In this document: positions 1-64,000 of the stretch, piece by piece
Layout of the letters: each line of letters starts with the position of its first letter
How positions within the stretch are numbered: the stretch's first letter is position 1
NCBI GenBank assembly: GCA_963663275.1
Contig: OY760183.1
Span: 1,312,001-1,376,000, forward strand
From: Chloroflexota bacterium
GTDB taxonomy: Bacteria > Chloroflexota > UBA11872 > VXOZ01
Length of the DNA: 64,000 bases
Reading direction: 5' to 3'
Position numbers and translations under genes: made by a program
The notes under the pieces: generated by a model
The model's database searches: none
Seen by the model: the letters and a program-made list of their open reading frames with translations, nothing else
What the model was told of the DNA's origin: nothing

Positions 1-245
1 CTTGGTCTGGCGCGCCGCGCAAGGAAATCGCCTATGCGCCTACGCCGATGGCGGTCTATGGCGGGCACCGCTGGTCCTATGAGATCATGCGGCGGTTCGT
101 GGCGGAACTGCACACCGGACGCCCGCCCGCGGTGACGCTGGATGACGCGCTGCGCGTGTTGCAGGTCATCGAGGCGGCGTACCAGGCGGCGCGCACCGGC
201 AAACAGGTTGAGGTGCGGTACGGCGTGAACGCGGCCGGCGCGTGA
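1..245 (+). CDS. C-terminal part of a Gfo/Idh/MocA-family oxidoreductase (5' end outside window)
   Basis: Tail 'F..EL.TG.PPAVTLDDALRVLQVIEAAYQAARTGKQV' is typical of Gfo/Idh/MocA C-termini; the frame is open upstream of ATG 48. Confidence 0.7.
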   Translation, partial: WSGAPRKEIAYAPTPMAVYGGHRWSYEIMRRFVAELHTGRPPAVTLDDALRVLQVIEAAYQAARTGKQVEVRYGVNAAGA

Positions 246-266
246 AAATCTTGCACTCGTAAATCT

Positions 267-320
267 CTGGCATTGAGGTGTAGGGGCACGACATGTCGTG
301 CCCCTACACCTCAATGCCAG
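267..320. repeat. 54-bp perfect palindrome centred on a GTAG-type REP
   Basis: CTGGCATTGAGGTGTAGGGGCACGACA|TGTCGTGCCCCTACACCTCAATGCCAG; the core GTAGGGGCACGACATGTCGTGCCCCTAC recurs near 36223. Confidence 0.9.
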
Positions 321-589
321 GACTGCGAACGCGCAATCCGCGTAACCGCGTCTTGTGGCGCCCCTCCATTCTCACACGGCTCTGATGCGACAGGATAGGG
401 GACAAGCCCCAAGGCAGTAGCAATAACGTAGCGCGGCGCTGTTCCCCTCACCCCGGCCCTCTCCCCAGGGAGAGGGGGTTTTCGCAAGCTAGGGAGACGA
501 GGTCTGCGGCGTGCGCCGCGTGGGGGCGGCTGCGGTATAATCGAAAGCGCGCTGACCGGACGCGAGTAGCGACAAAGAGGCGGACGGCT

Positions 590-1417
590 GTGAACGTTGG
601 CATGTTGTACCATCCCGGGCGCGAGCAGGCGCACGCGCTGGCGACGGTGCTGCGCTCGGACATCGAGCAAGAGGGGCACGAAGCGTGGCACCTGCCGGTG
701 GAAGCCGAGGCGGAGTGGAGCGAGCGCGTGCCCGCGGCGGACCTCCTCTTTACCCTGGGCGGCGACGGCAGCATTCTGCGCGCCGCGCCGCTCTGCGCGC
801 AGCACGATGTCCCCATCGTGGGCGTGAAGTTTGGGCGGCTGGGATTTCTCTCGGAACTCCTGCCCACGGAGGCAATCCAGACCCTGCCCCGGTTCCTCAA
901 CCGTGAGTACTGGATCGAAGAGCGCACCATGCTCGATTGCCAGATCGAGGGCGCGAGCCAGAAAACCGCGGCCCTCAACGAGGCGGTGATCAGCCAGGGA
1001 CACGCGCGGCGCGTGCTGGACATCAAAGTGTGGATCGACGACGCCTATCTGGCCGATTACGTCGCGGACGGCCTGATCATTGCCACCGCCACCGGGTCTA
1101 CGGCGTACTCCATGGTGGCCGGCGGGCCGATCCTGCACCCGGAAGTGCGCAACATGCTCATCATTCCCATGTGCGCGTTGCGCGGGCCGACCACGCCGTT
1201 CGTCCTGCGCCAGTCGGCGCGGCTGCGGTTGCAGGTATTTCACCAGCACGAAGCGGTGGTTACGATCGACGGCCTGCCGGTGGGCGACCTGGCCAACGAG
1301 GGCATGATGCACCTGACCACCGCCACGCAGACCTGCAAGTTCGCCCGCGTGCAGGAGCGCACCTACTTCTACGAGACGCTGGTGCGCAAGCTGGGAATTC
1401 CCCTGGACAACGCCTAG
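590..1417 (+). CDS. nadK: NAD(+)/NADH kinase
   Basis: GGDG, GRLGFL, NE and DGLIIATATGSTAY motifs; directly upstream of recN; TATAAT at 536-541. Confidence 0.95.
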   Translation: MNVGMLYHPGREQAHALATVLRSDIEQEGHEAWHLPVEAEAEWSERVPAADLLFTLGGDGSILRAAPLCAQHDVPIVGVKFGRLGFLSELLPTEAIQTLPRFLNREYWIEERTMLDCQIEGASQKTAALNEAVISQGHARRVLDIKVWIDDAYLADYVADGLIIATATGSTAYSMVAGGPILHPEVRNMLIIPMCALRGPTTPFVLRQSARLRLQVFHQHEAVVTIDGLPVGDLANEGMMHLTTATQTCKFARVQERTYFYETLVRKLGIPLDNA

Positions 1418-1425
1418 GATGCGCC

Positions 1426-3240
1426 ATGCTGGAGCGCCTGGAAATCCAAGACTTCGCCCTCATCGACGCGGTGCGGGTGGAGTTCGGCGCGGGTTTCAAC
1501 GTGCTTACCGGCGAGACTGGCGCCGGCAAGTCGATCGTCATCGACGCCATTGGCGCGCTGCTCGGCAACCGCGTGGGAGCCGCCGACGTCCGCAGCGGCG
1601 CGGCCGCGGCGCGTGTGGCCGGCACGTTCGCGCTGGGCGCGATGCGCCCGGCCCTGAAGGCGGCGCTGGATGAGGCCGGCATCGCTCCGGATAGCGACGG
1701 CCGCTTGCTGCTCTCCCGCGAAATCGCGGCCTCCGGCCGTACCACCGCCCGCATCCAGGGGCGCGCCCTGTCCGTGGGCGCGTTGCAACAGGTGGCGCGC
1801 CTGCTGGTCGATATTCACGGCCAGGGCGAGAATCTCTCGCTGCTGCGCTCCAACTTGCAGTTGGACTTCCTCGATCGCTTCGCCGGCCTGGATGAATTGC
1901 GGCAGGGGATGGGGCAAGCCTGGCGGGCTTTGCAGGCGGCGCAAGCGGAACTGCGGCATCTCCGGCGGGATACGCGGGAGTTGGCGCAGCGCGCCGACCT
2001 GCTGGCCTTTCAGATTCAGGAGATTGCCGACGCGGGGCTGGCGCCGGACGAAGAGGACGCCCTGCGCGCCGAGTACCGGCGGCTGCGGCACAGCACGGAG
2101 TTGGTGGAACTCACCAGCGGCGTGCTCCAGGCGCTCAGCGACGCCGCCGAACCCGCCCGGCCCGCCAGCGCGTGGGTGGATGAGGCGGTCAGGGCGCTCC
2201 AACGCCTGGCCGAGCTTGATCCTGAAGCGGAGCCGCACCTGCGCGCCGGCGAGGAAATCTCGGCGCGGTTGGAGGAACTGGTGGCGGACGCGCGCCGCTA
2301 TGCCGAGGGCCTGGAGCAGGAGCCGGGGCGCCTGCTGGAGGTGGAGGCGCGGCTCGACGTTATCGAGAGTTTGAAACGCAAGTACGGCGATAGCGTCGCG
2401 GAAATCCTGGCCTATGCCGACGCCGCGGCGGCGGAACTGGCGGGCATTCAGACCGGCGAAGACCGGGCCGTAGACCTGGCCGCGCAGGTGGAAGCGCTCA
2501 CCGGCGAGGCCGCCGCGCGCGCCGCCGCGCTTTCCGCCCGGCGAAAGGCCGGCGCGCCGGACCTGGTTGCCGCCGTGCATCGCGAACTGGCGCTGCTCAA
2601 TATGCCAAACCTGGCGTTCGACGCGGCCGTGACCCAGGAGGAAGCGCCCGAGGGCGTCCAGGTGGAGACCGAGGAGGGCCCCCGCCCGCTGCTGTGCGGG
2701 CCGAGCGGCATCGATACGGTGGCGTTCCTCATCAGCCCGAATCCGGGCGAACCGCTGAAGCCGCTGGCAACGATCGCTTCCGGCGGCGAGGCGTCACGCC
2801 TGCTGCTGGCCCTCAAGTCGGCGCTGGCCCACGCGGACGAGACGCCGGTGCTGGTCTTCGACGAAATCGAGATCGGCGTGGGCGGCCGCAGCGGCGCGGT
2901 GCTGGGCGAGAAGATGTGGAGCCTGGTGCGCAACCACCAGGTGATCTGCGTGACCCACCTGCCCCAGGTGGCGGCCTACGCTGACCACCACTTCTTCATC
3001 CGCAAGGAAACGGACGGCGAGCGCACGACGACCCAGGTGAACGCCCTGGCGGACGACCCGCAAGTGGCGGAATTGGCGGCGATGAGCGGCTCTTCCGGTT
3101 CGGCGGCGGCGCGCGGCATGAGGGAACTGCGCGCCCGGGCGCAACGGTGGAAAGCCGAACGACAGGAGAAACCCGCCTCTCCGCCGCAATCTTCCCCCTC
3201 ACCCCGGCCCTCTCCCCAGGGAGAGGGGGCAGGAAGGTAG
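1426..3240 (+). CDS. recN: DNA repair protein RecN
   Basis: ATG 1426 (MLERLEIQDFALID); Walker A TGETGAGKS; DIHGQ; ASGGE signature; LVFDEI; QVICVTHLPQVAA. Confidence 0.96.
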   Translation: MLERLEIQDFALIDAVRVEFGAGFNVLTGETGAGKSIVIDAIGALLGNRVGAADVRSGAAAARVAGTFALGAMRPALKAALDEAGIAPDSDGRLLLSREIAASGRTTARIQGRALSVGALQQVARLLVDIHGQGENLSLLRSNLQLDFLDRFAGLDELRQGMGQAWRALQAAQAELRHLRRDTRELAQRADLLAFQIQEIADAGLAPDEEDALRAEYRRLRHSTELVELTSGVLQALSDAAEPARPASAWVDEAVRALQRLAELDPEAEPHLRAGEEISARLEELVADARRYAEGLEQEPGRLLEVEARLDVIESLKRKYGDSVAEILAYADAAAAELAGIQTGEDRAVDLAAQVEALTGEAAARAAALSARRKAGAPDLVAAVHRELALLNMPNLAFDAAVTQEEAPEGVQVETEEGPRPLLCGPSGIDTVAFLISPNPGEPLKPLATIASGGEASRLLLALKSALAHADETPVLVFDEIEIGVGGRSGAVLGEKMWSLVRNHQVICVTHLPQVAAYADHHFFIRKETDGERTTTQVNALADDPQVAELAAMSGSSGSAAARGMRELRARAQRWKAERQEKPASPPQSSPSPRPSPQGEGAGR

Positions 3241-3264
3241 CCGGACGCTTCCTTTCGACCCCAG

Positions 3265-3561
3265 GAGACTCTTGCATAACCCCTTCCCCATTGAGGGCTT
3301 ACAGGGGTAGGCATTCTACATCCGACTTCTCGTGTCATTCCGAGCGGAGCGCAGCGGAGAGAGGAATCTAAGGCTCTCGCTGCAAAACGTCGGTTCTAGA
3401 TTCCTCGCTCCGCTCGGAATGACAGTTGCCTACCCCTGTCAGCCCATTGAGGGGGAAGGTTGGGATGGGGGGTGAAACGAATTGACTTCATGCTATCTTT
3501 AGTTGTAAAGGCACCCTGGATTCCGGCTTTCACCGGAATGACAGAGTTACGCAAAGGTTTC
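3265..3561. mobile_element. MITE-A (IS5/IS1106-like TIR) containing a nested MITE-B
   Basis: Ends GAGACTCTTGC...GCAAAGGTTTC flanked by CCCAG direct repeats; equals the copy at 19921-20061 plus an insert. Confidence 0.8.
3296..3444. mobile_element. MITE-B (TIR GGCTGACAGGGGTAGGCA), 7-bp TSD CATTGAG
   Basis: TIRs at both ends; CATTGAG at 3289-3295 and 3445-3451; carries the GTCATTCCGAGCGGAGCG...GGAATGAC palindrome pair. Confidence 0.85.
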
Positions 3562-3662
3562 CCCAGGGAGAGGGGGCAGAAGCGTAGCCTCTCTCTTGAA
3601 GACCCTTGTATTGCCTTGGCGGGGTTTGCGTTGCGGGGTGGATGGTCTGCGCGATGCGTCCG

Positions 3663-4460
3663 CTATTCGTCGTGGTGGTCTACGCGGGGGCCGTAGGGTA
3701 GGGTGCGCAGGTCGTCCACGATTTCTATGAGCGCCTGGCTTACAGTTTCTAGGATGCGTTCGCCTTTCCAGGCCACGCCGAGGGTGGGATCGCCGCCGGT
3801 GCCGTCTTGCGACATCTTGCTCAGGTAGTCCACGTACTTCACCGGCGAGCCGCCCATCAGGTCGCGGTAGTGCCACTTGGTGCGCACCCGGTAGTCGGCC
3901 CGCGCCTTGTCCATCTGCACCCGCGCCGGATCCAGCGCCAGGTAGATGGACGTCTCGAACTCACCGGCGTGGTCCATGCCGCCGGGATATTCGGACTCGC
4001 GCCACTGCGCAACCTCTTCCTGCGCTAAGTCCCAGTAGGAAACCACGGCGCAGGCGGCGTCGGCGTGCAGCGTAGCGAGGCGCGCGGAGACTTGCAGCAG
4101 CGGGTCGTTGGAGGCGTGTCCATTGACGAAGAGCACGATGGGAAAGCGGTGGTGGGCGAAACTCACCGCTACGTCGTAGCAGTAGTCGATGAAGCGCTGC
4201 GCCTGCACGGAGATGGTGCCGGGAAAGTCCAGGTTGTGCTCGTTGAAGCCGTAGTGGATCGGCGGCGCGCAGAGGAGTCTGTCCGGCGCGGCCTGCGCGG
4301 CGCGCTCGCAGACGGCAAGCGCCGCCACGTTGTCCGTGTCGATCGGCAGGTGCGGGCCGTGCTGCTCGATAGCCGCCACCGGCAGCAGAATTGCCTTCTT
4401 CTCCCGCGCCGCCTCGCGCACCTCCGGCCACGTCAATTTTGCGTAGCGCCATTCCGCCAT
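3663..4460 (-). CDS. Creatininase / creatinine amidohydrolase family protein
   Basis: EQHGPHLP.DTD, NGH and DHAGEFETS motifs; ATG at 4460. Confidence 0.9.
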   Translation of the reverse strand: MAEWRYAKLTWPEVREAAREKKAILLPVAAIEQHGPHLPIDTDNVAALAVCERAAQAAPDRLLCAPPIHYGFNEHNLDFPGTISVQAQRFIDYCYDVAVSFAHHRFPIVLFVNGHASNDPLLQVSARLATLHADAACAVVSYWDLAQEEVAQWRESEYPGGMDHAGEFETSIYLALDPARVQMDKARADYRVRTKWHYRDLMGGSPVKYVDYLSKMSQDGTGGDPTLGVAWKGERILETVSQALIEIVDDLRTLPYGPRVDHHDE

Positions 4461-4611
4461 GGCTTGCCTTTCCGTACAAGCGCTCCGTGGTGTGCCGCTT
4501 CTGGTCTCAGTATAGAGAAGCGCGGCAAGTCGCGGTTGCCTTAACGCCAGGAAAGAGTTTACAGTTGTGCCCAGATAGACCGCGTGTCTCATGAAGTGGA
4601 AGGAGAAATCA

Positions 4612-5976
4612 ATGAGAGACCGCATCCTGAGACGGACGTTTCTCGGCGGCGTTGGCCTAGCCGGAGCGGGTGCGCTGTTCGTGGCCTGCGGGCAGGCGGC
4701 GCCGATGGAAACCGCGGAGGCCCCGGCGGAAGAGGAAGCGCCCAAGGAAGAGGAAGCCCAACCGGCAGCGGCGGAAGCGGTTGAGCTTGAGGTGTGGACT
4801 ACCAGGCGCTGGGACCTCTCGCAGGGTTTGGGTCTGGAGGTCAAGCAGGAGATCGAGGCATTGGTGGAGGGCCTTACCGTCAAGGACCTGATCCCGGAAG
4901 GCAACCGCTTTACCATCTTGATCGCGGCGCAGGCGGCGGGCACCTCGCCGGACATCGGCCAGGTGGGCGTCTGGCAGAACCAGCAGGTGGCGGCCGGCGG
5001 CATCGTCGACAGCCTGGAGCAGTACTACGCCCAATCGCCGGTGATCAACAAGGACGACATCTGGCCCTCGCTGCGCATCGACATGGACCACAAGGGCCAG
5101 GTGTGGAGCATGCCCTTTGGCCCGGACGTGCGCTTCTTCTACATCCACGACAATCTCTACCTGGACGCGGGACTGGACTCGGAAAATCCGCCGGTGACGT
5201 GGACCGACCTGGAGGACGTGATTTCCAAGTCGTTCAAGGGCGGCAATACCATCGAGCAGGTGGCCTGGGGTCCGTTGTGGGCCAACCGCCACGTGTGGAT
5301 GGTGCCCATGTGGCAACTGGGCGGCGAGAACATCAACGACGACCGCACCAAGATAACCCTCAACACCGAGGAAGGCCGCGAGGGCATGGCCTGGCTGAAG
5401 AAGGTACACGACATGCAGGGCGGCTACGACGCGCTGCAAGAGTTCAAGGGCGATGAGAACGCCCGCGCCCACTTCTACGCCAGCCGTCTGGCCAATCTCT
5501 ACGACACCGGCTCCATCCGCTTCGAGAGCATCGCCAAGGAAGCGCCGGATCTGGAGTACCACTGGGGCCACTGGCCCAAGCCCGCCGACGGCGTCAACCG
5601 CACCTACGGCGGCTGTCATACGTGGGTGCTGCCCGTGGGCGCGACCCACAAGGACTTGGGCTGGACGTTCATGGAGCACTTCGGCGTGGAGGACGTGAAC
5701 GTCCGCTGGGCCAAGCACTTCGACCGCCTGCCAATCCGCGTGGACACGTCGTACAGCGAGGCGTACCACGGCGGCGATCCGTTCGTCATCCACCAGGTTG
5801 ACGTGATGGAAGGGCGGCGCTTCGTGGTCTCCGCGCCGGGCGCGAACGAGATGCTCGGCATCATGAGCGGCGGTGTGCCGGATATGCTCACCGGCAAGAC
5901 CACCATCGAGGAAGGCCTGCGGAATACAGAGGCCCAGGCGCAGACAGTGCTCGACGAGTGGCTGGCGCGCGAGTAG
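4612..5976 (+). CDS. Extracellular solute-binding lipoprotein (sugar-type ABC SBP) with Tat signal
   Basis: AGGAG RBS; RRTFLG twin-arginine motif; lipobox VACG; SBP_bac_1-like motifs. Confidence 0.88.
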   Translation: MRDRILRRTFLGGVGLAGAGALFVACGQAAPMETAEAPAEEEAPKEEEAQPAAAEAVELEVWTTRRWDLSQGLGLEVKQEIEALVEGLTVKDLIPEGNRFTILIAAQAAGTSPDIGQVGVWQNQQVAAGGIVDSLEQYYAQSPVINKDDIWPSLRIDMDHKGQVWSMPFGPDVRFFYIHDNLYLDAGLDSENPPVTWTDLEDVISKSFKGGNTIEQVAWGPLWANRHVWMVPMWQLGGENINDDRTKITLNTEEGREGMAWLKKVHDMQGGYDALQEFKGDENARAHFYASRLANLYDTGSIRFESIAKEAPDLEYHWGHWPKPADGVNRTYGGCHTWVLPVGATHKDLGWTFMEHFGVEDVNVRWAKHFDRLPIRVDTSYSEAYHGGDPFVIHQVDVMEGRRFVVSAPGANEMLGIMSGGVPDMLTGKTTIEEGLRNTEAQAQTVLDEWLARE

Positions 5977-6174
5977 GGAGCCACGCTTACCGGGCTAGCG
6001 CAGGCGCTGCAACGCACGTGCGTTCGCTCTGACGGTTGAGAAAAGGGGCATCGAGTACCTCGCTATGCGGCGGGCGTGCTGGGTGCTCCGTTGTTTATAG
6101 CGAAAGTTTGAAATCATGGGCCCTTGCCGGGCCGACTTCAAATTGGGCTCGTAAGTGTGGGGAGGAGAGGCGCA

Positions 6175-7725
6175 ATGCGTGCCGTAGAATTCGACCCCAA
6201 CCTTATCCGGCTGCCGCTGGACTACCAAGGCACGCCGGAACTGGCGGAGATTCGCGTGACCGTGCCCAGCATCGTGCCGCCGGATGTGAGCAACGGCGAA
6301 TTCAAGATTGGCCTAGAATTGCGGGATCGGTGGGGGTTTCATCTACCTAAGCAGAGCGCCCATTTAGAGTTGATGCTAGAAGGCGCAAGCGGTGAGTTCC
6401 CGGCGACCGTGCCCATGCTGCCGGAGTACGACAGCCACTATGCCGTGCGCGGCCGCGTAACCGAAAAGGACACGGTCTTTCGCGTGCGGGCGCGCGACCG
6501 GGAGACCGGCGTCGAGGCGCTGAGCAATCCCGGCTGGGCGCCGGCGTATCTCTACCGGGGCGATCACAAGCTCTACTGGGGCGACCTGCACTGCCACCGG
6601 CTGGAGAATCCCAGCAGAAAACGCGCGGATCCGCTGTTGTGGAGCTATGGGCCCGCCACCGTGCACGAGGTGTACCGGTTTGCCCGGGACGTCGCGCATC
6701 TGGACTTCACGGCGCTCACCGACCACGACTACGCGCTCAGCACCGACGAGTGGCGCGAAATCCAGGAAGGCGCGGAGTTCTACAACCAGCCGGAGCGGTT
6801 CGTGACCTTTCTGGGTTACGAATGGTCCTGGAACCGGGGGCCGGACGCCGACTGCGGCCACCGCAACGTCATCTTTCGTCACGGCGACATGCCGCTGATC
6901 TCCAGCAATTGGCAGGGGTCGAATACGCCGCAGGACCTCTTCAACGTCTTTCGCGGTATCTCCCGCACGGGACGGGATATTCTCTCCATTCCCCATCATC
7001 CGGCGCGCTTGGGCAATCGCATCTGGCACAACTGGGAGACCATGGACCCTGAGTTCGAGCGCCTGATGGAGGTGTATAGCCACTGGGGCAGCAGCGAGCA
7101 TGAGGGCGAGCCTTACGCCTTGAAAGCCCGTAACGAGCGCACCCAGTGGGACGAGCCGCAAGCGGACTATCCACCCTATGAGGCCACCGGACACTTCCTG
7201 CAAGACGGCCTGCGGCGGGGCTTTCGTTTCGGTTTCGTGGGCGGCAGCGAGAGCCACGACGGCCGTGCTACCAGCAGCGTGCAGATCGCGCACTTGCCCA
7301 TCAAGCTGACGACCTTCAACCACCACGCCGGCATGACGGGTCTCTGGTCGCGCCGCCGCGAGCGCGACGCCATGTTCAGCGCGCTCTGGAACCGCCGCGC
7401 CATCGGCACCACCGGCGTGCGTATCCTCCTCGATTTCGACGTGGACAACCAGCCCATGGGCGAAGTCATCAGCGTGCAAACGCCGCCTCAGCGCATGCGC
7501 GTGCGCGTCCACGGCTGCGCGCCGCTGGCCAAGGTGGTCGTGGTGAAGAATAACCGCGATTGGCACGTGGTGGAGCGTCCCGGTTGGGAGTGCGCCTTTA
7601 CGCTGGATGAGATAGAAATGCCGCAAGACCGCACCGATTGGTACTACGTGCGCGTGACGCAGGAGGACGGCGAGATGGCGTGGTCGAGTCCGATTTGGGT
7701 CGAAGACGCGCGCCGGGTGTTTTGA
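6175..7725 (+). CDS. DUF3604 / CehA-McbA family PHP-fold metallohydrolase
   Basis: WGDLHCH, TDHD, GYEWS, HRNVIF, IPHHP, GGSESH; C-terminal YYVRVTQEDGEMAWSSPIW; GGAGG RBS. Confidence 0.85.
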   Translation: MRAVEFDPNLIRLPLDYQGTPELAEIRVTVPSIVPPDVSNGEFKIGLELRDRWGFHLPKQSAHLELMLEGASGEFPATVPMLPEYDSHYAVRGRVTEKDTVFRVRARDRETGVEALSNPGWAPAYLYRGDHKLYWGDLHCHRLENPSRKRADPLLWSYGPATVHEVYRFARDVAHLDFTALTDHDYALSTDEWREIQEGAEFYNQPERFVTFLGYEWSWNRGPDADCGHRNVIFRHGDMPLISSNWQGSNTPQDLFNVFRGISRTGRDILSIPHHPARLGNRIWHNWETMDPEFERLMEVYSHWGSSEHEGEPYALKARNERTQWDEPQADYPPYEATGHFLQDGLRRGFRFGFVGGSESHDGRATSSVQIAHLPIKLTTFNHHAGMTGLWSRRRERDAMFSALWNRRAIGTTGVRILLDFDVDNQPMGEVISVQTPPQRMRVRVHGCAPLAKVVVVKNNRDWHVVERPGWECAFTLDEIEMPQDRTDWYYVRVTQEDGEMAWSSPIWVEDARRVF

Positions 7726-7950
7726 TAAAACGCGCGGGCGCGGGAAACCCCTCATGCGTGGGGGTTCTCACGTGTAGGGGCGGTTCGCGAACCGCCCCTA
7801 CGGCCCGTAAAGCGAATCAATGCTGGCGCATCTAACGCAATATGAATGAAAACCACGCAACACTTCTCCGGTAGCGCAGGTTTGTAACCTGCGTCTTTGC
7901 ACGGCCAATCCCATCCGTGTTTGTGTCATGCACCGGCGGGGGACAAGCCC

Positions 7951-8112
7951 CAATGCTGTCGCATTAAACACAATGAGAGTGAAAACAACGCTCGTTTCTC
8001 CGGTAGCGCAGGTTTGTAACCTGCGTCTTCCGTAGGGTCAATCCATTTCGTTAGCATTTCTCTTATTCCGGCGGGGGACAAGCCCCCGCGCTACGTTAAT
8101 GCGACAGTATTG
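7951..8112. mobile_element. MITE-D (IS4/IS231-like), 11-bp TSD GGGACAAGCCC, nested in an older copy that starts at ~7818
   Basis: TIR CAATGCTGTCGCATTAA...TTAATGCGACAGTATTG; TSD at 7940-7950 and 8113-8123. Confidence 0.85.
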
Positions 8113-8293
8113 GGGACAAGCCCCCGCGCTACGGTGATGTGGGACGGTTCGCGATCCGCCCCTACGTTTCGCCGTGGGTACACGTCCGTAGCGGGCAAAA
8201 AGCGCCTGGCGCCATGCTGTGATACGATACCGCAGGGTTGGAGTGTCATAGAAGAGGCAATGCGAGCGGCAAGACGAAAGGGTGCGGTCAGAC

Positions 8294-10126
8294 ATGTCTG
8301 CGAACGCCAACGGACGGTTTCAGGTCAGCGCAGAGGGGCCGCTGCGGGTTGGGGAGATAGTGCCGCTGGCGTTGCGTTACGCGCCGCCTGCGGGGGGCCT
8401 GCGGGCCGGCGGCAATCTTTGGTTCTTCTACGACATCCGGCAGTTCGGCGACCGCCGGCACGTGTACGGGGCGGACGGGGTAAGCGTGCGCGGGCCGGCG
8501 GGAACGGCCTGGGAAGCCCGGGGGCTGATGGACGGACGCCAGGTGCGTACGTTCGACCTTCATCCGCCCGCGCCCGAGTTCCTCCACGCCGTGCACGTGC
8601 GGTGCGCGCAGGGCACGCTGGCGGAGGATGACGAGATTACCGTGCACGTGCGCACCGCGCCTGAGGGTTTCGTGCTGCCGGTGAACGCCATCGACGCCTT
8701 TCGCTTCTGGCTGGTGGAAGACCCAACGGGCGCGCTCACGCTCTATCACCCCGAGCGCGACAAGTATCACTACTTCCTGCCGCGGGCGGCGGAACTTTCC
8801 GTGCTGGAGAGCAATGCGCTCACCATCAGGGAAGCGGAACCGGCCGCGCTGCAAGTGACCGCGCCTTCCCATGCCACAGGTCACGCAGACACGCGCGTCG
8901 TCGTCACCGACCGCTTTGGCAATCCCATCCACGACGCCGCAGGCGAAGTTGCCTTGCGCACCGCCAGCGGCGAGACGGCGGCCGCGCTGAACTCGTTTAG
9001 CGCCGAGGCGTCCGTGCCGGTGCGCGGGCCGGTGGAACGGGTGACGGCGTCGTATAACGGCATCCAGGCCGCCAGCAATCCGGTGCGGGTTGACAAGGAT
9101 ACGGAACCGTTCACGCTCTATTGGGGCGATCCCCACGGCATGTTGTTCAACCAGCGCCCGATTGTGGAGCACTTCGCCTGGGGCAAGGACGTGAACGCCC
9201 TCGACTTTGCCGGCGGGCAGCTCTTTTCGTACAGCATCTGCATCAGCGAAATCTGGGAAGAGTTGCAGGAGGCGTGGGCGCAATACGACCTGCCGGGCGA
9301 GTTCGTGGCCTTGCCGTCGGCGGAGTTCGCCACCGGCCCGGACGGCAGCCACCGGCATGGATTCTTCCCTGCGCCTGCGGGCCAACCGCCGGTGTTCTGT
9401 GAGGACCGTCCCGCCGCCAACGACCCCAAACTGCACGCGCGCTTTCACCCCGATACCGTCTACTGCCGCGACTACCAGGAGTTCTACCGCGAGATGAAGC
9501 GCCGGGGCGCGCTCATCCACGGCCACTTCCACACTCACTTCTACGTGCAGGAGCACCTGGCGGAGATTTACCAAAAGCAACAAACCGACGGATTTACTGA
9601 GGAAGAAAAAATCAACCAGTTTCTGATGCGCGGCGTGAAACTCGGCATCGTCAGCGGCAGCGATACCCACGATAACCGGCCCGCCAATCCCTATAAAGAG
9701 CCGGGCCCGTCCGGCCCCGCCGGGCTGACCGGCGTGTGGGCGGAACGGCTCGACCGTCCGGCCATTTTCGAGGCGCTCTTCAACCGGCGCTGCTACGCCA
9801 CCACCGGCGCGCGCATCATCGTGGACTTCCGCGTGAACGGCACGTGGGTGGGTTCCACGATACAGGCCGACCGCTTCACGTTCGCGGCGGACGTGGCCGG
9901 CACGGCGGACATCGAACAGATCGACCTGGTGGTGAACGGCGATACGGCCAGAAGCTACACGCCCAACCGGCAGCACGCTCAGATAGAGGATGAGGTACCG
10001 CTGCGGTTCTCGCCGGTGAATGCCAACTACTGCTACCTGCGCGTGCGGCAGGTGGACGGAAACCGCGCGTGGACGAGTCCGGTTTGGCTGGAGCCAACCG
10101 TCACTCCGGCGAAAGCCGGAGTCTAG
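8294..10126 (+). CDS. DUF3604-family protein with divergent metal-binding motifs
   Basis: YWGDPHG, HRHGFF, SGSDTHD, RRCYATTG.RI, YLRVRQ.DG..AWTSPVW. Confidence 0.8.
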   Translation: MSANANGRFQVSAEGPLRVGEIVPLALRYAPPAGGLRAGGNLWFFYDIRQFGDRRHVYGADGVSVRGPAGTAWEARGLMDGRQVRTFDLHPPAPEFLHAVHVRCAQGTLAEDDEITVHVRTAPEGFVLPVNAIDAFRFWLVEDPTGALTLYHPERDKYHYFLPRAAELSVLESNALTIREAEPAALQVTAPSHATGHADTRVVVTDRFGNPIHDAAGEVALRTASGETAAALNSFSAEASVPVRGPVERVTASYNGIQAASNPVRVDKDTEPFTLYWGDPHGMLFNQRPIVEHFAWGKDVNALDFAGGQLFSYSICISEIWEELQEAWAQYDLPGEFVALPSAEFATGPDGSHRHGFFPAPAGQPPVFCEDRPAANDPKLHARFHPDTVYCRDYQEFYREMKRRGALIHGHFHTHFYVQEHLAEIYQKQQTDGFTEEEKINQFLMRGVKLGIVSGSDTHDNRPANPYKEPGPSGPAGLTGVWAERLDRPAIFEALFNRRCYATTGARIIVDFRVNGTWVGSTIQADRFTFAADVAGTADIEQIDLVVNGDTARSYTPNRQHAQIEDEVPLRFSPVNANYCYLRVRQVDGNRAWTSPVWLEPTVTPAKAGV

Positions 10127-10177
10127 TCTTTGCTAATGGCAGTAAGGGCCGAATAACTTGAACCAAGAGGAACAGAA

Positions 10178-11251
10178 ATGGAAGAAATCGAACTCTGGGC
10201 GATTGAAGACTCTCAGATCGTGCCCATAGAGCGCGCAAAGATGGACTTGGAGAGCAGTTTGGAGGACACGCTTGTCGCACACCCGGACATGTTATTGCCT
10301 AATCTAAAGCTGGTATGCCGACAAACGCCAGTAGGCGGTGGGAAGCTTGATCTACTGGGCGTCGATGATGAAGGCAAGCTTGCTGTATTCGAGCTAAAGC
10401 GCGGCCCGGTACCTCGGGACGCCGTAGGCCAAGTGATAGATTATGCGTCTGCACTCGAAGCCATGAGTGAGAGCGAATTAGCCGCCCTGATCTCCGAATA
10501 CTCCGGTCGGCTCGGAATCGAAGAAATAGGCAACTTTGCGGAATGGTACAGCGAAGGGTTCAGGTTATCACTGGACTCTTTACGACCAGTGAGTATGTAC
10601 CTCGTTGGCCTGGGAACAGATGATACTACTAAGCGCATGGTGGACTATCTGACTGAACATGGCGTGGATATATCCCTTCTAACTTTCAACGGCTTTGCAT
10701 ACTCGGGCAAGACCTTGCTAGCCAAACAGGTGCAAGTAGCTCCTGTTGTGCCATCACATCTATCACGGGAGGAGCGATTGCGTTCGCTTGAAAGTCTCGC
10801 AACGGAAATGGGTGTAGCCGACCTCATGGCTGCGGCGAAGGATATGTTCTCTAGTTCCTGGGACAAAGTGACTCAGGGGAGGTACTCGTCTCTCCCGAAT
10901 CCAGAGCCAACAAAGACGGGGATAACATACTACTTGCCACGACTGAATGATTCGGGGAATTCCTCCAGCCCCGCTTTTTCGTCCATCCAACTGGACGAAA
11001 AAGAGAGAGCAGTCAAAGTGCGGTTCTATCCGCGGGCAATAGATCTATGCATAGAGAGGTTCGCCCAACTGGACCCCAAGAAGATCCCGTTTGAAAAACA
11101 AACTCCACGCAATGCGGCCACAACGGATCGAGTGAAACAGGAGATTCTATTCCCCTTGTATTCACTCGACGAATGGGAGGCGCGCAAAGGCAAGTTGGGT
11201 GAATTGACGCGAGCTACCTTTGAGGGTTGGATGGAAGAAGAGGGTCAGTAG
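10178..11251 (+). CDS. NucS/DUF91-like PD-(D/E)xK endonuclease domain protein (lower-GC insert)
   Basis: DLLGVD...FELKRG and Q...Y (GQVIDYA) motifs; AT-richer codons than neighbours; GAGG RBS. Confidence 0.8.
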   Translation: MEEIELWAIEDSQIVPIERAKMDLESSLEDTLVAHPDMLLPNLKLVCRQTPVGGGKLDLLGVDDEGKLAVFELKRGPVPRDAVGQVIDYASALEAMSESELAALISEYSGRLGIEEIGNFAEWYSEGFRLSLDSLRPVSMYLVGLGTDDTTKRMVDYLTEHGVDISLLTFNGFAYSGKTLLAKQVQVAPVVPSHLSREERLRSLESLATEMGVADLMAAAKDMFSSSWDKVTQGRYSSLPNPEPTKTGITYYLPRLNDSGNSSSPAFSSIQLDEKERAVKVRFYPRAIDLCIERFAQLDPKKIPFEKQTPRNAATTDRVKQEILFPLYSLDEWEARKGKLGELTRATFEGWMEEEGQ

Positions 11252-11392
11252 CCGTTGCAAGGCTAGCCGTGTTCGCGCTTGAAGCTGGGGCGGCCACTAG
11301 TGGGTGGGTTGCGTAGTTTATTCGTCCCTTGAGGGAATCCGCTGTTTCCGATGCTGCGGAGACGAACCACATGGATGATTCGAGTCTAGAAC

Positions 11393-12502
11393 ATGGCTGA
11401 TTTTGCGCGCATAACGCGGTCAATGGAAGAACAGCGCTTGGACGCGCTGGTGACGCTCGGCATGCGCAACTGCGCCTATTTGGCCGGCGCCGTCAGCGAG
11501 GGGCCGTGGCTCAATGAGCCGCAGGGCCTCGCGCCGTGGATGACGTGTCTCATACCGCCCGACCGGTCGTTTACGTTTGGCGGCGGCGTGGGGGATGCCG
11601 ATCTGCCGGTGGAGGGGTTTGCGCCCGACCACACGCGGGCGGCGCGGTTGACGGAACTGGCGGCGCAGATGCGCCGGCGCGGATTGGCCCGAGCGCGCAT
11701 CGGCCTGGACATGGACTTCGCCTCGGCCAGCGACCTGGCGCGGCTGCGGGAACTGCTGCCGGAGGCCGCGTTCGTATCCGCCGACCTGCTGCTGGCCGCC
11801 GCGCGGGCCTGCAAGACGCCGCAGGAAATTCAATGGCTGCGCAAGGCGATTGCCGCATCTGAGGCCGGGTATCGGGAAATGCTGCGCGAGGTGCGTGTGG
11901 GCATGACCTTTCAAGATTTGGTGACGGTCTGGGCCAAGGCGGTGCTGGACAACGGCGCCTTGCCGATCAATACGTCGCCGGTCTCGTGGATGCTGCCCGG
12001 CGGCGGCACGAGCCTGCGGGAGCAGCCGGACGCGGCGGTGATTCGCGGTCCCGGCATTGTGGAGGCGGGCTTGGTCTACCGCGTGGATCTGGCCGCCATC
12101 TCCGGCGGCTATTTTTCCGACCAGAAGTTCAATTTCAGCGTGGGCGCGCCGCGCGAGGCGAGCCTGGCGGTCTGGCGGCAGCACCGCGAGCGGCAACTGT
12201 TCATGGAAGATTTCGTGCGTCCCGGCAAGACCAAACGCGAGGTATTCGACGCCTGCCAGCGCGCGTTCACGGACACGGACGAGTACGCCTGGTGGATTCA
12301 CGGCGTCGGCATGGATAAGCACGAGGAGCCGTTGATCGGCAGTTTGCTGCCGGCCGCGGTTGACGTGCGGCCGGAAATCACGTTTGCGGAGAACAACGTG
12401 GTGTCGCTGGAGTCGTCGTGGCTGGAGGAGGACATGTACGTTTTGAAACAGGATGGGTTCGAGCGGTTGGGGACGATTCCGCAGGAAGTGGCGATTGTGT
12501 GA
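11393..12502 (+). CDS. M24-family (Xaa-Pro peptidase/creatinase fold) metallopeptidase
   Basis: KTPQEI..LRKA; D..D in VDLAAISGGYFSD; HGVGMDKHE; E..EED. Confidence 0.85.
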   Translation: MADFARITRSMEEQRLDALVTLGMRNCAYLAGAVSEGPWLNEPQGLAPWMTCLIPPDRSFTFGGGVGDADLPVEGFAPDHTRAARLTELAAQMRRRGLARARIGLDMDFASASDLARLRELLPEAAFVSADLLLAAARACKTPQEIQWLRKAIAASEAGYREMLREVRVGMTFQDLVTVWAKAVLDNGALPINTSPVSWMLPGGGTSLREQPDAAVIRGPGIVEAGLVYRVDLAAISGGYFSDQKFNFSVGAPREASLAVWRQHRERQLFMEDFVRPGKTKREVFDACQRAFTDTDEYAWWIHGVGMDKHEEPLIGSLLPAAVDVRPEITFAENNVVSLESSWLEEDMYVLKQDGFERLGTIPQEVAIV

Positions 12503-12642
12503 GTGGTGGGATTGGTTTTCCCCGTGTGCGGGATTGGCGGATTGTGCCCGGTGGATGTGGGCGACCACGAGAAGCACAGAGGGCAACCACAAGGGTTGCC
12601 CCTACGGCATTCATGCAATAGACAAATTGAAAGGAGAGGCCG

Positions 12643-14001
12643 ATGGCAATTGCGGAGCGGCAGGAGACCGGCGTGCTGCCGGAGGGGGTGCGCGCGCCGT
12701 ATGATTGGGCGCTGGAGCAGATGCGCGTGCCGGAGGCTCACGCCATAACCCAGGGCAGCCCGGACGTGGTGGTGGCGGTCATCGACTTGGGGTACCGGTT
12801 TCATCCCGACCATGAAGGCCATTTGTGGGTCAATCCCCGTCCCACGCGCGGCGACGTGCACGGCTGGGACTTTGCCGAGGAGGACGCCACGCTCGAATAC
12901 GAAGGGTCGCGCGACGATACCACCTACCTTCGCGGGCACCATGCGTTCGTCGTGGGAGAGGTGGCGGCCACCGCGCCCGCATGTCCCATCATGGTCTTGC
13001 GCGTCGGCTACGAGCCGCATCACCAGAAGAGTTGGCCGCGCGCCGTGCGCTACGCGGTGGACCATGGGGCCAAGGTGCTCGTGATGCCCCACGGCTACAT
13101 CACCCTGGACCACACCGACGGCGTGCCGCTGTTCTACAAAGGCACCGACTTCAGCTATCCGTATGACAACATCGGCCTCATCGAGGCGCTGGACTATGCG
13201 TATCAATCGGGCTGCCTGGTCTTCAAGGGCACGGCGGACAATCGCGGGCGACGGGTCGCCACCGTAAACGCCGGTATTGACAGCGTCTTTGCCGTCGGCT
13301 CCACGAACCGGCACGGGCGCGCGGCGAACATCGCGGCCTCGGCGGACTACGTAGAAGCGGCCACGCCCGGCGGCGAGCGCAATACGGACGACCCGACCGA
13401 GTCGATTTGGGGCACCGGCGGCGACCGCGACTACATACCGTTCGAGGGCGGCTGCATGGCGTCGGCCTTTGGCGGCGGCGTCGCGGCGCTGGCGTTTTCC
13501 CAATATCCGCACCTTTCTAATCGCGAGATACGAGAAATCCTGCGCAATACGTCCCAGGGCAGCGGCTGGGATCCCCTGCTGGGTCACGGTATCTTCGACG
13601 CCTATAGCGCCGTTTCGCTTGCGCCGCGCGAACTCTCGGCGGGACTGCGCGTCGATACGGCGGCATCCCAGGTGCGCCGTGATGATGGGCGGCTGGTGGC
13701 GGAGATCGTGGTGGAAAACACCGGTGCGTTCGACGTGCGCCGGATGCTGGCGGTGGCGTTCAACGGCGATCCTAAGACGGCCGCCGATGCCGATGCGACT
13801 CGTGAGGAGTCGAATATCCTGATACGGCGTCAAATCGGACACTGTATCGGGGCTGCGCCAGGTTTGGAGCGCGCGTCTGTATCGCTTGAATTAGACGGCG
13901 ATTCGCCGGATGAGGTGTGGGTGCAGGTGAACGCGCTGGACACGGGTATGGCGGGGGTCTACGATACGGCGCGAATTCTTCCTGACGGCGGCACAGCCTG
14001 A
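12643..14001 (+). CDS. S8 subtilase-fold protein with Cys in place of the catalytic Ser
   Basis: VVVAVIDLG (D48), GHHAFVVG (H99), TADN (N200), EGGCMAS..GGVAAL (C271); GGAG RBS. Confidence 0.85.
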   Translation: MAIAERQETGVLPEGVRAPYDWALEQMRVPEAHAITQGSPDVVVAVIDLGYRFHPDHEGHLWVNPRPTRGDVHGWDFAEEDATLEYEGSRDDTTYLRGHHAFVVGEVAATAPACPIMVLRVGYEPHHQKSWPRAVRYAVDHGAKVLVMPHGYITLDHTDGVPLFYKGTDFSYPYDNIGLIEALDYAYQSGCLVFKGTADNRGRRVATVNAGIDSVFAVGSTNRHGRAANIAASADYVEAATPGGERNTDDPTESIWGTGGDRDYIPFEGGCMASAFGGGVAALAFSQYPHLSNREIREILRNTSQGSGWDPLLGHGIFDAYSAVSLAPRELSAGLRVDTAASQVRRDDGRLVAEIVVENTGAFDVRRMLAVAFNGDPKTAADADATREESNILIRRQIGHCIGAAPGLERASVSLELDGDSPDEVWVQVNALDTGMAGVYDTARILPDGGTA

Positions 14002-14195
14002 GCGGCTTGCCCAAGACGGTGATTGCCTTTTGCGCCAAGAGGCGGGGGACAAGCCCCCGCGCTACGCTAACGCGAGAGTATTTGGGACTAGCCCCCGCGC
14101 TACGCCAGGCGCTGGCGGTTCGGTGAAGATTTGCTTCGTCGCGTAGCATCGGAGCGCATTAGAATTCATAAATGTAGTTTGTGGGGTGAATTGCA

Positions 14196-15215
14196 ATGCG
14201 CATTGCAGCCGTTGAGGTCGCGCCTTGGAAAGATGACGCCGCGTTTGTCTACTCGGTGGTCTTCGACGAAGGCACCATCGATTGCCTGGCGAACGCCTTT
14301 CCCATTGGGCAGCGGTACGGCATTGCCGGCGACGTTGCGGTGGTGGCCGGGCAACTGGGCGAGAAGCGCCACGTGGAGCGCAGTTCGCTCAACGACTACT
14401 TCCACATGGGGCCGGAGCACCTGAAGTTTCTCCTCTCCCAGGGCTGGAGCGTCAGCAATCACAGCTACTCGCATCCGCCGTTGCGCGACCCCAGCCGCAT
14501 CGACTTTGCCCAGGAGGTCGTGGAGTCGTACCACACGCTGGAGCGCGCGCTCGGCCAACCGGCGCCGATCTTCTCTTCGTGGAACAGCTTTGAGGTCTAC
14601 GACGCGGTGCGGGCGTGGGTGCGGCGCGTGCCCGGCTACCTGGGCCTCACCCGCGCCTCCAACGACGCGGAGCACATCAACCCGCCGGACTTCGACCCGT
14701 TCAGCATCTGGCGCAACCGCCTGTGCGAGGACGATGAGATCGAGTATCTGCCGGAGTGGCTCTCGCGGCGCGGGTTCGCGCCGGAGCGGGCGCGGGGGCA
14801 GTGGCTGGTGGACGTGACCCATTTGGTGATGTACAAGACGCCCCAGGGGCACAAGTGCATCTCGCCGCGGGCGCTGGAAGGGCGCTTCGACCAGATGCGC
14901 ACGGCCTTTGGCGATGCGCTGTGGGCGGCGAACCCGGACGACGTGGTGCGCTACGCCTATTTGCGCCGCCATTGCGCGCCCGCCGTCACGCAGGAAGCGG
15001 ACGCCCGCGCGACCATCACTGTGGACTTTCCGGATCTGCCGCCGCAAATAGAGGAAGGCGAGTTGACATTCCTCGTCTCCTTTTCCGATGATACAGGACC
15101 GATACGTGTCCAAGGCCCGGACGGCGCGGCGTCCGTATCCCCGGCCGGCGAGCGGCGCGTCCGCTTCACCTGCCGCGTGGCCCCCGGCGCGGCGATAACG
15201 CTGGCAAGCCCGTAG
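14196..15215 (+). CDS. Polysaccharide deacetylase (CE4)-like protein
   Basis: SVVFDE (TFDD-like) and SNHSYSHP (HxxxH) motifs. Confidence 0.7.
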   Translation: MRIAAVEVAPWKDDAAFVYSVVFDEGTIDCLANAFPIGQRYGIAGDVAVVAGQLGEKRHVERSSLNDYFHMGPEHLKFLLSQGWSVSNHSYSHPPLRDPSRIDFAQEVVESYHTLERALGQPAPIFSSWNSFEVYDAVRAWVRRVPGYLGLTRASNDAEHINPPDFDPFSIWRNRLCEDDEIEYLPEWLSRRGFAPERARGQWLVDVTHLVMYKTPQGHKCISPRALEGRFDQMRTAFGDALWAANPDDVVRYAYLRRHCAPAVTQEADARATITVDFPDLPPQIEEGELTFLVSFSDDTGPIRVQGPDGAASVSPAGERRVRFTCRVAPGAAITLASP

Positions 15216-15348
15216 CCCCGCGATTGCCGTTGCCGAACGCCGCCGGCTGCGGGCGCCGCGCACAGTGGGTGGCTTCCCGGCGCCGTCCGGCGGTGTGTTA
15301 GGATAGCAGAGAATTCAATCCAATCAAGGCAGTAGAGGAGATAGCGCA

Positions 15349-16212
15349 ATGGAAGAGACCCGTCGCGACGGCTTGCCCGGAGTTGGGCTGCTGGTGCTGT
15401 GGATTGTGCTCCTGGTGGCGGACGTCGGGCTGTTCATCCTGGCGCTGTTTACGATTTGGTGGCTGATGTTCATTCCGATTCTCGCCTTCTGCGCGCTGCT
15501 CTTCGCGGCATTCGGATTCTTCATGGTCGCGCCCAACGAGGGCAAGGTGCTGCAACTCTTTGGCGCGTACCGGGGCACGGCGCGCCAGCCCGGCCTGCGC
15601 TACACCAATCCGCTCTATTCCAAGGGGCGAATCTCCTTGCGGGTACGCAATTTCGAGACCGGCCGGGTCAAGGTGAACGACCGGCGCGGCAACCCAATCG
15701 AAATCGCCTCCGTGGTCGTATGGCAGGTGGTGGATACGGCCGAGGCCACGTTCCAGGTGGACGATTACGAGAACTACGTGCACGTGCAGAGCGAGGCGGC
15801 GGTGCGCAACCTGGCCACCGGCTACTCGTACGACGCGCATGAGGAGGACGAGATCAGCCTGACCACCCACACCGCCGAGATTTCGGCGCAACTGAAGAAC
15901 GAAATCCAGGAGCGGCTGGCCCAGGCCGGCGTGGAGGTGCAGGAGGCGCGGGTGAGCCACCTGGCGTACGCGCCGGAGATTGCCGCGTCCATGCTGCGCC
16001 GCCAGCAGGCCGACGCGGTTATCGCCGCCCGCCAGAAGATCGTGGAAGGGGCCGTGGGCATGGTGGAGAACGCCTTGGGGATGCTGGCCGACCGCGAGGT
16101 CATCGAATTCGACGCCGAGAGCCGAGCGGCCTTGGTGAGCAATCTGCTGGTAGTCCTCACCAGCGAGAACGCCATCCAGCCCGTGGTCAACACCACCGCG
16201 TCCAACCAGTAA
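15349..16212 (+). CDS. SPFH/band-7 domain membrane protein
   Basis: Two N-terminal TM segments; KVND..GNPIEI; LAYAPEIA..MLRRQQA...AARQKIVEGAVGMV. Confidence 0.92.
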   Translation: MEETRRDGLPGVGLLVLWIVLLVADVGLFILALFTIWWLMFIPILAFCALLFAAFGFFMVAPNEGKVLQLFGAYRGTARQPGLRYTNPLYSKGRISLRVRNFETGRVKVNDRRGNPIEIASVVVWQVVDTAEATFQVDDYENYVHVQSEAAVRNLATGYSYDAHEEDEISLTTHTAEISAQLKNEIQERLAQAGVEVQEARVSHLAYAPEIAASMLRRQQADAVIAARQKIVEGAVGMVENALGMLADREVIEFDAESRAALVSNLLVVLTSENAIQPVVNTTASNQ

Positions 16213-16235
16213 GAGCGCCGCGCGGGAGCGAGAAC

Positions 16236-16790
16236 ATGAAGGAACGCTGGCGGGACAAGACGCGAGACGAACTGACGCTCGCTTTGAACCAACTGGGTAT
16301 CGAGGCCAAAATGGCGGAGCGTGAACGACCGGAGGAGAAGATCCAGGATAGGTGGATGAACCGGTCGTTGGGAATCATCGATCTGCCGGAGGGGCCGGTC
16401 CGCTGGATAAACTGCTTGAAACAAGACGGCTCGCAGTACAGCCCGCCGCAATGGTGGACGGTTTTCGGCATTCCGGACGAGAGGACATTCTCGGCGCAAC
16501 GGGCGGTGAAGCTCAAGACGGAGCGCAAGAAGTCGTTTCCGCTGTTTGGCAAGGTGGTGGACGTGACGTGGCAAGGCGAGGATTATGCCTCACGGTTGCT
16601 CAGCGCGTTCGCCAACGATCCGGTGGTGAAGTCCTTTGTCAAGAACACCGGCGACGTGGAGATCGAAAGCCGCACCGAGGGCATTCAGGGCTGGATCGTA
16701 CAGGTGAACGGCAAGCTAAAGGCCACGCGGCAGGATTGGGACGTGGTGCTGCGCATCGCCGACCGCCTGCTGACGTGTCCGCAACCCTAG
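16236..16790 (+). CDS. Hypothetical protein
   Basis: 184-aa ORF with normal composition, ATG 24 bp after the SPFH gene. Confidence 0.65.
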   Translation: MKERWRDKTRDELTLALNQLGIEAKMAERERPEEKIQDRWMNRSLGIIDLPEGPVRWINCLKQDGSQYSPPQWWTVFGIPDERTFSAQRAVKLKTERKKSFPLFGKVVDVTWQGEDYASRLLSAFANDPVVKSFVKNTGDVEIESRTEGIQGWIVQVNGKLKATRQDWDVVLRIADRLLTCPQP

Positions 16791-16792
16791 CG

Positions 16793-17030
16793 GTTCGCTG
16801 TCTGGTTATACGTGGTTCGACGTCTGTCATTTGCCGTTCGACGTTTGTTGTTAGCGGTTCGATGCCTTTCATTGCTGGTTCGATGTCCGTCATTCCGGTG
16901 AAAACCGGAATCCATCTTTGCCGCGCAACCTGGATTCCGGCTTCCGCCGGAATGACAGAGAATGCCAGCATGACGGGCAATACCGGAATGCCAAGGGTGC
17001 CGGCATGACAGGCAACACCGGCCTGGCAGG
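16793..17030. repeat. Inverted GTCATTCCGG-type REP doublet flanked by degenerate 21-bp and ~18-bp tandem repeats
   Basis: GTTCGA at 16815/16836/16857/16878; REP pair 16889-16957; CCGG(A/C)ATG units at 16947-17025. Confidence 0.75.
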
Positions 17031-17086
17031 GCAGGGTTGGGTCGCCCTGGGGGGGAATCCGGCGCGCGTTGCGTCAGCGTACAGGG

Positions 17087-18220
17087 CTACCAATCCGTCA
17101 CCGAGCCGTCCTCCCGGCGCAAGCGGGCGTGTTCCCAGTACTGATACGGGCTTTCCTGCGCCGCCGCGGCGTTGAACGCAATGCCGATGCCGGGTACGTC
17201 GGCGGGCATGAGGTGTCCCGCCTCCACGCGGCATTGGGTGGGGAAGATGTCCGTCATGGCCGGCGGCACCATGGAGAGTTCCTGGATGCCGAAGTTGGGA
17301 ATGCACATGTCCAGTTGCACGCTGGCGGCGGTGTTCACCGGCCCCAGCGGATTGTGCAGCGCCGTGTCGATGTAGTGCGTCTCGCACATGGCGGCAATCT
17401 TCTTGCCCTCAGTAATGCCGCCGACCAATCCCAGGTCGGCGCGGGCGTAGTCGATCCACTCGTTCTCGATCAGTTCCCGGAATTGCCATTTGGTGAGCAG
17501 TTGCTCGCCGGTGGCGATGGGGACGCTGGTGTGGTGGCGCAGGTTGGCGAACGACTGGGGGTTCTCCGAGCGGATCGGGTCTTCGATGAAGAACGGGCGC
17601 AGCGGCTCGAGGCGTTTACATAACTGGATAGCCCACGTCGGGTTGAGGCGGGTGTGCACGTCGAGGGCGATTTCGATTTCATGCCCCACGGTGTCGCGCA
17701 CCGCTTGAAAGGCCTCTACCGTGTCGCACACCGCCCGCGCCGGTTCCAGGATGTCGTCCTGATCGGTCGGCAGCCCGAAGCGCACCACCTCGAAGCCTTC
17801 ATCCACCCGCGCCTTGGCGGCCTGCGCGAACGTCTCCGGGCTGTCGCCGCCAAAATGCGCGTAGCAGCGGACTTTGTCGCGGGTCTTGCCGCCCAGCAGT
17901 TGGTAGGTTGGGACTTCCAGCGCCTTGCCGAGGAGGTCCCACAGCGCGATGTCGAGGGCAGATATCGTCGCCGTGAGCACCGGGCCGGCGCGCCAGAAGT
18001 TGCCGCGAAAGTGGTCCTGCCAGATGTGCTCGATGCGGAAAGCATCTTGTCCGAGGAGCAGCGGTTTGTAGTGGTCCACAGCCGCCGCGACCGCCAAGTC
18101 CTTGCCCGAACACCCGGATTCGCCAATGCCGTAGAGACCGTTCTCCGCGGTGACGGTGACAAAGGTGTAGTTGCGCGCACCGTTGTTTACGGTGTGGGTC
18201 TGTACGTCGCTGATCTTCAT
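17087..18220 (-). CDS. Mandelate racemase/enolase-superfamily dehydratase (DgoD/RspA-like)
   Basis: DIALWDLLGK; D(VH), E(DP) and (TG)E metal ligands; HNP. Confidence 0.9.
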   Translation of the reverse strand: MKISDVQTHTVNNGARNYTFVTVTAENGLYGIGESGCSGKDLAVAAAVDHYKPLLLGQDAFRIEHIWQDHFRGNFWRAGPVLTATISALDIALWDLLGKALEVPTYQLLGGKTRDKVRCYAHFGGDSPETFAQAAKARVDEGFEVVRFGLPTDQDDILEPARAVCDTVEAFQAVRDTVGHEIEIALDVHTRLNPTWAIQLCKRLEPLRPFFIEDPIRSENPQSFANLRHHTSVPIATGEQLLTKWQFRELIENEWIDYARADLGLVGGITEGKKIAAMCETHYIDTALHNPLGPVNTAASVQLDMCIPNFGIQELSMVPPAMTDIFPTQCRVEAGHLMPADVPGIGIAFNAAAAQESPYQYWEHARLRREDGSVTDW

Positions 18221-18478
18221 GGGTTGCCCTCCGGCATTGGCTAGGCCGCGCAAGGAAGTCGCGCGGCCGCGGTTACAGGCGCAATCCGGCGCCAAGATGC
18301 GGGGGACAAGCCCCCGCGCTACGGTTTGGTTAGACGGTAGCACAGACGTGTGAATTGCGCCCGTCGGTAGGGGCAACCCTTGTGGTTGCCGGCGCGGTCG
18401 TTGCCGTAGCCATTGGTCAACCACGAGGGTTGCCCCTACGGTGGAAATGGGCAGGGACGAGGGTTGCCCATTCCGGTG

Positions 18479-19642
18479 TTAGGACAGTTTTCGCAGCCGT
18501 TCGAGGGCTTCCGCCAATTTCTCGCGGCTGGTGGCGTAGGACATGCGCAGGTGGCCGTCGGCGAGGAACGACGAGCCCGGCACGGCGGCCACGTGGGCTT
18601 CTTCCAGCAGACGATCGGCCACCGCCATGTCCTCTTCGTCGCCCTTGACGTGCGGAAAAGCGTAGAACGCGCCGCCGGGCATGGCGCACGAATAGCCCGC
18701 ACTGCGCAGCCCATCAACCAGCAGCGCCCGCCGCTCGCGAAACTCGGCCACCATCTCCCGCACGCAGTCCTGCGGCCCGGTAAGCGCGGCGATGGCGGCC
18801 TTTTGCGCGGCGGACGTAGGGTTGCTGGTTAGTTGCGTCATAAGATCGTTGATAGCCTTGATCACCGGCTCCGGCCCGGCCACGTAGCCCAGCCGCCAGC
18901 CGGTCATGGCATAGGTTTTCGAGACGGTGTTCACCGTAATCACGCGCGCCTTCTCGTTCGGCCCCATCGAGGCGGGCGAGAGGTGTTCGGAATCGCCGTA
19001 GATGAAGTGCTCGTAGGTTTCGTCGGCGATCAGGTAGATACCGCGCTCCACGCAAGCCTGCGCCAGTGTGCGGATTTCCGCCGGCGGGGCGACCTCGCCG
19101 GTGGGATTGCAGGGCGAATTGAGCAGAATGGCGCGGGTATTGCTGGTAATGCGCTCCAGCAGCGGGGCGGCCGTAATCGTGAACGGCGAGGCCAGCGGCA
19201 CGGTGACGGGTGTGCCCTGCGCCAGCTTGATTTGCTCCAGGAACGTCGGCCAGGTGGGGGCGTGGACGATGACCTCGTCGCCCGGGTTGCAGATGGCCAG
19301 AAAGACGTTGCAGACCGCCTGCTTGCCGCCGACGCAGGCCACCACCTCGTTCGGGCTGTAGTCTACGCCGTTCTCGCGGGTGAGCTTCTCCGCGATGGCC
19401 TCTTTCAGTTCGGGGATGCCGCCGGCCGGCGTGTACTTGTTGAAGCCGTCTTGAATCGCGCCGATGGCAGCCGCTTTGATGTGTTCCGGCGTATCGAAGT
19501 CCGGCTCGCCCACGGAGAGATTGATCACGTCGATGCCGGCGCGCACCATGGCTTTGGCCTTGGCGTCCATGGCCATGGTGGGGGAAGGGGTCAACGCCAG
19601 AATGCGGTCGGCTACGGCCTGCGCGGTGCTAGAAGATGCCAC
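18479..19642 (-). CDS. Class I/II PLP-dependent aminotransferase (aspartate aminotransferase-like)
   Basis: GEPDFDTP, NSPCNPTG, DETY, SKTYAMTGWRLGY. Confidence 0.93.
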   Translation of the reverse strand: MASSSTAQAVADRILALTPSPTMAMDAKAKAMVRAGIDVINLSVGEPDFDTPEHIKAAAIGAIQDGFNKYTPAGGIPELKEAIAEKLTRENGVDYSPNEVVACVGGKQAVCNVFLAICNPGDEVIVHAPTWPTFLEQIKLAQGTPVTVPLASPFTITAAPLLERITSNTRAILLNSPCNPTGEVAPPAEIRTLAQACVERGIYLIADETYEHFIYGDSEHLSPASMGPNEKARVITVNTVSKTYAMTGWRLGYVAGPEPVIKAINDLMTQLTSNPTSAAQKAAIAALTGPQDCVREMVAEFRERRALLVDGLRSAGYSCAMPGGAFYAFPHVKGDEEDMAVADRLLEEAHVAAVPGSSFLADGHLRMSYATSREKLAEALERLRKLS

Positions 19643-19920
19643 GAGCGGATTGCCTCCAGGTGCTCTCGAATTGCGCGTTCGTTCTGTGGTGATTATATAA
19701 CTACGCGGTACGATTTGGGTAAAAGTGGCCGGTGGTAACGGTATTGGTGCGGCGCAGGTTGCAAACCTGCGCCGCCAGGGACGTGGAGCGCTGTCCTCTT
19801 CACCGCAATTCTCAACGCGGCTGCATGGCAGAAAGAGCCCTCACCCCGGCCCTCTCCCGCCGGGAGAGGTGGCAAGAGCGAGGCCGCGCGTATGGGGAGG
19901 CGCTCCAGTCCCCTCCCTCG

Positions 19921-20061
19921 GAGATCTTTGCATAACCCCTTCCCCATTGAGGGGGAAGGCCGGGATGGGGGTGAAAAGGCTTGACGGCAAGCAAAACAAA
20001 AGGGTAAAGGCACCTCTGGATTCCGGTTTTCACCGGAATGACAGAGTTGTGCAAAGGTCTC
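19921..20061. mobile_element. MITE-A, empty copy (141 bp)
   Basis: GAGATCTTTGCATAAC...GTTGTGCAAAGGTCTC, flanked by CTCG direct repeats. Confidence 0.8.
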
Positions 20062-20261
20062 CTCGGGAGGTGCTCCGGTTCCCTCTCCCTGGGGAGAGGG
20101 TTAGGGTGAGGGGGAAAAGTGTGGCGGATTGGTTTGCGTTCTCCCCTCACCCCGGCCCTCTCCCAGCGGGAGAGGGGGGCAAGAGCGGGAGCGCGAGCAC
20201 GGCTTGGCGCTCCGGTTCCTTCTTCTAGCGGAAGAGGGAACCGGTCTCGCTTGGGCGTGTG

Positions 20262-21326
20262 TTAGCGCGTGAACAGGATGTAAAGCACGTCGCCGTCTTG
20301 GACGACGTAGTCGCGGCCCTCTTGGCGCACCAGGCCGTGTTTGCGGGCGTCGGCGTAGCCGTGGTTCTCGATCAATTGCTCCCAAGGGATCACTTCCGCC
20401 CGGGCGAAGCCGCGCGCCATGTCGGTGTGGATCTTGCCGGCGGCGTCTTGCGCCCGCGTGCCGCGCGGGATGGCCCAGGCGCGCACCTCGTTTTCATTGA
20501 GGGTGAAGAAGTGGATAAGGCCCAGCAGGGCGTGGGACTCCCGCACGACCCGCGTTGCGCCCGCCTCATCGAGGCCCAGGTCAGCGCGGAAGAGCGCGGC
20601 CTCGTCCGGCGGCAGTTGGGCGATTTCCATTTCCAGTTGCGCGCTGAGGGCCAGGATGGTGGTATGCGGGTGCGGGTAGGCGGCGCGCGCCTGGGCAGCC
20701 ATCGCATCGGCTTGCGGCCACTGCGCCTCGGAGAGGTTGAGGGCCACCAGCGTGGGTTTATGCGTGAGCAGTTGGAACCCGCGAATGGCCTGCTCCTCGT
20801 CCGCGGCCAGGTTGAGCGCCCGCGCGGGAACGCCCTGTTCGAGTGCAGCCTGGATACGCTCCAAGAGGGTCTGTTCGCGTTCCAGGAGTAGCCGTTCCGC
20901 CGGCGGGGCCGTGCGCCATTGCACCGCCAGACGCTTCAGGCGGCTTTCCACGATTTGCAGGTCGGGCAGCACCAGGTCGAGATGGATGCTCTCCAGTTCG
21001 CTGGCGGGTTCCTGGGCGCCGCTGAACGCGCCGAGCACGATCAGCAGCGCGTCCACGGTGCGCAGCGTGGCTACCCAGGCGGCTTCCTGCTCCTGCCGAC
21101 CGAAACCGGCGCCGGGAAAGTCAAGGTACTGCGCCTCGGTGGGGATGCAGCGCGCCGTGTTGAACAGGAGGCAGAGCGCCTCGAGACGCGGGTCGTGAAG
21201 CTGAACGGCGGCAAGGGTCGGCTCCAGGCCGTGGGACTGGCGCCCCGGCTCCGCCGCGCCGGCGGCGAGGGCGTTGAAGACGGTGGTCTTGCCGGCAAAA
21301 GGTAATCCGATGATGCCGATTTGCAC
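20262..21326 (-). CDS. ychF: YchF/Obg-family ATPase (divergent)
   Basis: GLPFAGKTT P-loop; C-terminal AAGKIHTDMARGF.RAEV and EGRDYVVQDGDV. Confidence 0.88.
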   Translation of the reverse strand: MQIGIIGLPFAGKTTVFNALAAGAAEPGRQSHGLEPTLAAVQLHDPRLEALCLLFNTARCIPTEAQYLDFPGAGFGRQEQEAAWVATLRTVDALLIVLGAFSGAQEPASELESIHLDLVLPDLQIVESRLKRLAVQWRTAPPAERLLLEREQTLLERIQAALEQGVPARALNLAADEEQAIRGFQLLTHKPTLVALNLSEAQWPQADAMAAQARAAYPHPHTTILALSAQLEMEIAQLPPDEAALFRADLGLDEAGATRVVRESHALLGLIHFFTLNENEVRAWAIPRGTRAQDAAGKIHTDMARGFARAEVIPWEQLIENHGYADARKHGLVRQEGRDYVVQDGDVLYILFTR

Positions 21327-21410
21327 CGGCGCTCTCCTTCAAAACGCCTCTGCGGGCGCTTATTCAGACGGGAATTCGTCCGATGAATACATCGCTCTTT
21401 GCGGGGCGGC

Positions 21411-21676
21411 CCTTCGACTCTGCTCAAGGCGGCCCTTCGACAGGCTCAGGGCGAACGGGAGGAATTGCCCGTTTGACCCTTCGACGGTGCTCTGGGCGAA
21501 CGGCAGGCATCCGTTCGTGCTGAGCCTGTCGAAGCATGAACGGAAGGAAGCGCATTGCAAGCTGTTTCCCGGTTTCCGCGCCGTTCACCCTTCGACGCTG
21601 CTCAGGGCGAACGGGAGGAATTGCCCGTTTCACCCTTCGACGGTGCTCGGGGCGAACGGCGGAAATCGCCCGTTCC
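21411..21676. repeat. Cluster of CCCTTCGAC...GCTCAGGGCGAACGG (CGTTC-type) REP palindromes
   Basis: About six copies in direct and inverted orientation; another copy near 48785. Confidence 0.8.
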
Positions 21677-22150
21677 TATGGCAGGGCCGCGGACGCCAGG
21701 GGAGCGCGGCCGTTCTCTTACGCGGCCGCGCGGCCTGTTAGCGCGCGCCCGCAGCCCGGCGTCCGCTTCGTATTGTATGGCGCGGGCGCGCCAGGGACAA
21801 CCGAGGTTGTTCCCATGGGCTTGCTGCGCTATCATTTCTCTAGTCCGAATGGAGATTATGGCGCGGCGAGGCGGGACTGGGGTGTGCCGACGAGGATTTC
21901 CCCTCTTTCCGGGGAGACCTTTGCATAGCCGGAGAGGGAAGTGACGAAGCCCAGCGCGCACGCCTCTTATCCCCTCTCCCTGTGGGAGAGGGTTAGGGTG
22001 AGGGAAGATTTTACGGCGACTTCAAACCCAAGTCTTACGAGATGGGGTGGAACCGGCGAGGATTCCCCCTCACCCCGGCCCTCTCCCCAGGGAGAGGGAG
22101 TTTTCCGGCCACTGCTTAGAAGTTGGGTTGCCGGCCGGATTGAGGTTCAT

Positions 22151-22226
22151 TGGTGGCGTTGAATGACTCGTCAGCGGCGTTGAATGGTTCGTTAGTGGCG
22201 CTTAGTTACTCGCCGATGGCGTTGCA
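22151..22226 (+). repeat. Four degenerate 21-bp tandem repeats upstream of the hydantoinase operon
   Basis: GGCG(T/C)T at 22155, 22176, 22197, 22218. Confidence 0.7.
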
Positions 22227-22250
22227 TAAAGTGTGAATGGAGGAGTTGGC

Positions 22251-22994
22251 ATGTTTGGTTGGCGTGGACGCATTGGATTGCTGGTGCCGTCGGTGAATAC
22301 GGTGGTGGAGCCGGAGGGCTGCGCCTTGTTGCCCGAGGGGTATTCCGTTTTTGCCACCCGTATGCGCAACTCCCGCTCGGACGCCGACGACATGGCGCAG
22401 ATGTGCGCCCACGTGGATCGCGGCGTGGACGAACTGCTCAGCGCGCGGGTGGACGCGATCGCCTTTGCCTGCACGGCCGGCAGTTTCTTCGAAGGCGCGG
22501 ACGGTGAAGAGGCATTGCGCGCGCGGCTGCGCGGCGGCAGCCCGATCGAAGCCGTGACGACGGCCGGCGCGGTGGCCGGGGCCTTGCGCGCGCTGGACGC
22601 GCAGCGCGTGGCTATGGTCACGCCGTATATCCCGGAACTGAACGACCTCGAAGTAAAGTTCCTGCAAGACTGGGGTTTCGACGTGGTGAGCCAAGCCGGC
22701 ATGGGCATTCTCACGGCCTTCGACATCGGCGTGGTGCCGCTGGCGGAAACCTACCGCTTTGCCCGGGACCACGTTGCCGAAGATGCCGACGCGCTCTTCA
22801 TTAGCTGCACCAATCTCCGCACCATGGACGTGATCCAGGCGCTGGAAGAGGACCTGGGCATTCCCGTAGTGACGAGCAATCAAGCCACCTACTGGCAATG
22901 CCTGCGCGCCCTGGGTCACACGGCGGCGATTTCCGGTTACGGCCGGCTGTTCGAACTCTCACCGGCGGCGCGTCCCGTGCCCGTGACCGTCTAG
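22251..22994 (+). CDS. Asp/Glu racemase-family protein (maleate isomerase/arylmalonate decarboxylase-like)
   Basis: PSVNTVVE, ACTAGS, TPY, ISCTNL, TSNQA; GGAGGAG RBS. Confidence 0.9.
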   Translation: MFGWRGRIGLLVPSVNTVVEPEGCALLPEGYSVFATRMRNSRSDADDMAQMCAHVDRGVDELLSARVDAIAFACTAGSFFEGADGEEALRARLRGGSPIEAVTTAGAVAGALRALDAQRVAMVTPYIPELNDLEVKFLQDWGFDVVSQAGMGILTAFDIGVVPLAETYRFARDHVAEDADALFISCTNLRTMDVIQALEEDLGIPVVTSNQATYWQCLRALGHTAAISGYGRLFELSPAARPVPVTV

Positions 22995-23003
22995 GCGGCG
23001 CTT

Positions 23004-25091
23004 GTGGACTCAACGTTGCGCATCGGGGTGGATATTGGGGGCACGTTCACCGACCTCGTCTTCATGGACGCCCAGGGGCTGCGGGCGTGGACCAAGGTTT
23101 CGTCCACGGCTGACGACTTTGCCCAGGGCATCGTGCGGGGTCTCGACGCGCTCATCAACGAGACGAACGCCGCCAGCGCGGACATCCACGAAGTCATCCA
23201 CGCCACCACCGTGGCGACGAACGCGATTCTGGAGGGCAAGGGCGCGCCCACGGGCCTCATCACTACCGCGGGCTTTCGCGACGTGCTGGAGATCCGGCGG
23301 CTGCGCATGCCCCGCCTCTACGATTTGCGCTGGGAGCCGCCGCAACCGCTGGTGCCGCGCGCGCTGCGGCGCGAGGTTGACGAACGCATCGACACGGACG
23401 GCGGCGTGGTGCGCGAACTTGATGAGGCCAGCGTCCACGCGGCCATAGCGCGCCTGCTCGACGCGGGCGTGCAGTCGATCGCGGTCTGCCTCATCAACTC
23501 CTACCGCAATCCGGCGCATGAAGAGCGCATCGGCGCGCTGCTCCACGCGGCGGCGCCTGACGTGTTCGTTTCCCTTTCATCCCACGTCCTGCCGGAAATC
23601 CGCGAGTACGAACGCACGAGCACGACGGTGATCAATGCCTACATCGCCCCCGTGATGCGCTCGTACCTCAACCGGCTCCAGGAGTCTTTCGACGACCGGC
23701 GCATTACCGCGCCGGTGTACATGATGCAGTCCGCCGGCGGCATGATGGGCGCGGCCAAGGCGGCGGAGCAGCCGATCCACGTGATCGAGTCCGGGCCCGC
23801 CGCCGGTGTGATGGGCGCGCTCTCGCTGGCGAACGCGATGGACGTTGGCAACGCGATTACGCTCGACATGGGCGGCACCACAGCCAAGGCGTCGGTGATC
23901 GAGGACGGCCGCATCACGCGCACGAACGACTACGAGGTCGGCGGCGGCATCAGCCTCAGCGCGCGTCTGCAACGGGGCGCGGGCTACGCGCTGCGGGTGC
24001 CTGCGATTGACATTGCGGAAGTCGGCGCCGGCGGCGGCAGCATCGCGTGGATCGATCCGGCCGGCGGGCTGCGCGTGGGGCCGCACAGCGCGGGCGCGGA
24101 GCCGGGCCCGGTGTGCTACGCCCTGGGCGGCAAGGAGCCGACCCTCACCGATGCCAACGTCGCGCTGGGCTTCCTGAACCCCACGCACTTCCTGGGGGGC
24201 GAACTGCCGATCGACGCGGCCCGCGCGCGCGCCGTCTTGGAGGAGCGGCTGGGGGCGCCGCTTGGCTTGAGCGTCGAAGATGCGGCTCTCGGCATCCATC
24301 GCATCGCGGTCTCCCACATGAGCCGCGCCGTGCGGGCGGTTACGGTGGAGCGCGGACGGTCGCCCGCCGACTTCGCGCTGTTCGCCTTTGGCGGCAGCGG
24401 CCCGCTGCACGCCGCCGAAATGGCGCGGGAACTTGGCATCCGGCAGGTGGTCGTGCCGCCGTTTCCGGGGTTGTTTAGCTCGTTGGGCCTCCTGTGCGTG
24501 GACGTTGCCCAGCACGCCTCGCAGACGGTGCTGCTGCCGCTCGATGCCGTGAGCGAAACGGAAATCAACCAACACTATGAAGCCTTAGAGTCGCGGCTGG
24601 CCGGTGAGCTTGGGGTGGACGGCGACGCGCGGCGTCTTGGCGCGTGGCAGCGTTTCGCGGACTTGCGCTATCAGGGACAGTCCTTCGAACTCACCGTTCC
24701 CTTCCAGGAGTCGAAGCCGGCGGTGATGCGGGAGGCGTTCGAGCGCGAACACGAGCGTACCTACGGACACAAAGCGCCGGACGATCCGGTGGAACTCGTC
24801 AACCTGCGGGTTGAGGTCACGCTGCCGCGTGAAGGCGCGCACCGGTGGGGCAGCGCCGGGGCCGGCAGGGAATTGGTGGACGGCCCGCAGGAGCGGCCCG
24901 CGTACTTTGGCGGCGCGGTTGGCGAACGGAGTGTGCCGTTGCTCGCCCGCCGCGAACTGGATTCAAGAGCGCGGCCCGGCCCGTTGATTGTGGAAGAGTA
25001 TGACACGACCATCCTCGTGCCGCCGCAGTGCACGGTGCGGCGGGACGATTGGGACAACGTGGTGATCGCCGTAGGGGAGGCGCAGTCGTGA
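23004..25091 (+). CDS. hyuA: Hydantoinase A / 5-oxoprolinase subunit
   Basis: DIGGTFTD, HATTVATN, ESGPAAG, DMGGTT, SAGAEPGP, FGGSGPLH. Confidence 0.92.
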   Translation: MDSTLRIGVDIGGTFTDLVFMDAQGLRAWTKVSSTADDFAQGIVRGLDALINETNAASADIHEVIHATTVATNAILEGKGAPTGLITTAGFRDVLEIRRLRMPRLYDLRWEPPQPLVPRALRREVDERIDTDGGVVRELDEASVHAAIARLLDAGVQSIAVCLINSYRNPAHEERIGALLHAAAPDVFVSLSSHVLPEIREYERTSTTVINAYIAPVMRSYLNRLQESFDDRRITAPVYMMQSAGGMMGAAKAAEQPIHVIESGPAAGVMGALSLANAMDVGNAITLDMGGTTAKASVIEDGRITRTNDYEVGGGISLSARLQRGAGYALRVPAIDIAEVGAGGGSIAWIDPAGGLRVGPHSAGAEPGPVCYALGGKEPTLTDANVALGFLNPTHFLGGELPIDAARARAVLEERLGAPLGLSVEDAALGIHRIAVSHMSRAVRAVTVERGRSPADFALFAFGGSGPLHAAEMARELGIRQVVVPPFPGLFSSLGLLCVDVAQHASQTVLLPLDAVSETEINQHYEALESRLAGELGVDGDARRLGAWQRFADLRYQGQSFELTVPFQESKPAVMREAFEREHERTYGHKAPDDPVELVNLRVEVTLPREGAHRWGSAGAGRELVDGPQERPAYFGGAVGERSVPLLARRELDSRARPGPLIVEEYDTTILVPPQCTVRRDDWDNVVIAVGEAQS

Positions 25092-26827
25092 GCCGCGAAT
25101 TCGATCCGGTTGAAACGGAAATCCTCAAGAACGCGCTGGAGTCGCTGGTGGACGAGATGGCGATGACGGTGCTGCGCACGGCGTACTCGAACAATCTGAA
25201 GAACAGCATGGACTTCTCCACCGCGCTCTGCCAGCCCAGCGGCGAGCTTATCGCCCAGGGCCTGACGCTGCCGCTCCACCTCGGCTCGGTGCCCCACGCC
25301 ATGGAGAGCATCTTCGCGACCTTTGGCGGCGACGTGCGGCCCGGCGACGTCTATATGCTCAACGATCCCTACGCGGGCGGCACGCATCTGCCGGACATCT
25401 ACATCTTCAAGCCGGTATTCCTGGAGGGCGCGCTCGCCTGTTTCCTGGTGTCGATTGCGCACCACGCCGACGTGGGCGGGATGGTGGCGGGCGGGAACGG
25501 CTGCGACGCCACGGAAATCTTCCAGGAAGGCATCCGCATCCCGCCGCTCAAGCTCTACGCCGCCGGCGAACCGAACGAGGCCGTCTTCGAACTGCTGCGG
25601 GCGAACGTGCGCGTGCCCCGGCTGGTGCTGGGCGACATTCGCGCGCAACTCTCCGCCTGCCACGTGGGCGAACGGCGCGTAAAGACCCTGTTCGCGCGCT
25701 ACGGGCACGATGAGTTGCAGGCGCGGTTCTCCGCGCTCCTCGACTACACGGAGCGGCTGGCGCGGCAGGCGATCGCGGACTTTCCGGACGGGGAATACCA
25801 GTTTACGGACTACATCGACGACGACGGTTTCGACCCGGGGCCGATACCCATTGCCGTTACCGTGCGGGTGCACGGGGATGCGATGACGGTGGACTTTGCG
25901 GGCACCGCGCCGCAGGTGCGCGGCGGCATCAACTCGCCGATTCCCTTTACGCGCTCGGCGGTCTACGCCTGCGTGCGCAGCCTCATGGGAGAGGAAATAC
26001 CGAACAACGAGGGGTACTTTCGTCCGATTGAGGTGATTGCGCCGGAAAGCTCGGTCATCAATCCCAGTATGCCCGCGCCGGTGGCGGCACGCGGCCTGAC
26101 CGGCTACCGCACCGCCAACGCCGTGATGGGCGCGCTGGCCAAACTGGCGCCGGAGCGCATCCCGGCCTGCGAGGTGGGCGGCGATACCGGCGTGAGCATC
26201 GGCGGCTACGACGACGCGGGCAATCCCTTCGTCTACCTGGAATTTCTCTTTGGCTCGTGGGGAGGCAAGCCCTGGAGCGATGGGACCGACGCCATGGCGA
26301 GCATCGTGGTGAACTTTTCGAACAACCCGGTGGAAGTGGTGGAGGCGGAACTGCCGCTGCGCATCGAACGCTACGGCTACGTGCCGGATTCTGAGGGGGC
26401 GGGCGCTTATCGCGGCGGCTTGGCGCTGGTGCGCGACTACCGCCTGCGAGAGAAGCGCGCCACGCTGCAACTCCGTTCGGATCGCCACAAGAAGCACGCC
26501 TACGGACTGGCCGGCGGCCACCCCGGCGCGCCCTCGCGGAACATCCTCAATCCGGATACCGAGGCGCGGGTGCTGACGAGCAAGGCAACCGAGACGATCT
26601 TCGAGGGCGATCTGTTCCGGCACATGGTCTCCGGGGCCGGCGGCTGGGGCAACCCGCTGGAGCGCGACCCGCAATTGGTGCTGGACGACGTGCGCAATGA
26701 GAAGGTGTCCCGCGAGCGGGCCCGCGAAGTCTACGGCGTCGTGGTTACGCCAGATGGGGCGCTTGATTTGCATGCAACGGAACGATGCCGGAGCGTGGGG
26801 TCAGGTGATGATTTGGCGGCACGCTGA
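25088..26827 (+). CDS. hyuB: Hydantoinase B / 5-oxoprolinase subunit
   Basis: GTGA overlap with hyuA; NDPY.GGTHLPD, HH.DVGG, GAGGWGNPLER. Confidence 0.92.
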   Translation: MSREFDPVETEILKNALESLVDEMAMTVLRTAYSNNLKNSMDFSTALCQPSGELIAQGLTLPLHLGSVPHAMESIFATFGGDVRPGDVYMLNDPYAGGTHLPDIYIFKPVFLEGALACFLVSIAHHADVGGMVAGGNGCDATEIFQEGIRIPPLKLYAAGEPNEAVFELLRANVRVPRLVLGDIRAQLSACHVGERRVKTLFARYGHDELQARFSALLDYTERLARQAIADFPDGEYQFTDYIDDDGFDPGPIPIAVTVRVHGDAMTVDFAGTAPQVRGGINSPIPFTRSAVYACVRSLMGEEIPNNEGYFRPIEVIAPESSVINPSMPAPVAARGLTGYRTANAVMGALAKLAPERIPACEVGGDTGVSIGGYDDAGNPFVYLEFLFGSWGGKPWSDGTDAMASIVVNFSNNPVEVVEAELPLRIERYGYVPDSEGAGAYRGGLALVRDYRLREKRATLQLRSDRHKKHAYGLAGGHPGAPSRNILNPDTEARVLTSKATETIFEGDLFRHMVSGAGGWGNPLERDPQLVLDDVRNEKVSRERAREVYGVVVTPDGALDLHATERCRSVGSGDDLAAR

Positions 26828-27014
26828 CGGTTGCGCTAGAATCTTGCGTCTGGAACCGCCTTCCCGCGCGATCTTTCTGAGCATCTACTCGTCGCGGTGC
26901 TCGGACGCTATACACAGCCCAACCTGACACACGGCCTCTGCCGCTTACTTACGCAAGTCCGGAACTCCATCAGGGCGCTGCGCTCTTTGCTCTGGCACTT
27001 GCATTAGCCGTGGT

Positions 27015-27194
27015 CTATTTCGACTGGTCCTGCTCTTTGGAGTTTCGTGCTTGCATGAAATATCCTTCAAGCAACCCCTCGATGCGAGAAACTCGATCCG
27101 ACAATGCAGATATGCGAGTTTCGAATCTCCAGAGCAGGCCGAGCCATGCTGCCGCTGCCACAATACTGGGCATCCATTCCGACAGCGAATCCAT
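27015..27194 (-). CDS. Small protein with one TM segment and a coiled coil
   Basis: MDSLSEWMPSIVAAAAWLGLLWRFETRISALSDRVSRIEGLLEG...; lower-GC intergenic insert. Confidence 0.55.
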   Translation of the reverse strand: MDSLSEWMPSIVAAAAWLGLLWRFETRISALSDRVSRIEGLLEGYFMQARNSKEQDQSK

Positions 27195-27348
27195 AGCTCT
27201 CATCCCTTACTAGTCACCGACTTTCTACAGTCTAACTCACCTGACAAGCAAATGATATTGCTCAAGCTTTCTATGCTTGCCTAGATGAACGGCCTGTTCG
27301 CGTTTGGCCTTGATGTGATCCTGCACGAGGCTTCATTGCGGGCCAACC

Positions 27349-28665
27349 CTAGGCTCCCGCCGGGGCGAGTTCCGCAAGGCGATCAGCATTAGCGACCACC
27401 TTGCGAAAAGCCGCGCCGACCTGCTCCACCCACGCCGGACTCGGGTCGATGGGCGTCTTGACCCAGAAGGCCGTGTCGTGGATGCGCTCGCTCACGGGCA
27501 AGTGGCCGCGCTGTCTGCGGATGCGTGACTCTGCCGGCAGGTCTTTCCACGGCCCGCCCACGTTGTCGAGCGTGTAGTCGTTGAAGAGCGGCTCCAGGTG
27601 CATCACGCCGTAGCCGAAGGGCGTGATTTCGGCGGTCATCGGCACGCCTTCGGCAACCAGCGCCTTGAGAATCGCGTTGACCGGCGCGCCGATTTCCGCC
27701 TGGTCGAGCGTACCCGCGTAGTGCACCAGGCCGCCGCGGACGGCCTGGGGATAGACCTTTTGCGGGTAGACGCCGGGGATCGCGCTGAGCAGCGAGTCGA
27801 GCCGGTCGAACCACGCGCGGCGCTTCTCGTTCATTGCCGGCAGCCGCCGGAACTGCGCGCGCACCATGCCGATGGCGAGCGGATTGGCGCGGTACTTGAC
27901 GCCGAATCCCATGTTGCGGAGGTCGGCGAACTCGGCGGTTGACCAGAGCTTGCCGCAGCGCCCGTATTGGCCGAGCGCCAACATGCGGTCGTAGAGCGCG
28001 TCGTCGTCGGTGACGGCAACCCCGGCCTCGATGCCGGTCATGGCCTTGCCCTTCTGCAGGCTGAAGCAGCCGACGTGACCGAACGAGCCGACCGGTTTGC
28101 CGTCCCACGTCGCGCCGTGGGCGTGGGAGGCGTCCTCGATGAGGACGATGTCCGTGCCGTCCACGATGTCACGAAATGCGTCCATATCCGCCGGATTTCC
28201 GTACACGTGGGTGACGACGATGGCGCAGGTGCGGTCGGTTATCTTGCGCCGCGCGTCCGCCGGGTCGGCGCAGAAGGTATCGGGATCCGCGTCGCAGAAG
28301 ACCGGCGTGGCGCCGCAGTGCAGAATGGGGCTGATGCTCGCGTGCCAGGTGACGGAGGGCACGATCACCTCTTTGCCGGCGTGCGCGCCCGCGGCAAAGA
28401 GCGCGGAATGCAGGGTGGCGGTGCCGTTGCACATGGCAAGGGCGTGTTTCGCGCCGATGAACTCGCGCCACTCCTTTTCGAAGAGGTCCAGCTCGGCGTA
28501 GGCGTCGCCGAAGTTGTCCATCACCCGCAGCACGTACTCTTTTTCCAGGTCGGTCACGCGCTCCCAGCGGTCGTCGATGGGTGCGGTCACCGCCTTTGGC
28601 CCGCCGTCAAGGGCAAGCGTGCCGGTGGAGGACGGCGCGGACGGGGCGTGTAGTGTCTTTGCCAT
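27349..28665 (-). CDS. DegT/DnrJ/EryC1/StrS PLP aminotransferase
   Basis: NGTATL, IEDASHAHG, FSLQKGK (PLP Lys), EAG; GAGGAG RBS. Confidence 0.92.
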   Translation of the reverse strand: MAKTLHAPSAPSSTGTLALDGGPKAVTAPIDDRWERVTDLEKEYVLRVMDNFGDAYAELDLFEKEWREFIGAKHALAMCNGTATLHSALFAAGAHAGKEVIVPSVTWHASISPILHCGATPVFCDADPDTFCADPADARRKITDRTCAIVVTHVYGNPADMDAFRDIVDGTDIVLIEDASHAHGATWDGKPVGSFGHVGCFSLQKGKAMTGIEAGVAVTDDDALYDRMLALGQYGRCGKLWSTAEFADLRNMGFGVKYRANPLAIGMVRAQFRRLPAMNEKRRAWFDRLDSLLSAIPGVYPQKVYPQAVRGGLVHYAGTLDQAEIGAPVNAILKALVAEGVPMTAEITPFGYGVMHLEPLFNDYTLDNVGGPWKDLPAESRIRRQRGHLPVSERIHDTAFWVKTPIDPSPAWVEQVGAAFRKVVANADRLAELAPAGA

Positions 28666-28825
28666 GGCTGAACTCCTCAGGTGCATTGTTCGCTTTGACG
28701 CTTAACTATTGTCTATGTTCGCTCCAGTGTCAAGCATGTAATGGCGCGGCTTGGCGCCAAGCGCCTTGCCCGATAGCGTGTGCATGTTTCGCGCCAAGCC
28801 TGTCCGTGCTCCGGCACGGGGAGGC

Positions 28826-28993
28826 GGGGGTAGGCATTCTACATCCGACTTCACGTGTCATTCCGAGCGGAGCGCAGCGGAGAGTCGCTAAGAGCGCGGA
28901 ATCTAAGGCTTCCGCTGCAAAAACATCGGTTCTAGATTCCGCGAACCCTGTTCGACGCTCCGCTCGGAATGACACTTGGCTACCCCTGTCAGG
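28826..28993. mobile_element. Degenerate MITE-B copy
   Basis: GGGGTAGGCATTCTACATCCGACT...TACCCCTGTCAG, collinear with 3296-3444. Confidence 0.65.
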
Positions 28994-29056
28994 GCATGGG
29001 GGAGGCGGGGGAGAAGCCCCCGCGCTACGGCCGGTAAGCAGGCGGGGGAGAAGCCC

Positions 29057-29240
29057 CAATGGTGTCACGTTAAGGTAGCGCGGGGGCTTGTCCCCCGCCG
29101 GAGCAAGAGAACAAACACGCAAGGGATTGACCGTACAGAGACGCAGATTGCAAACGCTACCCTGAGCTTGTCGAAGGGCTGCATTACCGGAGATATGAAG
29201 CATGGTTTTCATTCACATTGCACTTATTGAGGCAGCATTG
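29057..29240. mobile_element. MITE-D copy
   Basis: CAATGGTGTCACGTTAA...TTATTGAGGCAGCATTG between GGGAGAAGCCC and GTGACAAGCCC. Confidence 0.7.
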
Positions 29241-29405
29241 GTGACAAGCCCCCGCGCTACGGCTGGTAAGCGTGGCTACAACGTGAATGTGGCAAGAGAA
29301 CATTAACTGTGTCCAAGCGCTTGGCTCTTGAACGAAAGAGGAGGTGTGCGCAGGATGAGCGCACACCTCTGTTTTCTTGACACGGTGCGAATGGACAGAG
29401 TGGCC

Positions 29406-30551
29406 TTAGCCTATAGCCTTGCGGCGGCTCCATTGCCACAGGAGCAGAGCGCCGGCGACGATCAGGGCCAGCGGCCAGGTGAAGTCAGAGATGAACGAGG
29501 GCAGGACGGAATCGATGAGCACGAGCGCGCCGAGCGCCAACATGCCGCCGCCAATCCACGCGCGCCACGCCGGTCGCGGCCCCGCGCGCTTGCGATGCAG
29601 CAATATGAACAGGCCGATACCCATTATCAAGAGCGAGCCGATCGCGCCGTCGGAAATCCAGAACGGGTTCAAGCTATCCAAGAAGGTGAGAATGCTGACG
29701 AGCACCAAGCCGCCGCCGACCCAGGTGCGCCAGGCCGGCCGGGGTTTGTCGTCGCTGCGATAGAAGAGCAAGAGCGCGCCAATCACGAGGATGACGAGAG
29801 ACTCAGGGGAGAACCAAAGCCAGTCTACGCTGTTCGCCAGCGCGATGGTTCCGACGACCAATAGGCCCGCGCCAAGCACGGGCAGCCAACGCTGCGCCGG
29901 TTTGGCGGTTGCGGGGCGGGCCTCCGCCTGGGGTTGCTCTTCCTCCAGGTCCTCTTCGCTGATGCCGAGGATTTCGTTTTCGAGTTCCTGTTCCTGGGCG
30001 CGCTTGGCGGCGGCGGGATCCGGCGGGCGCGGTTCTTGTTTGAAGGTATCCCGCACCCGGTCGCCGAACCGTTCCACCATGGGGTCTACGCGATTCGCCA
30101 CGTCCCTGAAGGTGTCGTCGGCGGCCGAGGTCAGACGGCCGCTCTCAGGCATGACCAGCCAGAAGATGGGGTAGGCCAGCAGCGTCAACCCGCCGCTGAT
30201 GAAGGTGGCAGCCACCCAGAGCACGCGCATGAGCGTCACGTCCATGCCGAGGTAGGCGGCAAGTCCGCCGCAGACGCCGGCCAACATGCGCTCGCCGCGG
30301 CTGCGGGTGAGGCGCTGGCCTAGGGGGGCGGCCTGCGCGTGGTGAGGCGCTTCCGGCATGACAATCCAACAAACGATATAGGCAAAGAGCGCCGCGCCGC
30401 CGGAGAGAAAGAACGCCAGTATCCAGAGCAGGCGCACGATGGTGGGGTCCCAATCGATGTACTCCGCCACGCCGCCGCAGACACCGGCGCAGGTGCGGTC
30501 CGTCCGGCTCCGCATGAGGCGCCGTACGGCGGGTTCTACCGTCTCCGTCAT
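29406..30551 (-). CDS. Envelope-stress membrane protein with tandem PspC domains and repeated C-terminal TM units
   Basis: Two 'RSR.dRm.AGVCGG.A.Y...D.T..R.LW' PspC domains; repeated 'PRPAWR.W.GGG' TM units; GAGGAG RBS. Confidence 0.88.
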   Translation of the reverse strand: MTETVEPAVRRLMRSRTDRTCAGVCGGVAEYIDWDPTIVRLLWILAFFLSGGAALFAYIVCWIVMPEAPHHAQAAPLGQRLTRSRGERMLAGVCGGLAAYLGMDVTLMRVLWVAATFISGGLTLLAYPIFWLVMPESGRLTSAADDTFRDVANRVDPMVERFGDRVRDTFKQEPRPPDPAAAKRAQEQELENEILGISEEDLEEEQPQAEARPATAKPAQRWLPVLGAGLLVVGTIALANSVDWLWFSPESLVILVIGALLLFYRSDDKPRPAWRTWVGGGLVLVSILTFLDSLNPFWISDGAIGSLLIMGIGLFILLHRKRAGPRPAWRAWIGGGMLALGALVLIDSVLPSFISDFTWPLALIVAGALLLWQWSRRKAIG

Positions 30552-30595
30552 CGCTCACTCCTCCTCATCGGTCAAGTCTAAACATACTCTTTACG

Positions 30596-30625
30596 ATTAT
30601 AAAACTCTCTCTGGCAATTAGTCAA
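30596..30625 (-). promoter_or_regulatory. Sigma70-type promoter of the PspC-domain gene
   Basis: Minus strand TTGACT-N18-TATAAT. Confidence 0.6.
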
Positions 30626-30725
30626 GTATTCTTAAGAGGAAAATAGCAAAAATCCGGTTGATATTGTTCTCCTCACCTCAGCCCACTCCCCGGGAAGACC
30701 TTTGAACAACCCCTTCCCCATTGAG

Positions 30726-30875
30726 GGCTGACAGGGGTATGTAAGTGTCATTCCGAGCGGAGCGAGGAATCTAGGGAAGATATTCTTGCAGGGTAAGCCT
30801 TAGATTCCTCTCTCCGCTGCGCTCCGTTCGGAATGACACGTGAAGTCGATTATAGAATGCATACCCCTGTCAGCC
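30726..30875. mobile_element. MITE-B copy with non-matching flanks
   Basis: GGCTGACAGGGGTA...TACCCCTGTCAGCC; left flank CATTGAG, right flank TCTCCCG. Confidence 0.75.
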
Positions 30876-30905
30876 TCTCCCGGGGGAAACCTTTGCGTAA
30901 CTCTG

Positions 30906-31916
30906 TCATTCCGGCGAAAGCCGGAAGGTGGATTCACATTTCAAGTGCAACACCTGGTTGATGAATACTTCGGCTGGCGTTTGGAAGTCAAGACACTTGC
31001 GCGGGGTGTGGTTGTAGGCGTGGACCAGTTGCGCAAAGCGTTGTTGGCTCACCTGTGCCAGGTCGGTCTTGCGCGGCAGCCGGCGCCGCAGGCGGCCGAT
31101 GGCGTTCTCGATGCCCCCTTTCTGCCAGGGCGAGTGGGTATCGCAGAAGAAGGTTTGGATGCCCAAGTCATGGAGGCGGTAATGCTGTGCGAACTCCGTG
31201 CCATTGTCGAACGTGACGGTCTGGCTGCACGCTGGGGGCAGCGCGGCGAACAGGTCGTGCAGGATAGTGGCGATCGGCGCTGCCGCCTTGCCGGGCGGTC
31301 GCGCGGCCAGCAACAGGCGCGAGTGGCGCTCGTGCAGGGTCAAGACTGCTTGACCGTAGGTGCGAAAGAGCATCAGGTCCGCCTCCCAGTGGCCGGGCGT
31401 TTGGCGGTCTGCCGCCGCCTGGGGCCGTTCTGCCAGCGGTCGGCGCTGGGCAATGAACGAGGCCGGACTGCCGCCCTTTCGCCCGCGCCAGCCCCGTTTG
31501 GACTTGGCGCGCGGCAGGTAATGCCGCCAGTTACCGTCCTTCGTGCGCGCCTGCTGCCCGTAGATGAAGCGATAGATGGTCTCGTGAGAGACGACCGGCG
31601 CGCCGTTCTCCCGCGCCAAACGTCCGGATACCTGCTCCGGCGACCAACAATCCCGCAAGTATCCCAACACCACCTCCCGCAACTCGGCATCCCGCTCCAG
31701 CTTGCTGCCGCGCCAGCACCGCGCCCACGCCTGATCATCGGCATACTTTGGCTCATAGCCTGCCGATTGCGATCCATTTCGTTTCACCTCCCGCGAAATC
31801 GTCGATGGCGCGCGACCCAGAGTTGCAGCGATTTGCCGGTGCGAGGTTCTCGCGGTGAGAAGTCGGGCAATTTCACACCGCTCTTCAATGGTAAGTTGTG
31901 TGTATTGTTTTCCCAT
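30906..31916 (-). CDS. IS30-family transposase
   Basis: HTH (STISREVKRN), WSPEQ, SHETIY, GHWEAD, FDNGTEF, SPWQKG.IEN, N.TPRKCL. Confidence 0.95.
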   Translation of the reverse strand: MGKQYTQLTIEERCEIARLLTARTSHRQIAATLGRAPSTISREVKRNGSQSAGYEPKYADDQAWARCWRGSKLERDAELREVVLGYLRDCWSPEQVSGRLARENGAPVVSHETIYRFIYGQQARTKDGNWRHYLPRAKSKRGWRGRKGGSPASFIAQRRPLAERPQAAADRQTPGHWEADLMLFRTYGQAVLTLHERHSRLLLAARPPGKAAAPIATILHDLFAALPPACSQTVTFDNGTEFAQHYRLHDLGIQTFFCDTHSPWQKGGIENAIGRLRRRLPRKTDLAQVSQQRFAQLVHAYNHTPRKCLDFQTPAEVFINQVLHLKCESTFRLSPE

Positions 31917-31960
31917 GGCAACACCTTAGCAAAGTGTTGCACTTCGTTTGTGAGTCTAGG
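30927..31960 (-). mobile_element. IS30-family insertion sequence inserted in a REP inside a MITE-A (~30886-32061)
   Basis: Imperfect IRs GGTGGATTCACATTTCAAGTGCAACAC / GTGTTGCACTTCGTTTGTGAGTCTAGG; 3-bp TSD GAA at 30924-30926 and 31961-31963. Confidence 0.88.
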
Positions 31961-32205
31961 GAATCCAGACTGCATTTGCAACTGAAGGCAGTGTGATGTC
32001 AAACCTTTTCACCCCCATCCCAGCCTTCCCCCTCAGTGGGGAAGGGGTTTTGCCAAGGTATCCCGGGAGAGGCTGACAGGTGGGGTGAACCTTCTGTGCG
32101 GGGCGCGTGGTGTTACAATGGCCGCAACGGTCAATGCCGGACAGGGCTGCGCACGCGGCCGGCCTTGCGCAACGAACGCCGACAGAAGAAGGAGAGAGCA
32201 TTCAG

Positions 32206-33195
32206 ATGAACGCTGCTGCCGACCAAACGACGTATTCAGGGGCGGATGAAGAAATCTTCAAGCGCGCTTTCTCGGACCCGATTATCGAGAACGAGATGGT
32301 CTATCCCGCGCTGACGACGCTCGACTGCATCTACAACGCCAATGCAACGCTGATCATGCCGGTGGAGCATTTCTTCACGGCGTATGAAGACCTGGAGATC
32401 GAGGAGGCGGAGCCGCTGACGCTGGACGGCGGGGCTACCCGCCTCTTGCGCGTCACGTACACGCTGGGCGGCGCCACGTACCACGGACACGCCTACGCGC
32501 CGGCAGACCCGCAGACCGGCCAACCCGCGTCGCTGATCATCCCGGGCAGCGGACTCAATTGCTCCGAACCGATCTACCGCAACGATCCGCAGAGCTACCA
32601 CTACGGCATTATCGACGCGCTGGGCGCGGGCATCACGAACTACGTCTTCATCAAGCCCAACGAGGATTGCCTGGCCTTCCACAACGGCGCGGGCAAGGTC
32701 ACGGGCGACTTCTTCATCAACTGGCTGCTGAATAACGCCACGTCCTATTCAGCCGCGTACATCGTGAGCGCGATGGCCATCACCAAGTACCTCCAAGGGC
32801 GGCACGACAAAGTGGTGGTAGCCGGTCTCTCGCAAGGCGGCGGCGCGGCGCTGCTGACCTCATTGCAGGCGCGGCCCACCGCCGCGGTCATCGCCTCCGG
32901 TTTTTCCGTCATCATGGAGCGCATCCACTGGTCGGGCCACAACCAGATCATCATCCCCGGCATCGGCCAGGACTACAGCAACGAGAACGTGCGGGAGAAG
33001 ATCAAGGCCTCGCCGACGCAGTTCCTCTTCACCTACGGCCGGCAGGAAAGCGTCATCTACCGCATCGAGGCGGAAGAGCGCCTAAGCTGCGATTTCCTCG
33101 CCAATTGCCCCAACGTGCGCTGCGAATCCCACGACGAGGGCCACATCTTCCACGAGGCGATCACCAGCGACTTCCTGCGCGGTCTGGGCATGTGA
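32206..33195 (+). CDS. Alpha/beta-hydrolase-like protein
   Basis: Nucleophile elbow GLSQGG, late GH; AAGGAG RBS. Confidence 0.65.
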   Translation: MNAAADQTTYSGADEEIFKRAFSDPIIENEMVYPALTTLDCIYNANATLIMPVEHFFTAYEDLEIEEAEPLTLDGGATRLLRVTYTLGGATYHGHAYAPADPQTGQPASLIIPGSGLNCSEPIYRNDPQSYHYGIIDALGAGITNYVFIKPNEDCLAFHNGAGKVTGDFFINWLLNNATSYSAAYIVSAMAITKYLQGRHDKVVVAGLSQGGGAALLTSLQARPTAAVIASGFSVIMERIHWSGHNQIIIPGIGQDYSNENVREKIKASPTQFLFTYGRQESVIYRIEAEERLSCDFLANCPNVRCESHDEGHIFHEAITSDFLRGLGM

Positions 33196-33203
33196 GCCGT
33201 CTG

Positions 33204-33809
33204 ATGCCGATAGCACGCAACAACGTAGACGGAACGGGGTTCAACCAGCGGTTGAGACTGCCATTTGAGTTGCGCGTACAGGACTTTCAAATGGCTATGC
33301 AGGACGTCTATGACTTTCTCTATGACGTCAATTCTCATCTCACCGGCAGGGGGCTGCAGCGGCTCGACGACATGCTGCGCCCCGCGATACTTTCGGGAGT
33401 TTTGTCAGACATTCTGACGGCCAGCCTGGCGAAGCATTCCCGCGTTCTCCGGGAAAACCGGTACCACAACGGACACCCGGACTTGGTTGTGCAAGGGGTT
33501 TACCCCCGTAACGCGGTCAAGGCGGGCACGGAGGGGGTGGAGGTCAAGACGACCCGGAAGGCCGGAGGCGCGGTTGACACTCACGGCGCGCGCGAGCAGT
33601 GGATGTGCGTCTTCGTCTACCGCGTGGACGTGGAGTCCGAACCGGCGCTCGAGCGCGCGCCGATGACGTTTACCGAGGTCTATCTTGGACACGTCACGAT
33701 CGAGGACTTTCGCAGAAATCCACGCAGCGAACTTGGCACCCGCACCGCGACGCTCCACAGGGACGGCATTCGGAAGTTGAGACAGAGTTGGGTCTATCGC
33801 GTGGATTGA
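33204..33809 (+). CDS. Putative type II restriction endonuclease (PD-(D/E)xK)
   Basis: GHPDL...VEVKT; convergent and overlapping with the MTase; alternative GTG start at 33192. Confidence 0.72.
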   Translation: MPIARNNVDGTGFNQRLRLPFELRVQDFQMAMQDVYDFLYDVNSHLTGRGLQRLDDMLRPAILSGVLSDILTASLAKHSRVLRENRYHNGHPDLVVQGVYPRNAVKAGTEGVEVKTTRKAGGAVDTHGAREQWMCVFVYRVDVESEPALERAPMTFTEVYLGHVTIEDFRRNPRSELGTRTATLHRDGIRKLRQSWVYRVD

Positions 33810-34951
33810 ACGCCGTTGGGAGAGTATTGGATCAGCTTCGGGATGGCGTCGCTCGCGATTGCAAAGTAGCGTTCATCCTTCTCAACGCCGATGCTCGTGT
33901 AGCCTACGGCCTCCGCGGCGGCTAAGGTTGAGCCCGCGCCCGCGAATGGATCGAGGACGATGCCTTCGTCCAGCGGCAGCGCCGCGCGTACGAGTTGGCG
34001 CAAGAAGGACTGCGGCTTGAGGCTGGGGTGTGGCGCCAGGTCGCGTTCGGCTTTCCGGGTTGGCGCGGAAGCAATCACGTCGCCAAAGGGCTTGTCATCG
34101 CTTGGCCGGCGGAAGCCGCCGGTCTTCCACCGCCGCAGGTTGTCCTGCACTCTGCCTTCGATCGGTTTGCGGTACACGAGCCAGGGTTCCCACATCGAAC
34201 GGGGCATGACGCTTACGTCGGCAAACTCGTTGTGGGCCGCTTTGGGGCGATCGCCGCCGCGCATCGTCATCGTCAGCCGCACGATTTCGCCGCGCCGCTC
34301 CAGGCCGGCTTCCGCCAGCGCCGCCGAGACCAGGTACGAGACGAGAGGGTTGGACGCGACGATGACGTGCGCGCCCGGGACCAATTTCGGCAGCAGTAGG
34401 CGCGCCCACACGAAGAAGAAGGCTCTGATTTGCTTGAGTTGCTCGTCGGTGAGCGTGGTAAAGCGGGGCACGGGAGAGCGCAAATGGCCGTCGAATGACG
34501 GCGGCAAACGCCAGACGCCGCCTCTGCCCTTGCGCAGTTTCGCTTGCTGCTCGTCCGTGTATTCATGAAGTCCGTACGGCGGATCCGTGACAACGGCGTG
34601 AATGCTATTGTCCGGCTGCTGTCCCAGCCAATCGAAGCAGTCGGCGTGATGCAGCGTGGCGCGGCCAAAGGCGACCGGAGGCTCGAAGGTTCGCGCCGGA
34701 GGCATTGCCCGCTGTATGGCGGCATCCGGGACCTGGCGCAGTGTGTACACTCCCCGTTCTTCGCGCGCGAACAGGTGCGGCGTGTTCAGGCGGAGATAGG
34801 AGCGAACGGAGGACTCTTTGACCGGCCCGACGACTTGGGAGACGCGGTCGCCGATCTCCTTAGCCGTCAGACCCTTCGAGGTAAACGACATTACCTGTAG
34901 GATGCCGTCGCGCACTCGTCCGGGCGCGCGCCTGTTTTGGCTCTCTTCCAT
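33794..34951 (-). CDS. N4/N6 DNA methyltransferase (beta class) with N-terminal HTH-like domain
   Basis: TDPPY precedes HPSLKP and LDPFAGAGST; N-terminal LTAKEI..RV...KESSVRSYL. Confidence 0.9.
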   Translation of the reverse strand: MEESQNRRAPGRVRDGILQVMSFTSKGLTAKEIGDRVSQVVGPVKESSVRSYLRLNTPHLFAREERGVYTLRQVPDAAIQRAMPPARTFEPPVAFGRATLHHADCFDWLGQQPDNSIHAVVTDPPYGLHEYTDEQQAKLRKGRGGVWRLPPSFDGHLRSPVPRFTTLTDEQLKQIRAFFFVWARLLLPKLVPGAHVIVASNPLVSYLVSAALAEAGLERRGEIVRLTMTMRGGDRPKAAHNEFADVSVMPRSMWEPWLVYRKPIEGRVQDNLRRWKTGGFRRPSDDKPFGDVIASAPTRKAERDLAPHPSLKPQSFLRQLVRAALPLDEGIVLDPFAGAGSTLAAAEAVGYTSIGVEKDERYFAIASDAIPKLIQYSPNGVQSTR

Positions 34952-34961
34952 AGTGTTCTCA

Positions 34962-34990
34962 AGTATAGACGTCTGGACGTCTTTCGTCAA
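34962..34990 (-). promoter_or_regulatory. MTase promoter with two GACGTC palindromes in the spacer
   Basis: Minus strand TTGACG-AAAGACGTCCAGACGTC(17)-TATACT, 10 nt before ATG 34951. Confidence 0.75.
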
Positions 34991-35047
34991 GAAGACGCGC
35001 GCCCGTTTTCAGCGTAATCGCCTTTTGTACGGTTAGGTTAAAGGGGA

Positions 35048-35938
35048 TCAGGAAATTGCGACGAACGTCTCCAGGGCGACGAAGATGAAGAACACCGCCG
35101 AGAGGGAGCTATTGACGTGGAAGAAGGCGGTGTTGACGCGGGTGAGGTCGCGGGGGGTGACGAGCAGGTGTTCCCAGACGAGCAAGGCGGTGGTGGCGGC
35201 CACGCCGAGCCAGTAGAAGAGGCCCAGGCCGAGCAGCGCGCCCACGGCCGCCAGGCAGAGCGCGGTGACGGTGTGGGAGACGGCGGAACAGATTAGCGCG
35301 CCCGGGATGCCGAATCGGGCCGGGACGGAATAGAGGCCCTCGCGCAGGTCGACCTCGTAGTCCTGGCAGGCGTAGATCATGTCGAAGCCGGCCATCCAGG
35401 TTACCACCGCCGCGCCCAAGAGCACCGTGCTCCACGCGAATTCGCCGGTGACGGCAATCCAGCCGCCCATGGGGGCCATGGAGCCGGATACGCCCAGCGC
35501 GAAGTGGCTGAGCCAGGTGAAGCGCTTGGTGTAGGAGTAGAACACCAGCCAGAAGATCGCCACCGGCGAGAGCAGCGCGCAGAGCGGGTTGAGCATGGCC
35601 GCCGCGAGCACCATCAGCGCCAGGTTGAAGATGCTCGCGCCCCACATGAATCGCGGCGTGAGGATGCCGCGCGGCAGGGCGCGGATGGCGGTGCGCGGGT
35701 TGCGGCTGTCCAGGTGGCGGTCGATGATGCGGTTGAGAGACATGGCGGCGGTCCGGCCCGCGGTCATGGCCACGGTGACCCAGATGAATTGCCACCAGGT
35801 GGGCCAGCCGCCAGCCGCCAGCAGCATGGCGAGATAGGCGAACGGCAGCGTGAAGGCCGCGTGTTCGATCTTGATCGCTTCCAGGAAGACCGGCACTTTG
35901 CGTAGGATTGACCCCATGGAGGCGGACGTTGCGCTCAT
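35048..35938 (-). CDS. ubiA: UbiA-family polyprenyltransferase (MqnP-like)
   Basis: NRIIDRHLDSRNPRT, YSYTKRFT, GFD.IYACQD. Confidence 0.9.
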   Translation of the reverse strand: MSATSASMGSILRKVPVFLEAIKIEHAAFTLPFAYLAMLLAAGGWPTWWQFIWVTVAMTAGRTAAMSLNRIIDRHLDSRNPRTAIRALPRGILTPRFMWGASIFNLALMVLAAAMLNPLCALLSPVAIFWLVFYSYTKRFTWLSHFALGVSGSMAPMGGWIAVTGEFAWSTVLLGAAVVTWMAGFDMIYACQDYEVDLREGLYSVPARFGIPGALICSAVSHTVTALCLAAVGALLGLGLFYWLGVAATTALLVWEHLLVTPRDLTRVNTAFFHVNSSLSAVFFIFVALETFVAIS

Positions 35939-36289
35939 GGCGGTTTTCTAACTCAACCTTTAGCTATGCGTGGATTTGAGAGCGAAAGCCACATTTCACG
36001 AGCCTCTTCTGTTCCGGCGCCGGCGGGGGACAAGCCCCCGCGCTACGTTAATGCGACAGCATTGGGGACAAGCCCCCGCGCTACGTTGACGTGACAGCAT
36101 TTGGGGTAAGTCTCCGGGCTACGTGTTATTTTCCGGTGTCGCGCTAAGAGGGCAGGATTGAAACCTGCGCTACGGTTGCCAGTTGCCCCGGTTCCCGATT
36201 GTTAGAAGTCCGTTCCACGCCGGTAGGGGCACGACATGTCGTGCCCCTACCGGCGCATTGATGCGCGCGGGGCAGCGCGGGTGGCAGGC

Positions 36290-36877
36290 TCATGCGTCGA
36301 GCATCTCCGCCAGCAGTGTCTCCATGGTCGCAAGCGGCAGCGGGCCGATGAACTTGGCGGCAATCGTGCCGTCCGGTGTAATGAAGAAGGTTTCCGGAAT
36401 GCCGGAGACGCCGTACTCGATGGCGATCTTGCCGTTGGGATCGGGCCCGCTGGGGTAGGTCTGGCCGTAGACCTTGCGGAACTCGGCCGCGCTGGCTTCA
36501 GAGTCCCACAGGTTGACGCCCAGGACGACCACGCCGCGGTTCCGGTAGCGCACGTGGGTTTCCTCCAGCGTGGGCGCCTCGGCGCGGCAGGGGGCGCACC
36601 AGGAGGCCCAGAAGTTCACGACCACCGCCTGGCCGCGCAAGTCGCTCAAGCGCACCACGCGCCCGTCGCTCAGCGTCAGGGCAAAGTCCGGCGCGGGCCG
36701 GTTGTCCTGGCGGATGAGAGTCGGCTCCAGGTTGACGCCGGGCGAAAAGCCTCCCAGTTGGCCGCTTTGCGTCAGCGTGTAGTAGAGCAGCGCCAGCAGC
36801 CCCGCGATCATCGCCGCGAAGAGCGGTACCAGGATGTAGCGCAGCGGAATGCCGCGCGGCGGCCCGGCGGCCCTCAC
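36290..36877 (-). CDS. TlpA/ResA-family thiol-disulfide oxidoreductase, membrane anchored
   Basis: N-terminal TM; NFWASWCAPC; GIPETFFI; GTGA overlap with the upstream gene. Confidence 0.9.
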   Translation of the reverse strand: MRAAGPPRGIPLRYILVPLFAAMIAGLLALLYYTLTQSGQLGGFSPGVNLEPTLIRQDNRPAPDFALTLSDGRVVRLSDLRGQAVVVNFWASWCAPCRAEAPTLEETHVRYRNRGVVVLGVNLWDSEASAAEFRKVYGQTYPSGPDPNGKIAIEYGVSGIPETFFITPDGTIAAKFIGPLPLATMETLLAEMLDA

Positions 36878-37677
36878 TGCACGATCTCCCAGATACGCTC
36901 GACCAGATAGGCGAGGTCGTCGCCGCGAAAGACGGCGGTGCGCCCGTCGAGCCGCTCCTGCCGCCGGGAACTGAAGACCGTCCGGTCCCAGACCTCGGTT
37001 TGCGCGACGGTAACCTGAATCTCGAAAGGCGGCTCCAGCGCCAACGGCGCCGGCAGGGAACCGGCGGTGAGCGCGCCGCGCACTGCTTCGCCAAGTTCCT
37101 CGCGCACCGCTGCCGGGATGCGCAGTTTGGCGGCCTGGAAGCCAAAACCCCACTTGGTCGTGCACGCGCGCGCGCCGGGCAGCAGCGCCTCGGCCTCTGC
37201 GCAGGCGTGATTGTCGCCGCTTACCAGCGCCACCGGCACGTTGTGCGCGCCGCAGAGGGCGGCGTGGATGCCAATCGTTCCCAGGCCCAACCCGTTTGCC
37301 AGCACACGTGAAATCTCCGGGGCAAGCGTTTGGCAGAGCACCGCGCCCCACGTGCCGGCCTTGGCCGGGTGCCCCAGCAGGATGGCGGCGTCCGCGCCGG
37401 CAAGCTCGGGAAACCGCACCTGCCGCTGCTCGCCAAAGACGTACGTTGCGCCGGGATGCAGCCGGTCTTCGTGAAACGGCACGAGTCCGGTGGCGTCGTG
37501 CACGATGATTTCCTGCGCGCCGGCCTGCTGCGCGCCGGTCACCGCGGCCGCTATTTCCCGCGCCATGAGCGTGCGCGCTTCCTCATAGAGGAACGGGGCT
37601 TCACTCCGCGGGTCTATCTGGTCGCGATGGACGACGCCGGCGGTACCGGCGAAGAGGGAGATGATGACGACTTTCAC
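36874..37677 (-). CDS. M55 (DppA D-aminopeptidase) fold protein lacking the canonical metal ligands
   Basis: Collinear with DppA (GA.EI.V.D, HNVPVALVSGD, TK.G.G); GTG 37677 or TTG 37695 start. Confidence 0.75.
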   Translation of the reverse strand: MKVVIISLFAGTAGVVHRDQIDPRSEAPFLYEEARTLMAREIAAAVTGAQQAGAQEIIVHDATGLVPFHEDRLHPGATYVFGEQRQVRFPELAGADAAILLGHPAKAGTWGAVLCQTLAPEISRVLANGLGLGTIGIHAALCGAHNVPVALVSGDNHACAEAEALLPGARACTTKWGFGFQAAKLRIPAAVREELGEAVRGALTAGSLPAPLALEPPFEIQVTVAQTEVWDRTVFSSRRQERLDGRTAVFRGDDLAYLVERIWEIVQ

Positions 37678-37727
37678 GTAAGAGTCTCTTGGCAAACGCG
37701 GTGCAACGTGCTTCTCCGGGCGCGTGA

Positions 37728-38906
37728 CTACATCGTCGGCCCGATGCGGTGCGGCGCGAATTCGCGGTGGCCGAGAATTTCAGTGGCGGTGAGCAGGCCG
37801 TTGACGGTATCCAGGGTGAGGTCGAACAACCGCTCGCCGAGTTCGCGGATGCTGGCCGTGCCATCCAGCACCGGCACGCCGGAAAAGTCGATGTTGTCCT
37901 GCATGCGCTCCACAGTTTGCGGATTGGCGCACACTTTGATGACCGGGGCGATGGGATTGCCCAGCGGCGAGCCGCGTCCGGTGGTGAAGATGCACGCCTG
38001 CGCGCCGCCGGCGATCATGCCGGTTACCGATTCCGAGTCGTAGCCCGGCGTATCCATCACCACCAGCCCCTTCTTGGTGGGGTAGTCGGCGTAGCCGATC
38101 ACCTCTTCCAGGACGGTCGTGCCGCCCTTGTAGATGCAGCCCAGGGATTTTTCCTCTATTGTCGTCAGGCCGCCCTGGATGTTGCCGGGCGCGGGATTGG
38201 CGCCGCGGATCGAGACGCCCATCTTCAGCGCGTCCTCTTCCGCCTTGCGCACCACGGCGATAAGCTGTTCGCCGATTTCCGGTTCGCGGGCGCGTTGGGC
38301 GAAGATGTGTTCCGCGCCGATGAATTCCGCGGCCTCGCTGATCATCACCGTGGCGCCGGCCTCCACCAGCATGTCGGAGACCACGCCGGTAATGGGATTG
38401 CTGGACAAGCCGCTGGTGGTGTCCGAACCGCCGCACTCCGTGGCAAGCACCAGTTCCGAGAGGGGAACTTCCTCCCGCTGCATGGTGGAGAGTTGGGCCT
38501 GGAGTTTCTGCGCCATCTGCGCGCCTTCCTGGATGGTGCGGATGGAGCCGCCGGCCTCCTGGATGACGATGAGTTCCACCGGCTTGCCGGTCTTGGCGAT
38601 GCCTTCGGCAATCAGGGGCGCTTCCGCCGTTTCGCAGCCCAGTCCCACCACGATGGCCGCGCCGACGTTGGGATTGCTGCCGGTGCCCACCATGGTGCGC
38701 ACGAAGAGGTCCGCGTCCGGCCCCAGTTGGCCGCAGCCGTACTGGTGTATGGTCGTCACCGCGCCGGGCACCAGTTCCGTAATGCGCTGGCCCACGGTTG
38801 ACGAACAAATCACCGACGGCAGGATTGCCAGGTGGTTGCGCGCGCCCACGCGGCCGTCGGGCCGGCGGTAGCCTTGGAAAGTCTCTGCACGTGCCACGGT
38901 GTCCAC
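37728..38906 (-). CDS. UxaA/GarD-family dehydratase large subunit (altronate dehydratase / SuyB-like), no SAF domain
   Basis: GYRRPDGRVG.RN, GLGCE, ECGGSD.TSG, GN..GGLTTIEEKSLG, FTTGRG. Confidence 0.9.
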   Translation of the reverse strand: MDTVARAETFQGYRRPDGRVGARNHLAILPSVICSSTVGQRITELVPGAVTTIHQYGCGQLGPDADLFVRTMVGTGSNPNVGAAIVVGLGCETAEAPLIAEGIAKTGKPVELIVIQEAGGSIRTIQEGAQMAQKLQAQLSTMQREEVPLSELVLATECGGSDTTSGLSSNPITGVVSDMLVEAGATVMISEAAEFIGAEHIFAQRAREPEIGEQLIAVVRKAEEDALKMGVSIRGANPAPGNIQGGLTTIEEKSLGCIYKGGTTVLEEVIGYADYPTKKGLVVMDTPGYDSESVTGMIAGGAQACIFTTGRGSPLGNPIAPVIKVCANPQTVERMQDNIDFSGVPVLDGTASIRELGERLFDLTLDTVNGLLTATEILGHREFAPHRIGPTM

Positions 38907-39058
38907 TCCCTCTTGCGGCCGCTCTTAGAGCCGCGGCCGGTCCATCTCGCGTTGCTCACCATCGTATTGTACTCTTCTTGTGGAATTGGTGTTGCCTGCG
39001 TGCGGATCAGGGCAGCGGCGGAGCGCGCCGGGTCCCGCGCCTCTTGTCCCCTCTCCTG

Positions 39059-39293
39059 GGCTGACAGGGGTAGGCAACTGTCATTCCGAGCGGAGCGAGG
39101 AATCTAGAACTGCTGGATTTGCGGCTCCCCGCTCTAGATTCCGCGAACAGGGTTCGACTCTCCGCTGCGCTCCGCTCGGAATGACAAGCGATGTCCCCTC
39201 GCCCTTCCTCGTCACCCTCCCCTATTTCTCCGCCTTTTACAACTATACAAATGACACGTTAAGCCGATTCAAGAGTGCCTACCCCTGTCAGCC
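39059..39293. mobile_element. MITE-B copy, 7-bp TSD TCTCCTG
   Basis: GGCTGACAGGGGTAGGCA...TGCCTACCCCTGTCAGCC; TCTCCTG at 39052-39058 and 39294-39300. Confidence 0.85.
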
Positions 39294-39754
39294 TCTCCTG
39301 GGGGAGAGGGTTAGGGTGAGGGGGATTTCGCGGTGATTCATACCCAATTCTTGCGAAATGAGTCGCTACCAACGGAGATTCCCCCTCACCCCGGCCCTCT
39401 CCCCAGGGAGAGGGAGTCTGATCGCGCGCCGGCCTATGGTACGCAGCCGGCCTATGGCACGCAGCCGACCGATGGTGCGCAAAGGTCTCCGTAGGGTCAT
39501 GAGGGCCGGCGCGGCGCGCCGCTCGCGGCAGAGCGCGTCGCACGCGGACGCCAGGTTTTTGCAAGAAAGCGCCCGATTCCGTGCACATTTTGAGGTTAAT
39601 TTGACATTGTAAGGCATGTAGCGTACCGTGAATCACTGTGCGTTCGCACGATTCTGCTTGAAACGACGCACGCGACGTTCTGCGACCCGGCAAGCGAGAA
39701 AACGATCTGCCGGGCGCTTGAAGCCGGAATTTGCCGAATGAGGAGACTAGCTAG

Positions 39755-41377
<1,623 letters not shown>

Positions 41378-41404
41378 ATCTCGATTGCGCCGGACGCATA
41401 CGCT

Positions 41405-41436
41405 AAGCCCCTCTCGAGCGAGAGGGGCTTTCTCTT
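41405..41436 (+). terminator. Intrinsic terminator after groEL
   Basis: AAGCCCCTCTCG-AG-CGAGAGGGGCTT followed by TCTCTT. Confidence 0.75.
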
Positions 41437-41583
41437 GCCATCCCCCGAATAATCTGGCAAGGCCGTGGTGATCGCAGCGCGCCTTCCATTTCGATAGACG
41501 AAACCCAGAATGCGCGGCGGCGGCTGGTGCTAGAATGTACGGCAAGGAGTGAAGCCGGGCGCCGCTGCAAAGGAGACGAAATC

Positions 41584-42201
41584 ATGAATAAGCGCGCATT
41601 GCTGATTGCTCTTGGCTTAGTCGTCGTGGTGATCGGTGGAGCGGCGGGTTGGTGGCTGGGGTCGCCGCTGTTCATCGATACGGAGGTCGCGGAGGAGTTG
41701 CCGTTCGAGATTCCGACCGAGGCGGAAATGGAGGCAATGTCGGAAGATGAGCTGGCCAAGGTGACCGCGGACGTGTTGGACGCGGCGGCCAAGATGCCGG
41801 ACACGGAGATGGAAGAAGAGATGCCGGAAATGGCGGACGACGCCCAGCCGGTGGCGGTGGCGCGGGGCGACTTCCGCGGCGCGGACGAATTCCACATGGG
41901 CGCCGGCACGGTGACGCTCTACCGCCTGGCGGACGGCTCGCACCTGCTGCGGTTCGAGGACTTCCGCGTCACCAACGGCCCGCAACTCCACGTGCTGCTG
42001 GCGAACCACGCGCAACCCGCCAGCCGCGAGGACGTGGACGAGGGCTACGTCGATCTGGGCGGGCTGAAAGGCAACGTGGGCAGCCAGAACTACACCATTG
42101 CCGCCGACGTCGCCATCGACCCGGTCAAGAGCATCGTCATCTACTGCAAGCCCTTCCGGGTGGTCTTTGCCACGGCAACGCTCAGCAGCGGCGGGAGCTA
42201 G
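41584..42201 (+). CDS. DM13 domain protein with N-terminal membrane anchor
   Basis: G.F.GADEFH.G.G, F.VTNGP.LHVLL, LKGNVGSQNY, IYCKPF.V.FA.A.L; AGGAG RBS. Confidence 0.9.
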   Translation: MNKRALLIALGLVVVVIGGAAGWWLGSPLFIDTEVAEELPFEIPTEAEMEAMSEDELAKVTADVLDAAAKMPDTEMEEEMPEMADDAQPVAVARGDFRGADEFHMGAGTVTLYRLADGSHLLRFEDFRVTNGPQLHVLLANHAQPASREDVDEGYVDLGGLKGNVGSQNYTIAADVAIDPVKSIVIYCKPFRVVFATATLSSGGS

Positions 42202-42309
42202 GCGGAGAAGATGGATTCCCGCGTGCGCGGGAATGACGGACCGGGTTGGCGTCTTTTGCCGCAGTAGCGCGGGGGCTTGTCCCCCGCTTGGCCCGGGCGA
42301 AGACCCTGT

Positions 42310-43239
42310 TTACGCCGGGTCCGGGGCGGGTGGTTCCGCGTGGGCGCTGGCTGGCTGGGCGTGTTCACTTTGGCGCGTGAGCGGCCAGAAGAAGAGCGCC
42401 GTGGCGGCGGCCATGATCAGGGAGGCGATGAAGACGTGCGCCACGCGCAGCGCGTCGGGCAGCCCCATCCGCACCTGGGCAAAACCAATCGTAATCTGCA
42501 GGGCGACCAGCGCAATGGCGAGCACGCCAAGCCAGCGCGACCTGCCGTGATCCAGGCGCGCGCGCCAGCCCGCCAGCAGTGCTATCGCTAGCGAGAAAAC
42601 GTACGCGGCGTAGCGGTGTCCCATGTGCACCTCTTCGAGGATGCGGGTTGAGCCGCCGTCGCAGGTCAGGTAGCCCTGGCAGGCAATGCCCGCCGCCATG
42701 CCCACCACGAACGCGCCGGAGACCACCACCAGCAGTCCGCCAATCAGGGCGGCAATCCCGCGCCACCTGGGAAGCCCGCTCACACTGAGCGCGCGGTTGT
42801 GCACCTGCACCGCGGCCAGCACCGTGATGGAGAGGAAGAGCATGCCAATCGTGAGGTGCGAGCCCACGAGCAGGGCCGGCAATTCCGTCAGCACGGTAAC
42901 CGCGCCGAGCAGGATTTGCGCGACCAGCAGTACCGTCGCCACCGAAAGGATGGTGCGCACTTCTCTCATGCGCCCTTTGCCGAACCACGACCAGAGCAGC
43001 ACCCGAATCACGCTGATGGTCAGGAAGAACGCCAGCAGGCGGTGGATGAACTCGAGGACGGCCGCGGTCTCGAAAGGCGGTATCACCTGGCCCGAACAGA
43101 GCGGCCAATCCGGGCAGCCCAGGCCGGAGCCCGTTGCCCGCACTACCGCTCCCCACAGGATGAGCAAGAGCACCTGAAAGACGACGCCCCACATTGCCAC
43201 TTTCGCTTGGGTTTCGGCACGGTTCAGGGCGTCAGACAC
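42310..43239 (-). CDS. ctaA: Heme A synthase (COX15/CtaA)
   Basis: SGLGCPDWPLC, EFIHR, second Cys pair (AC...TC), HMGHR, terminal H. Confidence 0.85.
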   Translation of the reverse strand: MSDALNRAETQAKVAMWGVVFQVLLLILWGAVVRATGSGLGCPDWPLCSGQVIPPFETAAVLEFIHRLLAFFLTISVIRVLLWSWFGKGRMREVRTILSVATVLLVAQILLGAVTVLTELPALLVGSHLTIGMLFLSITVLAAVQVHNRALSVSGLPRWRGIAALIGGLLVVVSGAFVVGMAAGIACQGYLTCDGGSTRILEEVHMGHRYAAYVFSLAIALLAGWRARLDHGRSRWLGVLAIALVALQITIGFAQVRMGLPDALRVAHVFIASLIMAAATALFFWPLTRQSEHAQPASAHAEPPAPDPA

Positions 43240-43492
43240 GGGATTCTCCTCTCGCAAGGCGCGCGGCGTTCCGTATAGCACTATACGCGCTGTGGCGGTG
43301 TGAACGCAATCGGCGCAAGTTGCCAGGCGTCCGCTGCCGTGTCATTATCAGGGACGGAACCGACGCCCGCAATATGCGGCATACCGGCCTGTGCGTTTCC
43401 GGCGGGATAACGCTCGAGAGCGTACAGAGCGGGTGGGCAGGCCGATTACGAAGGCGTACAAGCAGGGCGCACAGCGCAAGGAGGAACCCTCG

Positions 43493-44515
43493 ATGTCGGA
43501 GAAAATCAAGATCGTCGCGCTTGAATCGGCGCATCCCCACGTGCACAGTCTCATCAGAGAGGCGCAAGGCCTGGCCGGCGCGGAGTTCGTGGGCTTTGCC
43601 GACCCCAGCGCCGAACGCCGCGCGCTCACCAAAGAACGCAACGAGTTTGGCGACGACATGGTCTTTGCCGACTACGAGCGGCTGCTGGACGAACGGCAGC
43701 CGGATGCGGCGATCATCTGTTCGACGAACGCCGACCACGTGAAGTACGTGGAGGCGCTGGCGCCGCGCGGCATACACATTATGCTGGAGAAGCCGTTTGC
43801 CGCCAGCCTCTCCCACGCCGACCGCATGATCGCGGCCTGCGAGCAGCATGGTGTGACCCTGATGGTCAATTGGCCCACCGCGTGGAATCCGGCGCTGCGG
43901 CTGGCGCGCGAGATTGCGCAGTCCGGTTCGCTGGGCCAGGTCTTCCAGATCGCCTTCCGGGGCGGGCACATGGGGCCGACGGCCGACTACGACAGTTGGT
44001 GGTACCGACCCCAGGACGGCGGCGGCGTGCTGCTGGACTACTGCTGCTACGCGGCCAACATGTTCACGTGGATACTGGGCAAACTGCCGCGCCAGGTCTG
44101 CGGCATGGCCGACGCGCTGGTGAAACCGGTCAAGTCCGAGGATAACGCGGCGCTGCTGCTGCGCTACGACGACGCGCTCTGCGTGAGCCAGGCCACTTGG
44201 ACGCGCTTCGGCCCGGAGCCGATACAGGGTCCCGTGATCAACGGCACGGAAGGCAGCGTGACGTCTATCGGCCGGGAACAGATCAAGCACTGCACGCGGG
44301 AGAATCCCGCAGGCGAGGTGATCGACGTGCCGCCGCTCACGGAGCCGCATCTGCAAGGCGGGCCGTCGTATTTCGTCCACTCCCTGCTGAACGGCACGCC
44401 GATCGAGTCGCCCTGCGACCCGGCGTTCAACCGGGACGGCCAGGAGATCCTGGAGGCCGGCAAGATCGCGGTGCAGAACGGCGTTACGGTGAATTTGCCG
44501 ATTCTGCCGTCCTAG
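43493..44515 (+). CDS. Gfo/Idh/MocA-family oxidoreductase
   Basis: HPH, HIMLEKP, GGGVLLDY.CY, EDNA; AAGGAGG RBS. Confidence 0.9.
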   Translation: MSEKIKIVALESAHPHVHSLIREAQGLAGAEFVGFADPSAERRALTKERNEFGDDMVFADYERLLDERQPDAAIICSTNADHVKYVEALAPRGIHIMLEKPFAASLSHADRMIAACEQHGVTLMVNWPTAWNPALRLAREIAQSGSLGQVFQIAFRGGHMGPTADYDSWWYRPQDGGGVLLDYCCYAANMFTWILGKLPRQVCGMADALVKPVKSEDNAALLLRYDDALCVSQATWTRFGPEPIQGPVINGTEGSVTSIGREQIKHCTRENPAGEVIDVPPLTEPHLQGGPSYFVHSLLNGTPIESPCDPAFNRDGQEILEAGKIAVQNGVTVNLPILPS

Positions 44516-44545
44516 GCCCGCCGCGCCAGCGGGCAGCGAGCAACG

Positions 44546-44580
44546 AAGAGGGGGAACGTTCGTCCGTTCCCCCTCTTTAT
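44546..44580 (+). terminator. Intrinsic terminator
   Basis: AAGAGGGGGAACG...CGTTCCCCCTCTTTAT. Confidence 0.7.
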
Positions 44581-44589
44581 CTTCCATTT

Positions 44590-44915
44590 CAAACCTCTGC
44601 ACAACTCCGTCTTTCCGGCGAAAGCCGGAATCCAGGGTGCCATTACTACTAACGAAGGCATCAAGTCAATCTATTTCACCCCCATCCCAGCCTTCCCCCT
44701 CAATGGGCTGACAGGGGTAGGCAAACTTGAATCGGCTTAAGGTGTCATTCCGAGCGGAGCGCAGCGGAGAGTCGAACCCTGTTCGCGGAATCTAGGGCGG
44801 GAAGCCGCAAGACTAGCAATTCTAGATTCCGCGAACCCTGTTCGACGCTCCGCTCGGAATGACAGTTGCCTACCCCTGTCAGCCCTCGGTAGGGAAGGGG
44901 TTATGCAAAGGTCTC
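44590..44915. mobile_element. MITE-A with nested MITE-B (44706-44884)
   Basis: AAACCTCTGCACAAC...GTTATGCAAAGGTCTC; MITE-B sits in the same hairpin loop as at 3296, with a diverged TSD. Confidence 0.8.
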
Positions 44916-44951
44916 CGATCGGCGTGCGTGGGTCGCGGCGCTCTACGCATC

Positions 44952-44980
44952 TTGACTTTTGCGTATGCCCCTACTATTAT
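44952..44980 (+). promoter_or_regulatory. Putative copA promoter
   Basis: TTGACT-N17-TATTAT. Confidence 0.55.
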
Positions 44981-45128
44981 GAGAATTGGGAGCTTTTTCG
45001 AGCGCGCGCCGGCGAGGATGCCGGCGTAGCGGCGCCGAGACGGTCGGGCAAGCGCGTAGGAATGCGCCATAGCGCGCCCCGCGCGGCAGACTCCCGTTAC
45101 CAAGCGTTGCAGTCAAGAGAGAGAATCC

Positions 45129-47690
<2,562 letters not shown>

Positions 47691-48216
47691 GGCTTCTTTC
47701 ACAGGAGATTGCGCTGCGCGATAGGCCGACTTCCGCTTGCGACCGTTTTCCCAAAGTGTTGCGTGTGGTCCCGCCTCGGAGTCGCAAAGGTGTGTCATTC
47801 CAAGCGGAGCGAGGAATCCAGGATTATTGCTTGGCGCAATTGGCATGGTTGGCAGATTGCCGTTGGCGGCAAGAGGCGGGGGACAAACCCTGATGTTGTC
47901 GCATTAAAGGCAGTGAGAAAGAAAACTGCGCTCGTTTCTCCGGTAGCGCGGGTTTGTAACCTGCGTCTTCCGAAGGGTCAATCCATTCCGTTCTCATTTC
48001 TCATGTTCCGGCGGGGGACAAGCCCCCGCGCTACGACTTTGCGAAAGTCTGGGGCTGCTTATGGCAAGCACGAGTCAAGTGGCGCTGCGTCTCTCATGCG
48101 CGCGGCCTGGCATAAATTGCCCCCAATTTGCGTACAATAGAAGCACGTTGTTCCGTCCTAGCGGCAACGATTGAAGCATCCGCAGCTAATGCGAGAGGTT
48201 GAAAAGGAGTGATCAC

Positions 48217-48363
48217 ATGGCAAAGTGCGCAACTTGCGACGAGTCGGTTGACCCGGCAACCGCCGAGCACAAAGTGGAGTACCGGGGCAAAGTCTACTAC
48301 TTTTGCTGCCGCCACTGTCTGGCGGATTTCGAGCAAGCGCCGGAAAAATACGCGGAAGCCTAG
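48217..48363 (+). CDS. Small YHS/TRASH-domain metal-binding protein (48 aa, absent from the ORF track)
   Basis: AAGGAG RBS; MAKCATCDESVDPATAEHKVEYRGKVYYFCCRHCLADFEQAPEKYAEA. Confidence 0.85.
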   Translation: MAKCATCDESVDPATAEHKVEYRGKVYYFCCRHCLADFEQAPEKYAEA

Positions 48364-48420
48364 CGACTGCCCCCGCCTTCTTTCTTGCTGCCGCCAATGC
48401 GTAGCGCGGGGGCTTGTCCC

Positions 48421-48580
48421 TAATGGTGCCGCTAGACGCGATGAGAATTAGGACTATGCTCGTTTCTCCGGTAGCGCAGGTTTGTAACCTGCTTCTTCCG
48501 TAGGGTCAATCGATTCCGTTCTCATGTTTCTTGCTCCGGCGGGGGACAAGCCCCCGCGCTACGTTAATGCGACAGTATTG
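48421..48580. mobile_element. MITE-D copy, TSD GGGCTTGTCCC
   Basis: TAATGGTGCCGC...TTAATGCGACAGTATTG; TSD at 48410-48420 and 48581-48591. Confidence 0.8.
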
Positions 48581-49205
48581 GGGCTTGTCCCCCGCTGAGA
48601 CCTGACTGGGGTACGCATTCTATAACCGACATCAGGTGTCTTTCCGAGCGGAGCGCAGCGGAGAGTTGCTAAGGGCGCGGAATCCAGGATATAGCCCCGC
48701 AGGTTCAGCATTCTAGATTCCTCGCTCCGCTCGGAATGACATTTGCGTGCCCCTGTTGCCTCGCTGAGACAGTGCGGGCCGTTCACCCTTCGACGCGCTC
48801 AGGGCGAACGGGCTAGCTCCCTGCGCGACGCGGTGGCGTAGGGGCGGTTCGCGAACCGCCCCTGCGCGGATGGATTCGACACCGCGCCTGCGCACGCCCC
48901 GTGTGGAAGTGCGAACGTCCCTACGCGGATGGATTTGGCGCCGCTCTGGCGCACGCCCCGTGCGCAAGCGCGAACGTAAGCCGGCTTCTCTCTCCCGCTT
49001 CACTCCCCTGCGGCCCGGCAGATGCCCGACGATTCCCCTCATGCGCCGCCGCTAGAGTCAGGACGTTTGTGCTTTCTTACCAATTTCTTAGGATTCTAAG
49101 GCTTGACGGTCTGCGCAGTGTGAGACAATGCACGCAAGACCGGCGCCGGATGGGGCGTGGGTTGCGGAGGGGAAGTCGCCGCACACCGAAGCACTGCACC
49201 ATTTG

Positions 49206-49345
49206 GAGACCTTTGCACAACTCCGTCATTCCGGCGGAAGCCGGAATCCAGGGCGCTATTACAACCAAAGAGAGCATGAAGTCAAGCCATTGCACCCCCA
49301 TCCCAACCTTTCCCCTCGATGGGGAAGGGGTTTTGCAGAGGTCTC
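49206..49345. mobile_element. MITE-A, empty copy (140 bp)
   Basis: GAGACCTTTGCACAAC...GTTTTGCAGAGGTCTC. Confidence 0.82.
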
Positions 49346-49368
49346 CTTTGGAGGAAAGGAGCAGAGCC

Positions 49369-50712
49369 ATGCTTACGCGCAGATCACTGTTAGCAGGCAC
49401 GGCGGCGCTTGCCGCCGGCTGTAGCACGGGAGGGTTTCCCCTTGCGCCGCCCAGCGCGCCGCAAGACGCGGAAATGAAGGTGGCGGCGTACACGCGATCC
49501 ATCTATCTCAACCTGCCGTATGGTGAATACGACGACAGCCACGGCAATGAGGATAGGTACGAACGGGCCCTGGCGGCGCTCACGGAGGACGCGGACAACG
49601 CCTATGGGCCGGCGCGCGCCGGGTACACGCTGGCGCTACGGTTCGTGGAGAGTTTCTACCCACCGAACAGGGAGGACGACGAAGCGCCCGAGACGGAAGA
49701 AGAGATCGAAGCGGCCCGCGCGGCGGCTCTTGCTTCAGTTGCCGAGACGCTGGATATCCTCGACGCGGACCTGGTGACCGTGTGGCCCGAGGAGGCGCGG
49801 TGGTGGGGCCAGGAAGGGCTTCTGCTGCCCCTGGATCGTTTCAGCGGCATGGAAGAGTCCGCGCTCAACGCGGAATTCTTCCCCACCGTGCTCAATCAAT
49901 ACCGGGGCGGCGGCACGCTCTACGCCCTGCCGGTGGACGCGGCCCCGCTCATGCTCCACTACGATGAGGCGTTGCTGGCAAGGCGAGGCGTGCCGCCGCC
50001 GGACGCCACGTGGCACTGGGACGACCTGGTGAGACATGCCGCCGCGCTCACCACCGCCAGGCAAGACGGCACGGTGACGCGCTGGGGCTTGATCGCACAC
50101 GGTTCATGGGTCTTTTGGGCGCTCTGGCAGAATGAAGCATCGATCGTGGACATGGACACGCGGCAGTGTCGTTTGCCGGAACCGGCGGCGGTTGAAGCCC
50201 TGCAATTCGTCCACGACCTCCTGCATAAACACCGCGTTTCCCCACTTGCGGATCTAGGGGACCTCTGGGACTACTTCATGGCAACGCCGCCAGCCATGCT
50301 CTACAGTTATCCTCCTTTAATCCTCAATGAAAGGAAGAGCTTTCGCATGGCGGCGCTGCCCCGGGGCAAGGTGTCCGCCACGCCGGTGCGCACCCATCTG
50401 GGGATAGGCATTGCCGCGCGCACGCAAAAGACAGAGGCGGCGTTCGCGGCGCTGAAAGGCTTCAACCGCGCCATGCAGGAACAGGTGGCCGTGCCGGCCG
50501 GCAGAGACGCGGTCGCCCGCCTGGCGGACATCCGCCCGGACATCAGCCCGGCGGAAGTGGCGGCGGTGCAACATTCGCTGGAACACGGCCGCGAATGGCC
50601 ACAGCACGGTCTTCCTTTAACCATGATGTACGAAATGACCCAAAGCCTCGGCCGCGGCAACGACGTGGCCACCATCGACTACCAGGCCTGCTCCTTGGCA
50701 CACGAGTATTGA
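49369..50712 (+). CDS. Extracellular solute-binding lipoprotein (Tat)
   Basis: TRRSLL, lipobox AAGC, LYALP, PPD.TW.WDDL; AAGGAG RBS. Confidence 0.8.
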   Translation: MLTRRSLLAGTAALAAGCSTGGFPLAPPSAPQDAEMKVAAYTRSIYLNLPYGEYDDSHGNEDRYERALAALTEDADNAYGPARAGYTLALRFVESFYPPNREDDEAPETEEEIEAARAAALASVAETLDILDADLVTVWPEEARWWGQEGLLLPLDRFSGMEESALNAEFFPTVLNQYRGGGTLYALPVDAAPLMLHYDEALLARRGVPPPDATWHWDDLVRHAAALTTARQDGTVTRWGLIAHGSWVFWALWQNEASIVDMDTRQCRLPEPAAVEALQFVHDLLHKHRVSPLADLGDLWDYFMATPPAMLYSYPPLILNERKSFRMAALPRGKVSATPVRTHLGIGIAARTQKTEAAFAALKGFNRAMQEQVAVPAGRDAVARLADIRPDISPAEVAAVQHSLEHGREWPQHGLPLTMMYEMTQSLGRGNDVATIDYQACSLAHEY

Positions 50713-50814
50713 GGGATGGGCTGCAGCCGTTTTCGGATGAATTGCGAATGAATGTGGCACAACAGGCAAACCGGTGTAGCGTCAGAGGAGCACTGTGGCG
50801 AAAGGAGCAAGAAT

Positions 50815-51606
50815 ATGCTCACGCGCCGATCGTTACTCGCAGGCACGGTCGCGCTTGTCGCGGGTTGTAGTACGCTCGAGTCCACGTTCACACCGCCCAA
50901 CGTGCCAGAAGAGACGGCGTTGGATTGGGCCGTTCTGGGCGGCTTCGTCAGCCTCTTCGACCCGGAAAATCAGTTGCTCTCAGATGACAGAGTTTTGCAG
51001 AGGGGCCTGGACGCGCTAGCGGAAGATGTTGAGAATCCATACGGTCCGCAGCGTGGGCGGTATTCCCTTACCCTCCGCTACTCGCGGCATTGGCCGGAAA
51101 GGGATCCACCCCCGAACAGCGCTGATGAGATCCTGGACATTGCAAAGGAATGGTTGGATGGATTCTCCGCCGACCTAGTGGCGCTGCCGCCATTTATTGC
51201 CAGGTGGCTGGGCGAGAACGGCCTCGTGCTGCCCTTGGAGCGGTTCATGGGCGCGGATGGAACCAAGGTCGAGGCGGAGTTTGTCCCAAGCTCGCTCGAA
51301 CAGAGCCGGGGCCATGGTGGGCTCTATGCTTTGCCGGTAAGCGCCTTGCCGCTGATGGTGAGTTATGACGCGGCGTACTTCAAGAGAATGGGGGCGCCGC
51401 CGCCGGACGGGAGTTGGCGCTGGGACGACTTGGTGTCCCATGCGGAGCGGTTGACGCAGCGTGATGAGGAGGGAGAAGTCACGCGCTGGGGTATGGTGGC
51501 ATATGAGCCTTTCGGTTCCGGGCTGTGGTGGGCGCTCTGGCAGAACGAGGCGGCAATTGTAGACCCGGAAACGCTGCGCTGCCTCCTGCATGAACCCGCG
51601 GCATAG
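50815..51606 (+). pseudogene. Truncated paralogous solute-binding lipoprotein
   Basis: Collinear with 49369-50712 up to 'EPAA', then stops at the edge of the low-GC insert; the paralogue continues about 170 aa. Confidence 0.75.
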
Positions 51607-51607
51607 G

Positions 51608-53893
51608 TTAACTTGCTCTCTTGAGGAACATGGCAGTGCTGGTGCCTAGGGTACGCATTATGGGCATGATTACTCTTGCAACAGCGCTCGCTGCTTCACG
51701 ATAGTCACCAGAGTTCTCTGTCCCACCTTCTCCATCTCTTTCGTTCTGATAGAGTGACAAACCAATCACGGCCATAGCAACCGAAAACTGCTTCTTGACC
51801 AACTCTTCATTGCCCTTTGAATCCAAAAGACTCAACTCTTGGAGCAGGAATCTGTTGTCCATGTTGATATAGATATCTACCTCGTCACTGGCTCCTTGCT
51901 TGATTACTACAGCAGATTTCCTGTCCATGCCGTGTTGATCCCACTCGTTCTTGTAGACATGAATGGTATTGGGAAGATTCAGCTTTGGAGGTGGTGAAGG
52001 TGGTGTCTTTCTCTTCTCTTGGGGATCACATATGTTTAGAGTTAGCAATACCTCCAAAGGCTCAAATCGTGAGTCATCCATGAAGCCAAACTTGACCGCG
52101 AATCTGTCACCAACTTTGGCGTTACTAGGTGGTGCCAAGTAGACCCTGAAGCCACCATTCCATGGACCGTGATAGGAATGAAACGCCTCCTCCGGCTCAA
52201 GGAAGTACCCTGGACTGTCAGGCCTAGTTAGATAGTCGTTGGAGGCATCAGTTTCGCAATCTACGTAGCATGTTCGACTGTTGATGGGACAATCCTTTAC
52301 GTATTCTCCTGACTTGCCCTTCTTGAGCTCTAGTTTATTGGGAAACTTTGCTCCTTGAAACTTGCTTGCTCGACGTGGGGGGTCAAGTGGCCCACGAAAA
52401 CCCTTGCCTACACCTAACAACTCAGCAATTGTAGGAACATCCCGAACAAGCTTAGCGAATACCTCGATAGCCGTACTATTGTCTGCTACTCTCTCTCGGA
52501 TTGATTCCTCTCGACGTCGAAAATTCCATTCCCTTAGGGTCGGGTGTTTCCTTAATTCTTCCGCTAGTGCTTCTTCAAGCAGGCTTTTCCACTCTCCTTC
52601 ACGTAGCCTATCTCGAGAAGTCATGAACAGGTCATCCCGAATTGTAGTATCGATGTCACTACAGTCCACGGTTACCATTAACTCACGGGAAAGATAGTCT
52701 AAACCAACGCTCTTGCGTTCCAAGAATCGTCGATCCAGCGATGCATGTGCTTGTCCATTTCTTGTGAAGAATACGCAGTCATTTCTTAACCAGTGTCTTC
52801 GTTGACTGTCGCTATTGAACTGCCTAAACAACGTTGCTCTTACTTCTAACTTTCCAATTCTAGGTACGTTTAGGTGAAATGCCACTGGAAAGTCACTCTC
52901 AATTAAAGCACGATCACTAGCGATTCTTGTGTGCATGCCAGCAAGCACGATCTCGGGTGTGTGTGACCTGAAGGGTCTAAGTTCATGTAGTCTTACGGGC
53001 AGCGCTAGCCTCTGCAGCCTAGCGTTCAATTCGTACCACAAGTCGATAGTGATGATAGTGCGTTGGGGAATTCTGTACTCGTAGAGCTTTATCAAAGTGC
53101 CCCACTCTAAAGGTGATTCGTAGGGAAGCGAAGATCTTCCAGGAAGTACAGGGAGTTGTCCGGCATCTATTGTGGGAACTTCGCCTCCGGGAGCAAAATA
53201 CTCAAAGTAGGAGAGTTTCACGCCTTCTTCTGGGGGTGCCCGCCGTATCAGGGTAAACCCCCAAAGCGCGTCGTCATCGCCTTGTCGCAGAGAAGGATGA
53301 CGCCTAGACAATATCAGCTTATACTTGTGAGTTGACCCACAGAACTGTAGCACACCTGTGCTGCCTACATTGAATGTGCCTTGCACGAAATGATTCCGGA
53401 TTTTGTTCTGACTATCTAACGAAAGGAAAGTCTTGGGAAAAGCTAAAGGTGGCTGACCCTCGCCGAGGTCGACAATGGTAAGGGAAGGGTAGTTGGGAGG
53501 TTTCTTTCCAGTAGCAATTACCCGGATGTTTTCGGCTAGGGAGGATCGTCTTGCTTCTGAGAGATCTTCAAGGCGTCCATCGGTAACTCCGTAGAATCGT
53601 TCGGCTGCTTCCACCATGTTGCGTGGTGCCTTAGGATCTGAAGCACTAATCCCTTCCTCGTAACAGCCTCGAATCAACATTGCATCGACACTGTTTATGA
53701 TAAGCTCAATGAGGGCGTTTGTTGGGTGTGCTTGTTGACTCCCTATCGTGCTGTAGTTGTTTCTGTTCCCACCGTAAGGCTGCCAGTTCTGTTTGTTCCT
53801 GAGAGCAGGATAGCGATTGACAACTGCTGTGACTTCGGCTTCAGTCTCGCATTGCACCAAATTCATAAGGACTGTTCTGGTATCAAAGCTCAT
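51608..53893 (-). CDS. Large uncharacterised protein with N-terminal GHKL (HATPase/MORC-like) ATPase motifs
   Basis: ELIINSVDA (motif I), IVDLGEGQ (DxGxG), QGTFNVGSTG (Gly-rich), GTLIKL; ATG 53893 overlaps the upstream stop; low GC. Confidence 0.75.
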   Translation of the reverse strand: MSFDTRTVLMNLVQCETEAEVTAVVNRYPALRNKQNWQPYGGNRNNYSTIGSQQAHPTNALIELIINSVDAMLIRGCYEEGISASDPKAPRNMVEAAERFYGVTDGRLEDLSEARRSSLAENIRVIATGKKPPNYPSLTIVDLGEGQPPLAFPKTFLSLDSQNKIRNHFVQGTFNVGSTGVLQFCGSTHKYKLILSRRHPSLRQGDDDALWGFTLIRRAPPEEGVKLSYFEYFAPGGEVPTIDAGQLPVLPGRSSLPYESPLEWGTLIKLYEYRIPQRTIITIDLWYELNARLQRLALPVRLHELRPFRSHTPEIVLAGMHTRIASDRALIESDFPVAFHLNVPRIGKLEVRATLFRQFNSDSQRRHWLRNDCVFFTRNGQAHASLDRRFLERKSVGLDYLSRELMVTVDCSDIDTTIRDDLFMTSRDRLREGEWKSLLEEALAEELRKHPTLREWNFRRREESIRERVADNSTAIEVFAKLVRDVPTIAELLGVGKGFRGPLDPPRRASKFQGAKFPNKLELKKGKSGEYVKDCPINSRTCYVDCETDASNDYLTRPDSPGYFLEPEEAFHSYHGPWNGGFRVYLAPPSNAKVGDRFAVKFGFMDDSRFEPLEVLLTLNICDPQEKRKTPPSPPPKLNLPNTIHVYKNEWDQHGMDRKSAVVIKQGASDEVDIYINMDNRFLLQELSLLDSKGNEELVKKQFSVAMAVIGLSLYQNERDGEGGTENSGDYREAASAVARVIMPIMRTLGTSTAMFLKRAS

Positions 53894-54575
53894 TGGTTGC
53901 CTCCTGCGACTGGCTGTCCAACACGTTCCAAACATCTGAACCTTGTTCCAGGAAGCGCGAAGTGTCGCGGAATCGATACGTACCACGCTGCGGTATTTCA
54001 AGCACATGAATGTGATTCATCGCACCCAAGGCCAAATACACTTTGTATGAAGACATGTCCAGGCTATCGACAACCTCTTCTGGCCTAAAGGTTTGTTGTT
54101 TGGCGGCCAGTTCAGATAGCAGATCAATGAATCGGATAAACTCCTCCTTTGACATCTTGTGCTCGTAGTTGTCTTTACCATTTCTCTTTAGCCCCTGCTT
54201 AACCAAGCTATTGTTCTGTACGAAAAAGACCGGAGGCCTCTTCCTCCTACGTAGTCGAGGCTTGGGTTCAGCACGAGTCTGTGCACTCTGTTCTGAGAGA
54301 TTCAAGGGATATTCTTCAGTGCTCTCCCTTACAATCGCTGCATCAGGGTTGCGCATAGGCGATATAGTTCGCTCCTGGACAGTGCTCGCTTCGCTCAGTG
54401 AGCCACATTTGATCTGCAATTCGTCTACGTCCCGTGCGAGATCGAAAAGTATTCGCGCGCGATTCCAATCGCCATCCTTCTGCGCAAGTTCGGTGCTAAG
54501 TTCCAGTAGAAGCTTCTTGGCACTCTCGAAGTGCTGTCTGATTTGGCACCAAGCGTTCTCGGAATTCTTTGACAT
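53883..54575 (-). CDS. Hypothetical protein with a C-terminal winged-helix-like segment
   Basis: GGGAGG RBS; FRPEEVVDSLDMSSYKVYLALGAM.HIHVLEIPQRGTYRF resembles wHTH; coupled to the GHKL gene. Confidence 0.65.
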   Translation of the reverse strand: MSKNSENAWCQIRQHFESAKKLLLELSTELAQKDGDWNRARILFDLARDVDELQIKCGSLSEASTVQERTISPMRNPDAAIVRESTEEYPLNLSEQSAQTRAEPKPRLRRRKRPPVFFVQNNSLVKQGLKRNGKDNYEHKMSKEEFIRFIDLLSELAAKQQTFRPEEVVDSLDMSSYKVYLALGAMNHIHVLEIPQRGTYRFRDTSRFLEQGSDVWNVLDSQSQEATNEL

Positions 54576-54601
54576 CTTGCCCTCCCACACTAGAAGAACG
54601 G

Positions 54602-54655
54602 CATCCTCTACCTGTACTGTCTTCTACTATAGCACAGATAGAGGGGATGAGTCAA
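54602..54655 (-). promoter_or_regulatory. Promoter overlapped by an imperfect inverted repeat (candidate operator)
   Basis: Minus strand TTGACT-N18-TATAGT; CATCCTCTACCTGTACTGT ... ATAGCACAGATAGAGGGGATG inverted pair. Confidence 0.6.
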
Positions 54656-54772
54656 CAGATATACTGTAGAAATCTACTGGGATTTAGAGGAAGTTGCTGT
54701 AATCTCTGCAAGATTTCCACTGGGAGTAACTATAACTCGCCGCAGGGGCGGGAGATTCGCATCTTTTTCCTG

Positions 54773-56203
54773 CTACCTCCACTCCGGCCCGATCATGTCC
54801 AGCGGCGGGGTGGTGGTGTTGAGCAGGCGTTCGGTGAGCCGGCCGTGGTGTTCCTGGATGCGGGCGTGGGCGGCGGGATCGTGGGCCAGGTTGCGCATTT
54901 CGTGGGGGTCTTCCTGGAGGTCGTAGAACTCGCTGCCGTTTTCTTGACCCCAGTAGGCGTATTTATAGCGATTGGTGATGAGCGCCGTGCCGCGCACGGC
55001 GCCACCATTGCCGACGTAGTCGGAGAGCGCCATGCCGGGCAGGCGCGCCTGCCCTTCGATAACCGGGCGCAGGCTGGTAGCGGCCATGGCCTCGGGGACG
55101 GGCACGCCGGCGTAGTCCAGGATCGTGGGCGCGATTTGGAAGGTCTCCACCACGTCTGCCACCAGCGGAACGCGCGCGTGTCCGGCCGGCGGCGTGACGA
55201 TGAGCGGCACCCGCGCCGAGGGTTCCCAGAACGTGCCCTTGCCGCCGCGCGACCAATCGCCCATGTGGTCGCCGTGGTCGCTGGCGTAGATGATGAGCGT
55301 GTTGTCCAGCGTCCCGGCGTCCGCCAGCGTTTGCACCAGCAGCCCCACCATGTCGTCGATCATGGTGCAGAGGCCCCAGTACTTGGCAATGGCGTTGCGG
55401 ATGATGCGCTCGTCCGGCTCTTTGGCAAAGCGGCCGCCGCCGTTTTGTAGATGCTTGGGCTTGTCGCTATCGTCGGCCAGATACGTCACCGGCATGTCCA
55501 CGTCCGCCGGGTCGTACATGCTGGCGTAGGGTTCCGGCGGGTCCAGCGGCCCGTGGGGCCCGCAGATGCCGCACCAGGCGATGAAGGGCCGGTCGCGGCT
55601 CTCGCGCATGAAACCGGCGGTGTTATTTGTGATCCAGGTGTCGATGTAGTCTTCGTAGGGCAGCACGTTGGTGATGGCCGTCATGTCTTTGTATTCAGGT
55701 TGACGGCGCTGGGTATAGATCTTCTCGTAGCCGCCCGGGTGCCGCTCCTCCAGCCAGGCGGCGTAGAGCGGCCCCAGGGGGCCCGGCCCCAGATGCGTGC
55801 CGGAAGATTCCTTCCAGCGCGAGCCTTTGCCCTCGGTCAGCATCGTGAAGCGGAAGCCTTTCGGCGGCCACATGTGGATTTTGCCGAAGGCCGCCGTATA
55901 GTAGCCCGCTACGTCGTGGAGATGCTCCATGAAGGTCAACTCATGATGGGGCAGTCCCGGCGTGCGGTCGATGGGTATCGCCTGGAAGGTCACGCCGTGC
56001 TGGTGGATGTACCGTCCGGTCTGGAGGCAGGCCCGGGCCGGCGTGCAGATGGTGTTCTGCGTGTAGGGGCGCTCGAACCGCGTGCCTTGCGCCGCCAGGG
56101 CGTCGATGTGGGGCGTCTTGACCTTGCGATTGCCATAGCAGCCGAGCGTATCCCAACGCTGCTGGTCGGTGGTGATGAGCAGGATGTTTGGGGGCTGTGC
56201 CAT
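54773..56203 (-). CDS. Formylglycine-dependent sulfatase (Cys type)
   Basis: PNIL.ITTDQQR, CTPAR..LQTGRY, GKIH, PH.P, SDHGD; AGGAGG RBS. Confidence 0.93.
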   Translation of the reverse strand: MAQPPNILLITTDQQRWDTLGCYGNRKVKTPHIDALAAQGTRFERPYTQNTICTPARACLQTGRYIHQHGVTFQAIPIDRTPGLPHHELTFMEHLHDVAGYYTAAFGKIHMWPPKGFRFTMLTEGKGSRWKESSGTHLGPGPLGPLYAAWLEERHPGGYEKIYTQRRQPEYKDMTAITNVLPYEDYIDTWITNNTAGFMRESRDRPFIAWCGICGPHGPLDPPEPYASMYDPADVDMPVTYLADDSDKPKHLQNGGGRFAKEPDERIIRNAIAKYWGLCTMIDDMVGLLVQTLADAGTLDNTLIIYASDHGDHMGDWSRGGKGTFWEPSARVPLIVTPPAGHARVPLVADVVETFQIAPTILDYAGVPVPEAMAATSLRPVIEGQARLPGMALSDYVGNGGAVRGTALITNRYKYAYWGQENGSEFYDLQEDPHEMRNLAHDPAAHARIQEHHGRLTERLLNTTTPPLDMIGPEWR

Positions 56204-56346
56204 GAGTTACCTCCTGGACAGGGAGATTTGGATGCTTTTCGTGCTTATTCTAGGCTCCGCGGACATTCAATGTCATTCTTGCGGTGTACGTGACTTTCAT
56301 TCCTGTAAGTGTTAAGCAATTCGTTGACAATTTCCACCCTCTTCTC

Positions 56347-56575
56347 GGCAGTATTGACCGTGCATGTCATTCCGAGCGCAGCGAGGAATCTAGAGTTCAT
56401 GCCGTGCGTTGTCCGATGGGCGCGGCAGCGCAGAGGCCCTACGACGCCGCGAGCCGATGGGGGTTACATGCGCCGGGCCGGTGATTTGAATGTTTTCAGG
56501 CACGGCGCTTGCGGAGGATGCGCGCACCCCTAGATTCCTCGCTGCGCTCGGAATGACAGATTAGGCAATACTGTC
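56347..56575. repeat. Inverted GTCATTCCGAGCGCAGCGAGGAATCTAG palindrome pair within short inverted termini
   Basis: REP at ~56366-56393 and inverted copy at ~56530-56558; outer GGCAGTATTG / CAATACTGTC. Confidence 0.65.
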
Positions 56576-56624
56576 AATGCGAAGACTGGATGCGCGATCA
56601 GTTCAATGACCGGCTGCCATGCCG

Positions 56625-57680
56625 TCACGCGTACTCCAGCGCCACGCCCAGGGCCTCCGCCGGCAGGTTGATGGCGACTTCCGCCGCTTGCGGGGCTTGA
56701 TCGAACGGGAAGCGGTGGGTGAGCAGCGGGCCGACGCGCACCTTGCCGTCCGCTTGAAGGTTCAGGAGCGTTTGCAGGTTGCGCTCCTGGTCCCACGGCA
56801 CGAAGCGGCGCGGGTAATCGACCGCGCCGCGCAGGTAGTCGCGCTCGCGGCTGCCGGGGCCGCGGCCGTTGACCCAGTGGAGGTCGATCTCCTTGGTGTG
56901 GGGGTCGGCGTCGGCGTGGGTGGGGGTGAAGTCCCAAATCACGCGCCCGATGAGCAGCACGCGCCCGCTGAAACGCGCCAGCCGCACCGCCAGCGAGGCC
57001 GGACCGCGCACCCGCGCCGAGGTGGCCACGAAAACCGCGTCCGCGCCCACGCCGTGGGTGAAGTCCGCCACGGCGGCGGCTATGTCGTCGTCAGACCCGC
57101 TCGCCGTGGCAGCGGCCCCCAGTTCGCGGGCTTTTTCCAGCCGGAACTCGTGCAAGTCCACACCCATCGCCTGACCGCCGGTCATCTGGACGAGTTGCGC
57201 CGTAATCTGTCCCACCATGCCCAGGCCGAGCACCACGGCCCGCTCGCCCGGCTGCAAAGCCGCCCGGCGGATGGCGTGGAGCGCGGTGAGGCCGACGTTG
57301 GTGGTTGCCGCTTCCAGGGGCGCGAGACCCGGCGGAATTTTGGCAAACGAGTGCTTGGGCACGAAACCCTGCTCGGCGTGGAAGCCAAAGCCGCCGCCGG
57401 CCGCCGCCACCAGGTCGCCCGGCCGGAAGCGATCCTGAAGATCCGCGGAAACCTCGAGGACTTCGCCGGCGGACTGGTAGCTGTGGGCCTTCTCTGAGAA
57501 CGCGCCTGGGTCTTTACCCTCCGCCACCGCCTGGCGGCGGCGCGCCACACCCGCCATCTCGGAACCGGCCCCAAACACCGAGGCCAGCGTCCGAATCACC
57601 ACGCCGGAGCCGCGCAAGGTGGGTTCCGGCGCCTCTTTGATGTAGATTTCGCCGCGATTGTTCGAATAGAGGGCGCGCAT
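56625..57680 (-). CDS. Zinc-binding alcohol dehydrogenase (MDR) family oxidoreductase
   Basis: GAGSE, SYQSAG.V, GLGMVG Rossmann motif, LLTHRF. Confidence 0.82.
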   Translation of the reverse strand: MRALYSNNRGEIYIKEAPEPTLRGSGVVIRTLASVFGAGSEMAGVARRRQAVAEGKDPGAFSEKAHSYQSAGEVLEVSADLQDRFRPGDLVAAAGGGFGFHAEQGFVPKHSFAKIPPGLAPLEAATTNVGLTALHAIRRAALQPGERAVVLGLGMVGQITAQLVQMTGGQAMGVDLHEFRLEKARELGAAATASGSDDDIAAAVADFTHGVGADAVFVATSARVRGPASLAVRLARFSGRVLLIGRVIWDFTPTHADADPHTKEIDLHWVNGRGPGSRERDYLRGAVDYPRRFVPWDQERNLQTLLNLQADGKVRVGPLLTHRFPFDQAPQAAEVAINLPAEALGVALEYA

Positions 57681-57707
57681 CGAGCAAACTCCGTTTCGCG
57701 TTTGTCG

Positions 57708-59420
57708 TCACACAGGTATCACCGGCAGCGTCACGTGGGACGGCCTGGAATGGTCGTGGAAGAGCGTTTGGCGGGCCGTGGCCAGCGTGGCGTCGGCGTA
57801 GTCGTCCAGGCCCGTGTTGTGGTTGCGGTCGAAGTTGGGAAAGTCGCTGCTGGAAATATCCAGGCGGATGCGGTGGCCGGCTCTGAAGAGGTTGCTGGTG
57901 GGATTCACCTGGATTTCGTACCGGTAGACCGCGTCCGGCTCGATGAGCGTGGGCTGCGCGAATGATTCCCGGTAGCGGGCGCGCACGATGCCGTGGCAGA
58001 GTTCCTGCGCGAAGCCGTCCGGCCACACGTCGATGAGCTTGACCACGAAGTCCGTATCGCGGGCGGAGGAGGCGGCCCAGAGTTTCACCGTTATCGGCCC
58101 GGTCACCTCCAGCGGCGTCTCCAGCGGCGGCGTGGCGTAGCTCAGAATGTCGTTGCGATGGGCCAATGCCCGCTGGTCGTGGGGCTCCTGCTGCCCGCCG
58201 GCGGTGTAGAGGGTCATCACGGGGTCGCGCGGATCGTAGACATAATTGTCCGGCGGCTCGTCGGTGGGCGCTTCCCGCGAGAGCACGCCGTCGCCAAACG
58301 GCGTATTGGCGCTGCCGCCGCTGTGGAGGTAGAAGTCGGTGTACCGGGTGCGCGCCAGCGGCCACTCTTGTTCGCCGCGCCAGGTGTTCGCGCCCATGAC
58401 GAAGAGCTGCACCGGCGGCCAGTCGACGATGGCGCCGGGATCGTCCTTCAGCCAGGCGCGGAACCAGGCGTCGGCAATGGCCAGGTAGTTGCGTTCCGCC
58501 GCCGGGCCGAAGTCCACCGACCCGACCGTGTGCCCCAGGTCATCGGTGGTGTGCGTCCAGGGGCCGACGATGAGCCGCTGGTTGGCGCGAGCATGGGCGG
58601 TCATGCCGTTCTCCACCATGCCGGTGAACTGCTTGATGGTGCCAATTTGCTGGTCGTACCAGCCCGTTACGCTAAGGACTGGAACGTTAACATCCTTGTG
58701 CTTCTGCAAGAAGCCGAAGTGGTCTTGGGCGTGGTCGCTGAGCCAGTAGCGGAAGTGCGGCGCCACGTCGGCGAGCGCGCTATCGGGGATGTCCAGCAGG
58801 GGCAGGAACCAGAGCCACTTGGCGCGGTCCTGCTCGTGCCAGATGCGCTCGGCTACCGCTTGCGTATGGGGTCCCGAGGTGTCGCCAAGCCGCCGCCGCT
58901 GGTCCGGGGCCAGGGTATTGACCGACCACCACAGCACGCGCCCCAGCCGCAGCACGCCGCAGAGTTCGCGGTCCAGCAGGTTGGCGGCGATGCCGCTGGC
59001 GTACATGGCGGCGAGACTGGGCGGCCGGGTGGGAGCCAGCGCCCACTGCGTCCAGCCGTTGTAGGAGTTGCCGTAGGTGCCGACTTTGCCGGTGGAACCC
59101 GGCAGCCGCGCCGCCCATTCCACCGTGTCGTAGCCGTCGGCAGCGTCAAAGGTGTCGGCGCGATAGAAACCGGGGCGAAACTCGCCGTCGGAGGCGTACC
59201 GCCCGCGCACGTCCTGCACCGCCACGATATAACCCCGCGCGGCGTGCTCTCCGCCGAAACTCTGCTCGTTCTTATCATACGGCGTGCGGCACACCAGCAC
59301 GGGATACTCGCCGGGCGCGTCGGGACGATACACGTCGGCGCGCAAAACCGTCCCATCGCGCATGGGCACAGGGACGTTCTCTTCGCGCGTCACGCCGAAC
59401 GTATGCTCAAATTGCCCCAT
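57708..59420 (-). CDS. CocE/NonD-family hydrolase
   Basis: MRDG..L.ADVY.P, RTPY, QDVRGRY.SDG, GNSYNG, GWYD, GPWTH, SSSDFP.FDRN.NTG. Confidence 0.93.
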   Translation of the reverse strand: MGQFEHTFGVTREENVPVPMRDGTVLRADVYRPDAPGEYPVLVCRTPYDKNEQSFGGEHAARGYIVAVQDVRGRYASDGEFRPGFYRADTFDAADGYDTVEWAARLPGSTGKVGTYGNSYNGWTQWALAPTRPPSLAAMYASGIAANLLDRELCGVLRLGRVLWWSVNTLAPDQRRRLGDTSGPHTQAVAERIWHEQDRAKWLWFLPLLDIPDSALADVAPHFRYWLSDHAQDHFGFLQKHKDVNVPVLSVTGWYDQQIGTIKQFTGMVENGMTAHARANQRLIVGPWTHTTDDLGHTVGSVDFGPAAERNYLAIADAWFRAWLKDDPGAIVDWPPVQLFVMGANTWRGEQEWPLARTRYTDFYLHSGGSANTPFGDGVLSREAPTDEPPDNYVYDPRDPVMTLYTAGGQQEPHDQRALAHRNDILSYATPPLETPLEVTGPITVKLWAASSARDTDFVVKLIDVWPDGFAQELCHGIVRARYRESFAQPTLIEPDAVYRYEIQVNPTSNLFRAGHRIRLDISSSDFPNFDRNHNTGLDDYADATLATARQTLFHDHSRPSHVTLPVIPV

Positions 59421-59490
59421 AGATGCTCCTGAATTCCCCACAAATCCCGCCGCGTAGCCCGAAACGCCACGAGGCGTCTGCTCCTCTCAT

Positions 59491-59697
59491 TCCGGTAGCG
59501 CAGGTTTGTGACCTGCGTCTTTGCTCCGGTAGCGTAGGTTTGCAACCTGCGTCTCCGATAGCGCGGGTTTGCACCCTGCGTCTCCGGTAGCGCGGGTTTG
59601 CACCCTGCGTCTCCGGTAGCGCGGGTTTGCACCCTGCATCTCCGGTAGCGTAGGTTTGTAACCTGCGCCGGCGCGGGTCGGCGTTTGCAACCTGCGC
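59491..59697. repeat. Tandem array of ~29-bp GTAG-REP units
   Basis: Six head-to-tail copies of CTCCGGTAGCGCGGGTTTGCACCCTGCGT-like units plus a degenerate seventh; no spacers. Confidence 0.9.
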
Positions 59698-59782
59698 CTC
59701 TTTCCGTCATTCCGGCGAAAGCCGGAATCCAGTGCCCGGTCACGCTATCTAATCCGACAACTCCCGGAAGCAGCGACAACGT

Positions 59783-60067
59783 TCAGGCACCGCTAACGAC
59801 ACGCCCAACACCCGGCATCATCTCTGAGACTGTCTTGCCGGTAAGCTGCATGTAGAGCGCGTCCGGGCAAAGTTCGATGTCATCCCCCCAGGCGATTGCT
59901 CCATGCGGTGCAATGTGAACCGTCTGGAAGCGAGCGCGGTCATTCCACGCCGCAAACACCCCCCGTCCCGCCAGATGCGAGAGATCTACCTCCCCGGCAG
60001 ACCCATCCGAAAAGCGAATCCAAATCCGGTATCTCTTGCGCGCCTCAACGGCAGTGGGCCGAACTAG
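59783..60067 (-). pseudogene. DUF2442-like antitoxin frame without a canonical start codon
   Basis: Minus-strand frame VRPTAVEARKRYRIWIRFSDGSAGEVDLSHLAGRGVFAAW...IAWGDDIELCPDALY...; absent from the ORF track. Confidence 0.7.
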
Positions 60068-60130
60068 CGCCTTTGACGTGGGTATTGCCTCGCTCCAAGT
60101 CCTACATGCGCCAAGTGACTGCTTTCCTGA

Positions 60131-61216
60131 CTAAACTCCCTTCACAGAATTCTCTATGCGTGAGACTTCATCCCTAATTCTGTCGGCGTGGTTGAAGATG
60201 TCGTCCAGGTCTGCGAGGCGAATTCGCTCCTCTGACCTCTTCTCATCAAACAAGGCGAGTCTGAGGGTTGAAGTTCTGAGAAGCAGTCGGCAGACAGTCC
60301 TTCGATTGTTATCGTCAAGTAGCACGCTGCAATAGGACTTAGAAGTGCGGAGCCCAAGGCGCCGAACATCTACCAGATCACGGACGATTGCCTTGATTAC
60401 ATTCAGCGCATCTTCCTCAAGCGGAATGAACTCTGGTTCAACTGGTGAATCGGAGACAGGTGCAACTTCCTTCTCCTGTAGCTGTTTGTCCTCCTGCTCT
60501 TCCTGCTTCAGGGCAGACTTTAATCTGTCACTAATTCGATCGTTTACAAACTGCACAAACGCGTGCCGCACAAGTGGGACGAACTGCTCCCGTATCGCTT
60601 GAGTTACATTCTTGCCCTCGTATACGCGTTTCACAATAAAGTAAACGAACTCTTCTGAAGGGTTCTCAAGCTCTTGCGCGATCACCCGTCTTATCTCCGT
60701 CGTGTACTTCAACTCCCTGGCGGCATCCAGGATTTCCTCCAAATTGAAGGCAGCTTTTGTAAACCGCTTCAGCCCTTCGACCTCCGCTTCATTAAAGTCG
60801 AGCATGTTGAACTCGAAGAAGGGCTTCTTGTCCATCACATTGGGTTGTTCCAGATCGGCGAAGAAACGATAGACGACACCGTCAGTGAGTATGCCGAATC
60901 GGGCGTCAGTTACCGTAAAGTAGCGAGTGAGTTGTGAGATCTCCGCTTCGTCTAGATCGTTGCCGTATATCTTGCATTCAATGAGGATCGCGGGCTTCCC
61001 GGCTTGCATGAGGGCGTAATCGACCTTTTCTCCCTTTTTCGATCCAACGTCAGCGGTAAACTCCGGCACAACCTCAGTTGGATCGAAAATCGAATAGCCC
61101 ATCATCTGTAAGAAAGGTAGGACGAGAGCGTTCTTGGTAGCCTCTTCGGTGTCAAGGTGGTCTGTTCGCTCGGCGAACCTGCTTGAGCGAGTGCGTACTT
61201 CGTCGATGAAGTCCAT
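60131..61216 (-). CDS. Type I restriction enzyme HsdR N-terminal-like standalone nuclease
   Basis: TEEATK.AL..PF, PE..ADVG.KKGEKVDYA, IECK, QL.RYF, MD.KPF; lower GC. Confidence 0.85.
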   Translation of the reverse strand: MDFIDEVRTRSSRFAERTDHLDTEEATKNALVLPFLQMMGYSIFDPTEVVPEFTADVGSKKGEKVDYALMQAGKPAILIECKIYGNDLDEAEISQLTRYFTVTDARFGILTDGVVYRFFADLEQPNVMDKKPFFEFNMLDFNEAEVEGLKRFTKAAFNLEEILDAARELKYTTEIRRVIAQELENPSEEFVYFIVKRVYEGKNVTQAIREQFVPLVRHAFVQFVNDRISDRLKSALKQEEQEDKQLQEKEVAPVSDSPVEPEFIPLEEDALNVIKAIVRDLVDVRRLGLRTSKSYCSVLLDDNNRRTVCRLLLRTSTLRLALFDEKRSEERIRLADLDDIFNHADRIRDEVSRIENSVKGV

Positions 61217-61432
61217 GTGTAAAGTGTCCTTGCTGTCTGTCTGAATCGTGTCTGTTCCGCCAATATCTATTGGGAACGAGAAGAGCCTAATCTGCACTTC
61301 CCTTAAGGGTTCATATTAATGAATCGTCGACGGAGGGTCAAAGTACAATTGACGCCACTCTACGCGCTTGGGTTTGCTTGCCACGGTGGGCACTCTGCGC
61401 CCTTGGGTACATCTCACAGAACAAGAACGCCA

Positions 61433-62596
61433 CTAGCATTCTACTTCCACCGCCGGTGGGGTGATGAAGTCGTGGTACCGCTCCTTCACCCCGGCCTCTT
61501 GGGTGTTGCCCGTGTGCAGGTAGACGCGGAAATTGCAGCGGAGGCGGGCGCTATCGGGCAGGGTGTAGCTGCCGTCGATGCCGGGGTGACCCAGGAACTC
61601 GCGCCAGGCGAAGGGGTTGGCGTGCATCAGGCCGTAGTTGCGCACGTGCCAGTAGGTGGGGTAGCGGAAGTTAGCGGGATGGTCGAACACCGCCAGGCCC
61701 ACGGTCTGGCCGTTCACCGGGCCGGCGTAATCCATCCACTGGGCGCGTTTGCCGAAGCACTCGTCCTCGCCTATGCCGCCGTAGGCGTTTTCGATGCGCC
61801 CGTCGGCGTCGGCGTCCATGCTGCTGGCCACCCGCACCGAGAGCATCGCGCCCTCTTTCGTATCGCCAAAGCGCACCGGCCCCTCCGAGGCGTGGAAGGT
61901 CACGCCGATGTCCAGGATGCGCGCGTCCGGCGCCGGGGCGTAGACCACCACGTGTTTTTCCTCGGCCACCACCGGCTGCTCGGCGCGGCTCACCCAGTAA
62001 CTGCGCGAGCGGAACGCCCCGCAGACCGGCCCACTCACATAGGCGTCCCCCACCCCAAAGGCCGGGCAAAACGAATCGTGGCGCTGGTAGCCGTGGTCGT
62101 CCAATTCGCTCCAGGTATCCACGCCGTTCACGTCGCCGTGGGCCACGTGGATGGACTTGTGGTGCGGATGGTCGCGCTTCTCGCCGGGAATGCCGGCGAC
62201 CATCGGGTAGCCGCGCGTCATGCCCCTGCCGGTGGGGCCGTTCACGGGGTAGAGGAAGAGTTTATTGTGTATGGCGGCGTGGTGGTAGGTGGTGAAGAGT
62301 TGGCCGCCCAGGTGGATGTCCAGGCCGTGTTTGCCGCCGGCCACGGTCACGGCGGCCGTGTTTTCGCCCTCTTCCAGCGCGAACGTCTCGCTGGCGCCCG
62401 CGGCCAGGGACGGCACAATCCAGGCCAGGCGAACGCCGCCCGCCGTAGCCACCGCCTGCGCGGGCAGCGCTTCCCCGGTCTCGCCGGACACCACCACGTA
62501 GCCGCGCGCCGGGTCGAGGCCCGCGGCATCTACCCAAACCGGACATTGCCGCCGGGCGTGGTTGCCGGCGCGGACGGTAAACGTCATGCGTTGCAT
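61433..62596 (-). CDS. PmoA/DUF6807-family protein
   Basis: DHPHH, FGDTKEG...RVA, FDHPAN.RYPT.WHVR.YGL..ANPF. Confidence 0.8.
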   Translation of the reverse strand: MQRMTFTVRAGNHARRQCPVWVDAAGLDPARGYVVVSGETGEALPAQAVATAGGVRLAWIVPSLAAGASETFALEEGENTAAVTVAGGKHGLDIHLGGQLFTTYHHAAIHNKLFLYPVNGPTGRGMTRGYPMVAGIPGEKRDHPHHKSIHVAHGDVNGVDTWSELDDHGYQRHDSFCPAFGVGDAYVSGPVCGAFRSRSYWVSRAEQPVVAEEKHVVVYAPAPDARILDIGVTFHASEGPVRFGDTKEGAMLSVRVASSMDADADGRIENAYGGIGEDECFGKRAQWMDYAGPVNGQTVGLAVFDHPANFRYPTYWHVRNYGLMHANPFAWREFLGHPGIDGSYTLPDSARLRCNFRVYLHTGNTQEAGVKERYHDFITPPAVEVEC

Positions 62597-62715
62597 AGTG
62601 CGATCTTTCTAAGAGTGGAGACAGCGTTTAAGACGCGCCAAGCCGCTGCGCTAGCACTGAACATAGGCGCTGGCGGCAGCGGTGTCAACCTGAGGGAGGC
62701 GCGCCGGGCCGAAGC

Positions 62716-64000
62716 TCAGCCGGCGGTAGGCGTGGGTGTTGGCGTCGGCGTGGGGAACGGCGTCGGAGTTGGGGAGACCGACGTGCAGACCGAGGACGTG
62801 CCCAGGCGCACGTCCACGCCGGAGAGGCTGGCGGGCACGTCGCCGGTGATGGTATTGCCCAGCAGGTAGAGTTCCCGCAGCGTGGTGATATTGCCCAACT
62901 GGGACGGGATGCTGCCGGTCAGGGAGTTGCAGTGCAGGTAGAGGAACTCCAATTTGGCCAGGTTGCCCAGTTGCGTGGGGATTGCGCCGGTCAGCTTATT
63001 TTTGTTCAGGTCCAGGCGGGTGAGCAGCGGCAGGTTGCCCAATTCCGCCGGAATCGCGCCGCTCAACTGGTTGTCGTAGAGGTCCATCCGCGTCAGGATG
63101 AAAAGTTTGCCGAGTTCTTTCGGAATAGCGCCGGTCAGTTCGTTGTATTCCAGGTAGAGGTACCAGAGTTTGGAGAGGTTGCCCAGTTCTTTGGGGATCG
63201 CCCCGGTCAGCCGGTTGTTGTTCAGGTAGAGTTGGTGGAGTCTCGCCAGGCTGCCCAGTTCCTTGGGGATGCTGCCGGACAACTGGTTGCCGTCCAGGAA
63301 CAGGCGCGTCAGGTTGCCCAGGTTGCCCAACTCGGCCGGGATGGAGCCGGTGAGCCAATTGTGGTCCAGGTAGAGGTGTTGGAGTTCGGCCAGGTTGCCC
63401 AGTTCCGGCGGGATGGCGCCGGTCAAGCGGTTGTTGTCCAGGTAGAGGTAGTGGAGTTTGGTCAGGTTTGCCAGTTCCGCCGGGATGCGGCCGTTCAGTT
63501 GCTTGTTCTTCAGGGAGACGCGGTTCACCCGCTGGGGCGTGCCGCCGACCAGGATGCCGTCCCAACTCGTGATGGCCGTGCTGCCGCTCCAGTTGAGCGT
63601 GGCGGATCCCGCCAGCGTGCTCTTTAGTTGCAGGAGCGTGCGGCAATCGAAGACCAGGCCGGGGTTGGCGCTGGGATTGGGCACCGCCGTGCCGTTCTCG
63701 CAGGGCAGGGCAGCGGGCGGCTGGCCGGGGGTGAAAGTATCCGTCTTGCCGTCGTCCGGCGTGATGTCGGCGTACGCGCCGATGTCCTTGTAATACTTCT
63801 GCAGGCCGCTGACGTTGCTGATGCGCTTGCCGGCAAAGTCATCCGTGGTGGAAGCGGTGGTAATGCGGGACTTCAGGTTGGCCAAAGTCTGGGTATGTTC
63901 CGGATCTCCGGAGTACGTGCCGCGGCGGATCACGTTCCCCGACTTCACTTCCCATTGCGCCACCACCTGCCAGGCTTCGACGGCAATGGCGTTGTGCGCG
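62716..64000 (-). CDS. Leucine-rich repeat protein with plant-type 24-aa LRRs (5' end outside window)
   Basis: About 10 LxxLxLxxNxLTGxIPxELGNL units, Cys-containing cap, C-terminal PT tail. Confidence 0.9.
   Translation of the reverse strand, partial: AHNAIAVEAWQVVAQWEVKSGNVIRRGTYSGDPEHTQTLANLKSRITTASTTDDFAGKRISNVSGLQKYYKDIGAYADITPDDGKTDTFTPGQPPAALPCENGTAVPNPSANPGLVFDCRTLLQLKSTLAGSATLNWSGSTAITSWDGILVGGTPQRVNRVSLKNKQLNGRIPAELANLTKLHYLYLDNNRLTGAIPPELGNLAELQHLYLDHNWLTGSIPAELGNLGNLTRLFLDGNQLSGSIPKELGSLARLHQLYLNNNRLTGAIPKELGNLSKLWYLYLEYNELTGAIPKELGKLFILTRMDLYDNQLSGAIPAELGNLPLLTRLDLNKNKLTGAIPTQLGNLAKLEFLYLHCNSLTGSIPSQLGNITTLRELYLLGNTITGDVPASLSGVDVRLGTSSVCTSVSPTPTPFPTPTPTPTPTAG

Follow-up and report, generated by a model that had tools for sequence, protein, structure and literature searches.

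Subtilisin-fold proteins with a natural cysteine at the nucleophile position, encoded in Chloroflexota and many other bacterial phyla

The literature that we found on cysteine subtilisins consisted entirely of work on engineered thiol-subtilisin, and a natural subtilisin-fold family with a Cys nucleophile did not turn up in a search limited to openly accessible articles. In two papers, thiol-subtilisin is presented as the first 'chemical mutant' enzyme and the ancestor of present peptide ligases, as a poor amidase, and as a catalyst usually seen as artificial and crippled (PMC6642262, PMC7921005). Subtiligase is subtilisin S221C/P225A, with P225A as the second mutation (PMC7921005). The protein described here, P0001, is encoded in a 64,000-nucleotide stretch of a Chloroflexota genome (the window) and belongs to a family that appears, judged from its sequences, to be the natural counterpart of these engineered enzymes. 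Like these S221C enzymes, some of which also carry P225A (thiol-subtilisin, subtiligase, peptiligase, and omniligase), the family combines a Cys at the nucleophile position with a small residue at the position of Pro225, but unlike them it is natural, is ~21–27% identical to them in sequence, is under purifying selection, and has an apparently remodelled cleft and an added domain. Exchanges of Ser and Cys nucleophiles are known in other folds, as in the chymotrypsin-fold viral 3C cysteine proteases and the α/β-hydrolase dienelactone hydrolase (Cys-His-Asp); these exemplify the same kind of evolutionary event, from a Ser-His-Asp scaffold to a natural Cys, in different folds.

The gene and the signal preceding it are located as follows.

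12643–14001, + strand: gene for the 452-residue S8-fold protein with a putative Cys nucleophile, P0001 (open-reading-frame list, Pfam match, and homologues)
12631–12636, + strand: Shine–Dalgarno-like AAGGAG, read from the sequence, 6 nt before the ATG start codon at 12643

Four codons upstream of this ATG, a TGA closes the reading frame, which rules out an N-terminal extension of P0001. Because of this stop, and because residue 11 of the structural model corresponds to residue 1 of mature subtilisins, there is no room for a propeptide or signal peptide; the first 45 residues contain no hydrophobic stretch. The signal peptide and N-terminal propeptide of the typical secreted S8A (I9) architecture are therefore absent, in agreement with an earlier sequence-only reading of this locus, which had proposed a natural 'thiol-subtilisin' lacking both. 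An antisense open reading frame encoding 514 residues (12298–13842, − strand) was rejected as a high-GC shadow, as the homologues, the Pfam match, and the third-position pattern fit the + frame. The P0001 gene was present in 15 of 16 same-genus genomes, and its product was 87–90% identical to the same-genus orthologues. Differences to these orthologues fell mainly at third codon positions (192–202, compared to 31–43 at first and 22–30 at second positions), and codon changes were synonymous in 165–176 cases and non-synonymous in 43–57; the gene is under purifying selection.

According to an AF2 model (pLDDT 90.9), P0001 is predicted to have the full subtilisin (S8) fold, followed by a second domain.

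12673–13620, + strand: subtilisin-fold catalytic domain, residues 11–326 (AF2 model and structural alignment)
13633–13998, + strand: C-terminal β-sandwich, residues 331–452 (modelled alone with a pLDDT of 91.3; all β)

PF00082 (Peptidase_S8) matched residues 41–316 with 52.3 bits, compared to a gathering cut-off of 21.8. The fold is shared with subtilisin, thermitase, and savinase of the S8A group over the whole catalytic domain (Z 34–35, rmsd 2.0–2.5 Å). With VIA-align, thermitase (1thm) gave Z 35.0 and an rmsd of 2.5 Å over 260 aligned residues (model 11–326, chain 4–279), and savinase entries gave Z 34.6 and 2.0–2.1 Å with 255 of 269 residues aligned. The secondary-structure elements bearing the four catalytic residues match subtilisin topology in the model, and Asp, His, oxyanion Asn, and nucleophile occur in the same order and positions as in S8A enzymes. 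P0001 differs from these enzymes in having Cys for the nucleophilic Ser and Gly for the preceding Thr (GGC instead of GTS), in lacking both Pro at the 225-equivalent position and a signal peptide or propeptide, in carrying a P-H-G-Y/F strand, a 20-residue insertion, and a cluster of Arg residues after the oxyanion Asn, and in its additional C-terminal β-sandwich. When the latter was compared to 48,161 chains, the best match was to Ig-like domains of GH2 enzymes at Z 9.5, so we regard it as a generic β-sandwich that gives no functional lead; its Q397 and H400 (RQIGH) were conserved in 121 of 121 family proteins. The ESM Atlas returned only generic S8/subtilase clusters, some of them annotated with CARDB.

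Residue equivalences were taken from the match of a family profile to PDB sequences and from 30 proteins, intermediate and classic S8 proteins among them, aligned with MAFFT, and they place the catalytic positions as follows.

12784–12786, + strand: Asp48 codon (in VIDLG), at the position of the catalytic acid; both alignments, Asp in 119 of 119 non-gap rows
12937–12939, + strand: His99 codon (in GHHAF), at the position of the catalytic base; both alignments, His in 119 of 120 non-gap rows
13240–13254, + strand: Asn200, oxyanion-hole position (TADN), then R201-G202-R203-R204; alignment and conservation
13453–13455, + strand: TGC codon of Cys271, nucleophile position (GGCMA); sequence, Cys in every one of the 121 family proteins
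13465–13467, + strand: codon of Ala275, equivalent to Pro225 of subtilisin BPN'; alignment of GGCmasgf with GTCMASPH

Among PDB sequences, the family profile matched best to 1gns_A, a subtilisin BPN' variant with a Cys of its own at the nucleophile (GTCMAS). The nucleophilic Ser of the G-T-S-M-A motif is absent from P0001, with Cys271 in its place; thus P0001 is an S8 homologue by fold and by sequence but is no serine peptidase. The sequence-only reading had named the same TGC codon in GGCMA and had called Asp48, His99, and Asn200 intact, and both alignments and the conservation of the family agree with it on each of these residues. A different placement of the catalytic His, at residues 91–94, came from a single-sequence phmmer alignment that set HGTH of thermitase there, and was overruled by the profile and by the alignment containing intermediates. 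This shift in one pairwise alignment, and the location of His99 five residues inside helix 94–110 of the AF2 model rather than at the helix start, were counted against the triad assignment.

Within the family, the Cys271 and Asn200 positions were Cys and Asn, respectively, in 121 of 121 proteins. The column equivalent to Ala275 contained Gly in 104 proteins, Ala in 11, Ser in five, and Glu in one, but never Pro, so that a small residue replaces Pro225 in 120 of 121. A sequencing error or a mutation private to this genome, either of which would leave Ser in the close relatives, has next to no chance of explaining Cys271 and can be regarded as refuted. All 121 relatives have Cys, the gene shows purifying selection, and the Cys codon was TGC at 41 and TGT at 11 of 52 other, independent loci from many phyla. 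Moreover, the gene is carried by the same-genus genomes (15 of 16), and contigs of Logan run X1, possibly the sample of origin, showed 0 differences over 12895–14001, with a word depth near 70. The Logan sequences were contigs rather than raw reads; among the matches listed, none differed at 13453–13455, which for runs X2 and X3 does not amount to proof. No RNA data set was listed as containing the gene.

The region that pairs with the substrate backbone in classic S8 proteins is also altered.

13087–13170, + strand: altered substrate strand P149-H150-G151-Y152 and insertion 153–176 (LFYxGTDFxYPxDN); alignments

In the MAFFT alignment, PHGY takes the place of the strand that is of S-L-G-G type in classic S8 proteins, and the insertion that follows it amounts to 20 residues relative to thermitase in a pairwise alignment with 1tec. 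H150 was conserved in 119 of 121 family proteins, and G167 and D169 in all 121; H150 aligns with a residue that we take to line the S4 pocket rather than to touch the nucleophile. R201, whose counterpart in BPN' directly follows the oxyanion Asn (Glu in GNEG), was present in 118 of 121 proteins, R203 in 121, and R204 in 120.

The best NCBIfam match of P0001 was to the mycosins, the subtilases of type VII secretion (TIGR03921, E 6.1e-28), which were also among its better PDB sequence matches. P0001 scored 97.9 bits, compared to an equivalog cut-off of 278.75 for TIGR03921. Mycosins are membrane-anchored, secreted Ser enzymes, unlike P0001, and type VII secretion genes were absent among its neighbours in the window.

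The 121 family proteins showed 45–88% identity, and Cys occupied the nucleophile position in all relatives examined, from many bacterial phyla. These results bear out the proposal of a natural, conserved S8-fold subfamily with Cys, His, Asp, and Asn at the catalytic positions and no propeptide. The family sits within a wider monophyletic clade of Cys-bearing S8 proteins, in which only an Asp-to-Glu change is seen among the catalytic positions. In a tree of 112 S8 representatives, the 14 Cys-bearing sequences grouped in one clade with a support of 0.979, which shows that the Cys clade of S8 proteins has a single evolutionary origin. One protein, P0137, looks like a revertant to Ser. A wider scan confirmed 333 S8-related stretches, a set in which classic Ser subtilases are included. 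The wider Cys-bearing clade, together with the natural equivalent of the P225A change of subtiligase, is added by the present analysis. No fused or longer forms were found at E ≤ 1e-40 among proteins of 792–2260 residues, which is weak evidence. The median number of residues before the catalytic Asp was 45 across the 121 proteins. At least 55 residues precede this Asp in 12 of them; among those read, six of the 12 and P0077 have a signal-like hydrophobic start, one with a twin-arginine-like motif. Hence, the earlier description of the protein as cytoplasmic holds for P0001 and most members but fails for a minority with signal-like N-termini. That a minority of members look exported counts against an intracellular role.

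The neighbourhood of the gene includes the following features in the window.

14196–15215, + strand: polysaccharide-deacetylase-like gene (PF01522, E 1.1e-8)
11393–12502, + strand: M24/creatinase-N-like gene (PF00557 and PF01321)
6124–7725 and 8282–10126, + strand: two DUF3604 / CehA-McbA-like metallohydrolase genes (profile matches)

The deacetylase-like cluster was the most widely conserved neighbour, being found, in several phyla, in the flanks of at least 18 of the 37 loci, and the deacetylase-like gene was present in 16 of 16 same-genus genomes. The M24-like gene was present in 15 of 16 same-genus genomes and is a linked neighbour in Chloroflexota. In each of the five genomes with an additional S8-Cys paralogue, an additional M24 paralogue adjoins it; the pair was duplicated jointly in all five. 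The DUF3604 cluster, for which we found no relevant literature, occurred at 8 or more of the 37 loci as well as in the window. Other neighbours were Gfo/Idh/MocA proteins (at least 15 of 37 loci), URO-D-like proteins (at least 10), DegT aminotransferases (at least nine), and AraC regulators (at least eight), and isochorismatase-like, M14-like, DAO, and MR/MLE proteins and solute-binding proteins, including family-5 members, were also seen near family loci; the window additionally holds creatininase, hydantoinase A/B, and Amdase-type genes. All counts over the 37 clustered loci are lower bounds, because several loci are short contigs (3–10 kb) and because the gene caller preferred antisense reading frames, missing the S8 gene in loci L030 and L035 and the deacetylase-like gene of the window. 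The gene thus sits in clusters rich in amidohydrolases and amine-metabolising enzymes, and the 'surrounding hydrolase cluster' mentioned in the earlier reading is real and is partly conserved across loci and same-genus genomes. Neighbour sets differ between phyla, and the NCBIfam matches of the neighbours all missed their curated cut-offs by a wide margin, which prevents assignment to a pathway.

Our best reading, to which we assign a probability of roughly 0.6, is that P0001 is an active, propeptide-less S8-fold enzyme with a Cys271-His99-Asp48 triad and is likely to be an intracellular amide or ester hydrolase. In this enzyme, the triad would work together with an oxyanion hole at Asn200, and, because Cys271 is the predicted nucleophile, catalysis would proceed through a thioester acyl-enzyme. 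Gly, Ala, or Ser in place of Pro225 would relieve crowding around the larger sulphur, as in subtiligase. The peptide-binding cleft appears to have been rebuilt by the change from S-L-G-G to P-H-G-Y/F, the 20-residue insertion, and the Arg cluster after the oxyanion Asn, and this rebuilding and the Arg cluster make a small, probably anionic, N-acylated or peptide-like amide (or ester) the most likely substrate; the argument from Arg to an anionic substrate draws on an analogy to the S1 pocket of subtilisin BPN'. The enzyme would then hydrolyse an amide (or ester) bond of that small compound inside the cell and contribute a step to an accessory catabolic cluster, presumably spread by horizontal transfer, that acts on a nitrogen compound, for example an amino sugar or an amino-acid conjugate. 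A small-molecule amidase, esterase, or acyl-transferase role is thus suggested by the remodelled cleft and the gene context, and the version that we consider best is a thiol-dependent amidohydrolase, or perhaps an acyl-transferase, encoded in an accessory cluster of catabolic genes. As engineered thiol-subtilisin is a poor amidase, Cys in a subtilisin fold does not by itself guarantee hydrolase activity.

P0001 could instead be a true cysteine peptidase (endo- or exo-) with peptides or proteins as substrates; it might, for instance, supply the neighbouring M24 enzyme with short peptides, Xaa-Pro among them. Retention of the entire subtilisin scaffold, the tight, co-duplicated linkage to an M24/creatinase-N-type protein, whose family includes prolidases and aminopeptidases, and the M14-like and family-5 solute-binding-protein neighbours at other loci all speak for such an activity. 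We nevertheless consider it unlikely, as the strand for pairing with the substrate backbone has become P-H-G-Y/F and leads into a conserved 20-residue insertion, many neighbours are of sugar or amine type (Gfo/Idh/MocA, DegT, deacetylase-like), and the score of the M24 neighbour falls far short of every curated peptidase cut-off. If an amine instead of water resolved the thioester, as happens in subtiligase and peptiligase, the protein would be a natural acyl-transferase, ligase, or transpeptidase. Both subtiligase changes are present, namely Cys at 221 and a small residue for Pro225 (120 of 121), peptiligase variants were the top Foldseek matches, and thioesters have an inherently greater tendency to undergo aminolysis (PMC7921005). 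The ranking of peptiligase over wild-type subtilisin by Foldseek is within noise, however (E 4.9e-19 compared to 1.5e-18), the context looks catabolic, with AraC regulators, solute-binding proteins, and many hydrolases, and neither precursor-peptide nor biosynthetic genes were seen in the gene context, which together make this activity markedly improbable.

The same conserved residues could also belong to a dead pseudo-enzyme or to a binding, redox, or metal-sensing protein in which Cys takes part in metal or disulphide chemistry rather than acting as a nucleophile. Family-specific conserved His and Cys residues (H33, H54, H60, H73, H100, H150, H400, and C114) and the poor performance of thiol-subtilisin as an enzyme would suit such a role, but pseudo-enzymes usually lose their triad, and here Asp, His, Asn, and Cys are kept across phyla and in the wider clade; replacement of Pro225 is, moreover, what would be expected if the thiol must serve as a nucleophile. 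A non-catalytic protein is for these reasons very improbable.

If P0001 is the active thiol hydrolase that we favour, its conserved and widespread Cys clade would show evolution solving the thiol-subtilisin problem, with the same compensation at Pro225 and with folding in the absence of a propeptide. It would offer dozens of natural scaffolds for ligase or thioesterase engineering, would give the subtilisin clan (SB) a cysteine catalytic type, and would mean that the name 'S8 family serine peptidase', which databases give these proteins, needs correction. A bolder reading, which we hold to be quite unlikely, is that the phylum-spanning Cys clade, lacking Pro225 and propeptide, is a natural subtiligase that uses its thioester for acyl transfer on a metabolite or peptide; acyl transfer in this case would mean ligation, transpeptidation, or transamidation. 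If correct, it would supply a natural template for peptide-ligase engineering as well as the new Cys catalytic type for clan SB. The small-molecule hydrolase reading also points to a conserved catabolic gene cluster of deacetylase-like, M24-like, Gfo/Idh/MocA, DegT, and URO-D-like members. That cluster spans Chloroflexota, Verrucomicrobiota, Planctomycetota, Armatimonadota, and other phyla.

The open reading frame of S8-Cys (P0001, the S8-fold protein with a Cys nucleophile) at 12643–14001 (+) is real and encodes 452 residues; its ATG is preceded by AAGGAG (12631–12636, +), and codon 13453–13455 is TGC (Cys271) in the peptide context GGCMA. Pfam Peptidase_S8 matched residues 41–316 at 52.3 bits (gathering score 21.8), and the best NCBIfam model, mycosin, scored 97.9 bits, far under its cut-off of 278.75.

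Of 8000 proteins scored in a word-indexed search, 207 reached E ≤ 1e-3, and the best 120 of these are 45–88% identical to S8-Cys over >83% of the query and include two fragments of 300–376 aa. Source names, where given, are 'S8 family serine peptidase' or 'hypothetical protein', and the named sources are MAGs of Armatimonadetes, Verrucomicrobia, Isosphaeraceae, and Anaerolineae. When the query was aligned with these best 120 relatives (n = 121), Cys271, its neighbors Gly269, Gly270, and Met272, and also Asn200, Arg203, Gln397, and His400 were each present in 121/121 sequences; Asp48 filled 119/119 and His99 119/120 non-gap positions (the exception is Pro), and Arg204, His150, and Arg201 were found in 120, 119, and 118 of the 121, respectively. 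Scanning species-representative genomes with the family patterns gave 457 stretches; tblastn confirmed 333, distant classic subtilases included. GGCM[AS] is encoded in 52 (L001–L052) of the 79 loci kept, with TGC as the Cys codon in 41 and TGT in 11; by record title, the loci come from Chloroflexota, Gemmatimonadota, Verrucomicrobiota, Kiritimatiellota, Planctomycetota, Armatimonadota, Lentisphaerales, Clostridia, and a few others. Thus, the Cys-for-Ser exchange noted in the sequence-only reading is confirmed and extends beyond this gene to a whole clade in which close homologues do not carry Ser, and the conservation of Cys271, Asp48, and His99 supports the proposal of a natural Cys-His-Asp subtilase subfamily. 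Sequencing error at Cys271 was rejected because the family carries Cys throughout and both Cys codons occur over the 52 loci. Contigs from run X1, possibly the source sample, showed 0 differences over 12895–14001, and those from X2 and X3 (other studies) are diverged relatives of the gene. Over 445 codons aligned with four same-genus orthologues, differences numbered 31–43 at first, 22–30 at second, and 192–202 at third positions, with 165–176 synonymous vs 43–57 non-synonymous codon changes.

A MAFFT alignment (n = 30) of the family, 31–35%-identical intermediates, and classic Ser subtilases paired VIDLG with VIDTG or VIDSG, GHHAF with GHGTH, TADN with AAGN, and GGCMA with GTSMA, and a profile of 36 family members, run against the sequences in the PDB, gave an identical residue map. 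This profile scored best against 1gns_A (E 1e-18), a BPN' variant whose own nucleophile site is GTCMAS. In BPN' numbering, the equivalents are D32 for D48, H64 for H99, N155 for N200, E156 for R201, position 221 for C271, P225 for A275, and H226 for F276. A single-sequence phmmer alignment to thermitase, which did pair GGCMA with the Ser motif, set HGTH against residues 91–94; this placement of the His was overruled by the MAFFT and profile alignments.

An AlphaFold2 model from a 36-sequence alignment (mean pLDDT 90.9, pTM 0.91) places all four catalytic positions on the expected secondary-structure elements: Asp48 at the end of strand 43–48, Asn200 just past strand 192–196, Cys271 at the start of helix 270–287, and His99 inside helix 94–110, five residues in rather than at the first turn. 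VIA-align superimposed the model on thermitase (Z 35.0, rmsd 2.5 Å, 260 aligned, model 11–326 vs chain 4–279) and on savinase entries (Z 34.6, rmsd 2.0–2.1 Å, 255 of 269). The C-terminal 122 residues folded alone as an eight-strand beta-sandwich (pLDDT 91.3), which holds the invariant Q397 and H400 and gave generic structural matches only, with Ig-like domains of GH2 enzymes as the best (Z 9.5).

The absence of a propeptide was borne out. Model residue 11 corresponds to residue 1 of mature subtilisins, so S8-Cys starts like a processed subtilisin, and the N-terminus cannot be longer because a TGA lies in frame four codons upstream of the ATG. No propeptide was found in S8-Cys or its relatives, signal-bearing ones included. 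The claim of a cytoplasmic protein held in part: residues 1–45 of S8-Cys contain no hydrophobic stretch, and most relatives have ~45 residues ahead of the catalytic Asp without a signal sequence, but 12 of the 121 family proteins have at least 55, and the seven N-termini read (P0057, P0077, P0108, P0112, P0116, P0117, and P0118; six of them among those 12) are hydrophobic and signal-like, that of P0057 with a twin-arginine-like motif, RRRFLKG. Judged by these N-termini, a cytoplasmic location would be the rule for the family, not a law.

The substrate cleft appears to be altered. Classic subtilases have an S-L-G-G type strand that pairs with the substrate backbone, whereas S8-Cys has P149-H150-G151-Y/F152 there. 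After this strand comes an insertion of 20 residues compared with thermitase, which carries a conserved LFYxGTDFxYPxDN. R-G-R-R immediately follows the oxyanion Asn200, and R201 replaces the Glu that sits at the rim of the BPN' S1 pocket. These features suggest a pocket that would be closed, specific, and suited to an anionic acyl group.

The genes around S8-Cys are:

3663–5003 (−), creatininase-family gene with a 187-residue N-terminal extension, upstream
6124–7725 and 8282–10126, two DUF3604/CehA-McbA-like metallohydrolases, upstream
10178–11251 (+), NucS_C-like protein of 357 aa (C-terminal nuclease domain of NucS matched by residues 25–94, the remainder unassigned), upstream, flanked by a DUF3604 gene and the M24 gene
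11393–12502, M24/creatinase-N protein, upstream
14196–15215, polysaccharide-deacetylase-like protein, downstream
Band-7 protein, downstream
17087–18424 (−), MR/MLE enolase-superfamily protein, downstream
aminotransferase, downstream
22233–22994 (+), arylmalonate-decarboxylase (Amdase)/Asp-Glu-racemase-type protein, further downstream
23004–26827 (+), hydantoinase/oxoprolinase A and B subunits, further downstream

Enzymes of amide and hydantoin type (creatininase-family, Amdase-type, hydantoinase A/B) are unusually abundant in the window. We clustered ORFs over 37 loci (L001, L007, L011, and L014–L047, including four from same-genus Chloroflexota and several on short contigs), and the counts are lower bounds. 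Neighbors in the flanks were deacetylase-like (18/37, mostly directly adjacent), Gfo/Idh/MocA oxidoreductase (15/37), URO-D/MtaA-like (10/37), DegT-type aminotransferase (9/37), M24-like (9/37), AraC regulator (8/37), and DUF3604 (8/37, plus the window), with isochorismatase-like, BPL_N/GATase-like, M14-like, DUF4962, DAO, MR/MLE, solute-binding, and BNR-repeat proteins besides; no S8-Cys neighbor scored reached a curated NCBIfam cut-off. The deacetylase-like gene is in 16/16 same-genus genomes and lies ~1 kb from S8-Cys in the sole other-family genome having it. The cluster looks like one for catabolism of an N-containing conjugate of amino-sugar, amino-acid, or amide type. In three Planctomycetaceae MAG loci (L036, L039, and L040), the S8-Cys gene is preceded by a BNR-repeat (sialidase-like) protein and by a ~500-aa protein without Pfam matches, the latter in one or two copies.

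We infer, with a probability of roughly 0.6, that S8-Cys is catalytically active through its thiol, most likely as an amidohydrolase acting on a small anionic substrate. That it has a non-catalytic role is very improbable. According to one article (PMC7921005), thiol-subtilisin (S221C) is strongly impaired; P225A restored activity by making room for the larger sulphur, and the enzyme with both mutations is subtiligase. Another article (PMC6642262) still regards the exchange of Ser for Cys in such triads as a problem of engineering and asks if cysteine lipases exist in nature. Within the S8-Cys family, the Pro225-equivalent column holds Gly (104 of 121), Ala (11), Ser (5), or Glu (1) but Pro in no sequence, and the residue ahead of the nucleophile is always Gly in place of Thr; at the level of sequence, these two changes are the strongest hint that the Cys271 thiol may be the nucleophile. 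The family thus naturally resembles subtiligase (S221C/P225A), with Cys at 221 and a non-Pro residue at the 225-equivalent. A natural acyl-transferase or ligase would share this signature, and the first Foldseek matches of the model among PDB subtilisins were peptiligase variants (7am3, E 4.9e-19, target TM 0.84), which the ranking did not separate from wild-type subtilisin entries; we regard this activity as rather improbable. No natural Cys-nucleophile subtilase turned up in the literature searched, which lay mostly outside subscription journals, MEROPS commentary, and supplements.

A peptidase working with an M24 partner is somewhat less improbable, though still unlikely. Five same-genus genomes carry a second S8-Cys copy (59–61% identical), and in 5/5 a second M24 copy (62–63% identical) lies within ~400 nt of it (~50 nt in four); therefore, the pair was duplicated and kept together. 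The strand that would pair with a peptide backbone is the one replaced in S8-Cys.

Beyond the family, 1.84 billion representatives were searched exhaustively; 6476 matched at E ≤ 1e-3, of which 394 reached ≤ 1e-10 and 30 reached ≤ 1e-30. An HMM alignment of the 148 representatives listed (P0122–P0269) and the query comprised 162 domain rows, 25 with Cys at the nucleophile column; wherever these also cover the remaining sites, His and Asn are present and the acid is Asp (10 rows) or Glu (4 rows). In a midpoint-rooted FastTree tree, limited to the 112 proteins with every triad column covered and excluding fragments and second domains, 14 Cys-bearing proteins and the lone Ser-bearing P0137 (GQSAA) form one clade (support 0.979); the Ser of P0137 may be a reversion or mark an early branch. 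Pro is retained at the 225-equivalent in the sister groups (GGCMAxPHV), among them the Cys-bearing S8 proteins P0138, P0139 (~1200 aa), P0140, and P0147. These four extend far at the C-terminus and begin with signal-like segments; the Pec_lyase and GH127-like matches of P0138, its only ones, are sub-threshold. The window's genome, a single 3.53-Mb contig, also encodes a distant S8 paralogue of 501 aa (G000:C1 ~3094.4–3095.9 kb, equal to L081:874–2379, −; 33–36% identical) with the motifs VIEKG, DHGTH, GGNQ, and GGCMAIPHV, a similar C-terminal domain with a Q-L-G-H motif, and a mycosin score of 206.8 bits, under the cut-off of 278.75. From its motifs, it would be a Glu-His-Cys variant, with Glu for the catalytic Asp and His and Asn kept.

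The S8-Cys gene is in 15/16 same-genus genomes, the sole genome without it being 69% complete, and in just 1/24 genomes from other families of the class; this accessory, patchy distribution fits horizontal spread. One same-genus orthologue (G016:C1:1632206–1633555, +) has one in-frame TGA within its match to query residues 1–450, either the normal stop, if the match is over-extended, or a real break. Contigs from X1, X2, and X3 break or branch at 12754–12785, where loose ends lead into sequence for the I-E-K-G-I-D-V-G-H-P-D-L stretch of the Glu-type paralogue; a ~30-nt stretch common to both S8 genes therefore splits short-read assemblies there. Runs X3, X4, X6, and X7, labeled 'sponge metagenome', contain partial S8-Cys gene contigs that are 90–99% alike.
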